64,000 bases of DNA from Schmidtea polychroa (taxonomy: Eukaryota): the NCBI GenBank assembly GCA_044892525.1, contig CM097885.1, positions 20,958,001 through 21,022,000 of the forward strand, read 5' to 3'. The notes under the pieces were generated by a model that was given only the letters and a program-made list of their open reading frames with translations, made no database searches and was not told the origin of the DNA. Positions 1 through 64,000 of the stretch are shown piece after piece. The stretch's first letter is position 1, and the number at the start of each line of letters is the position of its first letter. A program made the translations under genes and the position numbers.

Positions 1-32
1 ACGCACTGGCCGTAACAAATATCACGGGAGAA

Positions 33-2342
33 ATGAAGGTAGTAAATTGGGCCAGAGAAAAACATAAGTGGACTCACCTGAAGGGCATCCATTTTCCGAT
101 GCTAGACGAGAGACAGGCAGTTGAAGTGTTAATTGGCGCGGATTATTTAACGCTTCAACGAGCACTCAAAGAAATCGATGGTAAGTTGGATGAACCGATT
201 GCCCGTTTAACGCCACTTGGCTGGACATGTGTGGGAAGAACCTCGGTGGGAAGAACTTGGAACCATCAAAGCAATTTCATACGAACGTTCTTCGGTAATG
301 GCGAGGATTTGCAACGACAGATGGAGCGATTTTGGGAAATTGATGATAGCGGCTTAAAGGAAAATATATTTGCAGCGAAAGACCAAGCGATTTATGAGAA
401 AACCAAATCTGAGATGAAGAAAGTAGACGGACATTTCGAGGTAAAAGTGCCATGGAAAGAGTCACCAACAGCTTTGCCCAATAGTGAAAAAATGGCAGAA
501 AGTCGACTGCGAAGTTTGGACAAGAGGCTTGAAAAGGAAGACTTACGAACTGAGTATCAGGATATTTTGAATGGTTACCTGAAAAAAGATTATATAAGTA
601 TTGTAAAAGAGAAAATGATGCCTGGAGATTCGGAATGGATATTACCACACTTTCCCGTGGTTAGAAGAGATAAGGACACCACGAAAGTGCGTATTGTGTT
701 TGATGCGGCAGCCAGGTGTAATGGGGTGGGACTTAATGATATGGTGGAAGTTGGCCCAAAATTACAAAATGAAGTTTTTGATATTTTAATTCGTTTTCGT
801 CGATTTTCCGTAGCTGTTGTTTGTGATATAGCAGAAATGTATCTGCAAATAAGAATGGCTCTTGAAGACAGGAAATATCATCGGTTTTTATGGTCAACTG
901 GGGGGAAAATTATTAAGTATGAGTTTAATCGGTTAGTGTTTGGTCTTAATGCATCTCCATTCCTTGCCCAGCTAGTCGCGCAAGAGAATGCAAAGAAATT
1001 TGAAAAGGACTACCCAAAAGTGACAGAATCTATTTGCAAGTCTACGTATATGGACGACACCATGGACTCTGTTGATTCTGAAGAAGAAGGAATGAGGCTG
1101 AAAGAGGGGCTAGAAACAGTTTGGGGCAATGCCGGAATGCGGCCTAGAAAATGGCTATCCAACTCGGAAAGAATTATGGCGACAATCCCAATTGAAGAAC
1201 GAGCTAAAACACTGAATATTGAAAAGGAAACGACAATGGCCGTCAAGACCCTAGGTTTGAAATGGTACTCGGAAGACGATGAATTTAGTTTTCAAGTAGA
1301 TCTGCCGAATGAGGAATGTTTATCGAAAAGAAAGGTATTGAGCATAGTGGCAAGAATCTTTGATCCATTGGGACTGTTAGGCCCATTCATAATCATAGGG
1401 AAAAAGATTATTCAGAAGTTGTGGTTGTCAGGGCTTGATTGGGACGAAAAGCTACCTCCAAAGTTGAATAAAGAAATACACAAGTGGGTAGAGGACACAA
1501 ATAATCTCGGAGATCTGCGAATTGCGAGATGTTTAAGGACTCAAATGAAAAATGAATGGCAATTACATGTCTTCTCCGATGCGTCAAGCACCGCATATGG
1601 GTCAGCTATATATCTACGGGAAGAAACTATGGTGGGACCTAAAAGTGTGTTAATTGCGTCAAGGGCAAAGGTAGCTCCAGTGCAAATTATAAGTATACCA
1701 AGGTTGGAATTAATGGCCGCGTGTACTGGAGTTAAATTAGCAATACGGGTTTCAGAAGTGCTCGGGAAACCGATGAGTGAGATATGGTTCTGGTCCGATA
1801 GTAAAGACGTAATACATTGGGTTCGAAATTATTCGAGACTATTCAAGCCATTCGCAGCTAATCGAATTGGGTTCATTCAAGAAATGACCAAACCTGGGCA
1901 ACGGCATTATGTTCCAACAAGTGAAAATCCATCGGATTTGATCACAAGAGGATTATCGGCATCGGATTTGATAAACAGCACCATGTGGTGGGAGGGACCG
2001 AAATTTCTACTAGAACCAATGGGAAATTGGCCAGCGACGGAGTTAAACCAATCCAGTGTAACAAAGGAGTTGCGAAAGGGAATAACAATGATGGCGTGTG
2101 TAGAGGGGCAAAGACGAATAGGGAACACGGACTGTTTCAAAGTAGAAACCTTTTCCTCATGGCAGAGATTGATCAGGGTGCGGGCCTGGGTGGAGCGATT
2201 TATTTTGAACACGAGAACGACACAGTCCCAAAGAACCACAGGGCAACTGACAACTGAGGAGCTTAAAAGAATGGAACTCAATGTAATTAAAGGAGAGCAG
2301 GCGAAGTTTTTCTCTGAGGACCTGGCACGACATCAAGAATGA
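33..2342 (+). CDS. pol: BEL/Pao pol: end of protease region, reverse transcriptase, RNase H; broken by stop/frameshift near 2342
   Basis: Motifs ARLTPLGW, KVRIVFDA, DIAEMYLQI, FGLNASPF, YMDD, FDPLG, HVFSDAS, IPRLEL, ENPSDLITRG. Confidence 0.9.
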   Translation: MKVVNWAREKHKWTHLKGIHFPMLDERQAVEVLIGADYLTLQRALKEIDGKLDEPIARLTPLGWTCVGRTSVGRTWNHQSNFIRTFFGNGEDLQRQMERFWEIDDSGLKENIFAAKDQAIYEKTKSEMKKVDGHFEVKVPWKESPTALPNSEKMAESRLRSLDKRLEKEDLRTEYQDILNGYLKKDYISIVKEKMMPGDSEWILPHFPVVRRDKDTTKVRIVFDAAARCNGVGLNDMVEVGPKLQNEVFDILIRFRRFSVAVVCDIAEMYLQIRMALEDRKYHRFLWSTGGKIIKYEFNRLVFGLNASPFLAQLVAQENAKKFEKDYPKVTESICKSTYMDDTMDSVDSEEEGMRLKEGLETVWGNAGMRPRKWLSNSERIMATIPIEERAKTLNIEKETTMAVKTLGLKWYSEDDEFSFQVDLPNEECLSKRKVLSIVARIFDPLGLLGPFIIIGKKIIQKLWLSGLDWDEKLPPKLNKEIHKWVEDTNNLGDLRIARCLRTQMKNEWQLHVFSDASSTAYGSAIYLREETMVGPKSVLIASRAKVAPVQIISIPRLELMAACTGVKLAIRVSEVLGKPMSEIWFWSDSKDVIHWVRNYSRLFKPFAANRIGFIQEMTKPGQRHYVPTSENPSDLITRGLSASDLINSTMWWEGPKFLLEPMGNWPATELNQSSVTKELRKGITMMACVEGQRRIGNTDCFKVETFSSWQRLIRVRAWVERFILNTRTTQSQRTTGQLTTEELKRMELNVIKGEQAKFFSEDLARHQE

Positions 2343-2364
2343 AAGGGTAGATATCAGAAGCCGT

Positions 2365-3660
2365 TTGTTAAAGTTGACACCAGTTTTAGATGAGATGACT
2401 GTGTTACGAAGTAATAGCCGCATAATTCATGCAAAGAATTTACCATGGGAGACAAAATATCCAATAATTCTATCGGACAAGAGTTGGGTCACCAGACTAA
2501 TCATCAAAGATTGCCATGAAAGTTTGAGCCATTATGCAGGAACTCAACATGTCTTAAGTGTGTTGAACGAAAAATATTGGATTTTGAAGGCCAAAGTAAT
2601 GATCAAACAATGTGAGACAGATTGCGGAATGTGTAGAAAAAGAAAAGCTAAAGGAATGAGTCAAATAATGGCACCATTATCGGCGTTCAGGGTTTCAGAA
2701 CCTTTTAGAGCCTTTGTTCACTCGGCAGTAGATTTTGCAGGACCGTTTGAAACTAAAGTAGGCAGAGGAAAGGTGAAAAATAAAAGGTACATTTGCCTAT
2801 TCGTATGTTTAAAGTCACGGGCGGTGCATATTGAAATGGCATATGGGTTGGACACAGACTCATTCATTCGAGCGTTTATGAGGTTTGCAGCGAGGCGGGG
2901 GATGCCAAAATTGATGATCTCAGACAATGGCACAAATTTCATAGGCGCCACTTCTACAGTAAAGAATTTTGTAATCGACAACTATAAAACTCAAAGAGAG
3001 TTGTCGAAGCATCAATGTAGTTGGATCTTCAATCCTCCATCAGCACCTCATTTTGGGGGAGTTTTTGAGTCCATGATCAAATCGGCAAAGCGAGCTATGA
3101 ATACCATACTGACAAGTGCAGATGTGACCGACGAAGAATTGGGAAATGTTTTGACAAGGGCTGAAATGTTGATAAATTCTCGGCCCTTAGTGGTTCAGGC
3201 AGTAGACAGTAAGGAAGACGCTGTGCTAACTCCAAATCATTTATTAATTGCCGGTTGGAAAGGAGAAGCTGTGGAAAATATAGAAGTGAAGAAAATGTCA
3301 TGTACGATGTTTCGGTGGAGACGAATTCAGGAGTTAACCGAGCACTTCTGGCGGCGATGGATGAAAGAATTGGTCCCGTGCTGGCGGCAAAGGGCGAAAT
3401 GGAATAAGATAGAAGATGATGTCAAGACAGGGTCAACACTGTGGGTTTTAGACAAAAGGAATGAGTATGGGAAGTGGCCAATGGGGAGAGTAATCGAAGT
3501 GATACCGGAAGAAGACGGAAAGCTACGCGTGATGAGGATAAAATGTGAAGGAAAGGAGGTATTAAGATGCATATCTAAATTATACTTGATCACAAAAGAA
3601 GGAGAAGTAAATGGGGATGTGAGATTGACACCAAAGTGTCAAGGGGGGGAGGATGTTTAA
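2365..3660 (+). CDS. pol: BEL/Pao integrase (frameshifted continuation of pol)
   Basis: HHCC zinc finger (H..H..CGMC), VDFAGP, SDNGTNF, GGVFE, NSRPL, FWRRWMKE. Confidence 0.9.
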   Translation: MLKLTPVLDEMTVLRSNSRIIHAKNLPWETKYPIILSDKSWVTRLIIKDCHESLSHYAGTQHVLSVLNEKYWILKAKVMIKQCETDCGMCRKRKAKGMSQIMAPLSAFRVSEPFRAFVHSAVDFAGPFETKVGRGKVKNKRYICLFVCLKSRAVHIEMAYGLDTDSFIRAFMRFAARRGMPKLMISDNGTNFIGATSTVKNFVIDNYKTQRELSKHQCSWIFNPPSAPHFGGVFESMIKSAKRAMNTILTSADVTDEELGNVLTRAEMLINSRPLVVQAVDSKEDAVLTPNHLLIAGWKGEAVENIEVKKMSCTMFRWRRIQELTEHFWRRWMKELVPCWRQRAKWNKIEDDVKTGSTLWVLDKRNEYGKWPMGRVIEVIPEEDGKLRVMRIKCEGKEVLRCISKLYLITKEGEVNGDVRLTPKCQGGEDV

Positions 3661-3979
3661 TTCGATGTTCGGGTCTGTGTGCGCCTTTTACTATCCTTGT
3701 GTTGTTGGCTGTGGGCGCACACAGACGCATATAGTTGTGGGTGTTGTTTGGCTTTTTGTGTTCGCGTCTGTGTGCGCGGTCTGGTTAGACCGATTCTTGT
3801 GGGTGTGCGCACACAGACGCGAGAGAAATTAATGGTTGGTAAATTAAATTGATTTTGCTGGATTAATTGCTTTAAAAGGATTTTAGTGGAATTAAAAATG
3901 TTTTGGTGAAATTGTTTTACTGGGAGAAGTTTCGTTATTTGGTTCTAGAAGTTTTTTGTGATTATAATTGGAATTAACA
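3654..3979 (+). repeat. 3' LTR of the BEL element
   Basis: Starts TGTTTAATTC directly after the PPT and ends GAATTAACA (inverted terminal match); contains internal inverted GTCTGTGTGCGC/GCGCACACAGAC pairs. Confidence 0.75.
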
Positions 3980-4013
3980 ATTTGTTTCGAAACCGGACGT
4001 TGCCAATAATCAA

Positions 4014-4468
4014 ATGAATCCCGAATTGGAAGATGATACTTATACTGAACAATGCAGAAGCACAATTGGAGTTGACTTTAAAATCAGAACTATTGATTTA
4101 GATGGAATTATTGTTGTATATGCGAAAGGAAAAGTTCCCGATAAAATGATTGAGACGAGTTCAGCTACGAGATTGTTTAATATTACTGAAAGTACTGGAG
4201 GCGTTATGATTGGTATGATCCCTGATTGTCGATCTCAAGTATGTCGTGCACAAATGGAAGCAGCTCGATTTAGATATAAACATGGATATGAAATGCCTTG
4301 CGACAGGATATGGCGTTCTATGGCGGATATGGCTCAATTCCATTCCCAATCGGCACCAAGGCGGCCATTAGGATGTTCAATGATGGCGGTATCTTCGATT
4401 ATAGACCTGGACAAATTGTTATCCAAAAATAAAATCATTGTTCGCGATATTGACTTTAAAAATGAACA

Positions 4469-4547
<79 letters not shown>

Positions 4548-4550
4548 TAA
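4014..4550 (+). pseudogene. Chimeric ORF: Rab1 fragment fused to a proteasome alpha-6 fragment, ending in (TTA)n
   Basis: DDTYTE..STIGVDFKIRTIDLDG (Rab1 switch I, 4032-4106) then KVPDK...LFNITE..G.VM.GM..D.RSQV.RA..EAA.F.YK.GYEMP.D...MAD..Q..SQ.A..RPLGCSM (PSMA6, 4107-4385). Confidence 0.8.
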
Positions 4551-6183
4551 AATTCTGAAAAAATATAGCAAAGTGCATTTATGAAATCCTTTTGTGAACT
4601 GTCTCAGAAATCTTCCATTATTTCTCAACATATACTACTTATATTACCTTTCTCAAAATTCCAACTCCTCCAAATGTTTACTAGTACTGAGAATACTGCA
4701 CTATATTCAGGTACACGAAATCATCAAATGTTTTTTTAAAAATAGCAAAAAATAATAAATTTAACATACTAAATAGACGATAATTTTCAAATTCGGGTTA
4801 AACAAGGCAATTTGGAACATTTCAATATAAAAATATTTCAGACAATCTTCATCAATCATTTATATGAGTGGGATAATTTCAAGAATTGTCATTTGTGAAT
4901 GATGATTCTCCCTTAGTGCTATTTTGAGAGAAAAGAATTGCAGATATTTTAGTGTGAATTTTGTAAATAATTATTGCTGAATTTCCTAAATCATATAAAC
5001 ATATTGATAATAATAGCTAATGGAAAATGAAAGTGATGTTCAAGGAATCTCATTCTGTAAATGTTCCCGCAAATCCAAAGTGATTGAAACTTATCGCATG
5101 TGGTTCATTTCAATGTTTAAGGCGATAATCTTTCTTATAAAACTTCCATTATTGACAACAATTTACTCTTGAAACATTTGGAAAAGTGTTATCTTTTTTA
5201 ATGTAAAAATTGTGGAACTTTTTTATTTGATTTTAATAAACTCTGGGTGGGTATACCAACAATTACGCCAGATAAATGGTCAAATTGTTTCGATCCCTCC
5301 TTTTTTCTTCTCTATTATTAATGATTTATACTTTAATGAATGTCTTGATAAGTGCTCTTTGAACCTTCTATATGATAAATAATTTTCATTTAATTTAACC
5401 CCCAGCTCAGTTTATTTACATCATATCCAAATTCAATCTGTTAAAAACAGAAAATTGTGGTTGTTAGTGACATACAATGAAATTCATGGAACTAATACAT
5501 ACTGATGTAACTGCACCTATTAGGATCAGAAAATATTTTACAAACTTTAAAGTTATTTATTTCCACCCTGTATAAAATCACAAAAATATCACATGAGTGT
5601 GACGTACAAATTGTCTGCTTATATCTGATTCAATGTGGAATTATTGTAATTCTCAATCCCATATTATAGAGAATCATTGTAATTATTTTACTATCAATTT
5701 TCATTTGATAATTATTGTGAATTATAAAAAATATGGGATTTCTTATGACTCTCAATGATTAACCTTTCATTTTGTGTATTTATGTAAATATCTTACCTCT
5801 TATGGTGATAATTATTTTATATTATTATGAGTGTAAACTATAAAATGTTGAAGACGCCAATAATAAATTTATTTATAGAATAAAATAAAAATTGCCAATC
5901 AATTGTGAATGGTTGAAACATAACATAATTTAGGATATAAACAACAATTTTGTCATATTTTTTGCAAAAAATTACATGAGTTGCACGGTAAATTTAAATA
6001 TTCCGAATAAAAATTTAAAATCTCATCGACTAGCTATTAGAGGGAAAACTTATACCAAAACGCAACTGACAGCCCCTAATGTAACATTAAATAAAACCTT
6101 TAATAATAAATTAAATATAAAGTGATGATTTCTTGGTAGCAGCATTATTTAAATGTTAAAGAATTAAATGAATATTTAAGAAT

Positions 6184-6320
6184 TTTGCTGCAAAGTATAT
6201 ATTTAATAAATGACAGAATTTTCAACTATAAAAATAGTCATTATCAATTTCACTTTCAAAAGGGCTATTTATATAGTTGAAAATTCTTTTATTTTATTAA
6301 ATATATACTTCGCAGTAAAC
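6184..6320. repeat. Imperfect inverted repeat with arms of about 55 bp (MITE-like hairpin)
   Basis: CTGCAAAGTATATATTTAATAAA..AGAATTTTCAACTATA is mirrored by TATAGTTGAAAATTCT..TTTATTAAATATATACTTCGCAG. Confidence 0.55.
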
Positions 6321-7892
6321 GGTATAAATTATCATTTGTATGTTTAAAGTGTGTGCCATCACAAAAAATTGTCATCAAATAATACAAATGAACAAATAAT
6401 TTCATATGATTTATTTATAAAATTATTAGACATTTAATATTTATATAGAATTTCAGATATTTCATTTTGCGAAGGTGAAAAAATGATAAAATAAGATCTA
6501 ATCTTTAAATTACAAATAATTTAAAGTTTTGGCAGAATTTCAAATATTCAACAAGATCCTTTTACCTTTGATGTTGAGAAAAAAACTCGAAAATTGTAAG
6601 TTTTAAGAACTTAATTAAATAAAATAATATTTTGAAAGAATTTCAGAATACGACAAAATCCAAATAATTAATGCCACGGAAAATGGCAAAGATTACTGGA
6701 AATCACCAAAAATTTATGAGGATGTGCGTGTATGTTACCTACATACATACTTTGAAAAATGTCATGAAAATCATTGAAATTGAGTTGACATACTTAAAAA
6801 CTCTAAATAAAATTCGTTACAAAACCTTAAAAGTCGTAAAAATTAAAGACTTTTGAGTTGAGCTACATAAAAATATTAAGCAGGGGGTATGGTGATGTCC
6901 TGGAGGGGGTAGATTCTACTACTTATATTTCTTTATATTTTTGAATTATCTACTATTTCTCTATGTTAGGAAATAAATTGGCAACAATCCAGCCTTCCAG
7001 AATTGGTTTAGTGCCATATAAACTGATGTCATAACAATGAAATGAAAAGTCATTTATTTTTAAATCAACGATAAACAAATAATACGGCAAAGATAATCTA
7101 TTTGATATAAGTCGTATTTGACTTAAATCGTATGAATTGTGCCATTCCTATTATTCCGGCTTAAGATGGCGTGATTGTATTTACCAATAATTTACTTAAT
7201 TCAAGTTTTCATAAAATTCCATATCAAAAATGTAATTTTTTGTTAAAGCATTTTTCGTTTTCAAGTAATACTCAGATTTAATTAATTCCAAACTCTACAA
7301 TGTTATATAAAAGAGGCTCAATTTCATTAAACCTGTTGGTGAACATTTTTTTCATTTTCATCCTTTTACTTCTTTGGAACTGATAATTGGTATTGAAAAC
7401 AATGCAATTTTCTGAATACAAAAATAGAAATATCAAAAAATGCACAACAGAACTAATATCGTGTTTCTATATGAAAACTCCAAACCATTTATCCCACTGA
7501 TACCCTGACAGAAGCTAAATCATACAAACTACGTTTTCCTTTATTAATTATTTTTATCTGACACAGTTTCTTTTGATTACTACTTTTCTAATTTGCGGTT
7601 AAACGTTTTTTACCAAAGAAATTAGGAAATGGAGTTAGGCTTGAAACCCTTTGAGGTTTTGAATGTTGAAATTGTAAGGCTTCCTAAAACATAATAGAGG
7701 TATGGACTTTCTTTACAACTGAATCTAGTTAATTGGTTTTAACATTTATCTTTTATAATAAATTATAATAATTAATTATTTAATATTTAAAATTATTCAT
7801 TATTAATTTATTATTGAAAATGCTTTTATTTTATAGTTATTAATTTCAATATAATTTTTTGGTAACAAAATATGAGTGATTTAGAATATATA

Positions 7893-9016
7893 AGTAGGTA
7901 GATAGTAGCTTACCGCAACAATTAAGGGGGGGGGGTTCTGCTGCAACTTTTTTTGCTGCAACCTTTGATTACGCAATTTTTCAGACTATAGTGAGGGGGT
8001 CTCGATGGTCCTGGGATTTTCAATACAAAAAATTTTTTTCAATACAAAAACGATGGTCATGGGATTTTCAATACAAAAAAATTTTTCAATACAAAAACGA
8101 TGGTCCTGGGATTTTCAATACAAAAAATTTTTTTCTATACAAAAATCCGACTACCACTAAAAAAGCCAAGGATTTTTCAGACTATAGTGGGGGGTCTCGA
8201 TGGTCCTGAGAAATAGGTGGTCTACACTAAAAAACGTGGTAATTTAAGGTCTCAGGATATTTTCAATACAAAAAGCTGGTCTACACTAAAAAAGCATGGT
8301 AATTTAAGGTCTCAGGATATTTTCAATACAAAAAGGCGGTCTACACTAAAAAACGTGGTAAATTTTTCAATTAAAGTAAATAATGGTCCAAATTTTAAAA
8401 TTAAAGTAAATTATGGTTCTAAAAATTGAATTATAGTAAATTATGGCTCAAATTTTGAATTACAGTAATTAATGGTTCTTAAAAATTAAATTATAGTAAA
8501 TTATGGTCAAAATTTTTGAATTACAGTAAATTATGGTCCAAAAAATTAAATTAAAGTAAATTATGGTCCTAAAAATTGAATTAAAGTAAATTATGGTTCT
8601 AAAAAATTAAATTACAGTAAATTATGGTCTAAAAATTAAATTACAGTAAATTATGGTCAAACATTTTAAATTAAAGTAAATAATGGTCCAAATTTTAAAA
8701 TTAAGTAATCAATGGTAAAAAATTTTAAATAAGTAAATTAAAGTAAATTAAAGTAAGATTTTAAAATTTAATTACAAAATAATAGAAGGTGTTTGAGAAT
8801 TGAAATTTTTTAATGAAATTTTTAAGATAATTTTTAATGTAAATTTTTATGAAATATTTTTTTAAGTAATTTTTAATAGAAAATTTTATGAAATATTTTT
8901 CAATGGTAATTTTTAATGGAAATTTTTATGAAATATTTTTTAATGATAATTTTAGATGGAAATTTTTAAGATAATTTCAATGAAATATTTTTCAAAGTCA
9001 AATGAAAATTTAAATG

Positions 9017-9051
<35 letters not shown>

Positions 9052-9131
9052 TATCAACCAAATACATAAAAATTGAACTATACACATAAAACACAAACAA
9101 ATAACAAATGTAAAGATATAAAATTTATTCA
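7893..9131 (+). repeat. Left TIR of Polinton 1, built of internal tandem modules
   Basis: Reverse complement of 25923-27096; contains GATGGTCCTGGGATTTTCAATACAAAAA modules and a 30-bp TTAAAGTAAATTATGG array (about 8370-8720). Confidence 0.92.
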
Positions 9132-9472
9132 TCCAATATTTGCTTGTAATAAGCTCTTCTTAATTCTGCTAGTAAAATATGAACAACTTCTTTCATCTTA
9201 TATTCTTGGCAGCATCTACATCTAAACGGACATGGTAATTTCATCGGATCCATACATACTTCACAATCGTCTATGCATTTAAATCTTGATTCTTGTACAG
9301 ATTCGAAATGTCTTCGTATAAGTTCTTCTATATTGATCCCCGTTAATTGCTTGATTCTATAAGCTAATAATTCCGGAGCACAATATGAAAGTCTGTTCTT
9401 TATATTCGGGAACAATTCTTCCATCTTCGTTAATATAGTCTGGAATATGTAAGCTTGCTTATCGTCATCCAT
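9125..9472 (-). CDS. Polinton hypothetical Cys-rich protein (115 aa)
   Basis: Open ORF with CxxxCxxC...CPxxCxCC cluster; stop codon overlaps AATAAA at the TIR boundary. Confidence 0.65.
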   Translation of the reverse strand: MDDDKQAYIFQTILTKMEELFPNIKNRLSYCAPELLAYRIKQLTGINIEELIRRHFESVQESRFKCIDDCEVCMDPMKLPCPFRCRCCQEYKMKEVVHILLAELRRAYYKQILDE

Positions 9473-9535
9473 TTTTGAATTTTTGTTATTGTAGATATTC
9501 AGTTAATTTAAACACAATTAATTAATTTAATTTAA

Positions 9536-10012
9536 TTAACTTAATAAATATTCCAATATTTCTTCATTTGTTGTGATATTTATAGTTAATGATTTAATGA
9601 ATTTCTGAATTTCTTGAATTTGATTAAAATAATCAAATGTTTTAATCCCTAATATAACAACTTTCCCACTTGAAAAAACATTTACACATAGGGGGTTATA
9701 CTTGAGAATACGTAAAGCTGGAAATATTTCAGGCTCGTAGTAACTATCGGTTTTCCTTGACAATGCATTTAAATCAATGCATGTACCCATATCTAGCGTT
9801 AATGTAATTGATTGGATTTGTAAATCTTGAATCTGATATTTGAGATCGCCTTCCTGTAATGGTTTCTTACATCCCATTATCCTACATTTCCCGCTCTTGA
9901 AGAATAAAATTGGATATTTTCCACTTCTGTCCACGACATGTTGAGGTTTTCCTGATGGGAACTTCATTTCATTTACTACACATCTTCCTCTATAATTAAT
10001 GTTGCTGATCAT
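9536..10012 (-). CDS. TATA-binding-protein (TBP)-like protein encoded by the Polinton
   Basis: Two TBP-like repeats: ISNI...ILFFKSGKCRIMGCK and IQSITLTLDMG..IDL..L...YEPEIFPAL...P..VNVFSSGKVVILGIK; first ATG at 10012. Confidence 0.85.
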   Translation of the reverse strand: MISNINYRGRCVVNEMKFPSGKPQHVVDRSGKYPILFFKSGKCRIMGCKKPLQEGDLKYQIQDLQIQSITLTLDMGTCIDLNALSRKTDSYYEPEIFPALRILKYNPLCVNVFSSGKVVILGIKTFDYFNQIQEIQKFIKSLTINITTNEEILEYLLS

Positions 10013-10062
10013 TCTAATTATTGTAATTATAAACAAATTAAATAAAATAATTTAATTAAAAA

Positions 10063-10686
10063 ATGGAATTAAGAAATGACGCAGTATATCAAATAGTAGG
10101 ACCTAGTGGAAGCGGGAAAACTTTATTTGTATGTAATTTATTACAATCAAACATGTTTAAATCTAAATTTAATAAAATATATTGGCATCGAGGTGCAGAT
10201 GAAGAACATGGATTGACTCAAAACAGTTTCTGTAAATTAAAAATGACAATAATTAAAGGATTTGATAAAAATTGGTCATCTAGATTACGCCAAGGTGATG
10301 TTATTATTATCGATGATCTGTACCAGGAAGCAAATAAAGAAAAAGATTTTAATAATTTATTTACAAAAATCAGTAGACATTGCGGAGTTACAGTTATTTT
10401 CATTACACAAAATCTTTTTCATCAAGGTGGAAGTCATAGAACACGTAATTTAAATGTCCAATATTTAATTTTTTTCAAAAATCCTAGAGATCAAACAATA
10501 ATAGATTTTCTTGCAAGACAAGCCTATCCAAATAATAGAAAATTTTTGATTGATTCATTCCAAGATGCAACAAAAATTCCTCATGGATATTTATTTTTTG
10601 ATTTTACACAACAATGTCCAGATGATATGCGTATTAGAACTGATATTTTTAATATAAACGGTGTTACGATTTATAAACAAAACTAA
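10063..10686 (+). CDS. A32/FtsK-like DNA packaging ATPase
   Basis: Walker A GPSGSGKT, Walker B VIIIDD, SRH and ITQ motifs, PHGYLFFD. Confidence 0.93.
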   Translation: MELRNDAVYQIVGPSGSGKTLFVCNLLQSNMFKSKFNKIYWHRGADEEHGLTQNSFCKLKMTIIKGFDKNWSSRLRQGDVIIIDDLYQEANKEKDFNNLFTKISRHCGVTVIFITQNLFHQGGSHRTRNLNVQYLIFFKNPRDQTIIDFLARQAYPNNRKFLIDSFQDATKIPHGYLFFDFTQQCPDDMRIRTDIFNINGVTIYKQN

Positions 10687-10705
10687 AAACTAAATAAAAT
10701 TAATC

Positions 10706-10858
10706 ATGTCATTTAAAAAAGTAGTTGTTAAAAATCTTCCAAGTGTTTCGAAGAAAATTACCAAGAAAACAAAACGTACAAAGAAAACAAAAAGTGGATC
10801 AAAAAGTACAAAAAGTACAAAAACTAAGAAACAAATCAAGAAGTGGATCAAATTATAA
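10706..10858 (+). CDS. Small Lys-rich protein (50 aa), possible DNA-condensing core protein
   Basis: Manual translation MSFKKVVVKNLPSVSKKITKKTKRTKKTKSGSKSTKSTKTKKQIKKWIKL*; fills the gap between the ATPase and the next gene. Confidence 0.6.
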   Translation: MSFKKVVVKNLPSVSKKITKKTKRTKKTKSGSKSTKSTKTKKQIKKWIKL

Positions 10859-10887
10859 ACAATCCGTCGCGTAAATTAATAATAATA

Positions 10888-11214
10888 ATGAAATTTGAAC
10901 GGAGTTTACCATATTTTAATGCTTTAATAAAGGCACCAAATTCGAAACGAATATCAATTTTACAGTCTTTTCCATCATTTGTTATTGATGATTTACTTGA
11001 AGTTATTATAAATGTTGTCCGCGGTAATGTAAATATAACTAAAGCTAAAAGATTAGTATTGCAAAGACATAAAAGATCACTTTTATCTCTAGTTGATACA
11101 AAAAATCGTCGTCTAATGAGAAAGATAATATATAAACAAAAAGGAGGGTTCTTGGGTGCACTAATTCCTATAGTCTTATCTGCAATTAGTGCAATCTCAT
11201 CATTAAGTTCTTAA
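10888..11214 (+). CDS. Polinton conserved small virion protein with QxGG cleavage site and C-terminal amphipathic helix
   Basis: EVIINVVRGNV...KQKGG/FLGALIPIVLSAISAISSL; ATG at 10888. Confidence 0.7.
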   Translation: MKFERSLPYFNALIKAPNSKRISILQSFPSFVIDDLLEVIINVVRGNVNITKAKRLVLQRHKRSLLSLVDTKNRRLMRKIIYKQKGGFLGALIPIVLSAISAISSLSS

Positions 11215-11283
11215 TGGGTATCAAGAGTTCATTACCAAATAAAAATATTGTAGATTTTAATATTTTGACAACTTGTTGTAATA

Positions 11284-12425
11284 ATGAAGGAAACGTATCA
11301 CAAAACCAACACAAAAGTGGAAAAAATGAAAACAAAAGTGAAAAATGTGAAAACAAAAGTGAAAAAAGTGAAAACAATAGAGAAAAAATTAAAAACCATA
11401 TGGACAAACCCAAAAGATCCAGATGGTTTTGGTGGCGTAGAAAAATTAACAAAACGAGTGAATAATTCAAAGAAAGAAACTCAGAAATGGTTATCTAATC
11501 AATTAGCATATAGTTTAAATAAACCAATGTTGAAACGTTTTCCAATAAGACCATACAAAACAATTGGAAACAATGATGTATGGCAAATGGATTTGATGGA
11601 AATGATACCTTATTCAAAAATTAACAAGGGGTACAAATATATTCTGACTTGTATAGATGTTTTTAATAGATATGCTCGTGCTGTTCCTACAAAAACTAAA
11701 TCTGCAAATGAAATGGCTGATGCGATAAAAGAAATGTTTGCAGATGGTAAACCTATTAATTTACAAACGGATTTAGGTAATTAAATTTAATTAATTAATT
11801 TTTAAATATATGATTTAGGTAAAGAATTTTATAACAGCAAAGTTAAAGAGGTTATCAAAGGAATAAACCACTACTCAGTATTTTCTCAGTTCAAAGCTGC
11901 TCACGTAGAACGATTTAATCGAACTTTAAGAGAACGCTTGAAAAAATATTTTGTATATCAAGGTAATAAAACTTGGATAAATGTTTTGCCAAAAATTATT
12001 TTCAGTTACAATCATTCACCACACAGAGGATTAAAAGGACAAACACCTGCAGATTTTACTAAAAATCAAAGTTAGAAAAAATCAATAAACCAAAATACAA
12101 GGTTGGTGATCATGTAAGAATTAGTAAAATCAATTCTTCACCATTCATCAAAAACTTTGATAATAATTGGAGTGATGAAGTATATCAAATTTTTAAAATC
12201 AATACAAAACAGAATCCTGTCATGTATGTGATAGTTGATCATGAAACCAAACCAATCACTGGTAAATTCTATGAACAAGAACTCCAAGTAATTCCTGCTC
12301 CTACAATATTTAGAATTCAAAAGATTTTAAAAACCAAAAAAGATGGTAAATATAAACAATACTATGTTAAATGGCATGGATATGAAACTCCATCTTGGAT
12401 ATCCGAAAATCAATTGATTAAATAA
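11284..12425 (+). pseudogene. int: Retroviral-like integrase with C-terminal chromodomain; 42-nt intron 11777-11818; frameshift near 12070
   Basis: WQMDL, CIDVF, spliced QTDLG|KEFYN, VERFNRTL, YNHSPHR; continues in another frame as KYKVGDHVRISK...GKFYEQELQ...YYVKWHGY..SWI. Confidence 0.9.
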
Positions 12426-12430
12426 ATATT

Positions 12431-13457
12431 ATGAAAGATTTTTATATTATTTTACCTTCTAATAGTTGTCCTCTTATTTTCCCTGATAATGAAGCTAGTA
12501 AATTTAATGTCGAATTTCAAAAATCCTATTTACTTGGATGGTGAATGGGAAGTAGCTCTCATGGACTTTACCTTTGTGTATAATACTTTTCCTTATTACA
12601 GTAATTCATTGATACAATATGAAAAAGTAAAGATGGATGAAGAAATTAAATATTTTAGAATAAATAATTCAAATCGAACCTTTGAAGTAATAAATCCTAA
12701 AAATACTCCTGAAGTTGACATGTTCATTGAAAGATATGAGAATTTGGTTGTTGTTTGTCCACATGTTCCATTTAAAATAACGTTTCCAGATTTTCAACAT
12801 GCTACTAAATTTGGATTAAAATCAGTATCGGTTATTAGTGATAGTGATCATTTGCGAATTAAATTACCAAAATTTACAGAAGATAAAACAATTGATCAAT
12901 TTGGTATAATTATAAGTGTTGTTGAAAAAACAAAATTTGAACATTATTTCGAAGATGAACTATACATCAATACTTTATCTGAAATACATGGTCAGTTAAT
13001 GACAATTAATCCGTCTCCCTTTAAAGATTTAAAAATACAAAATAATGAATTGGTTAAAATAAGTCTTGCTGATAACATTTCATAAATAACCTTTGATAAA
13101 AATTTAACAAAAACATTGGGATTAAAGAAACAAACATTTACAGAGAAAGAAATTATTGGAACAAAAATTCCAAAATTATTTAATCATCATCAACAAATGT
13201 TTATTTACTCAAATATTATCGAACCATTGACTGTTGGAGATGTAAGAGTTCCGTTATTGAAATCTATTTGGATAAAAAAATATGAACAAGGAGAAATTGT
13301 GCAACTAGAAATGAAGAATCCAATGTATCTACCAATTTCTAATTCTTCTATAAACAACATTGAAATCAATATACGAGATGATAGTGGAAAATTAATAAAA
13401 TTTAGTAGAGATACAAAAACACACTTGACATTACATTTTCGTAAAATAAATGATTAA
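12431..13457 (+). pseudogene. Minor capsid (penton) protein copy 1, disrupted
   Basis: MKDFYIILPSNS, then +1 frameshift near 12520, NPIYLDGEWEVAL, in-frame stop at 13083-13085, IYSNIIEP..VGD...PLL...IEINIRDDSG...LTLHFRK. Confidence 0.85.
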
Positions 13458-14466
13458 AAAAGATTTTTATGTGAATTTACCTTCTAATAGTTGTCCTCAG
13501 ACTCATCCAAATAATGAAGCTGGTAAATTTAATGTCGAATTTCAAAATCCTATTTACTTGGATGGTGAATGGGAAGTAGCTCTCATGGACTTTACCTTTG
13601 TGTATAATTATTTTCCTTTTTACAACAATTCAAATGTCAAATATAGTAAAAGTGTATTACATACAAGTTATGAATACTTTTACTTTAACCAAGAAAAAAA
13701 TGAATATACAATCAGTCACGACTCTCCATTTTATTTAATATATATTGATGGAAATACATTGAACATTAATTGTAAATATTTTCCTTTTAAAGTAGAATTC
13801 GATAGTATTAAAGAAGCGCAAAAATTGGGATTTTCAGAAAAAGAAATAACTTTTAAAAAAACCTTGAACCAAATCACTATTCCTCCAAATAATCGAAAAA
13901 TAAAGTTTGATACAATTCGATTAACTATACAATATTATTACGATGTCGAGTTTACAGATACATTCGAAGAAAATATCATTACAGATCTTTCACAAATAAA
14001 TGATCAACTATCACTCTTTTATCCTCGTCCATTTAAATCTGTTGATATTCAAAAAGGAAAAATCGTTAAAATTGTAATGGATGATGATGTCAGTAAAGTT
14101 CAATTTAGTAAATTTTTAGCCAATAGTTTAGGATTATTAGAAGAAACATATACTGACAAACTTATTATTGGTTTTAAAGAACCTGAAGTATTACAACGCA
14201 ATCAACAATTGATGATCTATACAAATATTATCGAACCAATTATTGTTGGTGATACATTGGTCCCTCTTTTGAAATGTATTTGGGTGGAAAAACATAAAAA
14301 AGATGATTTAGTACAAATAATTGAAAAGAATCCAATGTACTTACCTGTATCGTCTTCATATATAAACAATATAGAAATCAATATACGAGATGATAGTGGA
14401 AAATATATATTTGGAAAAGAAGATAAAACATACTTGACATTACATTTTCGTAAAATAAATGAGTAA
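13450..14466 (+). CDS. Minor capsid (penton) protein copy 2, intact
   Basis: FYVNLPSNS, L.GEWEVAL, IYTNIIEP..VGD..VPLL, P.YLPV, IEINIRDDSG, LHFRK. Confidence 0.88.
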   Translation: MIKKDFYVNLPSNSCPQTHPNNEAGKFNVEFQNPIYLDGEWEVALMDFTFVYNYFPFYNNSNVKYSKSVLHTSYEYFYFNQEKNEYTISHDSPFYLIYIDGNTLNINCKYFPFKVEFDSIKEAQKLGFSEKEITFKKTLNQITIPPNNRKIKFDTIRLTIQYYYDVEFTDTFEENIITDLSQINDQLSLFYPRPFKSVDIQKGKIVKIVMDDDVSKVQFSKFLANSLGLLEETYTDKLIIGFKEPEVLQRNQQLMIYTNIIEPIIVGDTLVPLLKCIWVEKHKKDDLVQIIEKNPMYLPVSSSYINNIEINIRDDSGKYIFGKEDKTYLTLHFRKINE

Positions 14467-14857
14467 TCCTGACATAATACATTTTTATAGTAGTAACCAA
14501 TCGGGTGGTGATTTACCATATTTTGTTGGTAAACAATATGGAACCGGTTGGTTGAAGACAATAGGTAGATTTGCACTCCCAATTCTTAGACGAATAGGAA
14601 ATTTTGGTATGAAAACAGCTAATGACGTAATAAATAACAATGCAAATATCTTGCCTGCTTTAAAATCAAATGCAATTTCTGAAATTAAAGAATCATTACC
14701 AGCTGTGATGCAACATTTACCTGAAGTAATTAATAAAGTATCCGATGTATTTAAAAATGATAAAGAACAAAAAGGCGGAATACTTAAACGTCGAAAAATT
14801 ATGAAGAAACATATAAACAAAAGAATGAAAGGATATGGTACCATCTTTGAAAAATGA
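14459..14857 (+). CDS. Polinton small virion protein, putative membrane-lytic (adenovirus pVI/pX-like; cupiennin-like in adintoviruses)
   Basis: QSGG, QYGTG followed by amphipathic WLKTIGRFALPILRRIG; QKGG and a basic tail; lies between penton and MCP. Confidence 0.7.
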   Translation: MSNPDIIHFYSSNQSGGDLPYFVGKQYGTGWLKTIGRFALPILRRIGNFGMKTANDVINNNANILPALKSNAISEIKESLPAVMQHLPEVINKVSDVFKNDKEQKGGILKRRKIMKKHINKRMKGYGTIFEK

Positions 14858-15875
14858 TTAGTGCTAAATCAGAATTATGTCTTTTTGATAGACCTTCTCC
14901 CCAAGCAGTGATTGAACATGGAGCATTTGAAGATATTTACCCAAGAAATTCAATTACAGATGCTGGTTCTTCTTCGATTCAATTTTACATAAACGGATCG
15001 CAGACTGAATATTTAGATTTGAATGATACTTTGTTATATATTCAATTGAAAGTTGTTAATAATTTTGGTGAGAATTTAGGCGAATCAGAAGTAATTCCAA
15101 ATAATTTCTTCTTCCAAACCCTTTTTAAAGACGTTGAATTAATTTTTAATTCAATCAAAGTTGAAGGATCAAATGATAGATTTGCCCACAAAGCATTAAT
15201 TGAAACACTTATAAATTATGACGGAGATACTAAACGAACATCTTTAGGTGGAATGGGGTATACTAACAAAGATCTTACGAGAAAAACATGGATTGAAAAA
15301 TCAAAATCCTTTTCTTTATGTTCCCCACTTCAATTTGATTTCTTTGATCAACCTAAATATTTACTACCAGGTGTTAGTGTTCAAATTAAATTAACAAGAT
15401 CAAATCCAACACTTAGTTTAACTTGTGCGAAAATTGAACCGAAAATTTTATTATTAGACGCAAAATTAATGGTTAGAAGAGTTCGTGTTGAACCATCGGT
15501 CTTGGCAGGACATCAAATTGGTCTGTCTACCAAAAATGCAATTTATCCTTTAAGAAGCAAAGAAGTTGTTGATTTCTCATTACCTATTGGTTCTTCCTCT
15601 TTTTATAAAGAACAAATATTTGGAGATAGACGATTACCTAATTTTATACTTGTTGCATTTCAATCTAGTAAAAGATTTAGTGGATCGTTTTCAGAATCAT
15701 TTTCTATATTTGATCACTTTAATGTCAAGTCCATAACTTTAAGTAAAGGAAGTGATTATCGCGAAAAATATAGTCAAGATTTTGAGAATGATGATTATAG
15801 TACAAGTTATATGCAATCGATTATTAGAAATATGGGTTATCTAAATAAAAATATGAATTGTGGTATCACCATGTC

Positions 15876-18800
15876 CAGGCCCGGTTTTAGGCATAGGCGA
15901 CGTCGGCAGCAGCCTAGGGCGCCGATTTACAAGCGGGCGCCAAATAGTTCTGCTTTTTTTATCAAGTAAATTAAATATTTTATAAACTTTCTATCTTTAT
16001 ATTGATATATACATATGTATGAATTTGTATATATATATATATATATATATGTATGTACGTAAAACATGTAATTCCATCGTTGTTTTAGTCCGATACCGAT
16101 TACTTATTTCTTTTAAAATTTAAAAAAATACAACGGAAAATCGATTTAAAAAAATATTTTGCAAGTTCAAAAAAGTTAACTGAAAAGCGGTTTTAAAAAA
16201 AATTTAGCATATAGCATGCTCTGAAATTTTTTTAAATTACGCAATAATTTTTAGTTTTATTTTAAAAGAATAAAGTCACATGCAGTAAAGTTTTAAAAGA
16301 CTAAAGTAAATGTTAAAAAAGTTAAAAAATAAATAAACAGAAAGTGAAAAAAAAAATAAAATTTAATTAGTGCAGGGCTCAAATTTTTTTTATTTAAAGT
16401 ATATATAATTTCGGTCGTACTTCCAGTATAATTTTTACATATATACAACACAGTAATTTAATTTATATTGGATTTTTCTACACCTATTATTAAATCTATT
16501 ATATTCTATTAATTTTTACTTGAGGTAGCATAATGGCAGATAGAAAAAAATTATCTGGCGCACAAAATAGAAAACGTAAAGCTGAAAAGAAAAATGAAGA
16601 AAAAAAGCAAGAAGGTGCTTTTCTGAAATATATTTGTCGTCAACAATCACAAGATAAAAATCGAAATGAAATGACTCCGAGAAAACAAGTAGACTGCAAT
16701 TTGGAAGAGCAAATGGATAGGAACTCTACAACTAGAAATGCAGAGGTGCCTATTTTGACTGAGTTTCCACATACGAATGTGGAAGAAACTATAGAAGAAA
16801 CTGAAGTTGAAACAATTGAAGAAACTGTTGAAGAACCTATAGAAGAAATTGTATTAGAAACTATAGAAGACACTGAAGAAATTTTAATTAATGAAACTTT
16901 GGAAATATTAGAAAGCGTAAATTCGAGTCTTGATTATAGTGATCCGGCAACTTGGTTAAATTCACATGACTTACGTTCTGGCCGTTTGAGGCAAATTTTG
17001 GTTGAACACGGACCAGAACAAATTGAAGAATTTGATTTTCCTCAAAATGAGAGCCATAGAAAATTTTCAATGAATTTTTATAGAAGGAGACTTGCAAATG
17101 GAGAAGAAATGCGGCGTCATTGGCTACAGTATTCCAAAACAACTAATTCGGCATTCTGCTTTTGTTGCAAAATTTTTAATAATAACCAGCGTGTAATACA
17201 TCTCTCCGATAAAGGATCAAGCGATTGGAAAAATATGTCTGTAATTTTAGAAAGACATGAGAAAAATAAGGATCATTTAATTAATTTTCAAACTTGAAAG
17301 GAGCTAGAATTGCGTTTAAAAAAGAATAAAACTATTGACCAGGATAATTTGCGTCTCATAAAACAAGAAGAGAGACACTGGCAACAAGTCTTAGAGCGTC
17401 TTATAGGTCTAGTTAAAGTGCTTGCTACGCAAAATATTGCATTTCGCGGAAGCAATGAAAAATTGTATTCTCCTGGAAATGGAAACTTCCTTAGCTTTGT
17501 AGAATATTTGGCCTCTTTTGATCCAATTATGGGTGAGCATCTTCGCAGAATAAAGAACAATGAAACACAAGTTCATTATTTGGGAAAAGATATTCAGAAT
17601 GAGTTAATACAACTTTTATCTAAGAGTATTAAAACAAAAATTTTAAAATCGATTTCCATGGCTAAATATTTTTCAATAATCCTGGATTGCACACCAGACG
17701 TTAGCCATACTGAACAAATGACGTTGATTATTCGTTTTGTCCATACAAATACAGAAAATTGTGATTTAGATCCCATATGCATAAGAGAACATTTTTTGGG
17801 ATTTGTGAAACTAACAGATACAACTGGTGCTGGTATGACCGATGAAATCGTTCAGATGTTAGCAGATATGTCATTACCTATTGAGAACTTGCGTGGCCAA
17901 GGATACGATAATGGTAGCAATATGAAAGGCAAAGAAAATGGCGTGCAACGGCGAATTCTGAATCTAAATCCACGAGCACTATTTGTTCCTTGTTCTGCGC
18001 ATTCTTTGAATCTGGTTGTTAATGACGCTGTAAGCTGTTGTTTAGATGCTACATCATTTTTTATGTTAGTGCAACGAATATATGTCTAATTTGCCGCTTC
18101 AACACGTCGATGGGAAGTTTTAAAACGTCATGCTTCAAACTTGACAGTGAAGCCATTGAGCGATACAAGATGGGAGAGCCGAATCGATTCCCTTAAACCT
18201 CTACGCTATCAGCTAAGTAAAGTTATTGCTGCACTTATTGATATTTTTCAAGATACTTCTCAAACAGGAGTTTCTGGTAATACTTCACGTATAGAAGAAC
18301 AGGGCCTTGCTAAAGCTATTTCGAATTTCGAGTTTGTAGTTTCTGTTATTATCTGGTATGATATTCTTTTCAACATAAATATTACAAGCAAACAACTTCA
18401 ATCTGAGAAAATTAATATTCAAGATGCTATGAAGCTACTAGAAGATACCAAAAAATTTCTATTCAACTCCCGAAATGATGAAGGTTTTGAAAGAATATTG
18501 GTAGATGCGCGAGAACTTGCTGAAGAATCAGAAATTTCCCCAATCTTTAAACAAACTCAGCGTATCAGAAAACAAAAAAAACAGTTCGAATATGAAGCCA
18601 ACGATGAGCCCATTCAGAACCCAAAAGAAAAATTTAAGATCAGCTTTTACTTCGCAGTTTTGGATAGAGCTTTAAAATCTGTTGAGCAAAGATTCACCCA
18701 AATGTCAACGATAAATTCAACATTTGGATTTCTATACAACATACATAATTTGCAATATATTTCGTCAAAGAAAATATTAGAGGATTGTCTTAAACTGGAA

Positions 18801-19340
18801 AATTTTTTACGGCACGATGATTCTAAAGATATTGATGGTACAGATTTATTGAACGAATTGATATTTATAGCTAGACATATTCCAAAAAACTTATTGCCGG
18901 AAGATGTACTTAATTATATTTGTAAAAATAATATAGTGGACAGCGTTCCAAATATATTTGTTGCTTTGCGAATTTTATTAACCCTACCAGTTTCTGTGGC
19001 AAGCGGTGAACGAAGCTTTTCGAAGCTTAAACAGATCAAAACATATATAAGATCTACAATGTCACAAGAACGGCTTGTGGGATTAGCAATATTGTCGATT
19101 GAACACGAAATGGCGCGTGATATAGATACGAAGTTGCTGCTTGAAGATTTCGCTAAACTAAAAGCACGAAAAATTAAATTTTAAATGGTTTTTGTTTTTA
19201 TATATATTTTTGTGTAATAAATAAATGAAGTATAGTTATTTTATTTTCATTTACTTCTTTAATTATTGGGTTTGTTTCTAGACTAGAGGCGCCATTTTTT
19301 TAGTTTGCCTAGGGCGCCAAATACTCTAGCGTCGGGCCTG
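15876..19340 (+). mobile_element. hAT transposon nested in the Polinton MCP gene
   Basis: TIRs CAGGCCCG/CGGGCCTG; perfect 8-bp TSD ACCATGTC (15868-15875, 19341-19348). Confidence 0.95.
16533..19184 (+). pseudogene. hAT transposase (ZMYM1-like), single frame with two nonsense codons (17295, 18087)
   Basis: TTF-type Zn finger (WLQYS..FCFCC), AFRG, DCTPD, GQGYDNG, C.AH.LNL, TRW, ASGERSFSKLK dimerization domain. Confidence 0.92.
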
Positions 19341-19584
19341 ACCATGTCTGATTTTAAGAGCAAGTATCCATTCTTTACATTCGTATTGGCACCAGATTTT
19401 GATCTTCATCAAAGTCAGTTACCACAAAGTGGAAATTTGCGATTAGATATTAAATTCGCATCTTCACTTACTGAAGCTGTTTCTGTAATCGTATATGGAG
19501 TTTTTGAAAAAGAAATTCAAATTACATCTACTCGTACTGTTTTGGTATAATATAAACCAAATATCGAAAATCAATTAATCAAAT

Positions 19585-19963
19585 ATGAAGTAAGAATTAA
19601 TTTAAATTATTTAATTATTATTAATTTAGTTCTATTCAGATACATGTTATCGGAAGAAAATTACTAGGAAAAGAATTTCTAGGTGTTTTCCCATTAGACA
19701 AAATACCTTATTTAGATGTCAACAAAGCAATAATTGTAAATACTCAATCTGCTAATCTGAATGGTGAACATTGGCTTGCAGTATACGTGAAACCAGACAA
19801 AATATATGCATTTGATCCAATGGGATTCTATTATCCACCTATATTAATCAATAAACTACAATCAATGTCAATGCCAATTGAATACAATGGAATACGTTAC
19901 CAAAACCCTATAACAAAAACATGTGGACAACATTGTTTGGCTTGGTTAAAGTCAATGAAATAA
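19585..19963 (+). CDS. Adenain-like cysteine protease, spliced (40-nt intron 19590-19629)
   Basis: ATGAA|gtaaga...tttag|TTCT gives MNSIQIH...FLGVFP.D...IVNT...GEHW.A...FDPMG...YQ...TCGQHC; absent from the ORF track. Confidence 0.9.
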
Positions 19964-20099
19964 ATTTTTATAATAAAATGTTGTTTTCAATAAATTTTAG
20001 CTGATTATTTCAATAAATTTTTAGTTGATTATTAATTCAATATAATTGATTATTAAAATTTAAATTTTAGTTGATTATTAAACTAAATCTTTAATTAAG

Positions 20100-20232
20100 T
20101 TAATTATTATGTAAGGTATTAAATCCTTTAATTATTATGTAAGTTATTTAATCCTTTAATTATTACGCATGGTATCAAATTTAATCCTTTAATTATTACG
20201 TAATGTATTAAGTAGAAGAAGAAGTATATAAA
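20100..20232 (+). promoter_or_regulatory. Candidate Pol II promoter: four TTAYGYAW (bZIP-like) sites upstream of TATATAAA
   Basis: TTATGTAA 20107 and 20135, TTACGCAT 20163, TTACGTAA 20196; TATATAAA 20225; GT-AG 46-nt intron candidate at 20280-20325. Confidence 0.4.
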
Positions 20233-20340
20233 TGATTTGTTTTTAAAATTTGCTCATAATTTGCTAGTACCAAAGGATTGTAAGAATTTTATTTTTTAAA
20301 TTATTAAAATTTAATTATTTTTTAGATAAAAAAGATTGAA

Positions 20341-20481
20341 ACTATGAAAATGAACAAAAATTCTGAAATGAATGAAACTATGAACAAAAATTCTGAAATG
20401 AATGAAACTATGAACAAAAATTCTGAAATGAATGAAACTATGAACAAAAATTCTGAAATGAATGAAACTATGAACAAAAAT
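20341..20481 (+). repeat. 30-bp tandem repeat (reads MNKNSEMNET)
   Basis: ATGAACAAAAATTCTGAAATGAATGAAACT, about 4.5 copies. Confidence 0.9.
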
Positions 20482-20584
20482 GTCAAATGTAAGTATTTTT
20501 ATCAATTTTTTATAAAATTTTATAAGATGAAATTACTAATATTTTTTAATGATTATTAATGATATTTTTATATAATTTTTTAAT

Positions 20585-20910
20585 AAAATTTTATTTGATC
20601 TTAAGAGGAAATTCACTCATTTTTTATAATCTAATATTTTACTAATATTTTAAATAAAATTTTATAATGAAATAAGGGGAAATCCCTCGCAAAAATTTTA
20701 TTTGATCTTAAGAGGAAATTCACTCATTTTTTATAATCTAATATTTTACTAATATTTTAAATAAAATTTTATAATGAAATAAGGGGAAATCCCTCGCAAA
20801 AATTTTATTTGATCTTAAGAGGAAATTCACTCATTTTTTATAATCTAATATTTTACTAATATTTTAAATAAAATTTTATAATGAAATAAGGGAAATCCCT
20901 CGCAAAATTT
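20585..20910. repeat. Tandem repeat of about 108 bp, three copies
   Basis: TTTTATTTGATCTTAAGAGGAAATTCACTC...GGGGAAATCCCTCGC repeated three times. Confidence 0.9.
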
Positions 20911-20939
20911 TTTTTTTATAATGTTAGAAATTAATAATA

Positions 20940-21190
20940 CTAATAATAATGTAGTCTACAGTGAACACGTAGCTGCATAATAGTCTGCAGTGAGCATGCA
21001 GTAGTCTTTAATAATAATAATGCAGTAGTCTTTAATAATAATAATAATGTAGTCTACAGTGAGCACGTAGCTACATAATAGTCTGCAGTGAGCATGCAGT
21101 AGTCTTTAATAATAATAATGTAGTCTACAGTGAGCACGTAGCTACATAATAGTCTGCAGTGAGCATGCAGTAGTCTTTAATATAATAATC
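20940..21190. repeat. Tandem repeat of about 70 bp with GTGAGCA motifs, three copies
   Basis: GTAGTCTACAGTGAGCACGTAGCTACATAATAGTCTGCAGTGAGCATGCAGTAGTCTTT separated by (AAT)n. Confidence 0.85.
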
Positions 21191-21272
21191 TGACCCTTAT
21201 TTAATAATTATTAACTTTAAAAATTTTTCAACAACATTTAATTTAAAATAACACTTAAATATAAAAATTTAT

Positions 21273-21706
21273 TCAAAAAACATTTGTAATTTTCCAAATT
21301 GGTTTAATTATAACTCCATTTATCTTGACTCCTTGAATAAGTATTCGAACTTTTGACTTTTTATCTTCGTCTAATTTACACCCTTTTTCACAATTGATAA
21401 ATGTAAATTTTTCATTAAAAATCATTTCTTTATTAAGTAATTTAAGAATTTCTCCAAGATTTTTTCTATCTTCTTCCCCAATATCTCCAATTTGAATATT
21501 GAATTGACATGTTTTTAAATTAACTGGTTCCTATAACAAATTAATATTAAATAATTAAATAAAAAAAAAATTACCTTGAATGAATAAGTAATAGGATATT
21601 TCAAATAGTACATATTATATTGAAGGAACTGAATAGGAGGTTTACATACCATACCTATAACTGATGTACTATTTTCTTCTAATAGGATACTATTTATAGT
21701 AGACAT
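21273..21706 (-). CDS. Spliced 129-aa Polinton protein (44-nt intron 21531-21574), possible OB-fold ssDNA-binding protein
   Basis: AAG|gtaatt...ttatag|GAA joins MSTINS...YSFK to EPVNLKTCQFNIQIG...KVRILIQGVKINGVIIKPIWKITNVF*; the function is inference. Confidence 0.65.
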
Positions 21707-21849
21707 TTTTTGTTAAATTTATTTCATTAAATTATCATTTATAGCAAATAATTAATTTTGATTGGATGCATACATGCAAAATTATAAGAAAATTTTAATA
21801 GTAATATTTTTAAATATATTTTTATCAAATGTTTTAGCCAAATTTTTAA

Positions 21850-24800
21850 ATGTATATATTTTTAGGTATACTTTACCCAAATTATTGTTCGTCGAAAGAA
21901 CATAATAATAATTGCCATTCTATAATGGAGAATTATTACTCTAAAAAATATTATAATAAAACTTTTTTTATATGCCCCATATGTAAGACTAGTGACCCTG
22001 TAACATATAGAGTTTTTTATAATAAGCATAAACATCATTTAAATATGTTCAATTCTAAAAAAGATGTTATTTTTAAACGACCTTCAACTATTGAAATAAA
22101 TACTACTAATAAAAAAATTAAATTAAATACATTTGTTGAATCCCAGGTCGGATTAGTTGCTGAATCCAATGATGGATTGCCTTTTGTTGAATCCCAAGTC
22201 GGATTGCCTTTTGTTGAATCCCAGGTCGGATTAGTTGCTGAATCCAATGATGGATTGCCTTTTGTTGAATCCCAGGTCGGATTGCCTTTTGTTGAATCCC
22301 AGGTCGGATTAGTTGCTGAACCCTATGATGAATTTGATAATCTTTCACTCGACTCTTGGAATGTAGGTGAATCCAATGATGAATTGGATAATCTTTCACT
22401 CGACTCTTGGGATGGAACTACTAATGTACAAATAGGAGGTAATGCACCCATAGTACAAAAAGATCTAAGGGGTACACATCAAATTTTAGGTTTAAATACT
22501 AGTAACTTGAATATAAAGGAAATAATATTTCCAGAACAATTAATTATAAAATTACGAGATATTATTAACGAATTAGGCTCCGTCAAAATTCAATTCGGAA
22601 TAACAATCGAATTTGAAAAAGACGGGGAAATAAAGGTTAATAATATTTCGAATTACGCAAAACCTTTAACTGCCTTATTTTTTGACGAAGGCATTAGGGA
22701 ACTAAACGAGAAAATAAGTAATATCACAGAGTTAGGAAGTAGCTGGATCATAAAAAAAATAACAGAAATTCACTTCACCATAACAAAGATAAGTAGGCTA
22801 AGTAGATTAAGTGGTAGGAGTTTCATTGAACTACCTACTTGTCTAAAAAATAAAAAATGCTTAATTAATGTAAAAAACACCGATGATTCATGTTTTTTAT
22901 ATAGCATTTTAGCTATTTTAAAATATGATGAGGTTAGTAGTTATGCTAGAAATAGGACATCCAGTTATAATTTATCTGAGTTAATATATAATCCATTAGA
23001 CTTACCCATGAAATTAAAAGACATTAGAAAATTCGAGGCCAAAAATCCAGGCTTAATAATTAACGTTTTTTCTTATGATAATAACAAACAATTAACAGAT
23101 AATTACGTTTTAAAACACCCACATTTAGACATTATACATCGTTCTAAAGTTTTAAATGGAACAGTAATTAATTTACTATTATTAAATAAAGGGAACAATT
23201 TCCATTACGTTGCTATAAGCAATTTAAATAGGTTACTGAATTGTGATATCAACACTACTTGTCCTACACGCATACAATCATTATGGTGTCATCGATGTTT
23301 GAATGGTTTTAAAAATAGAAACGCACTAGAAAAACATGAAATATTATGCAAACGCAATCAATTAGGAACTACTCTTTATACTTTCCCTCAAAATAAATTC
23401 TTACAGTTTACTGACTGGTCGAAAACAGTAACTCCTCCTTTCGTAGTTTATGCCGATTTTGAGGCTATTTTACCTTGTGATAATGATCATTTTCAGCGAC
23501 ACATGCCAATATCTGCTGGTCTTTTACTAGTAAATAACTTTGACGGATCTAAATCTTATCAGCAGTTCATAGGTTTAGATTGCGTCGAGAGTTTTTTAAG
23601 TGCTATAGAGGATATAGCATTAAATAAGGTTCTTCCTTTTTATTATAAAATGGGTAGGAAACCAATGATTAAATTAACAAAAATTGAGCAACAACAATTC
23701 GTTAATTCAACGGTTTGTTATCTTTGTTTGAAATCTATCGTGGATCCTGTTAGAGATCACGATCATTTTACGGGCAAATACTTGGGTGCAGCTTGTAGCA
23801 CATGTAACGTAAATAGAAAAATAAATAAAATTTTGCCTATCGTATTTCACAACTTGAAGGGATACGATATGCATCATATACTTAAATATGGATTAAATAA
23901 ATTTAAAAATTGGAATTTAGGGTGCATCCCAATAACTACGGAAAAATTTATATCTTTGATTGCTCATTTAGGCAAAATTAGCCTAAGATTCATTGATTCA
24001 TATCAATTTGTCAATGATTCTTTGGCTAAAGCAGTCAAAACTTTGAATTCTTTGCCTTTTACTAATTCTGCTTTTTCTGGCACCATAGTAGGTGAAAAAG
24101 GAATCTTCCCTTATAATTTCGCCACTTCTTTAGATGTTCTACAAACTACGTATGAATTACCACCAATCTGGGAGGGTGTCACTGAGCTTGAGTATGAAAA
24201 AGCTCAGGAGATTTGGGTAGAATCTAATTGCCGAACTTTATTAGATTATATGATGATCTACCTAAAACTTGATTGTTTTCTTTTGGCTGATTTCTTTCAT
24301 CAGTTTAGGTTGAAATCAATTGCTCACAATAGATTAGAGCCTTTGAATTATTTCGGAATTCCAGGCATGTCTTGGTCTTCTGCATTAATGTCCTTAGACC
24401 AACCAATTGAACTCATAACTGAAAACGAAATGTTTAGCTTTTATGAGGGTGGAATAAGAGGCGGTCTTACTTTTGTGAATAAGCATTACGTAAAAACCGA
24501 CGAGAACACCGAGTTACTATATATAGATATTAATAATCTTTATGGCTGGGCTTTAAGTCAATCATTACCTTGTGGCGAATTTTGTTGGGTTCTTGATGGA
24601 TTAGATAAAATAATGGATGAATGTAGGAATTTAAATCTTGAATCTTTGTCTTATGGATACACTCTTGAAGTTGATCTTGTAATTCCTTCTGAGCTTCATG
24701 ATAAGTTGGATGATTTCCCTGTAGCTGCTGAAAAAATGAAACCTGCTGGTTCTAAGGTTGAAAAATTATTATTAACTCATCTTCCAAAATCTAATTATGT

Positions 24801-25929
24801 TATTCATTGGAGATTATTAAAATTATATTTGGAACTTGGTGTTAAAGTAACACGTGTAAATAGGGGTGTAAGATTTAAGCAATCACCAATTTTTAAAAAA
24901 TATATAGATACAAATACCGAATTAAGATCAAAAAGCGTAAATAGCTTAGATAAAAATTATTATAAATTGCTATATAACAGTTTATACGGCAAAACAGTTG
25001 AAAATTTAAAGAGAAGAATGAATCTTCGTCTTTGTACAACTGCCGGTAAATTAGTTAAATATTCGTCAAAACCGACTTTTAAAAAATCTATTAAAATAGC
25101 AGATAATTTAATTGCAGCACTATTGAATTCAGATTCTATATGTTTAGATAGACCGAGTTACATTGGTCAATCTGTACTTGATCTATCTAAACTTAGAATG
25201 TATGAATTGCAATATAAGGATCTGGAATCATTTCGCAATGAGTTTAATTGTAAAATTAATATCGTTGCAGGTGATACAGATTCTTTTTTCCTCGAAGTCA
25301 TTAACTGTAAACTTGAGGTTCTTTTACCTGCAATGATTCGAGATAATTTATTGGATACTTCCAATTACAATAGTTGTCATTCCTTATATAGTAAGAACCT
25401 TGATTCAGTCATTGGAAAGTTCAAAGACGAGAATAAAGGTTATAAATATAAGGAGTGGGTTTTTCTTAGACCTAAATGTTATAGCTTGTTGGGTAATGAG
25501 GAAACAAAAAAGGCTAAAGGTGTAACATTGAAAGGTAGTGACATAAAACATCAGTCATACCTGGATTGTTATAACACTAACCAGATTTTTTCGGTTCCTC
25601 AGACTAAAATAACAAGCAAAAATCATCAAATTTTTACAATTAAAAACACAAAAATAGCACTTACTAACAAAGATGACAAAAGGGTTTGGGTGGGGAAAAA
25701 TACTAGTCTTGCATATGGGCATGTAAGATTAAGTGAATTAAATATTGGAGAAAATGTTGGAGAAATTGTTGCAGAAAATGTTTCAGAAAATGTTGGAGAA
25801 AATGATGGAGAAGATGAGGAAGAATTAAATGAAGATTTTGGAGAAGATGAGGAAGAATTTAATGAAGAAAAAATGACATCGATATCGATGACGTTATTTT
25901 GTCTGATGAGGACTAATTTTATTGAATAA
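21850..25929 (+). CDS. polB: Protein-primed family B DNA polymerase with EndoVII-like insert
   Basis: YADFEA, FHNLKGYD, KGIFPY, YIDINNLYG, KLLYNSLYGK, GDTDS, LRPKCY, KGV; CxxC..DHDHFTGKYLGAAC..CN; probable late frameshift (ancestral end IDIDDVILSDED* at 25916). Confidence 0.96.
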   Translation: MYIFLGILYPNYCSSKEHNNNCHSIMENYYSKKYYNKTFFICPICKTSDPVTYRVFYNKHKHHLNMFNSKKDVIFKRPSTIEINTTNKKIKLNTFVESQVGLVAESNDGLPFVESQVGLPFVESQVGLVAESNDGLPFVESQVGLPFVESQVGLVAEPYDEFDNLSLDSWNVGESNDELDNLSLDSWDGTTNVQIGGNAPIVQKDLRGTHQILGLNTSNLNIKEIIFPEQLIIKLRDIINELGSVKIQFGITIEFEKDGEIKVNNISNYAKPLTALFFDEGIRELNEKISNITELGSSWIIKKITEIHFTITKISRLSRLSGRSFIELPTCLKNKKCLINVKNTDDSCFLYSILAILKYDEVSSYARNRTSSYNLSELIYNPLDLPMKLKDIRKFEAKNPGLIINVFSYDNNKQLTDNYVLKHPHLDIIHRSKVLNGTVINLLLLNKGNNFHYVAISNLNRLLNCDINTTCPTRIQSLWCHRCLNGFKNRNALEKHEILCKRNQLGTTLYTFPQNKFLQFTDWSKTVTPPFVVYADFEAILPCDNDHFQRHMPISAGLLLVNNFDGSKSYQQFIGLDCVESFLSAIEDIALNKVLPFYYKMGRKPMIKLTKIEQQQFVNSTVCYLCLKSIVDPVRDHDHFTGKYLGAACSTCNVNRKINKILPIVFHNLKGYDMHHILKYGLNKFKNWNLGCIPITTEKFISLIAHLGKISLRFIDSYQFVNDSLAKAVKTLNSLPFTNSAFSGTIVGEKGIFPYNFATSLDVLQTTYELPPIWEGVTELEYEKAQEIWVESNCRTLLDYMMIYLKLDCFLLADFFHQFRLKSIAHNRLEPLNYFGIPGMSWSSALMSLDQPIELITENEMFSFYEGGIRGGLTFVNKHYVKTDENTELLYIDINNLYGWALSQSLPCGEFCWVLDGLDKIMDECRNLNLESLSYGYTLEVDLVIPSELHDKLDDFPVAAEKMKPAGSKVEKLLLTHLPKSNYVIHWRLLKLYLELGVKVTRVNRGVRFKQSPIFKKYIDTNTELRSKSVNSLDKNYYKLLYNSLYGKTVENLKRRMNLRLCTTAGKLVKYSSKPTFKKSIKIADNLIAALLNSDSICLDRPSYIGQSVLDLSKLRMYELQYKDLESFRNEFNCKINIVAGDTDSFFLEVINCKLEVLLPAMIRDNLLDTSNYNSCHSLYSKNLDSVIGKFKDENKGYKYKEWVFLRPKCYSLLGNEETKKAKGVTLKGSDIKHQSYLDCYNTNQIFSVPQTKITSKNHQIFTIKNTKIALTNKDDKRVWVGKNTSLAYGHVRLSELNIGENVGEIVAENVSENVGENDGEDEEELNEDFGEDEEEFNEEKMTSISMTLFCLMRTNFIE

Positions 25930-26010
25930 ATTTTATATCTTTACATTTGTTAATTGTTTGTGTTTTATGTGTCTAGTTCATTTTTATGTATTTGGTCGAT
26001 TTATTATTAC

Positions 26011-26047
<37 letters not shown>

Positions 26048-27096
26048 TCATAAAAATTTCCATTAAAAATTAACTTAAAAAATTGTTTCATAAAAATTTC
26101 CATTAAAAATTACTTAAAAAATTATTTCATAAAAATTTCCATTAAAAATTACTTAAAAAATTATTCCATAAAAATTTTCATTAAAAAATTTCAATTCTCA
26201 AACACCTTCAACTTTTTGTTAATAAATTTTAAAATCTTACTTTAATTTACTTTAATTTACTTATTTAAAATTTTTTACCACTGATTACTTAATTTAAAAA
26301 TTTGGACCTTAATTAACTTTAATTTAATTTTTAGAACCATTATTTACTTTAATTTTAAAATTTGGACCATAATTTACTTTAATTTAATTTTTAGAACCAT
26401 AATTTACTTTAATTCAAAAATTTGGACCATAATTTACTTTAATTTAATTTTTAGAACCATTATTTACTTTAATTTAATTTTTAGGACCATAATTACCTTA
26501 TTTGAAAAATGTTGACCATAATTTACTTTAATTGAAAATATTTACCACGTTTTTTAGTGTAGACCACCTTTTTCTTAGGACCAAGGAGACTCACCTCACT
26601 ATAGTCTGAAAAATCCTTGGCTTTTTTAGTGTAGACCAGCTTTTTGTATTGAAAATATCCTGAGACCTTAAATTACCATGCTTTTTTATTGATAGTCGGA
26701 TTTTTGTATTGAAAATCCCAGGACCATCGAGACCCCTTCACTATAGCGTGAATAATCCATGCTTTTTTAGTGAGACCGCCTTTTTGTATTGAAAAAAAAT
26801 TTTTTTGTATTGAAAATCCCAGGACCATCGAGACCCCCTAACTATAGTGTGATAAATCCTTGACTTTTTTATTGATAGTCGGATTTTTGTATAGAAAAAA
26901 TTTTATTTGTATTGAAAATCCCAGGACCATCGTTTTTGTATTGAAAAATTTTTTTTGTATTGAAAATCCCAGGACCATCGAGACCCCCTCACTATAGTCT
27001 GAAAAATTGCGTAATCAAAAGTTGCAGCAAAAAAAGTTGCAGCAGAACCCCCCCCCCCCCGGGGGGGTTGCTGCAGTACGCTACTATCTACCTACT
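25923..27096 (-). repeat. Right TIR of Polinton 1
   Basis: Reverse complement of 7893-9131 with different module copy numbers. Confidence 0.92.
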
Positions 27097-27635
27097 TATA
27101 TACTATCTAAATTAATAAAATCGTATTAAAACAATTAATTGTAATTAATTTATTTCAATAATTATTTTGCATAAAAAATTTTTAATTAATATTATAATTT
27201 GATAAATCTCCATGACAATATTTTTTCTGAGTACTATGCAAGGGAAGAATAACTGAAATTAATTTCAAATATTAATAAAAGTGAGAATATATATTGAATA
27301 TCTAGTTAAAATTATAGAAATAATAATAATTGAAAAACATTTCTCCCAACAACTTGCTCATTCATTTATTTCCGTATTTAATGCGATGAATCATCTTTGG
27401 GAAATCTTTATATATTATCTTATTTCTCAAGAAGTCCCAAAATTAATCCCCACATTTGTGAGATTTCGTTTGTCGCTCGAAGGACTGCATATTTGTCATT
27501 AATTAAATATCTGTCATTTATTATTATCATCTACACTTGTTCTTAATTTCCCCTAGTTGCACAATATCCCTATAACTGTATTAATTAACATACTCAATAA
27601 TTAGATTATAATAAAAATAAATAATATAAAAAAAA

Positions 27636-27720
<85 letters not shown>
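27636..27720. repeat. (AAT)n joined head-to-head to (TAT)n microsatellite
   Basis: Visible directly; self-complementary around 27668. Confidence 0.9.
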
Positions 27721-30144
27721 GTAGAAAATGATGATTTCTTGTTAGTATTATAAATTAAATGTAAACCTTTGTAAATTGCACTGTAAGCCTTTATCAGTAT
27801 TCTCTCTTCTTGTCATTAAGTTATAATAATCATAATAGTTATAATGATTAATATAATAACTATAATAACCATAATAGCAAATAACTTGCAGTTAATTTTA
27901 TTTTTAAGAAACAGAAGTAAATAAGGTTACTAGAGGCTGTTTGAATTTTAACAAGGATTTATTAATACATTTTTTACAAAATGTGTGTCAAACTTTTACT
28001 AAAATTCGAACCCATTCTCAAACCCATTTAAAAAATCATCAAAATATTGAGTTATTAATAAGAAGTTTTACTTTCACAAGTAAACATCTTTTCATTTTTA
28101 TTTTTTAATTATAACAAAAATTTGTTCAGACGGAGATGAAAGTAATTTTAAAATTGTATGAATATATGTGATTATAAGATAAAACAATAGAAACCAATAT
28201 GTGACATTTTCATGTTCTTTATAATACCAATAATGTTATACTTTAATTAAGGATTTAAATAAAATAATTCTAAAATATAGTACTGTCTTTATCAAGGGTT
28301 ATTGATAAACATTTGATGTGTGAGGCATCGAAACTTTATTTGTGTCTTTTGTCATAATGTAATTTAATTAAATTAAAATAAACTGTTTGATCAAATTAAT
28401 GGATTCATAAGGTAAATTTTTCTATATTTTCTTTTATTATAGTAATAATAATTATAAGAGCTTTTTTTCAATTTTCACCACTGATTTCTTTTCAATTAAC
28501 ATTGTATTTATTAAAAGAATCGATATCGAATCAAAAAAACATCGATATCTTTAATGATTCATAGTCAAGTTTCTTAATAAGTCCAATGTTAATAATAATT
28601 ATTAATAATATACTTATAATTTCCATAATTTGAATTTTAAACATTAACAAAACCAAAAATAAAATTTTATATAATCTTATTACAAAAATTAATTACTTTT
28701 ACAAGATGGTTTTTATATTATTCCTCATTTTGAGCAACATATATGAAAATTATAAGTATATATTTAATAGGAAACTTGAAATAAAATCTACTAATTAATC
28801 GGAGTTAAAAATCTCAATAATGAGAAAATTAAATTTATTTAATGAAATTTAGTAAAAAAAGTATTTAATTTCCCATCCGTGGCTGATTCATTGCCTCAAA
28901 ATAGAACCAAGTCAGTCTCTGAGCAATGTATTTCAAAAGTCAGAATTTTTTTTTCATTTTATCTTTTTTACAAAAAATTACCCCGAAAAAATCGAAAGTA
29001 ATTTTTTCAACTAATTTTAATCTAATTTCTGTCGTATCCTCGAGAAATGATTAGATTTCTCACTGTGATTATTTGCAATGCAGATCACGATCTCCTCTCA
29101 GTGCCGCCGAATCGTGAAAATAAGTCCGTAAATGATTCGATAAGTCAACGAGTATTTTTCAATTACATAAACGATATACAATTTTTGTTTTAATGATTGT
29201 TTTTTTATTTTGTTTTTTATTATTGATTCTTTTTTTTCGTATTTATAAACATTCTGAAAAACTGGATAAAAAAAATCACTTTTCCTAGATTTAAATGAAG
29301 AAAATCTCATTGTAAAGTGATTTTAATGCATTTTAGAGAGTTCTAAAATAATTGAAATCAATGATGCTAGAAGAGCTGATTTTGTTTTGCTAGTTGTCTC
29401 GAAATCTGCGGGGAATTCAATTTGTAAACCAACACCACTTGAAAACGCTGGAATAATGTATAATTGATGTTGGAGATGAATGACAACTTTGATCGGTCGT
29501 TTGAAAGCTTTGCTCATATTTTTCTATTTTTACATTACTATAATAAATTGCACTGGTGATTTAGTTTGGCAATCCGGCTGATTCATTTTGTGAATATTTT
29601 TGATCGTTTTTTCCCTTTTCTCTCTTATGGAATATCGATTTTTTTTGTTAATATTTAATTGGTTCAATAATAAATTATATATTTTTTAAATATTAATTTG
29701 TTTCATTATTAATTTTATAGAAGGCCCTGAAGTCAACCTGAAGAAAAAATTATGTTACACAAACAGCAAAGCTTGGCATTTCGTTGAAAACTGTTGACTA
29801 GACAAAAATATTATGATAATTATTATTGTACTGAACCGTTGGTCTTCTAAGGGTTTAAAGAATAATAATAATAATAAAGTTTTATTGTGGAAAATATTTT
29901 AAAAATTATCCTAAAAATGTTTTTTAAAGGGATATTAATTGAAAGATAATATTTTAATTATGCTTGTGTGCATCCAATCAGGGTAAAGTGATTTTTGTCT
30001 TGATTTTACATATTCATATATTTCTTAGTTATTAGTATATTGTAAGTTTATGGTATTGTTAATACATTGCATATTTTAGATGTGCTATACAACCATAATT
30101 TAAATCAGTATATAGAAAGTATTTCAAAAATTAATCATATAACA

Positions 30145-32511
30145 CAGCGGATCTTAAACTGGGGGTCCGCCGGCTGCTGCAGAGGGTCCGCGAGCATATT
30201 ACTCACATTTATATTTAAAAATACGGAAATTTTTTCAAGTTTTTGGTTTTATTTTCTCTAAATTCTAATAGATTTGCAAATTGACATAAATCAAATCGAA
30301 ATAAATTCTTTAAAAAGAACAGCCATCTGCGTTAAAAACTAGTTTTTCTTTAAATTGATTTTTCTTTAAGTTAATTTTCCAGTGAAATCAGTTTACCAAC
30401 TATAATAAAAGTGACGACAAGTAATTGTTTTAAATAAAGGGTAAGAAATTTATAAATATAATCACTTTTATTAGTTATTCGGTACTATAATTATAATTTT
30501 ATGTTTTCTTAGTAATTATGGATCAATGGTTGAAATTTGGTAAGTTACCAAAATGCAAAAACGATCAACGAAACGATTCTTTGTGTTATTTGTCACTGCC
30601 ATTTGTCAAACGAATCGATGAAACCAGCAAAACTTCGCCGACATTTAGAATCGAAACATAAGGATTATGTAAACAAACCGGTTGAATATTTTAAAATGAA
30701 ATTACATGAACTACAAGCAAGCCAAAAATTGATTAAAAAACCCGTCACAGGAAGTAATAATGAACAAGCGGTACATGCATCATTTCAAGTGTCTCTCCTA
30801 GTAGCCAAATCTGGGAAACCCCACACTATCGCTGAAAATTTAATTTTTCCAGCTGCTAAAGCAATAGTCTCAACAATGATAGGAAGCAGAGCTGCCCAAG
30901 ACCTTCACTTTATCCCGCATTCAAACAACACAGTTAAAAATAGAATCAGTGAGATGTCCCAAAATATTAAGGACCAATTGATTGAACGTGTTTTGAAGAG
31001 TCAATTTTACTCATTGCAACTGGATGAAACTACAGATATTGCGAGCAACCCCAAATTTGCTCTCATTCATTAGATATGAATTTAGCGGTAAGATTTATGA
31101 AGATTTTTTGTTTTGCAAGTTGCTTCCAACACGGACAACTGGGGCTGAAATATTTCGCTTCTTGAACAACATTATAACAAACAATAAAATGGAGTGGTCA
31201 AAATGTATTGGAATGAGCACGGACGGTGCTCGAGCTATGAGTGGAACAATTCAGGGTCTTATGAATTTTGTTAAAACTGTAGCTCCCAATGTAGTTTGGA
31301 TACATTGTTGCAAACATCGCGAAGCACTTGCCACAAAGAAAATGCCAGATATTTTAAAAACTACTTTAAATGAAATTATATCTGTGGTAAATTTTATTAA
31401 AGCGCGTCTATTAAATTCTCGTCTTTTTCAAGTTTTATGCGAAGAAATTGGGAGTCAGCATAAACGTCTTCTTCATACAGAAGTACGTTAGTTGTCTCGT
31501 GGAAAGGTATTAAATAGAATTTTTGATCTGCGAGATGAAGTACGATTATTTTTGATGGAGAATGATAATTTCTATTTAAAAGATCGTTTTTTTTACTTTT
31601 CCCGGCTAGCTAAGGTGGGTTATTTGGCTGATATTCATTCGTACCTAAATGAATTAAATTTAAGTTTACAAGGTACTTCAATAAATATTTTTAAAGTAGA
31701 AGATAAAATAAAAGCAATAATGAAAAAAATGGATTTGTGGATAAGGAGATTAGCAAAAGAAATTATTGAACCCTTTCCGACACTTCATGAATTTGTAGAA
31801 AGTTCTGATGACAAACTGTCTGTCGAAGAAATTCAGATTTTAATTGAACATATAAAAATGTTAAAAGAATCTTTTAGAAATTATTTTCCTTCTACCACAT
31901 CAGACCATGAATGGTTTTGAGATCCATTTTGTTGCAAAAATATCGAAGTACAAAATTTGACAATTTCAGAGCAAGATGAACTTGCAGATTTATCATGCGA
32001 CAGCTCCTATAGGTTGGTTTTTAATGAGCATACTGTTGAAGAGTTTTGGTTGAAAGTTAAAAATGTATATCCAACATTAGCTAAAAAGCAATTAAATATT
32101 TACTTCCATTTTGTACAACGTATTTATGTGAAAGAGCTTTCTCGATGCTATTATACATGAAGAATAAATATCGAAATTGGTTGGAAGTTGAACCAGAATT
32201 AAGGATAAACATATCAAATATAGATCCTAATATTGCAATTCTAGTGTCACAAAAACAACACCATCCCTCACATGGTAAAAATTAAATATACATAATTTTA
32301 TATGTTATATCCAAATATTTTATTACTTCATTTTATTTGTTATTTATATATTGTGTTGTATCTCAGTGAATTATAAAAATACAGTAAATAAATTTTAATT
32401 TTACTTATAAACACTGTCTTAATTGGTTTATTGATGAATGAACTTTGGGGTCTGCCAAGAAATCTTTTGTCTCAAAGGGGTCCCGATGTTCACTAAGTTT
32501 AAGAACCGTTG
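30145..32511 (+). mobile_element. hAT Buster/Charlie-type transposon
   Basis: TIRs CAGCGGATCTTAAACT / AGTTTAAGAACCGTTG; 8-bp TSD ATATAACA on both sides. Confidence 0.92.
30519..32275 (+). pseudogene. Buster/ZBED5-like transposase with multiple frameshifts and stops
   Basis: CVIC..LSNESMKPAKLRRHL, KPHTIAE, QLDETTD, TDGA.AM.G, HC..HREAL, HTEVR*LSRG, C-terminal HPSH. Confidence 0.9.
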
Positions 32512-34639
32512 ATATAACAAAATACCAAGATTTTTCTTTTGATTTTGGAATTCGATTAAAATTATATTTACATGCTCAACTTTGATTGTTTTTAAGTCTT
32601 ATCATAAAACTCTTATGTAAAAGCAATAAAACTTATAAGAACTGTAATAACAATCAAACTTTAAATGCTTTAAACTATTTTTTAAATTAAAAACATGCTT
32701 AATTCGAATATGAATTCTAAAAAAGACAATTATTGATTTGATGTTTAAAATTGTGTCCGGGCTACATCAAAACGCTTCGCGGGCCACCGGTTGGCCATGG
32801 CTAATTTTAAGTCTCTTTGTTGTTTTTCTTTTAAATATATATAATTTTAATTTATTCTCTGTCATTAAATATTTCACCTTCTTTCATATTTTTGCAACAT
32901 AGATGCATCAAAGTAAAGATGAGAACAGAACATATTGTACAGTGTGAAAAATGCAATGGTCAATTTTCTATAGCGTACGATGTAAAAAATGATATAACTC
33001 AGATAATGTGTTAGTAGGACTATGAACAATGGGATATTTAGCTTGAAATCATGAGGAGGTTAATTTTTTTTCTTTTTTTTTCATTTTGAAATTAATATTT
33101 ATTTAACTTTTCGTTAAGTCTTTTTCTATCGATATTTTGCACTAATTTTTGCACTATCGAATGTCAATGAGATGGTTTTTTTGTCTCGATAAAAACAATA
33201 GAATTTTTCTCGATTAAAATGATTAAAAATAATTTTTGATGAAACAGCTTTAAGTATTATTTATCATTAAAATTTTAAAAAAATATTTTTCATGATTAAA
33301 AATCAAAGTAAATTTTCCTGAAAAATAGGCTTAATTTCTTAATGAAAACATTTTTTCTTTAATTAGAAACTAAAGTTTTCACAATAAAAATAAATTTATA
33401 AAATACAGATAAAAAAGCTTTACTGTAGTGTCCGACATGTTTTTTATGTCAATGCGAAGCATTTTTGTGAGGAGGTATTGTTGGGGGTTCAGTAGGAACC
33501 GGAACTAAAGGTATTAGGAAAGCTCTGAGTTAAATAAAAAATTAATTATTAATAGTATTAAATAATTACCAAAAATAGAATTAAAATTACTAAGTTTAGA
33601 ATTTAATTATAAATAGTAATAAACAATTACTATATTTAGATTTTTAACAAAAATAGTATTTAAATAAAAAAATAAGTAGTAAAATAGTAATTAAATAATT
33701 ACTATTAATAGAATAAATTAAATAAAAGTAGCATAAATATAATTATAAATTTTAGTTTGAAGGGAGAACAGACCATAAGAGAAAACTACAGAAATAATAA
33801 ACGAGTATTAAGGACGTTAAAGAAGAAAGCGAACAATAATTTTTAGAAGGCTCACAATAAGTGACTACAGTTAATTTTCAATTCAGATTGAGCACACATC
33901 TCAAGTTATCAAGCCTACTGTATTTATAAATTATCTTATTGGAATTAGTATCGATTGAAAGCTCTTAATACAATTGGAATTAAGTTCGACATAGATAACC
34001 ATTTTCGGGTTCATCTATATTCATCAAGGATAAATAATTAGTTAGTTATTATTGTTAAATATATTTACTTTTTAACAAATAAAGGGCACAGTCATCAGCC
34101 AACATTTTTTGTAGCTGTTTTGACTGTTTTAAATAAAACTATTAACCATTTATCTGGATTAATAGTATCGCGGTTAAATTTCGGGAATCCCCATCTTTGT
34201 CCTTTCACCTATATCGGGCTGTTGGCGCATTTAGGGCCAGCCTTGATTCTTTAAAATAATCTTTAGGGCGGTTTCTATAACCGATATCTATACTTCAGCT
34301 TGCAGCTAGTTATTTTTGGGATTATTTGCTTATCATTTTTGTGTTTAATACATATTTCGTTTTAATAAAACTTTAAATCATATTGTTATTTATTTATTTA
34401 ATATTCACGCGCAACCTAACATATAATTGTGGAGATCGAACTACCCATCGAACCTAACAGCGAAAATAGATTTTTATTTTTAAACACAATTATTAATCTA
34501 GTTTTTACTTTATTGATTACAATCTCAAAAATAAGACCGAGTCTTATCATAAATTTACCTCCAAAAGAAACATTAGGGCTTATTTTCAGAGTTGTCTTAT
34601 TTTTTCAAGTATAAAAATCTTACTTCTTTTAAATACAGC

Positions 34640-35671
34640 AAACCTTTTACAACGCTCACATACTGCATCATGAAAAAATCGAAGCGTGACCATTTATGTC
34701 TATGCATGACTGAATTTTCACGCGTTCCCTTTCACACTTAAGTCTTCACACAATTTCATACCCAAAGCTACAAGGAGATAAAAGCAGCTTTGTCTGATGC
34801 AGGTGCCGATGTAAGCCAAATACCAGTTGCCAAAGCAGAGGCTAAAGCGTTAGTAAAAAAATTGGAGTGGTACGAGATAGCTCTAATGACATTATTATAG
34901 AATTCGTTGCTGCAAAGAATAAATGCAACCAGTAAATCTCTGCTGGATCAAAGACTTTGTCTGTCGAAGATAGTTGAATTGTTTAATTCGTTAACAATTT
35001 TTTTAAACCGTCAGAAAAAATTGAGACGGAGGCAAGACATATACTTAGTATTGAAAACGATGGCACTGCGTATGAAGATAAACTGCCAAGAAAACGTACC
35101 TTGTTTTTGGACGAAATTGCCGAGAATGACGTCATGACTAAAGAACTGGAAAAATTCATTGTTGGCACTTTGAATGTAGTTTGTGAAAAGTTAGTTGTGA
35201 AGCTTAGAAACCGCCTGAAAGACTATGAAGACATAAATGGCCGATTTGGAACATTTTTTTGCAAATGATCAATCTAACAACGGGAGTAATAGAAACATGA
35301 TGAAAACTTTGATGGATACATACAAGGATGACATTGACTGTGACATGTTTCGAGGATGAGCTTGATCAATTTATGATCCTTGCAAGAAATGAAAACATCA
35401 CAAATTCCATCGATATGTATAAGTTCTTGGTCTGCAGTCTACAGTTCCAAATGTCGAAACAATTTTGGTTATCTACCTTAGGATACCAAAAAGTAATGCT
35501 TCTGGAGAACGACCGTTTTCTGTACTTAAAAGAGTGAAAAATTACACCAGGAATTCGATTGATCAAGATCGGCAAGGTAATTTAGCATTGCTGTGCATCG
35601 AATATGCTCAAACAGAGAAGGTAGACTTTGACGATTTTTCTAAGCTCAAATGCAGAAAGAAAGCACTATAG
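34640..35671 (+). pseudogene. Decayed hAT transposase, C-terminal half
   Basis: SNASGERPFSVLKRVKNYTRNSIDQDR..NLALLCIE dimerization motif; LLQRINATSKSL. Confidence 0.7.
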
Positions 35672-36667
35672 TGAGATCACTTAGCGGTGAATAAAATTTG
35701 TTGGAATTGTCAATTCGCATGTTTTGCAACTTTAACTTCTATTCTCTTCTATTTATATAACGTTATTTCTGACTACTATACTAGTAGGTACTAGTTTTGA
35801 AATGAAACTTGACATTATAATGTTATAAACATATCGCAATTCAATCGTTTTAAGCGGGGTCTAGTCATGGAGAGAGGGGTAGGGTTCCATCATTCTGATA
35901 ATTTAACAAAGGGATCGAATGGAAATTTATTGAGAAAGAATGAAACATATTACGACAAGAAAGCTTTGAAGTCTAAATTTAATGATGAAAGTTTAGAAAG
36001 GTATTTTTAAAAGTGGAAATGTGAAGGAAAAATTGTTTTATGAAATTGATATTTTACATTGAGTTGAAAACCTTTTAAACCGAAAGATAATATTAACAAT
36101 AAGATTTAAAGGATGCAAAGTCTGTTTGATAGCCACAGTTGATGAAAGACTGAAATTCATTTCGACCGTTAAGTGCTAAGTGCAGTTTTACTTCAAATCT
36201 ATAAACGCAAAGAACGCAAGACGTCCAATTTTAAATAATATCTTTTGTATGGCTAAATTATTAGTTGATAGCACGTCAGTTAAATAATTGCCCTGCTCGT
36301 TTTAATATGGAAGTTATATAGATTCAATAAATTCGTCAAATGATAAATATGGTCACTAAATGACAGCCCTGTCATCGTAAGACTTCGAAACGAAATGACT
36401 TAGATCAGAGTTGCAAAATATTTTACAAAGTCATGGCCGATTAAATACTTACTCAATCCAGACATACAGAGAAACATCAGCAGAAAATAGAAATATCTGA
36501 ATAAATGTACAAAATATATTTTTAATATAATATAATAACTTGCATGAAAATCTGCACAAAATATAGTTAGTGAAACATTACAAAACTTTTCTAAATTAAT
36601 ATTAAATTAATGTTTAAAATTTACTTACGAATATAAGTAGTCAATAATTTTTAAAATATCTTTGATT

Positions 36668-36830
<163 letters not shown>

Positions 36831-36850
36831 AGCGCCACTCAAACATTCGT

Positions 36851-36893
36851 TTTACCATTTATTTCGACAGTTTACTTGTCATCATCAGGTAGG
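36851..36893 (-). ncRNA. Degenerate minimal hammerhead ribozyme motif (Penelope pLTR-like)
   Basis: Minus strand CCTAC-CTGATGA-T-GAC..GTC-GAAA-TAAATG-GTA; cleavage-site region mutated relative to the 45337 copy. Confidence 0.5.
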
Positions 36894-37772
36894 ATATAAT
36901 ACTTAAAGAAATTATAGATTTTTGAACAAATTTATTAATTGTTTTAATTATATTAATTATATCAAATTTGTTAATAAAAATATTATATTCTTGAAAAATT
37001 ATAAAACTTATAATTCAAATAATAAATAATTTTTTTTTAATTTTCTATCAAATATAAAATTTTAAATATTGAAATTTCGTTTAATAATTTAATAATTATT
37101 TAATTTAATAACTACAATCCATACATAAAATATACAAAAAATTATTTAAAAACATTTAAAACACAAGTATTCATTGAATTTTGTACATTAATTATCGGAT
37201 TCAATGACTTCATCAATAACGCCTCACCCAAATAATCAAAAACAATAAAATAATAAGTTTGAATATAAATACTTCGAGAAATAAAAATTTGATAATATGT
37301 TCGAATTGTATTTACAGAATAATTGTGGTGAAATGTTTATTTCAAATATACCAATTTCTGTGGTCTAGGGAGCAACATTTCTGTTGTCTTATCCTAATTT
37401 AGCGAACCAAATTGCAAACTTGGCTCTTTGATATCTCTTTAAAAAGGAAATTCAGTGATTTCGAATTACAACTAGATCTGAATAAAGAATTTTGTGCTTA
37501 TATAAATGCTAGTGGAGCGAATTCCAATTGCCTTAGCCATAGTCGATTGGCAACACACATTAAGTGAATCGCTGGACTTCGTGTAAATTCCTTTGCTTTG
37601 GAAGAATCCACAACTCCATAAGTTTGTGAACCACTGTGCTACTAGATTGCATCTCTTATAGACCGATTGTGACCACTTTGTTAGTGAAACAACCGCTAAC
37701 CATTAGTTTACCTTTTAGAACAATAAAACAACAAAAACTATATCCAATAATTAACGCAATTTTTTAAACTTT

Positions 37773-39025
37773 GGTAAATAGTAGATTTACTATGTTAATG
37801 GTAATTTACTATGTTAAAAAATAAAGTAATAAATTAAATTAATAAATCAATATAAATTAATTATAAATTTAAAAAAATTAGCACATCCATGCCAAAACAA
37901 ACTCAATTCTTTATAATTCCGAAGCAGTCAATTCTTTAAGACGCCGAAGTACGTGCCATAAATATTAACGAAAACTAACTCGACAATGTGTTTCTTGATC
38001 ATACCCATACAAATGAATTTTTAGCCCGCTTTGGTCTGATACCGAATTTAAAACTGTGTAATCGATGCGAAAACCGGCATTTACGGTATGTTAAAAATGT
38101 GAATTATGTGGATGGTTATCACTGGTGCTGTATTAAGACATGTCGATATCAGGAATCTATTCGTGCAAACTGTTTCATTGCGAAAAGTAAGATGAACACA
38201 AAAAAATAGTAAAACTTTTTCATCGTTATATGAAAGGGGAAGAATTACAAGATATTAGTTATGAATTGAATATTGAAAGACATACCGTTTTGAGTTGGGT
38301 TTCGTTGCTTCGTGAGGCAATGATGTATTATTTATCAGCAAATTCTAGTATTCTGAGCGGAGTTGGTAATAATGGTCAATCAAAAATTGTTGAGGTTGAC
38401 GAGAGTTTATTCATCCGGCGAAAATATAATCGAGGACGGATGATGAATCAGCAATGGCATATCGGGGGTATTGAACGTGGGACAAGAAACATTTTTATCC
38501 TGCCAGTACCAAACCGTAACGCCGAAACCATTGTGGCCATATTGATTGGAAATATACACCCTGGATCTATTGTCATTACAGATCAGTGGCCCACTTATGG
38601 AAGAGCATGTCGAGAATTAAATGTATTCACGCACTAAACCGTTAACCATTCTGTCAACTTCGTTGATCCATGCGACCCAACAATCCATACTCAAAACATT
38701 GAGGGACTATGGTCACGTTCAAAATACTTTATTCTAAAAGAAAGAGGCGTTTCAAGTGAGATTCAATCAGAATATTTAATACAATTTATTTGGGAATACA
38801 ACATTACAAAAACTAAGAGATTTAATGAGTTGTTGATCTTATTAAACCATTCCTGGTTCACGGATTAAAAATTATGAATTTTATTTAATTTTTGTGTAAG
38901 TAAATATTTTTTTAACTGCAGTGTTTTTAATTTTATAATTAAGTTAGTTGATTTATTAATTTAATTTATTACTTTATTTTTTAACATAGTAAATTACCAT
39001 TAACGTAGTGAAACTACCATCTACC
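37773..39025 (+). mobile_element. Merlin (IS1595/ISXO2-like) DNA transposon, decayed
   Basis: Long GG-initiated TIRs; TSD TAAACTTT/GAAACTTT; transposase remnants VEVDESLF..RKYNRGR, GGIERG, ITDQW, VNHS..FVDP, HTQNIEGLW (about 37988-38868). Confidence 0.88.
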
Positions 39026-39402
39026 GAAACTTTAGTTGTTTTTGCAAAGTTAAGACGAAGGTTGAGACTAGTGAATGAGGCAATCTTTACTAAGATAATC
39101 ATTATTCCTAACTTCATGTTTTCGTTCTCTGTTACGCATGAATTTGATTGCTTTGCATTGGATAATCCAAATATTTTCTTTGTCGGTTTTATTACATTTT
39201 CTCGATTCATTTAATATCTGCCAAAAAATATGTTACTTTGAAACGAAACCTAGTGAAAAATATAACAACCTCTCTCAAAAACCGCACCCATATTATCTGA
39301 TTGTGAATACAACCAAAGTGACCCTTCGCTATAATACATAATATAAACCACCGCATCAGATCCCTCAAGCAAACGTACTACCTACAGTAGAGTAAACCTT
39401 TC

Positions 39403-39755
39403 GGTACTTCCTTGTTATCTTACCCCCAAAAATTAAATTATAAAATACAATTTAAATAACAATATAAAAAATGAGAGAATACATTATTGATGACGTTATT
39501 GAACATTATTGAACATGAATTTATTAAGGCTATCTGTGATTTATGTGATTTTGTGAGTTTATGTGGCGCAAACGTGTTCTAAGCAACAGTGCCGATGTGT
39601 TCGACACTATTCTCAACGACATTGTGGTTTTCTGGCCACCTGGATGACCATTTACAAACTCTTTACAAACATTTGCTGAGTTTGTAACTGTGATTTAGAA
39701 AATAAATATAATAATTATATGTGTTCTTTTTTAATTTAATTTTTGGGGAAGTACC
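39403..39755 (+). mobile_element. Non-autonomous deletion derivative of the Merlin element at 43098
   Basis: GGTACTTCC...GGAAGTACC ends; 8-bp TSD AACCTTTC; both halves match the ends of 43098-44217. Confidence 0.9.
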
Positions 39756-40999
39756 AACCTTTCTCTAACTATGTCAATCGCTAGTTAGGGGTCATTTATT
39801 TATTAAGTAAGCAAAAATTCTGGATTTTGAAATCCTTTCATACCTGTTCTATATCGTAAATGATTAGACCAACTCCCATAAAGCATACGGCGTCTTTACC
39901 CCCCACTAAGTAGCCAACGTTTTTTACGGTTGAAATTCTAAAATAATTTGAATTTTCTTTATCGAGTACTTTCTTAGGCATTAATTAAAATCTGATTTAG
40001 GAGGTACCTATCACTCCTCATACAAGAAACGTCAATTTCCTTCACTTTCGAAATGAGGAATTTCACATACTTTGAGTATGACGAACATATCATGTTAATA
40101 ATACATAATGTAGTGTAATTATTAAATAATTTATAATAAAAATAATATTAATAATAAATAATATAATGTGTAAAGTTAGACAATGTAGTAAGAAAGTCAT
40201 TGAGAAAAATCAACCAATCAATTGCTAAATATAAAATTACGTAATCCAAAAATCATGTGTGGAATTGTCACACCCAATATTATTTTTAGATAATAATTCC
40301 CAATCATTTATCCTCTCTCCTTTCTGTAATTGTTACATTGGAGTATAATCTCTGCTCCAATGCAATTCAATAAATGTGTGTATGTTAAACAGATTATGTG
40401 TGTATGTGTGATATGTGTGTGTGTATCACTGTCTCTGTGATCAAAATGAATGTCGTTTCTGTTGGATTTTAGTCAATTCAATACTCTACTTTACCTGATA
40501 TATTATGCTATGTGGAGAATCATGTGACTCTATGAAATCCATTAATTTCTCGAAAAAAAGAAAACAAACACCGCCTTGGCTGGTGAGTTTAGTCTTGTTT
40601 CTGAAATTAATATTTGATTTTCTCTAATCCATTGATTTTACATAGGAATTATCTATTTTCTTTGGTTAGTCTGGTAAGGTTTTATATGGATATTTTAATT
40701 TATTGTTTATTATGGGCTTATATGGAATATATAATTATTTTGATTTATTTTAGAAATGTAGTTTTTTTAATAAATTTTAATAATATAATTCCGAAAGAAA
40801 AAAAAATATATATATATATATATATATGGTTTTACATCTGACATTAAAATTTTAATTATTATTAAATATTAAATATGAATTATAAGTAAATTAGTTTATT
40901 AACATAATCAAATTAAATTAAATGAACAAAAAATTCAAGGTTATGCTGTTAGATGAGAATTTCTATAATATTTATTCTATGGGCTGAATTTAATTTTTT

Positions 41000-41530
41000 A
41001 GGTAGTTGGGGGATGGTACCGCCGTTTGAAAATTGTTGCAACTTACATTTTTTGCTTTTTTTTGATTATTTAATTGTTGCATTGGGCTACACTTTTTTTC
41101 TGGGATTTTCAATTGAAAAATTTTTTTTTCAATAGAAATAAATTTTTCTCAGACTATAGTGAGGGGGTTTCGATGGAACCTGAGAATTTCAATAAAAAAG
41201 GGTTCTCGCTAAAAAGGCCAAGGATTTTTCAGACTATATTGAAGGGGTCTCCTTGGTCCTGAGAATTTCGATACAAATTAGAATTACCGTTAAAAAAGCA
41301 ATGATATTTCTAATTAAATTTAGGTGGGTCTCCTTGGTCTTGAGAATTTCAATACAAATTTCAATTACCGTTAAAAAGCCAAAGATTTTTCAGACTATAG
41401 TTAGGGGGTCTCCTTGATTCTGGGATTTTCAATAGAAAAAGTTGGTCTTCAATAATAAAACCCATAGTAATTTATGGTCTCAGGATATTTTCAATAGAAA
41501 AAGGCGGTTTTCAATAAAAAAACCAAGAAT
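41000..41530 (+). mobile_element. Isolated, diverged Polinton TIR fragment
   Basis: CAGACTATAGTGAGGGGGT, TGGGATTTTCAAT and GGTCTCAGGATATTTTCAATA modules shared with the Polinton 1 TIR. Confidence 0.75.
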
Positions 41531-43097
41531 AAGTCAATATCATTTTTACTTTTTCTAATTATATATTGATAATTTTAATAAATAATTGACTTACTGGAAG
41601 GAATATTAAATTGAGTTGAGACTGTCTGTAATCAAAATATCTTTTACTTATATCTCAAACAGGAGTAAGCATAACACGTTCACTACTATGGCCTTATTTA
41701 AAAATTGTGACTCATGGAAACGAATCGGTGAAAAGGAAACATTTAGTCACGGCAAAGTTTAATATACAAATAAACACCCGTTTCGTGATTACTGTAATGG
41801 AAATTATATTGCTACAGGACTTATATTTCATAATAAGGAATAACCACCATTTTTTGAATCAGAATATGTTTTAATTATTTAAACAAAGATCTCTATTGTG
41901 ACGATAAAAATACACATAATACATCTTGACTATCTAAATACAAACTAGCAAACCTTATGATTTCTGTAGATATATTCATATTGATACTCTAAGCACAACT
42001 TTCCTCAAAAATTTGATTTGAAATGAGCGCAGTTCTAGTTAAATGTAGGGCCTAAACATTTCACAAAATTAAGCAACTGGGGTGAGAATAGTTGTTTGTT
42101 TGGACCACTTAAGTATTTAAATCCTACGTCTTTGAATTTCTCCTTATGAATCCTTATAAGATAGACCAAAGTAAGTCAGTACAGCGAATGAATATTCGGT
42201 TCATTACAGAAAAGGAAAAACTTGTTTTTCATATGAACCTTTCTGTTTGAAATTTATTTAAATTTGTATGTGAGACTTGTTGGGGGAGTCGCAAAATGCG
42301 CAAATAATTCATTATGTATTCATAATTAATATTTAATAAATAAAAAAAATTTCTAATGTCTTACAAAAACTATCATATTTCGACAAAGACATAATTATTC
42401 TGACAATCTGATAAAAATTCTGATAATTCATCAACACTTTCCTATACATACCAATAAGCATATTTATTACACAAAATTTTACTTATCCAATAACTAAATA
42501 ATGATAATTATTTCATCCGGTTTCATGGAATAACGCCATCTATAATATAAAATACCAACAAGCTCACAAAATGTTTGTTGATTTTGGCTTTTTCATAGAA
42601 CGATGTTGTTTAATTAAGAAAAATCAAAACTGGTGGAAGAAAGTTTAAACACAAATAGTACACGTAGTAAAAAATGTATACAAATTTTCTGTAATTATTT
42701 GAAAAGAAAATAATAATAAAAAATAATAAAAAAAAAACTTTGAATCTATTTCTTTTTTGAGCTGTGGAAAAAATAAAAAAATAATATTGCAAATGACAAG
42801 GACTACTTTCATCTTGAAAGGTCATTAGGATTACCCAACAATTAACAAATATAAGAATATAATAATTATTTGGTTTGTATCACCGATTCTGTCCTAAATG
42901 TTGTAAAAATATAATTTTCAAAGAATAATTTGATAAAAATAATTTTAAGTTTAAAATTTTTGATACTTGCTTTAAATTGTAATAAATAAATTCATAAATT
43001 CTTCTTTTTTTGAAATTGAATGAGTCATGTAGTTGTTATACGCACTATTAAATATAAAAAAGGACGTTATTCCACAAAATGTTTTATTTGTAAATTA

Positions 43098-44217
43098 GGT
43101 ACTTCCGTGTTATCTTACCCCCAAAAATTAAATTATAAAATACAATTAAAATAACAATATAAAAAATGAGAGAATACATTATTGATGACGCTATTGAACA
43201 TTATTGAACATGAATTTATTAAGGCTATCAGCGTTAGTAAATGACAAAGCAAGTGCTGTGCAGTTTTTGTAGCAACATGGAATTTTGCACAACCCGAATA
43301 TTTGTAGCAATTATCACGCCATGACTTTGTCACTTAATGACCATCACGACCGCTGGCGTTGTAAGAAACGTGAATGCCGGGAAGATGTACAAGTTCGACG
43401 AGGAACATTGCTACAAGGCTCCAAACTGCCTTTCAGACAAATTGTACTGTTCATTTATTGTTGGTCAAAGCAGTTGACAAGTATTAATTTCTGCGAAAAT
43501 GAACTAGATATTGGCGAAAGCAGTGTCGTTTACTGGAACATGTATCTCCGTGAGGTCTGTGCAAATACATTACTGGTTAATTTGATGATAATTGGAGGTC
43601 CTAACACAGCAGTTGAAATTGATGAAAGTTTATTTTCACGGCGCAAAAACCAAGTTGGTCGTGTGTTTCTCCAACAATGGGTTTTTGGTAGTATCTGTAA
43701 AGAAACTGGTGATTGTTTTTTGTACACTGTCCCAGATCGAACTGCAGCTACTTTGATGCCAATAATAACTCAATCTATTGCACCAGGGAGTAACATCGTA
43801 TCGGACGAGTGGAGGCCGTACGCTGGAATTGCTGAGATACCAGGACAAGGTTACACACAGCACCGTTAACCATTCACAAAATTTTGTAAATCCTGTTACT
43901 GGTGCCCACACACAAACAATTGAGAGAACGTAGAGGGCGGCAAAGGAAAGGAACAAACGACAAAATGGAACTCATAGACAGATGATTGACTCGTACATGT
44001 GGGAGTTTATGTGGCGTAAACGTGTTCTAAGCAACAGTGCCGATGTGTTCGACACTATTCTCAACGACATTGTGGTTTTCTGGCCACCTGGATGACCATT
44101 TACAAACTCTTTACAAACATTTGCTAAGTTTGTAACTGTGATTTAGAAAATAAATATAATAATTATATGTGTTCTTTTTTAATTTAATTTTTGGGGATAA
44201 GATAACACGGAAGTACC
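43098..44217 (+). mobile_element. Merlin DNA transposon with disrupted transposase
   Basis: TIRs GGTACTTCCGTGTTATCTTA / TAAGATAACACGGAAGTACC; TSD GTAAATTA; VEIDESLFSRRK..VGR, WVFG, IVSDEW, VNHS, HTQTIE. Confidence 0.93.
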
Positions 44218-45336
44218 GTAAATTACTTTGCACTCATCTTTCAATAAATAATTTATGAACATTTCCATTACAAACCAGGTTGCTTTTTCAAATTATCTAA
44301 AATAGATTCTCAATTATGAAGGGTTTTTATAACCTAAACAATAAAGAATTCGAATTTTCGAAATATTAAGTGCATGAAATGTAGAAATAATTTTTCACCC
44401 AAATATGTAAAAAAATATATATTAAAGTTTTTGTATTAGGATTTTTTAAGGATTTTATTTTTCCCTACCCCTACAGAATACATTTGTTTTATTAATTAAT
44501 TAATTAGTTTGTATTTTTTAAACAACATTGTTGAAATATCCTCCTATCGATTTTAAATTATTAAATTTGAATTCATCTGTTCAACTGCTACTTGCCCATT
44601 CTATATCCTTCAAAAAATATTAATTTTCAATTTTTTTTTATTTTGTACTTTAATTTATTTTTTGAATTTAGTTACATTTAAATTTAAAATTTTATGCGTT
44701 AAACACAATTTTTCGTAGACTTAATTTTTTTGTACCTTTTGCATAATACTATAAAACGCGCTGTAAAATTGTAATTTATAAAACTTCCGGAGTAATCTTC
44801 TTTCATACCTCCTCTTTGTTTAAAACTCTGGATTGGAATAAATTTTTTATTTATTGTAATTTTCTTGTCCTCCACTGTTATTTAGACAAAAGAACAATCC
44901 AAACACATCTTCATTATTAATATTGATAGTAAATCATTCAGCCATTAGGCTAGGTAGTTTATTATTCATTCAGTTTCGATTTAAATCCCTGTCATCAGAT
45001 CCCGGCTTGCAATGTTTCTGGCAGAAATAAATTTTATTTCCTTAAATCTGTTAATTATGTTGTCATTTCTGAAGGAACTTTCCATTTTAGGTATCTCGGT
45101 TTTAATGAAATTATAAAGTATTATTAATGAAATTTGATATTTATGTATTGCGGGGCCCTAAGGACAAAATATTTTGGGCAATCCAAAAAAGTTTAATTTT
45201 AAAAGATTTTAAAAATACACTTATTGTTATTTCTTTTTATATAATAAATATTAATACATGTGACAAAAAAAATTACTAACAAAGTTAAAAAATAAATAAA
45301 TTTTAATTATAAGAAAGCGCCAAACAAACATTCTTT

Positions 45337-45378
45337 TCACGATATATTTCGACAGTTTTCCAGTCATCATCAGGTAGG
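45337..45378 (-). ncRNA. Minimal type I hammerhead ribozyme motif (Penelope pLTR-like)
   Basis: Minus strand CCTAC-CTGATGA-T-GAC(tggaaaact)GTC-GAAA-TATATC-GTG. Confidence 0.65.
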
Positions 45379-45659
45379 ATATAATAACTATATAAATTAA
45401 GGATTTTTAAACAAATTTATTAATTACATTAATTATTAATTATATAAAAAAAGTTTTTTAATAAAACTATTTCATTCTTTTAAAAATTATAATTAAAATT
45501 ATATATTATTTTTTGAAATTGCAAAATTTAGAATTAAAAATATATATTAAAATATTGATTTATATTGATATTACTGATTTAAATACATTAATTCACATCG
45601 AAATCATTAAAAAAATTTTATTTAATTTTGAAGGTGGAAATTTGGTCAATTATATCGAT

Positions 45660-45745
45660 GAAGCATAGAGCTTTATTCTTTTATAATTTTTTATTCTTTC
45701 CAGTTTACTGAACGTTCGTTCTCCAGTGCAGTTCGATATCATTAA
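45660..45745 (-). pseudogene. Tiny hAT dimerization-domain remnant
   Basis: Minus strand reads LMISNCTGERTFSKLERIK. Confidence 0.5.
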
Positions 45746-47109
45746 ACTAAATGAAAACAAAATATAGAAACTAACATATTTCGATGTATTTGATACAAAT
45801 ATAAATAAATTCAGATGCAAAGACTTACATAAATTATAACAACTAACTGTTAGTTAGGTTATAAACCTCAACGAGAAGCTAATGTAAGTGACTGGTAATC
45901 CGCCTTAACTCAAAAGTAGCAGTTCTTTGTAATGCCACGAGGGCGCTGTCAAACCTTTCCTCGAAGCCGCAGATCAGTGGCGTTTCTATTTACTTTTTAT
46001 TTTATGTCTAGGCGCTAAGCTTCTGTTGAATCATTATGTCGGGATTTAAGTCTTGTATTTTGTCAAATAAAATCTAAAATAATTGGACATCCTTTCTTCT
46101 GGAAATTTCGGAATTATTTTCCGGCCTCCCGATTGATTGAGGTCTCTAAGCAACGTCGTATTTTGCTTTTACGTAAATCCTACCTGGATACAGGCTACAC
46201 CTTAATAACGCCTGACTTAAATGACATTTTTAAAATTTCCTTTTACTTTTTTTATAACAAATTTAATTTTTTCATAATTTCAAAGTCTTATAAAACACGG
46301 AACCTATTAACTCCAATGTTTGACAGTTGCCTGTATAGCATCTTCATGTCATCAATACTGAATGTCTAAACCAAAATTTCATTAGATTTAAATTTCATTA
46401 AATTTAAAATTTTTAATTTAAATGGATTGTTGATAAATTAAAAATCATAAAAAATTTTCAAAATGTATTCTCAGTAATTTTTTTTACCGCCCAGATTCAA
46501 TGTAATTGAGTAAACACTGTAACAATTGTAGGAGCTTGTATAATACAATATTTTACATCCACTTAAAAAATATTTAAATACAAGAATTCAGAACCTGATA
46601 AAAACAGCTTGAATGCAGACATTACACCCGTTTGCAGTGAAAAAATGCATCTATGATGTTAAAAAATCAATACGTGTATATTATATAAACATACAAACTT
46701 ACCTGTGTGTTGATTTATAGCGTTGCAATGAATAAACGCATTTAATATAGAAAGTCAGAAAGTGGTAGAAAAAATAAACTGACACACAAAAACATAACAC
46801 ATAGTAAAAAAATGCATGCAAAAATTCGATATGTAGAGTCGTTGTAACTAATAAACGAGCTTTAATCATTTAATCATTTACACACATTTTTAGAATTTTT
46901 TAGAAAACATGACAGAAAAAATTTTAACGAAGATTTCGAAAACTCAACTTTGAGTTGTATAGATAATAAAGACATTATATTTCGAAAGATTTATCTTTAA
47001 TTCTTAATAAATTTAATAGTTTTTTAGTATTTCACATTACCCTGAAATTTCAAATTTGTCGTCTCATGTTGATGTTGGCGACAAAATAGAAATTAAATTA
47101 ATATTTCTA

Positions 47110-47285
47110 TAGAATTTCAGAACTTAACAAAATCAGATTAGTCAATGCAGTGGAAAATGGGGAAGATTTATATAATTTCGGGCGATTATTAGGAATTCGC
47201 AAAGAATCAATCTGAAATATAATTTACAAATATAAAAAATTTGGAGAAATAACCACAGGAATACGAGATGGCAACAATCAAATAA
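47110..47285 (+). pseudogene. Possible Tc1/IS630-like transposase HTH remnant
   Basis: RISELNKIRLVNAVENGE...GRLLGIRKESI*NIIYKYKKFG. Confidence 0.35.
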
Positions 47286-48751
47286 ATTACTAGATTATGT
47301 GGAAATAAAACTTCTATGCATAACTTTAAGAAATGCAACAAATGATGCAACAAAATTGTATTGCTATTTTCAACACATCCACCGTTTTTTCCTAAATGCT
47401 GTAAAAAAATAGATATTTTTTGAGAATTAATAAATTCTATTTCTTACTTATTTAATTTAAAAAATAATAAAACTCGTTATATTGAAGTAATTCCAAATTT
47501 TTATTAATAAACATCTAAAAATCCTGAAAAATTAATTAAAATAATTAATATTAAAAAATGTTGATAAAAATTATTATTTAAGAGCTTGAATAGTGATCTC
47601 ATATCTATATGGATCAAAATCCAAGCCTTAAAATTTACTTTAAATAAAAAAAATTACTTGAAAGTCATTTCTAAAATGGCTAAATGCAAATAGCTAAAAT
47701 AGCTAAATACACCTAAATCGGAAATATAAATGAATACATGTAGTTAAATTAACTATTTCATCAGAAATAATAACGCATCTTTATTTGGTTCTACACACTA
47801 ACCCATATTATAGATGCGTTTATTCAGTGCAAACGGGTGTATTATAATTAGGAATTGCATCACTGTATATAAGTATATTCTTAAAAGGCATATAGTGAAT
47901 AAAAAAAGATATATGGACTAGCTCGAGAGCTCTTTGATACATACACATAGGAGAAAGTGTATGAAAATGAGATTTTGCGCACATAATAGATGGATGGTCC
48001 AATAATTTCTGTGATTTCTATATTATAAATTCATTAGTTTTTATTAAACTCTTAGTTTTATTTCAAATTTTTCAAGTCTCTTAAATCTTTACTCTTGATA
48101 ATTACTTTTTAATGTTATATCGAGTCCGGGTCGTCATTCGAGACCATAAAACCTCATTTTTGTTATATTATAGATCAATATTTAGAACAATATGAAACAC
48201 AATATAAAACAAATGAAGATAGAAATTAAAAAAAGATCATTGGTGAAAAAATTAGATATTGCAATAAATTCCTCTTGAAAGATCCTTCGTATCAGTTGTA
48301 GATATAAAATGTTTAACAAAAATATTATTCTAAGTTAATAATTATAAATGAAATTATTTTTCCTATTGCAAATATGAAATTAAATTGAAATTTGTACTAT
48401 AATTACTAAATGAGAGATTTTAAATTGAAACTTGACTTCCTGAAACTGTTTACAATAGAACTTGAATTGGTATGATAGATAAGGATCACTGAATATTTAC
48501 GACATTATAAGCATGGCGACCCCTGTACTATGATGGATATGATTGGTAGATAAGAATATTCCTGGTGGGTTATGCGTAATAATTGCCAATATTTTTAACC
48601 AATATAATAATTTATAAGTTTAAAAAATGAGAACGATTACTCTACTATAAACCTGGCTGTGTTATATAGTGGTACAAATATGAGGGTGGGGGGGTGAGGA
48701 GTCGGTAATATCTTGAAAATACTACTAAAGTTTAATTATCAATGATAATTA

Positions 48752-49154
48752 CAGCAAGGCTGATATCTTTTTATGCATACGTTCAGCAATATCAGGAAAT
48801 ATATCAGCAATATCGAACCACCTGATAAAACTGTATTACTAAATATATCTTTACGAATATCTACATCGCATTTCATCATATTTTTATTGATCGTCTGATG
48901 AATACCAACAATTTACATTTCCAAGAATGTCTACAGAAACAAAACTTCTGGACATCTGAATATTTCATTTCCAATGGTAATAACTTGATCATCTGGTAGT
49001 AAATAACTTTTTTTAAGTAATGCTAGAGAGGCAGTAGTTTGCATTTCTTGCCCAAAAATAAGAGCAACGTAACACAGTGTTTTTTAATATCTCCACCAAT
49101 TTCTCTTTTGGAAGTAATTGTAAAACTGTATCCTCTGTCTGCCATAATTTTCAT
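48752..49154 (-). pseudogene. act: Actin pseudogene fragment (about residues 190-320)
   Basis: [29 protein letters not shown]...[21 protein letters not shown]...GIHQT...[10 protein letters not shown]...NTVLSGG...FP.IAERM.K.I.AL, with stops and frameshifts. Confidence 0.9.
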
Positions 49155-49648
49155 TGGACACTGAGTTAAGTCTCTTTCGTTCAAATCTATTTAGCGAATT
49201 GCACGACCCAACGCATAATTTTCATAAATTACGTAGAATGTGTCCCACTATCTCCGGAGTCTCTCTTAAACAGAGCCCCATCACCAACATAAGCATCAAA
49301 GAATTTCGACAATCTTTTAAAACTCATAAATTTCACAACTTTTATTTTAAAACTTTCACAAAAATCTTTAATTTCCAAAAAAAAACTCGAATCATCTAGA
49401 AAACTAAAACTAGAATTGGTTTGACCAAACAAAAATCTAAAACCTGCTATTCCAAAATTCTAGAAATAATGCATTGCTATTATTATTTTTTTAAACTTTA
49501 TCTAACTATTTGTTGCTATTTTTCTTTATTTATGTATTCTTTTAAAAGTATCAACAAGTATTGCAGAAAATGGTATTGAAATGATAATTATTTCTTCTAA
49601 TACCTCTTGTCATAAAATTCAATGTTATTCATAATAACACGCTGCATT

Positions 49649-50069
49649 CAGTGATGTATTGAGGGGGAAACGTGGTGGAACGACGTTCCGGCATCTGTTT
49701 TCGAAAACGGAACGCCTTCCGGTACTTTTTTTAGTAGTCATTTTTTTGATTCCAAATGAAAATTATATTTTAAATTTGCGAATTTGCAAGAACATTTCAA
49801 AAAATATGTTAATTAATAGAAAATTTATCTTGCTTTTTGTGTCTTGTTTCTTTTTCCCTTTTAAATCAAATAAACATCATGTGTTCTGTGTTTGTTATTC
49901 TACATACCATACTACTAAACCATCAACTTCAACAGCAAGGAAAACAATAGTTTGATTAAAATAAGATGATCTCTGAAAAACTTTAGGAATCTGCTTGTAG
50001 AAAGTCGCGGACTATTTTTCTGCTCTTACCACGAGTACCGTTACTTCTTATTTTACCACTATACTACTG
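49649..50069. mobile_element. hAT-like MITE, old
   Basis: CAGT...ACTG ends; degenerate 8-bp flanks GCTGCATT/GCTGCAAC. Confidence 0.5.
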
Positions 50070-50189
50070 GCTGCAACCGATAATATAAGAATTTTGAGCA
50101 CTTTCATTTTCAGAGTTAAGGTTTCTCTCAGAGCCCAATATCAATTTAATTTTGAATAAATTAATATTTATCTTTTTCACAAAGTTCAT

Positions 50190-50196
50190 GTAGATT

Positions 50197-50253
<57 letters not shown>
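50190..50253. repeat. (TA)n microsatellite
   Basis: Visible directly. Confidence 0.95.
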
Positions 50254-50255
<2 letters not shown>

Positions 50256-50663
50256 CTGATTTATAGTCTTCAAACTCTCTTTTTTATAAATTCAATGGAA
50301 AAAATAATCATTTGGGAAATTAGAAGAAATAAAAGTTCTTATAATATATATATTTACAATTTAAAATTCAATTCAATTAATTTTCATTTTAAATTTATAA
50401 ATTATTATTTAATATTTAATTTTTAAATTTCCATTCTTTCCTATTCCTACTAGACTTTAAAATCTGTTCTTCATATTAAAATCTGGTTAATGTAGATATC
50501 ATTAAATATTTTTCAAAAGATCAAATTTAGCATTTAACAATGAAATAATTTTAAAAATATTTTTAAAATTTAATAATGTACAAAACTCAACTCACAATTT
50601 AAACAAAAACGAAGTAAAATTTAATTTTTTTGAGAAATCTTTTACAACATAATATCTTTTCAG

Positions 50664-51350
50664 TTAAAACAATTTAAACGATCCTTCGAATCTCTATATG
50701 CAACAAACAAAAAGTCAAAGTTGTCTAATGCGGAAAGTAAAAGTTCCAGTTATCCGTCAATACCGGAAATGATTTATCTGCCTCCCAGAGAGCAAATAAA
50801 CTCTCCATCGGCAGCAGTGCCAAAGAATGTGTCTTCAAATACTAAAAACCCAAATTTTAATAGTTCTTTTAAAGTTTCTGCATCAAAAAGTGCATCTAAT
50901 GGAAATTTATCAAACTATTATAGTCATAATAAAACTCCGGAGAAATATTTTTCACCTTTAAATTCTAATTGGAAAGCTGTGGATACAGTTGCCAAAGTCA
51001 AGCGAGGAAGATCCGTAGTTAATTTGCGAATGAAAGACAGTCCTTCAACCGAAAGACCTTGTGAATTTGATGAAAATTTGGATTATGATGAAAATTTCAA
51101 AGTCAAAGAAAAAAGAAAATTCAGCAAGAAATTCCTTAAAAGCAAATTAGCTAAACTTTTTAAATCTTCAAATAAACTGATTCAAGAACCATTTATTACG
51201 AACAATAAGCACGATAGGAATTCATTTGATGGAGATAAGGGTACCGATGTGCCAACTGAACAACCGAATGATGCGTTGAGAAATTTATCTTTCACAGCAG
51301 CAATGATGGCTAAGGAAGCCAAGCAAATCAAAACTGACCATCCTAAAATT
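50664..51350 (+). CDS. Candidate host coding exon (Ser/Asn/Lys-rich, unknown protein)
   Basis: ttttcag acceptor, 687-nt open phase 0-0 exon, gtaagt donor. Confidence 0.6.
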
Positions 51351-52638
51351 GTAAGTTCAAATACTTTTTATAAATAAATAATATTAAATCTTATTATTAT
51401 TGATAATTTTCTGAAAGGAATGGGTTTATTTATGCTAGGCAATAAATGTTTCTACAGTATTTTCCATCTTAAATGTGGTTCAATGTCTATTTTGATAATA
51501 TCTAGTAAAAAATAACGATTGTAATGTAATGTTCAATGTTATTTCTAATGGCAGATTTGTTTCGAGTTTATTTGCATTAGTGATTTTTGTGACTTTGCAA
51601 TCCGACCACATAATTTTACCATTTTGCTGCCAAGCAACATAATGAACTCCACTTTCATCAAATGCAAATGAATATTTTTAATATTTTATAAGCTAGACGT
51701 TCGAAAAACTTTTATCATCTTTGTGGCGTCAAATAAGTTGATTCAAGTGGAAACGACTAAATGAATGTGCGACTTAGTCAATCACGCTACAAATGTGAAA
51801 TTGTTTTGATGAAAATTTGGGTTGCTCGATAATTTTTAGTGAACTGTTTTCTTCTTAGAATCTAGGTCCATCAAATCTTCATTATTAATTTCATCGTTAT
51901 GTGAGGCTAGCAATTCATCAATATCCTTCTCATGTATCCCTTCAAAGTTGGACTATAGCGAAATTAGCACTATCGACCCGAACACAGATATATAATTGTC
52001 TTCTTCAGTGGCACAATCATTTATTTTTCGGTCAACACATTATGGCCAAATTTTGGATGACAATAAATAATTAAATTATTAAATTAAATTAAAATACTTA
52101 AGAAAACAAATATTGATGATCTGATTATTTTTATTCAGAAATTCTCTATGTTGTTTTATTAAATGGAACCAAGTGAGATTTTGAATTTAAATAAATATTA
52201 TATCAACAAACTTGGTCTTATTTTTAGCAGTGATAATTTACAATAGTCAATTCAATTCATAGACTTTCTTTGACTATGGTAAAGAATTCAGGGAAACAAT
52301 AATTAATTTTAAATTAATATATATTCCATGGACATTTTGGAAAAGTTTAATATCCATGATGATATAAAAATTTTAGACTTTTTTAAAATGGATTTTTAAA
52401 AAAATAATTTTATTTGTGAAAAGAACAAATTAAAAGTACAAAAAAGAACAAAAGGAATTCCTCATAAAACTCATTATAAATTCAAGCATTTAAAGAATTT
52501 TTTTTATTAATTAATTAATTTATTAATTATTTAATATCTTATTTTTGTATCTCTGAATTCTTTGTCATAGCCAATGTAATATTTATTTAAATTATTTCAT
52601 TTATTTTTTAATTAAATTTAAAAGGTGTTTATTTACAG

Positions 52639-52710
52639 CTAGAATGTCAAACGGAAGTCCTTTACAGGGTCAAAGAAAAGAAAGAAAATAAATTCAAACC
52701 TCCAGGAAAT
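52639..52710 (+). CDS. Candidate next host exon (LECQTEVLYRVKEKKENKFKPPGN)
   Basis: tttacag acceptor, 72-nt phase 0-0, gtaaat donor; phase-compatible with the 50664 exon. Confidence 0.4.
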
Positions 52711-53008
52711 GTAAATTTAATTTTTAAATATGTAAAAGCTAAAAAATTAAGAATGTCATATTTAAATATTATAATTCATAACGAGATATTTTACCAAAAT
52801 ATACGAGTTAGCAATTTATGAATAAATTAACAGATTCTATATTGGAATGAATGATAATATGAGTATAATAAGGAAATTTAATGGACAAAGTTATATTAAT
52901 CAAAGGATAGAAAAAAATTAAATTCAGTAAATATATTTAAAATATTTATACATTGTCATAATTTAACGAAAATTAATATATGAAAAAAATATGTTAATTA
53001 AATTTTAA

Positions 53009-53430
53009 CTGATTAGTAGTGGCTATAGTGGCGCCCGTGTCCATATGGACACTCTGAGTTTAGGTATACATTATGGTAATTATAAACATTTTTTACTATC
53101 ACTAATTATAGCAATGTAGACTACACATATTTATGATTCATGTAATGAAAGAAACATTATTCTAAAAATTAATTTTAATGGATAAAAATACTAAAAATTC
53201 GAATCCATCTTTTCCCTCAGTAAAATAAAGTCACACTTTGACAATAAATATCTTTTTTGTTGAGTTAATCAGAGCACTAAAAACAAAGCAACCTTGTCAC
53301 AACTGAGAAATGCGCAAAAAGATATAGATATTATTTATAAAATACTTACTTATAGATCTAAGACAATAATTTTGTGTCCATATAGACACGTGTGACACTA
53401 ACGGAAGCCATCGAGTCTAGCATTAAAGAG
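53009..53430. mobile_element. Possible piggyBac-like MITE
   Basis: TTAA at both ends; subterminal GTGTCCATATRGACAC palindromes at both ends. Confidence 0.4.
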
Positions 53431-53681
53431 TTAATATAGAAACTGACAATCATTATGAAACATCAAGTCATCCGTGATTATATAACATTACCATAAATAA
53501 TTTCAAAAAAATGATGTTTAAATTTTTTAATAAAATTCTTGATTAAACAATTTTGTATTAAAAAAACTTAACAAGCAAATTGAGCCTTAAAAATTTATTT
53601 ATATGTTAATAAAAAGCAAATATTTCCAAAATATATTAAGTTTAATAAATTATTGCTAAACCAATTTATTCACTTTTTCAT

Positions 53682-54507
53682 TAGGCTTGTCAACTCTCCC
53701 GTTTTTGCCGGGAGTCTCCCGGAATCGACTTTCGTCTCCCGTCTCCCAGTTAACTATGACCCGGGAGATGTAAATCTCACATTTTTACAATATTTTTCAA
53801 TTTTTCAAGAATAAAGTGCAGTTTTTGAAGTTTTTTGTCTAAATTCACCAAAGCTGTTGGAGTCAGGCCGACGACAAGAAAAATGAATCCACGACAACTG
53901 GTTCATCGACAATTGGTTCACGACATTTGGTTCACTATTGTTTGGCAATAACAATTTGAAAATAGCGTTCACAAACATAGGTAATTTTATCCAATTTAGT
54001 AACATTCTCATAATTTCTGTCTGTATCTGACAGTCTATCGATTACCAAAAACAGAGAAAAGATAGTGAACCAATTGTCGTGAACCAATTGTCGTGAACCA
54101 ATTGTCGTGAACCAATTGTCGTGAACCAGTTGTCGTGAACCAATTGTCGTGAACCAATTGTCGTGAACCAATTGTCGTGAACCAATTGTCGTGAACCAGT
54201 TGTCGTGAACCAATTGTCGTGAACCAATTGTCGTGAACCAGTTGTCGTGAACCACTTGTCGTGATGCCAAGAAAAATACAATTTTAAAAACAAACAAAAA
54301 TAGCATGATTTGTAAACTGTACTTTCTAATATGTAAAAATAATTGTTTTGTTTAAATCTTTATGGTATTAGTCATCATATAGTTAAACTCACTAGCATGT
54401 GTAAACAAAAAAAGTAAGAAAACACCTGTTATATTATCTCCTAAGCGTTATACTGTTCGAAATTTTATAATCTCCCGGGTTCGAGGTTGTGGGATTTGGC
54501 AGCCATA
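53682..54507. mobile_element. hAT-type MITE
   Basis: TAGGCTTGTCAA / TTGGCAGCCATA ends; 8-bp TSD TTTTTCAT; TCTCCCG subterminal motifs. Confidence 0.75.
53885..54268. mobile_element. Mutator-like MITE nested in the hAT MITE, with a 14-bp tandem array
   Basis: 9-bp TSD AAGAAAAAT; GTGAACCAATTGTC about 14 copies (54064-54260), inverted copies at the left end. Confidence 0.75.
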
Positions 54508-54815
54508 TTTTTCATATCGAGTTTGTTTCAATTTTCTTTTTTGTTCAACTTTTAGAGGAAAAAAATAATTTTTAAATGTAATTGTTAAAATCTCTAAAAA
54601 TAGGTTTTAATTATTGTTATTTTGTTTTAGTCTAATGTTTGATAAACGTTCTGTTTATTTTTGTGGGACATTTTTTTATTAATATTTTGACGGAATTTTC
54701 AAAGTTTTTTTTATTTCTTAACTTTAATTTGTAATTTTAAAATTATATTTTATGCTTTACTATTATTCAAAATAAAAAAAACAAATTTTTTAAATTGAGA
54801 AGAAGAGCCTTGAAT

Positions 54816-55968
54816 CAGTGACCGCGGAACAGTTTTTGAGCTGGGGGGGGGGGCTAATATCAGCAAGTCGTAAAGTTCGATAGACCTCTATCTAGAGAAG
54901 AGGAAGGGCAATTGTAGAAACCACCGCTGTTTGTATTTTATGGATCGTTTTTTGGCCAAACCTTTTTTAAATGATGGACATTTTTAATCTTTCATCCGCC
55001 CCAAACAAAAGTCTCCACGCGATGACCCTAGCTAATAGTTTTTACAGTGTTACTTTACTATGGGTTTCTATTTATTCCCATATCAGTTAAGTCAATAAAA
55101 CTCCATTAGGCTATATTAGGTGATGCACAATGACAAGAAAGTTAACATCTCTTAAAGTCATTTTTAGAAAAAGTTCCGAACTTTACTTTCTGACGTTCAT
55201 TTCTTGAGACGAATTCGTTGGCCACTGTTAGAAGACAGAGCTCGTCATTTTTTTCTTTGTGTATGTTCAGTACTGCGATACTATTAAATCTCTCTTGCGT
55301 CATTGAAGCACGGAGCCATGTTTTCAGACGCCTCGCTGCAGAAAACGATCTTTCACTTGATGCACTAGTCGCTGGATTAACGCTTATCAGTTTACATATA
55401 GTGACAACACCTTCAACAAGTAGTTTCTCTGTTAATGAAAAAGTGCGCACTTTTTCACATATGCCGTTGAAGCACTTGATTTGTGAATGTTCTTGGCACA
55501 AAGTTGAGAAAGCATGTAGTTGGGCTTGCAATGAATTAATATCAAGGTCAGAAGAATAAGTTTCATTCATAATAAAAAACTGATTATCATACATTATTAA
55601 TTGAAATAATGATTCAGTGCTCACCTGTCATTGTTAATACTCGAATAAATAAATGAATTCAAAACGCGTAGTAGTAAGTTAGTAGTGCGATAAAACAATT
55701 AAGAAGTCAGTTATAAAATATATAAATTGAATAAAGTCAAATGAAATTATGCAGTACGATTGATAAAACCAGCAAGTCTTTAACTCTTAATAAATTTCAA
55801 TATGCTTCTTTTAAATCATAGGAACATACTGGCATACCATACACTGCCAAAGATCGCTGTGCTATGTTCACAAGATTTAGTGACTGAAAGGAAGGGTCCA
55901 ATTTTTTTTCTGTGGCAAGATAGGGGGGGGGCTAAAGCCCCCCCAGCCCCCCGGCTCCGCGGTCCCTG
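54816..55968 (-). mobile_element. Internally deleted hAT element with 5-bp TSD (hAT5-like)
   Basis: TIRs CAGTGACCGCGGAAC / GCTCCGCGGTCCCTG; TGAAT on both sides; ORF 55142-55624 PATSASSERSFSAARRLKTWLRASMTQER. Confidence 0.8.
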
Positions 55969-56215
55969 TGAATGGAAAATATAATATAAAATTTTAAAAC
56001 ATTTTTCAAAGATTTTTAAAAGGTATTTGAAATTTTTTCTGGAGGAAATATTAAAAGCTATAATATTATAACGAGTATTAAATTTTAATATGATGCTGAA
56101 AATGCTTTTAATTACTTATCAACAATAACAAGACCATATTAGATATTTTACAAGTTTTCATTAAATACATTTTTGGAGTTAAAGACGATAAACACTTATT
56201 TACATCCCTCTATAA

Positions 56216-56563
56216 TATAGTTTCCCAAAATGGCTTGGCCTACTACGCCCTTTAAAAAAATACACAAGCCCCGCCCCCTTTATAAATTTACAAAACTATA
56301 ATTACCATGCTAATTCATATTAAGCTCTTTTAATTATACTAGTGAGTTATTTATGTATACACGCTGAAAATGAATCAAACGCATTTGATATTAAAAAGTA
56401 GTTCTTAAAGGATTTTAGAATATTTTATAAGGTTAAAAATATTAGCACATCACGGTCCTTTTTTGCTTCCCGAGCCTCCCATACTTCCCCTAGAGTCAGC
56501 TCGGCTCCATTAATTCCCTCCAATAACACCAGGGGGCCGACGACCCCAGTTTGGGAACCACTG
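56216..56563. mobile_element. Charlie/Buster-type hAT MITE
   Basis: Right end CCAGTTTGGGAACCACTG, degenerate left end TTTCCCAAAATGG; TSD CTCTATAA/CTCTATAC. Confidence 0.65.
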
Positions 56564-57827
56564 CTCTATACTAAATTTCATGATATTCAAGATGTCATTA
56601 AAACAAAAAGTAATATAGGTAATAAAGTGGGAAATTTGTTCGCTGTAATAAGGATTGAGTGCAAAATAATTTAAAAACTTTTTTTGGAATTATATATTAC
56701 TATTAATAATATAATTGTTTAGTATTTAAACTTGAATTATAAATTCAGATATGAAATATTTATTATATACTTATTATTTTTTTGGGGGGCGGAGCTCTTT
56801 TTGTTATTGACTTTTCAATGAAAATGTTTGTAAATAAAATATTTTATGGATTATATTTTAAAATGAGAAATTTTCCAAAGTAAATATTTACTTTTCATTC
56901 ATTTGTATCTCATCAATCTGAAAATAAATAAATTTAGTTTGCTACTTGTTTATTTAAAGCTCTATTGCAAATTCCCATAAGTTTCAAACACCATTTTATA
57001 TGTTTATGCTAAATTACTCCAATATGTTTTGGTGTTTTTCTTTTAAATTGTTTTTCATTTCTATATTTATTGAAACTAAATTTTCCAAGAGAGGGCCACA
57101 AAAATTAATGAAATGATTTCATTTTAACAATTAAAAATTAAATAATTACAGATCGAGTGTACATATACAATTTAACTCTTTCGGTCATTCAGGTGCCATT
57201 TGCCGCCATAAAATTTGCTACTGAGCAAAGTGGTACTCTTAATACTTATAAATGCAAATCCTATTCTCGTAACATGGTAGTAGATGGATTGGAGCCCGCT
57301 AGATCACATACCCCCCCCGACCGGATTTTCTAAGTCTAAAAGTACATTTTTTTTCAAGGTCAAATTTTAAACAAAGACATATGACTCATCAAGGTCATTT
57401 AAACAAAGACCATGACCCATCAATACCATTCTCAAGGTCATATGACTCATCGTGATGACTCATCAAGGTCATATTATTATTTTTAAAAAATATTATTATT
57501 TTATTATTATTATTCAAAATATTATTAGTGATCTAGCGGGCTCCTGGTTTTCGTTTGCCCAAAAGTTGTCGTTCCAATCATTTTATTTTATCGTTCGATA
57601 GCTCATTTTAAAGCTTAGTGCAAGACCTTTCGAATGAGCTATTGAAGGTATCATCATCATTAATATTGACAAAGTTATTATCGTTTTCCCGAGACCATTT
57701 TCAAGGTCATATAATTATTATTATTATTAGTATTAATCTATATACTCCGAGTTTATCCGACAAAATATTTTGTCCCCCTATGGGTAATGCTCACAAGGGT
57801 ACTGCTCACACTCAACAACTCGCAATG

Positions 57828-57860
<33 letters not shown>

Positions 57861-58224
57861 GTTTTAGCACACACTCATTATACCAATATGAATTTAGTTT
57901 TCATGGTGTATCAAATCAAAACTCCTATTTTTATAGTCTATCAACCAATCAGAACACATGTTATTTCAGTAGTAATATAAATAAAGCAGTATATTAAAAA
58001 TTATTTGACTGCAACATACACAAAAACATACCATATTACTTTTTCCATCATTAGATACTTAAAGAGTTTAATTATCAATATTATAAAATGTAACTAATGA
58101 TGAAAAAAGTAATGAAAACTATAACGAGTTTTCGAAAATAAAAATTATCTACATAATAAAATAGAATGCAAAATAATGTTTTAAAAGATTTATTAATAAA
58201 ACATCATTATCAATATTATTATTT

Positions 58225-58971
58225 TCAACTTCCGTGATCTTTTCGCCGTTTGCCCATTTTTAGTTCTTTTTCAAGATTCTTGATGTTTTCATCATACATC
58301 TTCCTCTCATTTTCCAATTTTTTATTTTTTCCGGCTAGCACTATGTTCCGTTGTTCTAGTGCCCCTTTGTAACCGTTATTGTCTCGTTCAAGGTCTGCCA
58401 CCTTATTCACGAGTTCTACGATTCTCCCCGACTGTTGCAGGATCATCTCTTCCATGGCAGTATTCTCCTGTTCTTTCATAGATAATTTCATGGCCAGATG
58501 CCTTTCAAATTCCATGGCCTTGGTCTGCCAAGTTTGACTTCGGGCGGCGATTTTTCTGAGCCTCCTTAGCTCTTCTCTCTGATCAAGGTTTTCTTCCCAT
58601 TTTCCCTGCTCACTTTCGTATTCTAGCCTCTGCGGTAGTTCTTTCATTTCTTTTTTAATTTCCCGATGTTGCCTTTTCCACTTCCTGGCTTCTGCCAATA
58701 GTTGACGGGTTTTCCTTTCCTCTTTTTGTTTTTCCACTTCCCGTTTTTTATTCTCATCAGTTAGCCTTTTCCTCGACTCCTGTACTAATTGTTTTAGGTA
58801 GTGACTGTGAGCTTCCTGTCGAGTATTCTCTAATGCTGACCACTTGGCGGCTCTTTTACATGCCTCTGCCTCTGCTCGTAAATTTTGCACCAACCATTGG
58901 AATTGGTGGTTCTCCCGTTCTTTTGCTTCTTCGAGATAGTTTCGTGTCTGATTTGCTAGTTGTGCCATCAC
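58225..58971 (-). CDS. Coiled-coil protein of unknown function (Polinton 2 cargo)
   Basis: 248-aa E/K/R/Q-rich ORF, more GC-rich than its flanks, between two copies of a 200-bp segment. Confidence 0.6.
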   Translation of the reverse strand: MMAQLANQTRNYLEEAKERENHQFQWLVQNLRAEAEACKRAAKWSALENTRQEAHSHYLKQLVQESRKRLTDENKKREVEKQKEERKTRQLLAEARKWKRQHREIKKEMKELPQRLEYESEQGKWEENLDQREELRRLRKIAARSQTWQTKAMEFERHLAMKLSMKEQENTAMEEMILQQSGRIVELVNKVADLERDNNGYKGALEQRNIVLAGKNKKLENERKMYDENIKNLEKELKMGKRRKDHGS

Positions 58972-59443
58972 TTTGGCCCATCTTTCTCTGTGTACTTTAT
59001 TGATTTTTACTTCGTTCTTTCTTGTGACATTTTATCTAAATAACGATATTATTAACCATGTTGGGAATTTATTACTCTCATTATTATTATTATTATTATT
59101 GATATTATTATTATTATAATTATTATTATTAATATTATTATTATTTTCAAAGATATTTTCAAATTTATTATTATTATTATCAACAAGTCGCAAGAGTATT
59201 ATTATAATTATTATTATAGATATATGTAGCTGCATGCTGACTGCAACATACATTTTCAAATACACATTGTAAAAAGTTTTAAACCATATTACATTTTCCA
59301 TCATTAGATACTTATAGAGTTTTTTTTACTAACAATATATCTAATGATGAAAAAAAGTAATGAAAACTATAACGAGTTTTCGAAAATAAAAATTATCTAC
59401 AATATGAAATAGAACGCCAAAATAAATGTTTTTAAAAGATTTA

Positions 59444-62400
59444 TTAATCGCTTAATAAAACATCATCGATATCGACGTCATTATCAATATTCACATCAAT
59501 ATTCATATCAATATTTACATCAAAATCAATATTGTCATCAGAATCACAAAAGCTCGGGCTTATTTCGCTAAAAAGTGGTCCAACTTCAAATGTATTGTTC
59601 TGTGATTCGGTCCAATCATCATCATCGAAATCCGGACTCATTCCGCTAAAAAGTGGCCCAACTTCAGATACCTGGTCAACATCTGGAACATCGACTCCTA
59701 AAAAATGTCCATATGCGAGACTGGTATTAGGACCCACCCAAAGGCGCTTGTCATCGTTGTTCGACAAGGCTATTTTATTATTTTTAAAAGTAAAGAGCTG
59801 GTGGTTTCTTGTACCTATTCTCGTTTGTGGCACCGTATATACTACGCTGTTGTTGTAGCAGTCTAAATAAGACTGGTGCCCTATCTCAGTGTTGCCTAAC
59901 TGAACTCCTTTAGCCCTAAGTGCTGCCTTATCTCCTAACAAACTGTAACACTTAGGTCTTAAGAAAACCCACTCGCTATATCCCAGCCCTTTACTCTCGT
60001 CTTTAAACTTACCTATTACCGAATCCAAACTCTTAGAATACAAAGGATGAGCAGGATCGTAATTCGATGTATCTAAAAGGTTGTCTCCTATCATTGCCGG
60101 TAAAAGAGTGTCAAGCTTACAGTGCTTTATCTCTAAGAAAAAGGAGTCGGTGTCGCCGGCAACAATATTTATTTCGCAATTAAACTCTGACCTGTACTTG
60201 GCCAATTCCACATATTGAAGTTCATACATCCTCAGTTTAGACAAATCTAGTACTGATTGACCGATGTAACTAGGTCTGTCTAAACATATAGAGTCCTTAT
60301 TCAGATGTGCCGCAATCAAGTTCTCATCAATTCTGATTGATTTCTTGAAAGTTGGCTTTGAAGCATATACAATCATCTTTTCAGCTGAATTGCATAGCCT
60401 CAAATTCATCCTTTTCTTCAAGTTCTCAACGGATTTCCCATATAAGCTGTTGTTATAAAGCTTAAACAAATCTCTATATAACTCACTGGTGGATTGTGCT
60501 CTTAATGTTGTGTTTTTATCAATGTGCGATTTAAAAATGGGTGCTTGCGTGAATTTAACTGCTCTATATATTTTAACCACCGTCACACCGAGTGAAAGAT
60601 AAAGTTTAAGAAGTCTCCAATGAAGAACATAGTTCTTCTTTGGCCAATGCGTGAGCATCAGCTTCTCAACTTTGGAGTTCGGTGGACACATCTTTTCCGC
60701 AGCAATAGGAAAGTCATTTAAAAAATCATGCAAACATTCCGGAATTTCGATATCAACTTCCATAGTATACCCATATGGAAGGTTATCAATATCCGAATTC
60801 ATACATTCATAAAGTACAGAATCATGTTAACCCACCCCGTATCCCTCCTTCATAGAAATTAAACATTTCCATGTCCTGCAAAAGTTCTATAGGTTCCGTT
60901 AATGTCATAAGCGCTGAGGCCCATGACATACCGGGAATGCCATAGAAATTAAGAGGCTCAAGACCATTGTAAGCAATGGCCTTTGCACGGAATTGTTGAA
61001 AATAGTCTGCGAGGAGAAATACATCTAATTTAAGGTAAGTTAACATGTAATCTAACATGTTATTGCAATTTTGCTGAGTCCAAATAACTTGGGCTAATTC
61101 ATATTCTTCATTAGACACCGATTCCCAAATAGGAGGCAATTCAAGAGTTGATTCCAGAACCTCAAGGGATGTAGCAAAGTCATAAGGAAAGATACCTTTG
61201 GCTCGAACAATTGCGCCATCAAAAACAGAAAAAGTTAAAGGCAGATCTGAAAGAGTCTTAACCGCTTTTGCTAAAGATGAATTAACAAACTGCATGCTGT
61301 CAATAAAACGAACAGGCAATTTGTTAATATACGCGATGAGAGAGATGAATTTCTCGGTAGTGGTCGGAATAATATTTAACTCCCAAGAAGGAAAATTATT
61401 CAAGCCATACTTCAAAATATGATGGAGATCATACCCCCTCAAATTATGAAACACAACCGGTAACTGTTTCTGAATTCGTCGCGAAACATTACATTTCCTA
61501 CAAGCAGCACCAAGATACTTACCTGAGAAGTGACAATGATCCCTAACTCTACTACGAATGAATTCTTTACAGAGATAACAGGTCCTGGAATTATAAAAAT
61601 CACGATCTTTAGCGAAAGATAAGGTTTGCATGGGCTTTTTCCCATTAATTTCATAATATGGCAGGACAATTTTGACAGCAATTTCCTCCACCTTACGCAA
61701 GAAAGACAACACACAATCTTCACCAACAAACTCATAATAAAATTTTGTGTTATTATAATTATTAATTAAAAGCATGCCTGCTGTTATTGGCAAGTGCTTT
61801 TGATGGTGTATTATATCCTCGGGTAAAATTGCCTCAAAATCGGCATATATCACGAATGGCGGGTGATTGTCTTCGCATAATTTTGAAAAATTAAATTTTT
61901 CTCTTTAGGTAGGGTGTATAGAGTTGTTCCTATCTGGTTCTTACGGCATAGGTCTACATGAAGGTCAAAAGCATTTTTATGTCTAAAACCATTAAGGCAA
62001 TGGGGGCACCAGTTTACTTGAAGTCTAACGCCGCATTCACTGCTAGAGTGACAATTCATTAATTTTTGCAAGTTAAAAACTGTGGTATAATGGAAATTAT
62101 CACCGTCTTCCAACAAAAGTAAGTATAAGGGTTCACCACCTATAACTTTAGAGCGGTGAATAATATCTAAATATGGATGATGGGGAATATAGTTACTATC
62201 ATCGTTTTCTATAGGCTTAGCTGGGTTTTTCCTATATGTCAATACATTAATTGATAAATTTAATTCTTTATTTTTCCTCTCGAATTTGGGGATATCACAT
62301 AATTTCATGGGACAATCATTTATTGGGTCAAAATTTAACTCGTCAAGATAATTTTCATAGGAACTAACTCTATTTCTATTTATATGTACTACATTGCGTT

Positions 62401-63360
62401 TTAACAGTGCTAAAATACTATAGATAAAGCACATATCGTCGGTGTTTTTGACGTTTACTATTGCTTTTTTAGAATTTAAAGCTGATGGGGTGGGGATATA
62501 ACTATGTCCAGCTAGCCTATTCATAATCTTATACTTATTTATTATGAAGTCAATTTCTTTGATTTTAACAACCCGCCATCCGCTACCTAAATACGTAAAT
62601 TTTTCAATTTTATTATTTAATTTAGTGATTCCATTAATCAAAAAATTTTCTGAAAAAACCTCTGCATTATTAGAGAAAAAATTATCTCTAATTTCCCCAT
62701 CTTTCTCAAACTGGATGAGGATGGTGAACTGAATTTTGACTGTGCCCATTCCTTTCCTTTCGGAAATTAATTTATCAACAATCTTATTTGTGAGGGAAAT
62801 TTCAACCAAATTATCCTTTTCAACGTCAAATCTTAAATTTTTTCGTGCCCCCTTAAAATCGATTTCAATTTCTGGTTCATCATCAAGATCGACCGAACCA
62901 CCTACTTGATAAAACATGGGGTTATCCTTAATTTTAGTAATTTTTGAGGGAACACCAGACCCAATACTAACAGCAAGCCGTTTATTATTATTATTATTAG
63001 TATTTACAGAAGAACTTATCACAGAAGCAGTTATATTCACTGGAGAAGATATAATCACGGGCGAAGTATTTGTAGAGATATTTTTTGTTATAGGTCGCGA
63101 ATTATTATTTACATGTGTATTATTTACAGGTGTTTTACTTTTTATTTTATTAAAAAGTTTCTTTTTATTTATTGTATACTGGTTAAGATGAGTCTTATGG
63201 GTCATATAAAAACACTTATATTTTATATTTTGGGATGTCTCGCATATGGGACAAATATAGTAGTTGATGCCAATCTATGACCGTAGTATTTTTTCATGGT
63301 CTTATGGCATAAATTGGAATGGCCTCTTGAAGATTGGCAATATTTGCGATATAATTTACC
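59444..63360 (-). pseudogene. polB: pPolB of Polinton 2, disrupted
   Basis: Colinear with polB at 21850 (YADFEA, FHNLRGYD, KLYNNSLYGK, GDTDS); frameshifts near 63270 and 61855; deletion near 60822 removes motif A (DxNNLY). Confidence 0.92.
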
Positions 63361-63598
63361 TGTTAACGAGAAATTATAAAAGATGGTGAAAAATATTATA
63401 ATCAATTGTTATTAGTTAGTCTATTTTTATCTTTATAAAAAAAAAAAGATTAACTAATAACCATTAAAAATAATAATCTATAATATTCGTTTTTTTTTTT
63501 CAAAGATAGTTGTAAACTACTTTGAACATTAATATAAGAAGAATATTTATTATTATTTATATTATTATTATTAATATTATTATTATTATTATTACTAT

Positions 63599-64000
63599 AG
63601 TAGGTAGATAGTAGCCCGCGGGAAAAATTACCCCCCCCCCCGGGGGGGTTGTTCCCAACTTTTTATTACGCAATTGTTCCCAACTCATTTTTTTGCTTTC
63701 AGGGATTTTTGGTCCAAATTTTTTTTTATCACACTTATTTCGATGGTCCTGGGATTTTCAATACAAAAAATTTTTTTCAATACAAAAAGCTGGTCTACAC
63801 TAAAAAAGCCAAGGAATTTTCAGACTATAGTGAGGGGGTCTCGATGGTCCTGGGATTTTCAATACAAAAAATTTTTTTCAATACAAAAATCCGACTACCA
63901 CTAAAAAAGCATAGAATTTTCAGACTATAGTGAGGGGGTCTCGATGGTCCTGGGATTTTCTATACAAAAATCCGACTACCAATAAAAAAGCATGGAATTT
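63599..64000 (+). mobile_element. Terminus (TIR) of Polinton 3, same family as Polinton 1; runs off the window
   Basis: AGTAGGTAGATAGTAGC start, C-run/G-run, then the same GACTATAGTGAGGGGGTCTCGATGGTCCTGGGATTTTC modules. Confidence 0.9.

Follow-up and report, generated by a model that had tools for sequence, protein, structure and literature searches.

A 158-codon reading frame for a protein of the TATA-binding protein (TBP) family, here called TBPL, lies on the minus strand at positions 9536-10012 of the window, by which we mean the whole 64,000-nucleotide stretch of Schmidtea polychroa DNA analysed here. As originally predicted, the frame is intact, with its ATG at 10012 and its stop codon at 9536-9538. 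It sits in a Polinton/adintovirus-like element of about 19 kb that contains the Polinton/Maverick hallmark set of a family B DNA polymerase (PolB), an rve integrase, an adenain protease, an A32-type ATPase, a double jelly-roll major capsid protein (MCP) and terminal inverted repeats (TIRs). TBP stands outside the canonical Polinton gene set, as had been pointed out beforehand, yet here it is encoded by the element.

Immediately downstream of TBPL and on the same strand, orf115 (9125-9472) encodes a small Cys-rich protein with no assigned family; it holds this position, at 32-33% identity, in all the subfamilies of the genome that were checked. On the other side a divergent intergenic region of 50 nt (10013-10062) separates TBPL from the plus-strand gene for an A32/IVa2-type packaging ATPase (10063-10686; Pfam Pox_A32, PF04665, E 8e-7). 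This region contains TATAAACAA at 10028-10036 on the plus strand, 35 nt before the ATPase ATG, and 13 nt upstream of the TBPL start codon is the opposite-strand reading of the same AT-rich core (TTTATAAT). Further along the plus strand are a 50-aa basic ORF (10706-10858) and a gene for a pX-like core protein (10888-11214; Pfam Adeno_PX, E 2e-6), each with TATAAACAA 34 nt upstream (at 10672-10680 and 10854-10862, respectively), followed by an rve integrase with a broken frame (11284-11784; PF00665, E 1.2e-8), which has 166 aa in the window copy as against 389 aa in locus L039.

The virion module, also on the plus strand, includes o338 (13450-14466), a conserved gene whose fold is not assigned and which has a partial paralogous duplicate at 12489-13085, and o132 (14459-14857), encoding a small protein conserved in relatives. 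Profile searches of Pfam and PHROGs gave no family match for orf115, o338 or o132. The N-terminal part of the MCP gene (14854-15969, plus strand) has TATAAACAA at 14812-14820, 42 nt upstream, and is split by the insertion of a plus-strand hAT transposon foreign to the element proper (15970-19286; Pfam DUF4371 and Dimer_Tnp_hAT); the C-terminal part resumes at 19287-19550. The MCP assignment comes from the homolog in L039, which was modelled, with a pLDDT of only 74, as a double jelly roll whose top Foldseek matches are the MCPs of an iridovirus, PBCV-1, Sputnik and mavirus (E 2.5e-14 to 1e-12). An adenain-type protease in a fragmentary frame (19625-19963, plus strand; Peptidase_C5, PF00770, E 2.2e-5) and a protein-primed PolB (21850-25929, plus strand) complete the gene set. 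The polymerase was recognised through the segment 23350-25700 (DNA_pol_B_2, PF03175, E 1.2e-32); the full-length protein gave no Pfam polymerase match, no PDB match with phmmer and nothing useful in PHROGs.

Self-complementarity places the left TIR, which has internal repeat arrays, at 7887-8966 and the right TIR at 26044-27102, both with approximate outer boundaries. The arms are about 1.1 kb long and segments of them are 73-94% complementary. The original prediction called the element bounded by a target-site duplication; the long TIRs do exist, but no duplication is visible at either candidate boundary of the window copy, the termini of which are approximate.

Adintoviruses in the sense of Starrett et al. 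(2021; PMC8502044) have an adenovirus-like core protein with a pX domain and, in the Alpha class, a PLA2-type gene. The window copy shares the pX-like core protein but gave no PLA2 match; PLA2-like genes are present a short way upstream of TBPL in two deep-clade loci, L098 and L082. Of four sequence runs, all of them contigs, one covers 9429-9973 and another has A-runs at the A-rich places 11316, 13700 and 13805; contigs of this kind cannot show transcription, start sites or strand.

A minimal TBP fold

The assignment of TBPL to the TBP family was borne out by the Pfam TBP profile PF00352, which matches the protein in two stretches with an E-value of 3.5e-16 (59.3 bits, cut-off 22.9). A phmmer search of the PDB returned 35 distinct sequences, TBPs without exception, led by 1mp9 (2.3e-13), in alignments that reach only residues 59-146 or so of TBPL, that is, repeat 2. 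The fold was predicted with AlphaFold2 from a 25-sequence alignment (pLDDT 94.0, pTM 0.82), and in the resulting model both repeats together make up one TBP saddle. When this model was compared with the PDB using Foldseek, the best 44 matches were all TBPs, with query TM-scores of 0.58-0.69 over approximately 165-179 aligned columns.

The two repeats differ markedly in the model. Repeat 2 is complete, with helices at 81-87 and 129-157 and the full S1-H1-S2-S3-S4-S5-H2 topology, whereas repeat 1 lacks this topology and consists of strands only (2-10, 25-28, 35-38 and 42-48). The translation contains the strings YYEPEIFPAL, NVFSSGK and FFKSGK, and repeat 2 is canonical, including YEPEIF and FSSGK. 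Alignment of the TBPL profile with 16 two-repeat TBPs using hhalign (probability 99.5%, E 6e-23) places F38, F97 and F113 opposite three of the four DNA-kinking phenylalanines. The first phenylalanine of repeat 1 is replaced by P23, which is invariant across the family, and a 13-column gap falls where helix 2 of repeat 1 is expected. The earlier description of a near-canonical repeat 2 that keeps both its phenylalanines, and of a shortened repeat 1 that retains FKSGK and has lost its first phenylalanine, is therefore correct. So is the description of a protein with no N-terminal extension, since strand S1 opens the chain.

Twenty columns are invariant among the 25 aligned family members. The DNA-facing positions N4, N6, Y7, F38, S68, T70, F97, F113 and V119 show little or no variation within the family, and the same holds for the stirrup residues E93, P94 and E95, in a conserved YEPE(I/L)F context; several of the DNA-facing residues, though fixed in the family, are not those of the two-repeat TBPs. 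As modelled, TBPL is a minimal TBP that retains the β-sheet saddle and lacks both helices and the first kinking phenylalanine of repeat 1. From the conserved sheet residues, together with the TATA-like motif at gene starts described below, we predict that it binds the minor groove of TATA-type DNA.

Cellular and archaeal TBPs thus share with TBPL the PF00352 domain, the two-repeat saddle and a repeat 2 with both phenylalanines and the YEPE stirrup. TBPL differs from them in its length of 158 aa, the missing N-terminal extension, the loss of H1 and H2 from repeat 1 and the proline at position 23, as well as in being encoded by a mobile element and forming a separate long branch. Its best viral matches among predicted structures (BFVD) are the TBPs of giant viruses (E 3.6e-7 to about 1e-3). 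Nucleocytoviricota TBP-like proteins, including those of the asfarvirus B263R type, are likewise virus-encoded TBP folds; at 186 to more than 500 aa they are larger, and they have 9-21% identity to TBPL. Giant-virus TBPs serve the virus's own RNA polymerase, whereas Polintons are not known to encode one.

Copies, relatives and selection

The S. polychroa genome holds at least 150 near-identical copies of TBPL. In the 150 that were scored, at 98-100% identity, the frame is free of stops in 149; these copies are very young, so their intactness alone says little. A 158-codon frame that stays open in DNA of about 25% GC and recurs in all 150 scored copies is more than chance would give.

The syntenic orthologs that the original prediction proposed to look for exist both in other Polintons of the same genome and on metagenome contigs. 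Other element subfamilies of the genome encode versions of TBPL that are 52-59% identical, in the same gene order, and relatives are encoded on 176 metagenome stretches, often adjoining the same ATPase, integrase, capsid and PolB genes. Further element genes lie beside TBPL in 35 of 80 metagenome loci, and in 23 of the 29 where the flank is at least 2 kb. Linkage between TBPL and the ATPase gene persists where the ATPase is as little as 27-39% identical. In 23 of 26 loci with both genes the ATPase gene follows TBPL on the same strand after a gap of 31-1523 nt; where the arrangement is that of the window, the genes diverge. No relative of TBPL or of the element ATPase was found among IMG/VR viral contigs.

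The median dN/dS of TBPL is 0.17 (56 pairs; 0.09-0.45 among the values listed) and, as judged by these ratios, the gene is under purifying selection. In a phylogenetic tree, which left out the row own_subC_L123 and in which 'euk' and 'arc' are labels assigned by eye, not names from a database, 31 TBPL rows are set apart from the others by a branch with SH-aLRT 99 and form a long separate branch. The genome of S. polychroa has several TBP paralogs that keep both full repeats; their five rows fall among the two-repeat TBPs, apart from TBPL, which is not nested within them. TRF2/TLF and other metazoan TBP paralogs are, like TBPL, divergent members of the TBP family; those paralogs serve specialised promoters. 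The host's canonical TFIIB gene, for its part, is split over exons. Collectively, TBPL matches TBP in profile and structure, occurs in many copies, is not nested among host paralogs and evolves under constraint, so neither a spurious TBP match nor a solitary, neutrally evolving copy of host TBP describes it. TBPL is best explained as one of the core genes in a lineage of Polinton/adintovirus-like elements of animals.

The novelty of TBPL is not absolute. A bare 'TBP' label appears in the legend to Fig. 5 of the 2021 adintovirus paper, on maps of MELD viruses (Starrett et al. 2021, PMC8502044; preprint 10.1101/697771). Like TBPL, that label denotes a TBP-like gene in polinton-related elements with an adintovirus-like PolB. 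It is a legend entry in the section on non-animal datasets, given there with neither analysis nor discussion, and may or may not denote the same family as TBPL; the text of one supplementary file of that paper contains neither 'TBP' nor 'TATA'.

A motif at element gene starts

The motif tATAAACAw is found 31-48 nt upstream of the start codons of the ATPase, pX, capsid and further genes but almost never before TBPL. We report it here as a new putative promoter motif of these elements; a literature search on the motif with forkhead and core promoter gave nothing relevant. Of the nine TATAAACAA copies in the window, eight fall within 10028-14820, each of them on the gene strand, where about 0.18 would be expected (Poisson 2e-11). 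Across 83 sources totalling 319 kb, the loci all having been found via TBPL itself, 125 of 162 TATAAACA occurrences are followed within 120 nt by a first-ATG ORF of at least 50 aa, 67 of them at 30-44 nt. Around 658 ORF starts, ATAAAC peaks at -48 to -31 with 20, 45 and 60 occurrences per 6-nt bin, against 1-13 elsewhere, while GTTTAT, ATAAAT and ATAAAG, used as controls, show no such peak.

Broken down by gene, ATAAAC occurs at -48 to -26 before 25 of 29 ATPase, 7 of 10 pX, 10 of 15 o338 and 6 of 12 MCP genes, as against 1 of 71 TBPL genes. Anywhere within 110 nt upstream the counts are 29/29 for ATPase, 12/12 for MCP and 15/20 for the integrase, where the motif is farther upstream (-52 to -95), compared with 5/71 for TBPL. 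PolB, with three loci only, has the motif in none at -48 to -26 and in one within 110 nt. Deeper-clade elements often have the motif in the form CATAAAC, which is less TATA-like. Window copies at 11131, 12351, 13349 and 14361 fall within coding sequence, at Y-K-Q and Y-I-N-N codons, and are not followed by a gene start.

A reading of the motif as a poly(A) signal was rejected, as neither AATAAA nor ATTAAA peaks ahead of gene starts. Where TBPL and the ATPase gene diverge (the window, L121, L123, L043 and L083), the motif still stands in front of the ATPase gene although no same-strand gene is directly upstream, which likewise argues against a poly(A) role. A peak of ATAAAC at ORF ends is an artefact because the motif contains TAA. 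Were the motif to lie at -30 from the start site, 5′ leaders would have the unusual length of just a few nucleotides. The fixed distance from the ATG is that expected of a core-promoter element and not of an enhancer site.

TBPL itself tends to have canonical TATA and Inr-like motifs in its upstream sequence. At -50 to -31 we found 32 of 40 TATAWAWR matches upstream of TBPL, and at -30 to -11 there were 37 of 73 Inr-like motifs. TATA and Inr spaced by 26-34 nt occur at 12 of 71 TBPL starts versus 1 of 94 other genes, and CCAAT/ATTGG at 15 of 71 versus 6 of 94, such host-type features being present in a minority of TBPL genes (12-24 of 71).

A proposed transcription programme

These observations suggest a model, which we hold to be evenly poised, where a viral TBP is driven by the host and then activates the other promoters of the element in the manner of herpesvirus late genes. 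The host Pol II machinery would transcribe TBPL first, from a host-type promoter with a TATA box, an Inr-like motif and sometimes CCAAT. The protein would then bind the variant TATA element tATAAACAw, which precedes the start codons of the packaging ATPase, the core protein, the capsid protein and most of the remaining element genes by about 35 nt, and would nucleate a Pol II pre-initiation complex there via TFIIB. TBPL may also evade host regulators of TBP, because the repeat-1 helices that those regulators use are missing. The result would be a two-tier programme resembling that of the β- and γ-herpesviruses, in which a TBP mimic and a non-canonical TATT box serve late genes. Several observations weigh against the model: the less TATA-like CATAAAC of the deeper clade, the motif copies within coding sequence, the very short 5′ leaders that a -30 position would imply, the small share of TBPL genes with host-type promoter features, the more distant motif of the integrase gene, the low PolB counts and the finding of all loci via TBPL.

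The herpesvirus literature (PMC7498053, PMC12529657, PMC4893493) is concerned with a KSHV ORF24-type TBP mimic, a viral pre-initiation complex and TATT late promoters. By analogy, the proposed logic is the same: a viral TBP-like factor, a TATA variant before structural genes and host Pol II. The mimics themselves (ORF24/BcRF1/UL87) are not sequence relatives of TBPL, and their folds match it in BFVD with E-values of only 0.013-0.014. They are large proteins with extra domains and their box is TATT, whereas TBPL amounts to a truncated TBP core with nothing added and the Polinton motif is tATAAACAw.

Host factors alone could also read the motif, since its TATAAA core is a usable host TATA box and ATAAACA fits the forkhead consensus RYAAAYA. 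Host TBP or a forkhead protein would then read the element promoters and TBPL would be a competitor or decoy, titrating TFIIB or occupying host TATA boxes and so damping or re-routing host transcription during element replication. The stirrup residues of YEPE contact TFIIB in cellular TBP, and their conservation in TBPL suits such a role. The helix surfaces of repeat 1 are used by TFIIA, NC2, Mot1 and TAF1, and their loss is expected of a factor engaging only part of the machinery. However, a pure TFIIB decoy would have no need of a conserved DNA-facing sheet, the residues of which are (near-)invariant, and the motif keeps a fixed, core-promoter-like distance from the ATG. Moreover, its near-absence at TBPL (1/71 and 5/71) and presence at almost all other genes is the pattern of a regulator and its targets, which favours an element promoter factor. 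We regard this alternative as unlikely.

Less probable still, and in our view distinctly doubtful, is an architectural DNA-bending protein for replication or packaging that marks, for example, the termini or a packaging signal for the ATPase. TBP-fold proteins are established as sharp benders of DNA, and TBPL directly adjoins the packaging ATPase gene, on the same strand in 23 of 26 loci and divergently in the window type. Nevertheless, TATAAACA is absent from both TIRs of the window copy, a role in packaging offers no obvious use for the conserved TFIIB-type stirrup, and transcription better accounts for a motif linked to gene starts. That TBPL is a captured host TBP fragment carried as neutral cargo by one successful element family has almost no likelihood: the youth of the genome copies makes their intactness uninformative, but this reading is contradicted by the position of the family apart from host paralogs in the tree, its retention beside ATPases only 27-39% identical and a dN/dS of about 0.17 over diverged relatives, and the specific conserved architecture also speaks against it.

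Returning to TBPL as a promoter factor, a wider version of the model is offered tentatively, and in its entirety we lean slightly against it. Throughout the lineage an autonomous two-step programme would run from a host-type promoter to a minimal TBP, which alone would read the private box tATAAACAw; recognition of the non-canonical 3′ half of the box would fall to the altered repeat 1, and the loss of its helices would free TBPL from host TBP regulators.

To our knowledge, gene control in Polintons/Mavericks and adintoviruses is essentially unknown, and the usual descriptions are of their replication and capsid genes. TBPL broadens the known architectures of TBP to a saddle with one helix-free repeat. 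A 158-aa protein and a 9-bp box offer a simple pair for the study of minimal TBP function, promoter specificity and escape from regulators. A conserved element TBP and a shared motif at a fixed distance would mean that the elements carry a transcription programme of their own, which would offer an explanation of how thousands of silent copies might be activated together. If the wider version of the model is true, such 'transposons' would have a herpesvirus-like early/late switch that comes from a single small protein.

The TBP-like gene and the element that carries it

The reading frame at window 9536-10012 on the minus strand (TBPL) is intact over 158 codons and scores 59.3 bits with the Pfam TBP profile (cut-off 22.9, E-value 3.5e-16). 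A phmmer search matched 35 distinct PDB sequences, all of them TBPs, with only residues ~59-146 aligned. The AlphaFold2 model, computed from an alignment of 25 family members, was confident (pLDDT 94.0, pTM 0.82), and Foldseek comparison with the PDB returned TBPs for all matches listed, down to rank 44 (E 5e-8 to 2.4e-4, TM (query) 0.58-0.69), with the whole TBP core covered. The best fold matches among predicted viral structures were giant-virus TBP-like proteins. Profile and structural matches are both present, and the original observation of a TBP-like ORF in a Polinton is confirmed.

In the model, repeat 2 (about 62-157) shows the full strand-helix-strand pattern and repeat 1 (2-48) has four strands and zero helices. 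Profile-profile alignment with 16 two-repeat TBPs (probability 99.5 %, E 6e-23) revealed a 13-column deletion at the place of repeat 1 helix 2; three of the four DNA-kinking phenylalanines are matched by F38, F97 and F113, and P23 aligns with the remaining one. Invariant in the 25-sequence family alignment are N4, N6, Y7, P23, F38, C43, R44, M46 and G47 in the N-terminal part, and E95, F97, L100, R101, P107, C109, V110, N111, F113, G116 and G122 further on. Model and alignments bear out the earlier residue-level description of a near-canonical repeat 2 and a shortened repeat 1 lacking its first phenylalanine. From the TBP literature, we take the conserved positions to contact DNA, the YEPE stirrup to contact TFIIB and the repeat 1 helices of TBP to contact regulators. 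A C-terminal tail, E(E/D)(I/L)LEYL(L/F) (window 9536-9565; also L121 and P0004), is common to some subfamilies only and may be a short interaction motif.

TBPL is one gene of a Polinton/Maverick of adintovirus type, about 19 kb long and with inverted repeats of about 1.1 kb at its ends. The small Cys-rich orf115 (window 9125-9472, -) and TBPL (-) are followed by an A32-type ATPase (+, Pfam Pox_A32), a 50-aa lysine-rich basic ORF (window 10706-10858), possibly coding for a small core protein and with TATAAACAA exactly 34 nt upstream, a pX-like core protein (Adeno_PX, E 2e-6), an rve integrase (INT), the ORFs o338 (13450-14466, +) and o132 (14459-14857, +), the capsid gene, an adenain-type protease and a protein-primed PolB (DNA_pol_B_2, E 1.2e-32). 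The window copy is defective because a hAT transposon (window 15970-19286, transposase ORFs 16533-19184) sits within the major capsid protein (MCP) gene and the integrase reading frame is broken. An intact ortholog of the split capsid gene, at locus L039, encodes 408 aa with a double jelly roll fold (model pLDDT 74), and its model matches major capsid proteins of iridovirus, PBCV-1, Sputnik and mavirus, with E from 2.5e-14 to 1e-12. No target-site duplication was seen at either candidate end of the element. The terminal inverted repeats (window 7926-8966 and 26044-27057) contain arrays of offset internal repeats, with a G-run near the outer end, and TATAAACA is absent from both.

A short conserved frame, starting MG.NPSLP and ending CC, stands directly before the INT ATG at window ~11215-11283 and in L121, L123, L069 and L083; its start resembles a myristoylation signal and CATAAACA lies upstream in some loci. 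Elsewhere the window holds a BEL/Pao-type retrotransposon pol (33-3660; Peptidase_A17, RVT_1, integrase zinc domain, DUF5641) and a second PolB split into three frames (59444-63205, -).

Spread, linkage and selection

A protein search of the 781-Mb host genome yielded 4203 first-look candidates and at least 150 scored TBPL places, all at 98-100 % identity; 149 of the 150 scored copies are without a stop. Other subfamilies in this genome carry syntenic orthologs, with TBPL 52-59 % identical in the same gene order, and their ATPase (82-84 %), integrase (72-77 %) and MCP (61-64 %) are likewise related to those of the window copy. In these subfamilies orf115 always comes after TBPL (32-33 % identity); it has no family match and did not turn up in the metagenome loci.

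Searching 5.8 billion proteins gave 123 TBPL matches at 34-68 % identity, most of 130-175 aa (full range 97-275 aa). Among the matches listed, metagenome or run assemblies were the only sources, and the sole informative name was JGI's automatic 'TATA-box binding protein'. An exhaustive representative search gave 1026 matches at E <= 0.001 and 115 at E <= 1e-10. In metagenomes, 176 stretches were found to encode TBPL relatives, and of the best 80 of these, which we analysed, 35 hold homologs of other genes from the window element; among those whose flank reaches 2 kb or more on one side, the figure is 23 of 29. Both TBPL and ATPase occur in 26 loci: in 23 the ATPase follows TBPL on the same strand (gaps 31-1523 nt), in two the genes diverge as in the window and in one the ATPase lies 5.7 kb upstream. 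This linkage is kept even at an ATPase identity of only 27-39 %, in a deep clade where PLA2-like, KilA-N and C2H2 genes neighbour TBPL. In two deep-clade loci, L098 (7052-9394, 11439-11849) and L082 (3994-4395, 13315-13893), KilA-N, PLA2-like, C2H2 zinc-finger and RING genes surround TBPL, and the N-terminus of the L098 PolB bears C2H2 fingers. Section 3.2 of PMC8502044 describes a PLA2 gene as an Alpha-adintovirus hallmark.

The median dN/dS of TBPL is 0.17 (Nei-Gojobori; printed values 0.09 to 0.45) over 56 pairs with 0.03 < dS < 2.5, out of 73 for which values were computed in a set of 78 distinct near-full ORFs. In a quick maximum-likelihood tree of 57 rows, with SH-aLRT support only, long branches, TBPL rows picked from matches to the query and 'euk'/'arc' labels set by eye, a branch supported at 99 sets 31 short TBP-like proteins apart, and the five sequences from the host are placed with the full two-repeat TBPs. 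The possibility first raised, of an ORF confined to this copy, nested within host TBP and evolving neutrally, fails on the copy number, the branch and the dN/dS. These data show TBPL to be a TBP-fold gene that is specific to the element, conserved and under selection.

The host genome's own TBP genes are ordinary two-repeat proteins. Beside canonical TBP exons and a TRF2-like gene there are two divergent, apparently intronless two-repeat TBP paralogs (L116 and L117; 166- and 212-aa frames). At least 13 copies of an intronless TFIIB-like ORF of 301-310 aa, with zinc ribbon and cyclin folds (for example L131 4572-5477, -), are found at C3:38.2-39.1 Mb and at C1:23.85-24.19 Mb, with spacings of about 7.9 kb between some of them, and may stem from a mobile element or from an expansion of a host gene.

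A motif upstream of the element genes

The intergenic DNA before the ATPase varies between subfamilies, save for TATAAACAA 34-35 nt before the ATG. This sequence occurs 9 times in the 64-kb window against 4.8 expected (5 of 100 shuffles reach 9), and eight of the nine lie at 10028-14820, all on the gene strand, where about 0.18 would be expected (Poisson 2e-11). Three copies precede an ATG by exactly 34-35 nt (ATPase, 50-aa ORF, pX), one lies 42 nt before the MCP ATG, and four are within coding sequence without a gene start behind. L039 contains 6 copies of TATAAACA, where 1.7 would be expected; none of 200 shuffles reach 6.

We then considered 319 kb in all, made up of the 80 metagenome loci, the element in the window and two more loci of this genome. 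In 125 of 162 cases TATAAACA is followed within 120 nt by a first-ATG ORF of 50 aa or more, 67 of them at 30-44 nt, against 141 of 634 and 28 for control TATAAA without a following C. Around 658 ORF starts, ATAAAC per 6-nt bin reaches 20, 45 and 60 at -48..-31 against 1-13 elsewhere, whereas GTTTAT, ATAAAT and ATAAAG are flat. The consensus of 126 distinct sites is T(0.69)-ATAAAC-A(0.75)-A/T.

Counted by gene at -48..-26, with the control stretch -110..-88 in brackets, ATAAAC precedes ATPase in 25/29 (0), pX in 7/10 (0), o338 in 10/15 (4), MCP in 6/12 (0), o132 in 1/8 (7), protease in 1/7 (0), INT in 0/20 (3), PolB in 0/3 (0) and TBPL in 1/71 (1). Within 110 nt upstream the counts are, in the same order, 29/29, 8/10, 13/15, 12/12, 8/8, 4/7, 15/20, 1/3 and 5/71. 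The upstream sequences are largely independent; among the 25 ATPase upstreams with the motif, for example, 24 differ mutually by > 15 %. The motif is strand-specific and position-specific, and stands before nearly all element genes except TBPL. A further element copy past the window end (78830-83942 in window coordinates; L133, L134), running from MCP to ATPase (-) with TBPL (+) at 59 % identity, again has the motif before MCP and ATPase.

Upstream of TBPL itself, TATAWAWR falls at -50..-31 in 32 of 40 occurrences and Inr-like motifs at -30..-11 in 37 of 73. TATA and Inr at 26-34 nt spacing occur in 12/71 TBPL upstreams versus 1/94 for other genes, and CCAAT/ATTGG in 15/71 versus 6/94. We take these motifs to be host-type promoter features; they are enriched, yet present in a minority of loci only.

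Possible function and precedent

The interpretation of what the TBPL gene is is supported; as for what it does, a host-made factor acting at the variant box is plausible. TBPL would be produced first, by host machinery, would then bind the box, and might there nucleate host Pol II complexes by analogy with the herpesvirus TBP mimic. If TBPL were oriented on DNA as TBP is, its canonical repeat 2 would lie on the TATA half of the box and the altered repeat 1 (Pro for Phe, Asn for Val) on the deviant AACA half. The herpesvirus mimic is reported to act at TATT late promoters (PMC7498053, PMC12529657, PMC4893493).

Alternatively, TBPL could be a decoy or competitor with the motif read by host factors, which we consider unlikely. 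Against TBPL as the factor acting at the box we count that the motif also fits a forkhead site, that it contains a usable host TATA, that CATAAAC is frequent in the deep clade, that such promoters would leave only very short 5' leaders, and that the comparison set consists of TBPL-bearing loci throughout. An architectural role in packaging or replication seems less likely still. A neutral passenger, contradicted by tree placement, element-gene linkage and dN/dS, is highly improbable.

In full-text searches of the polinton, Maverick, adintovirus and endogenous viral element literature, TBP came up only in Starrett et al. 2021 (PMC8502044) and the preprint 10.1101/697771. A figure legend of the preprint lists TBP among homologs of host proteins. 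In PMC8502044 'TBP' is a label in the Fig. 5 legend, in the section on MELD viruses from non-animal datasets, where the gene is undiscussed; the gene so labelled may belong to the TBPL family. One supplementary text file of that paper contains neither 'TBP' nor 'TATA'. Virophages and polinton-like viruses of protists are reported to have promoter motifs in common with giant viruses; a full-text search for polinton and promoter motif found nothing on promoters of animal Polintons. The candidate promoter motif, element-wide and paired with TBPL, is previously undescribed in the literature searched. A virus-encoded TBP is a known kind of protein, among which the architecture of TBPL is new, and the gene is conserved across an animal Polinton/adintovirus lineage.
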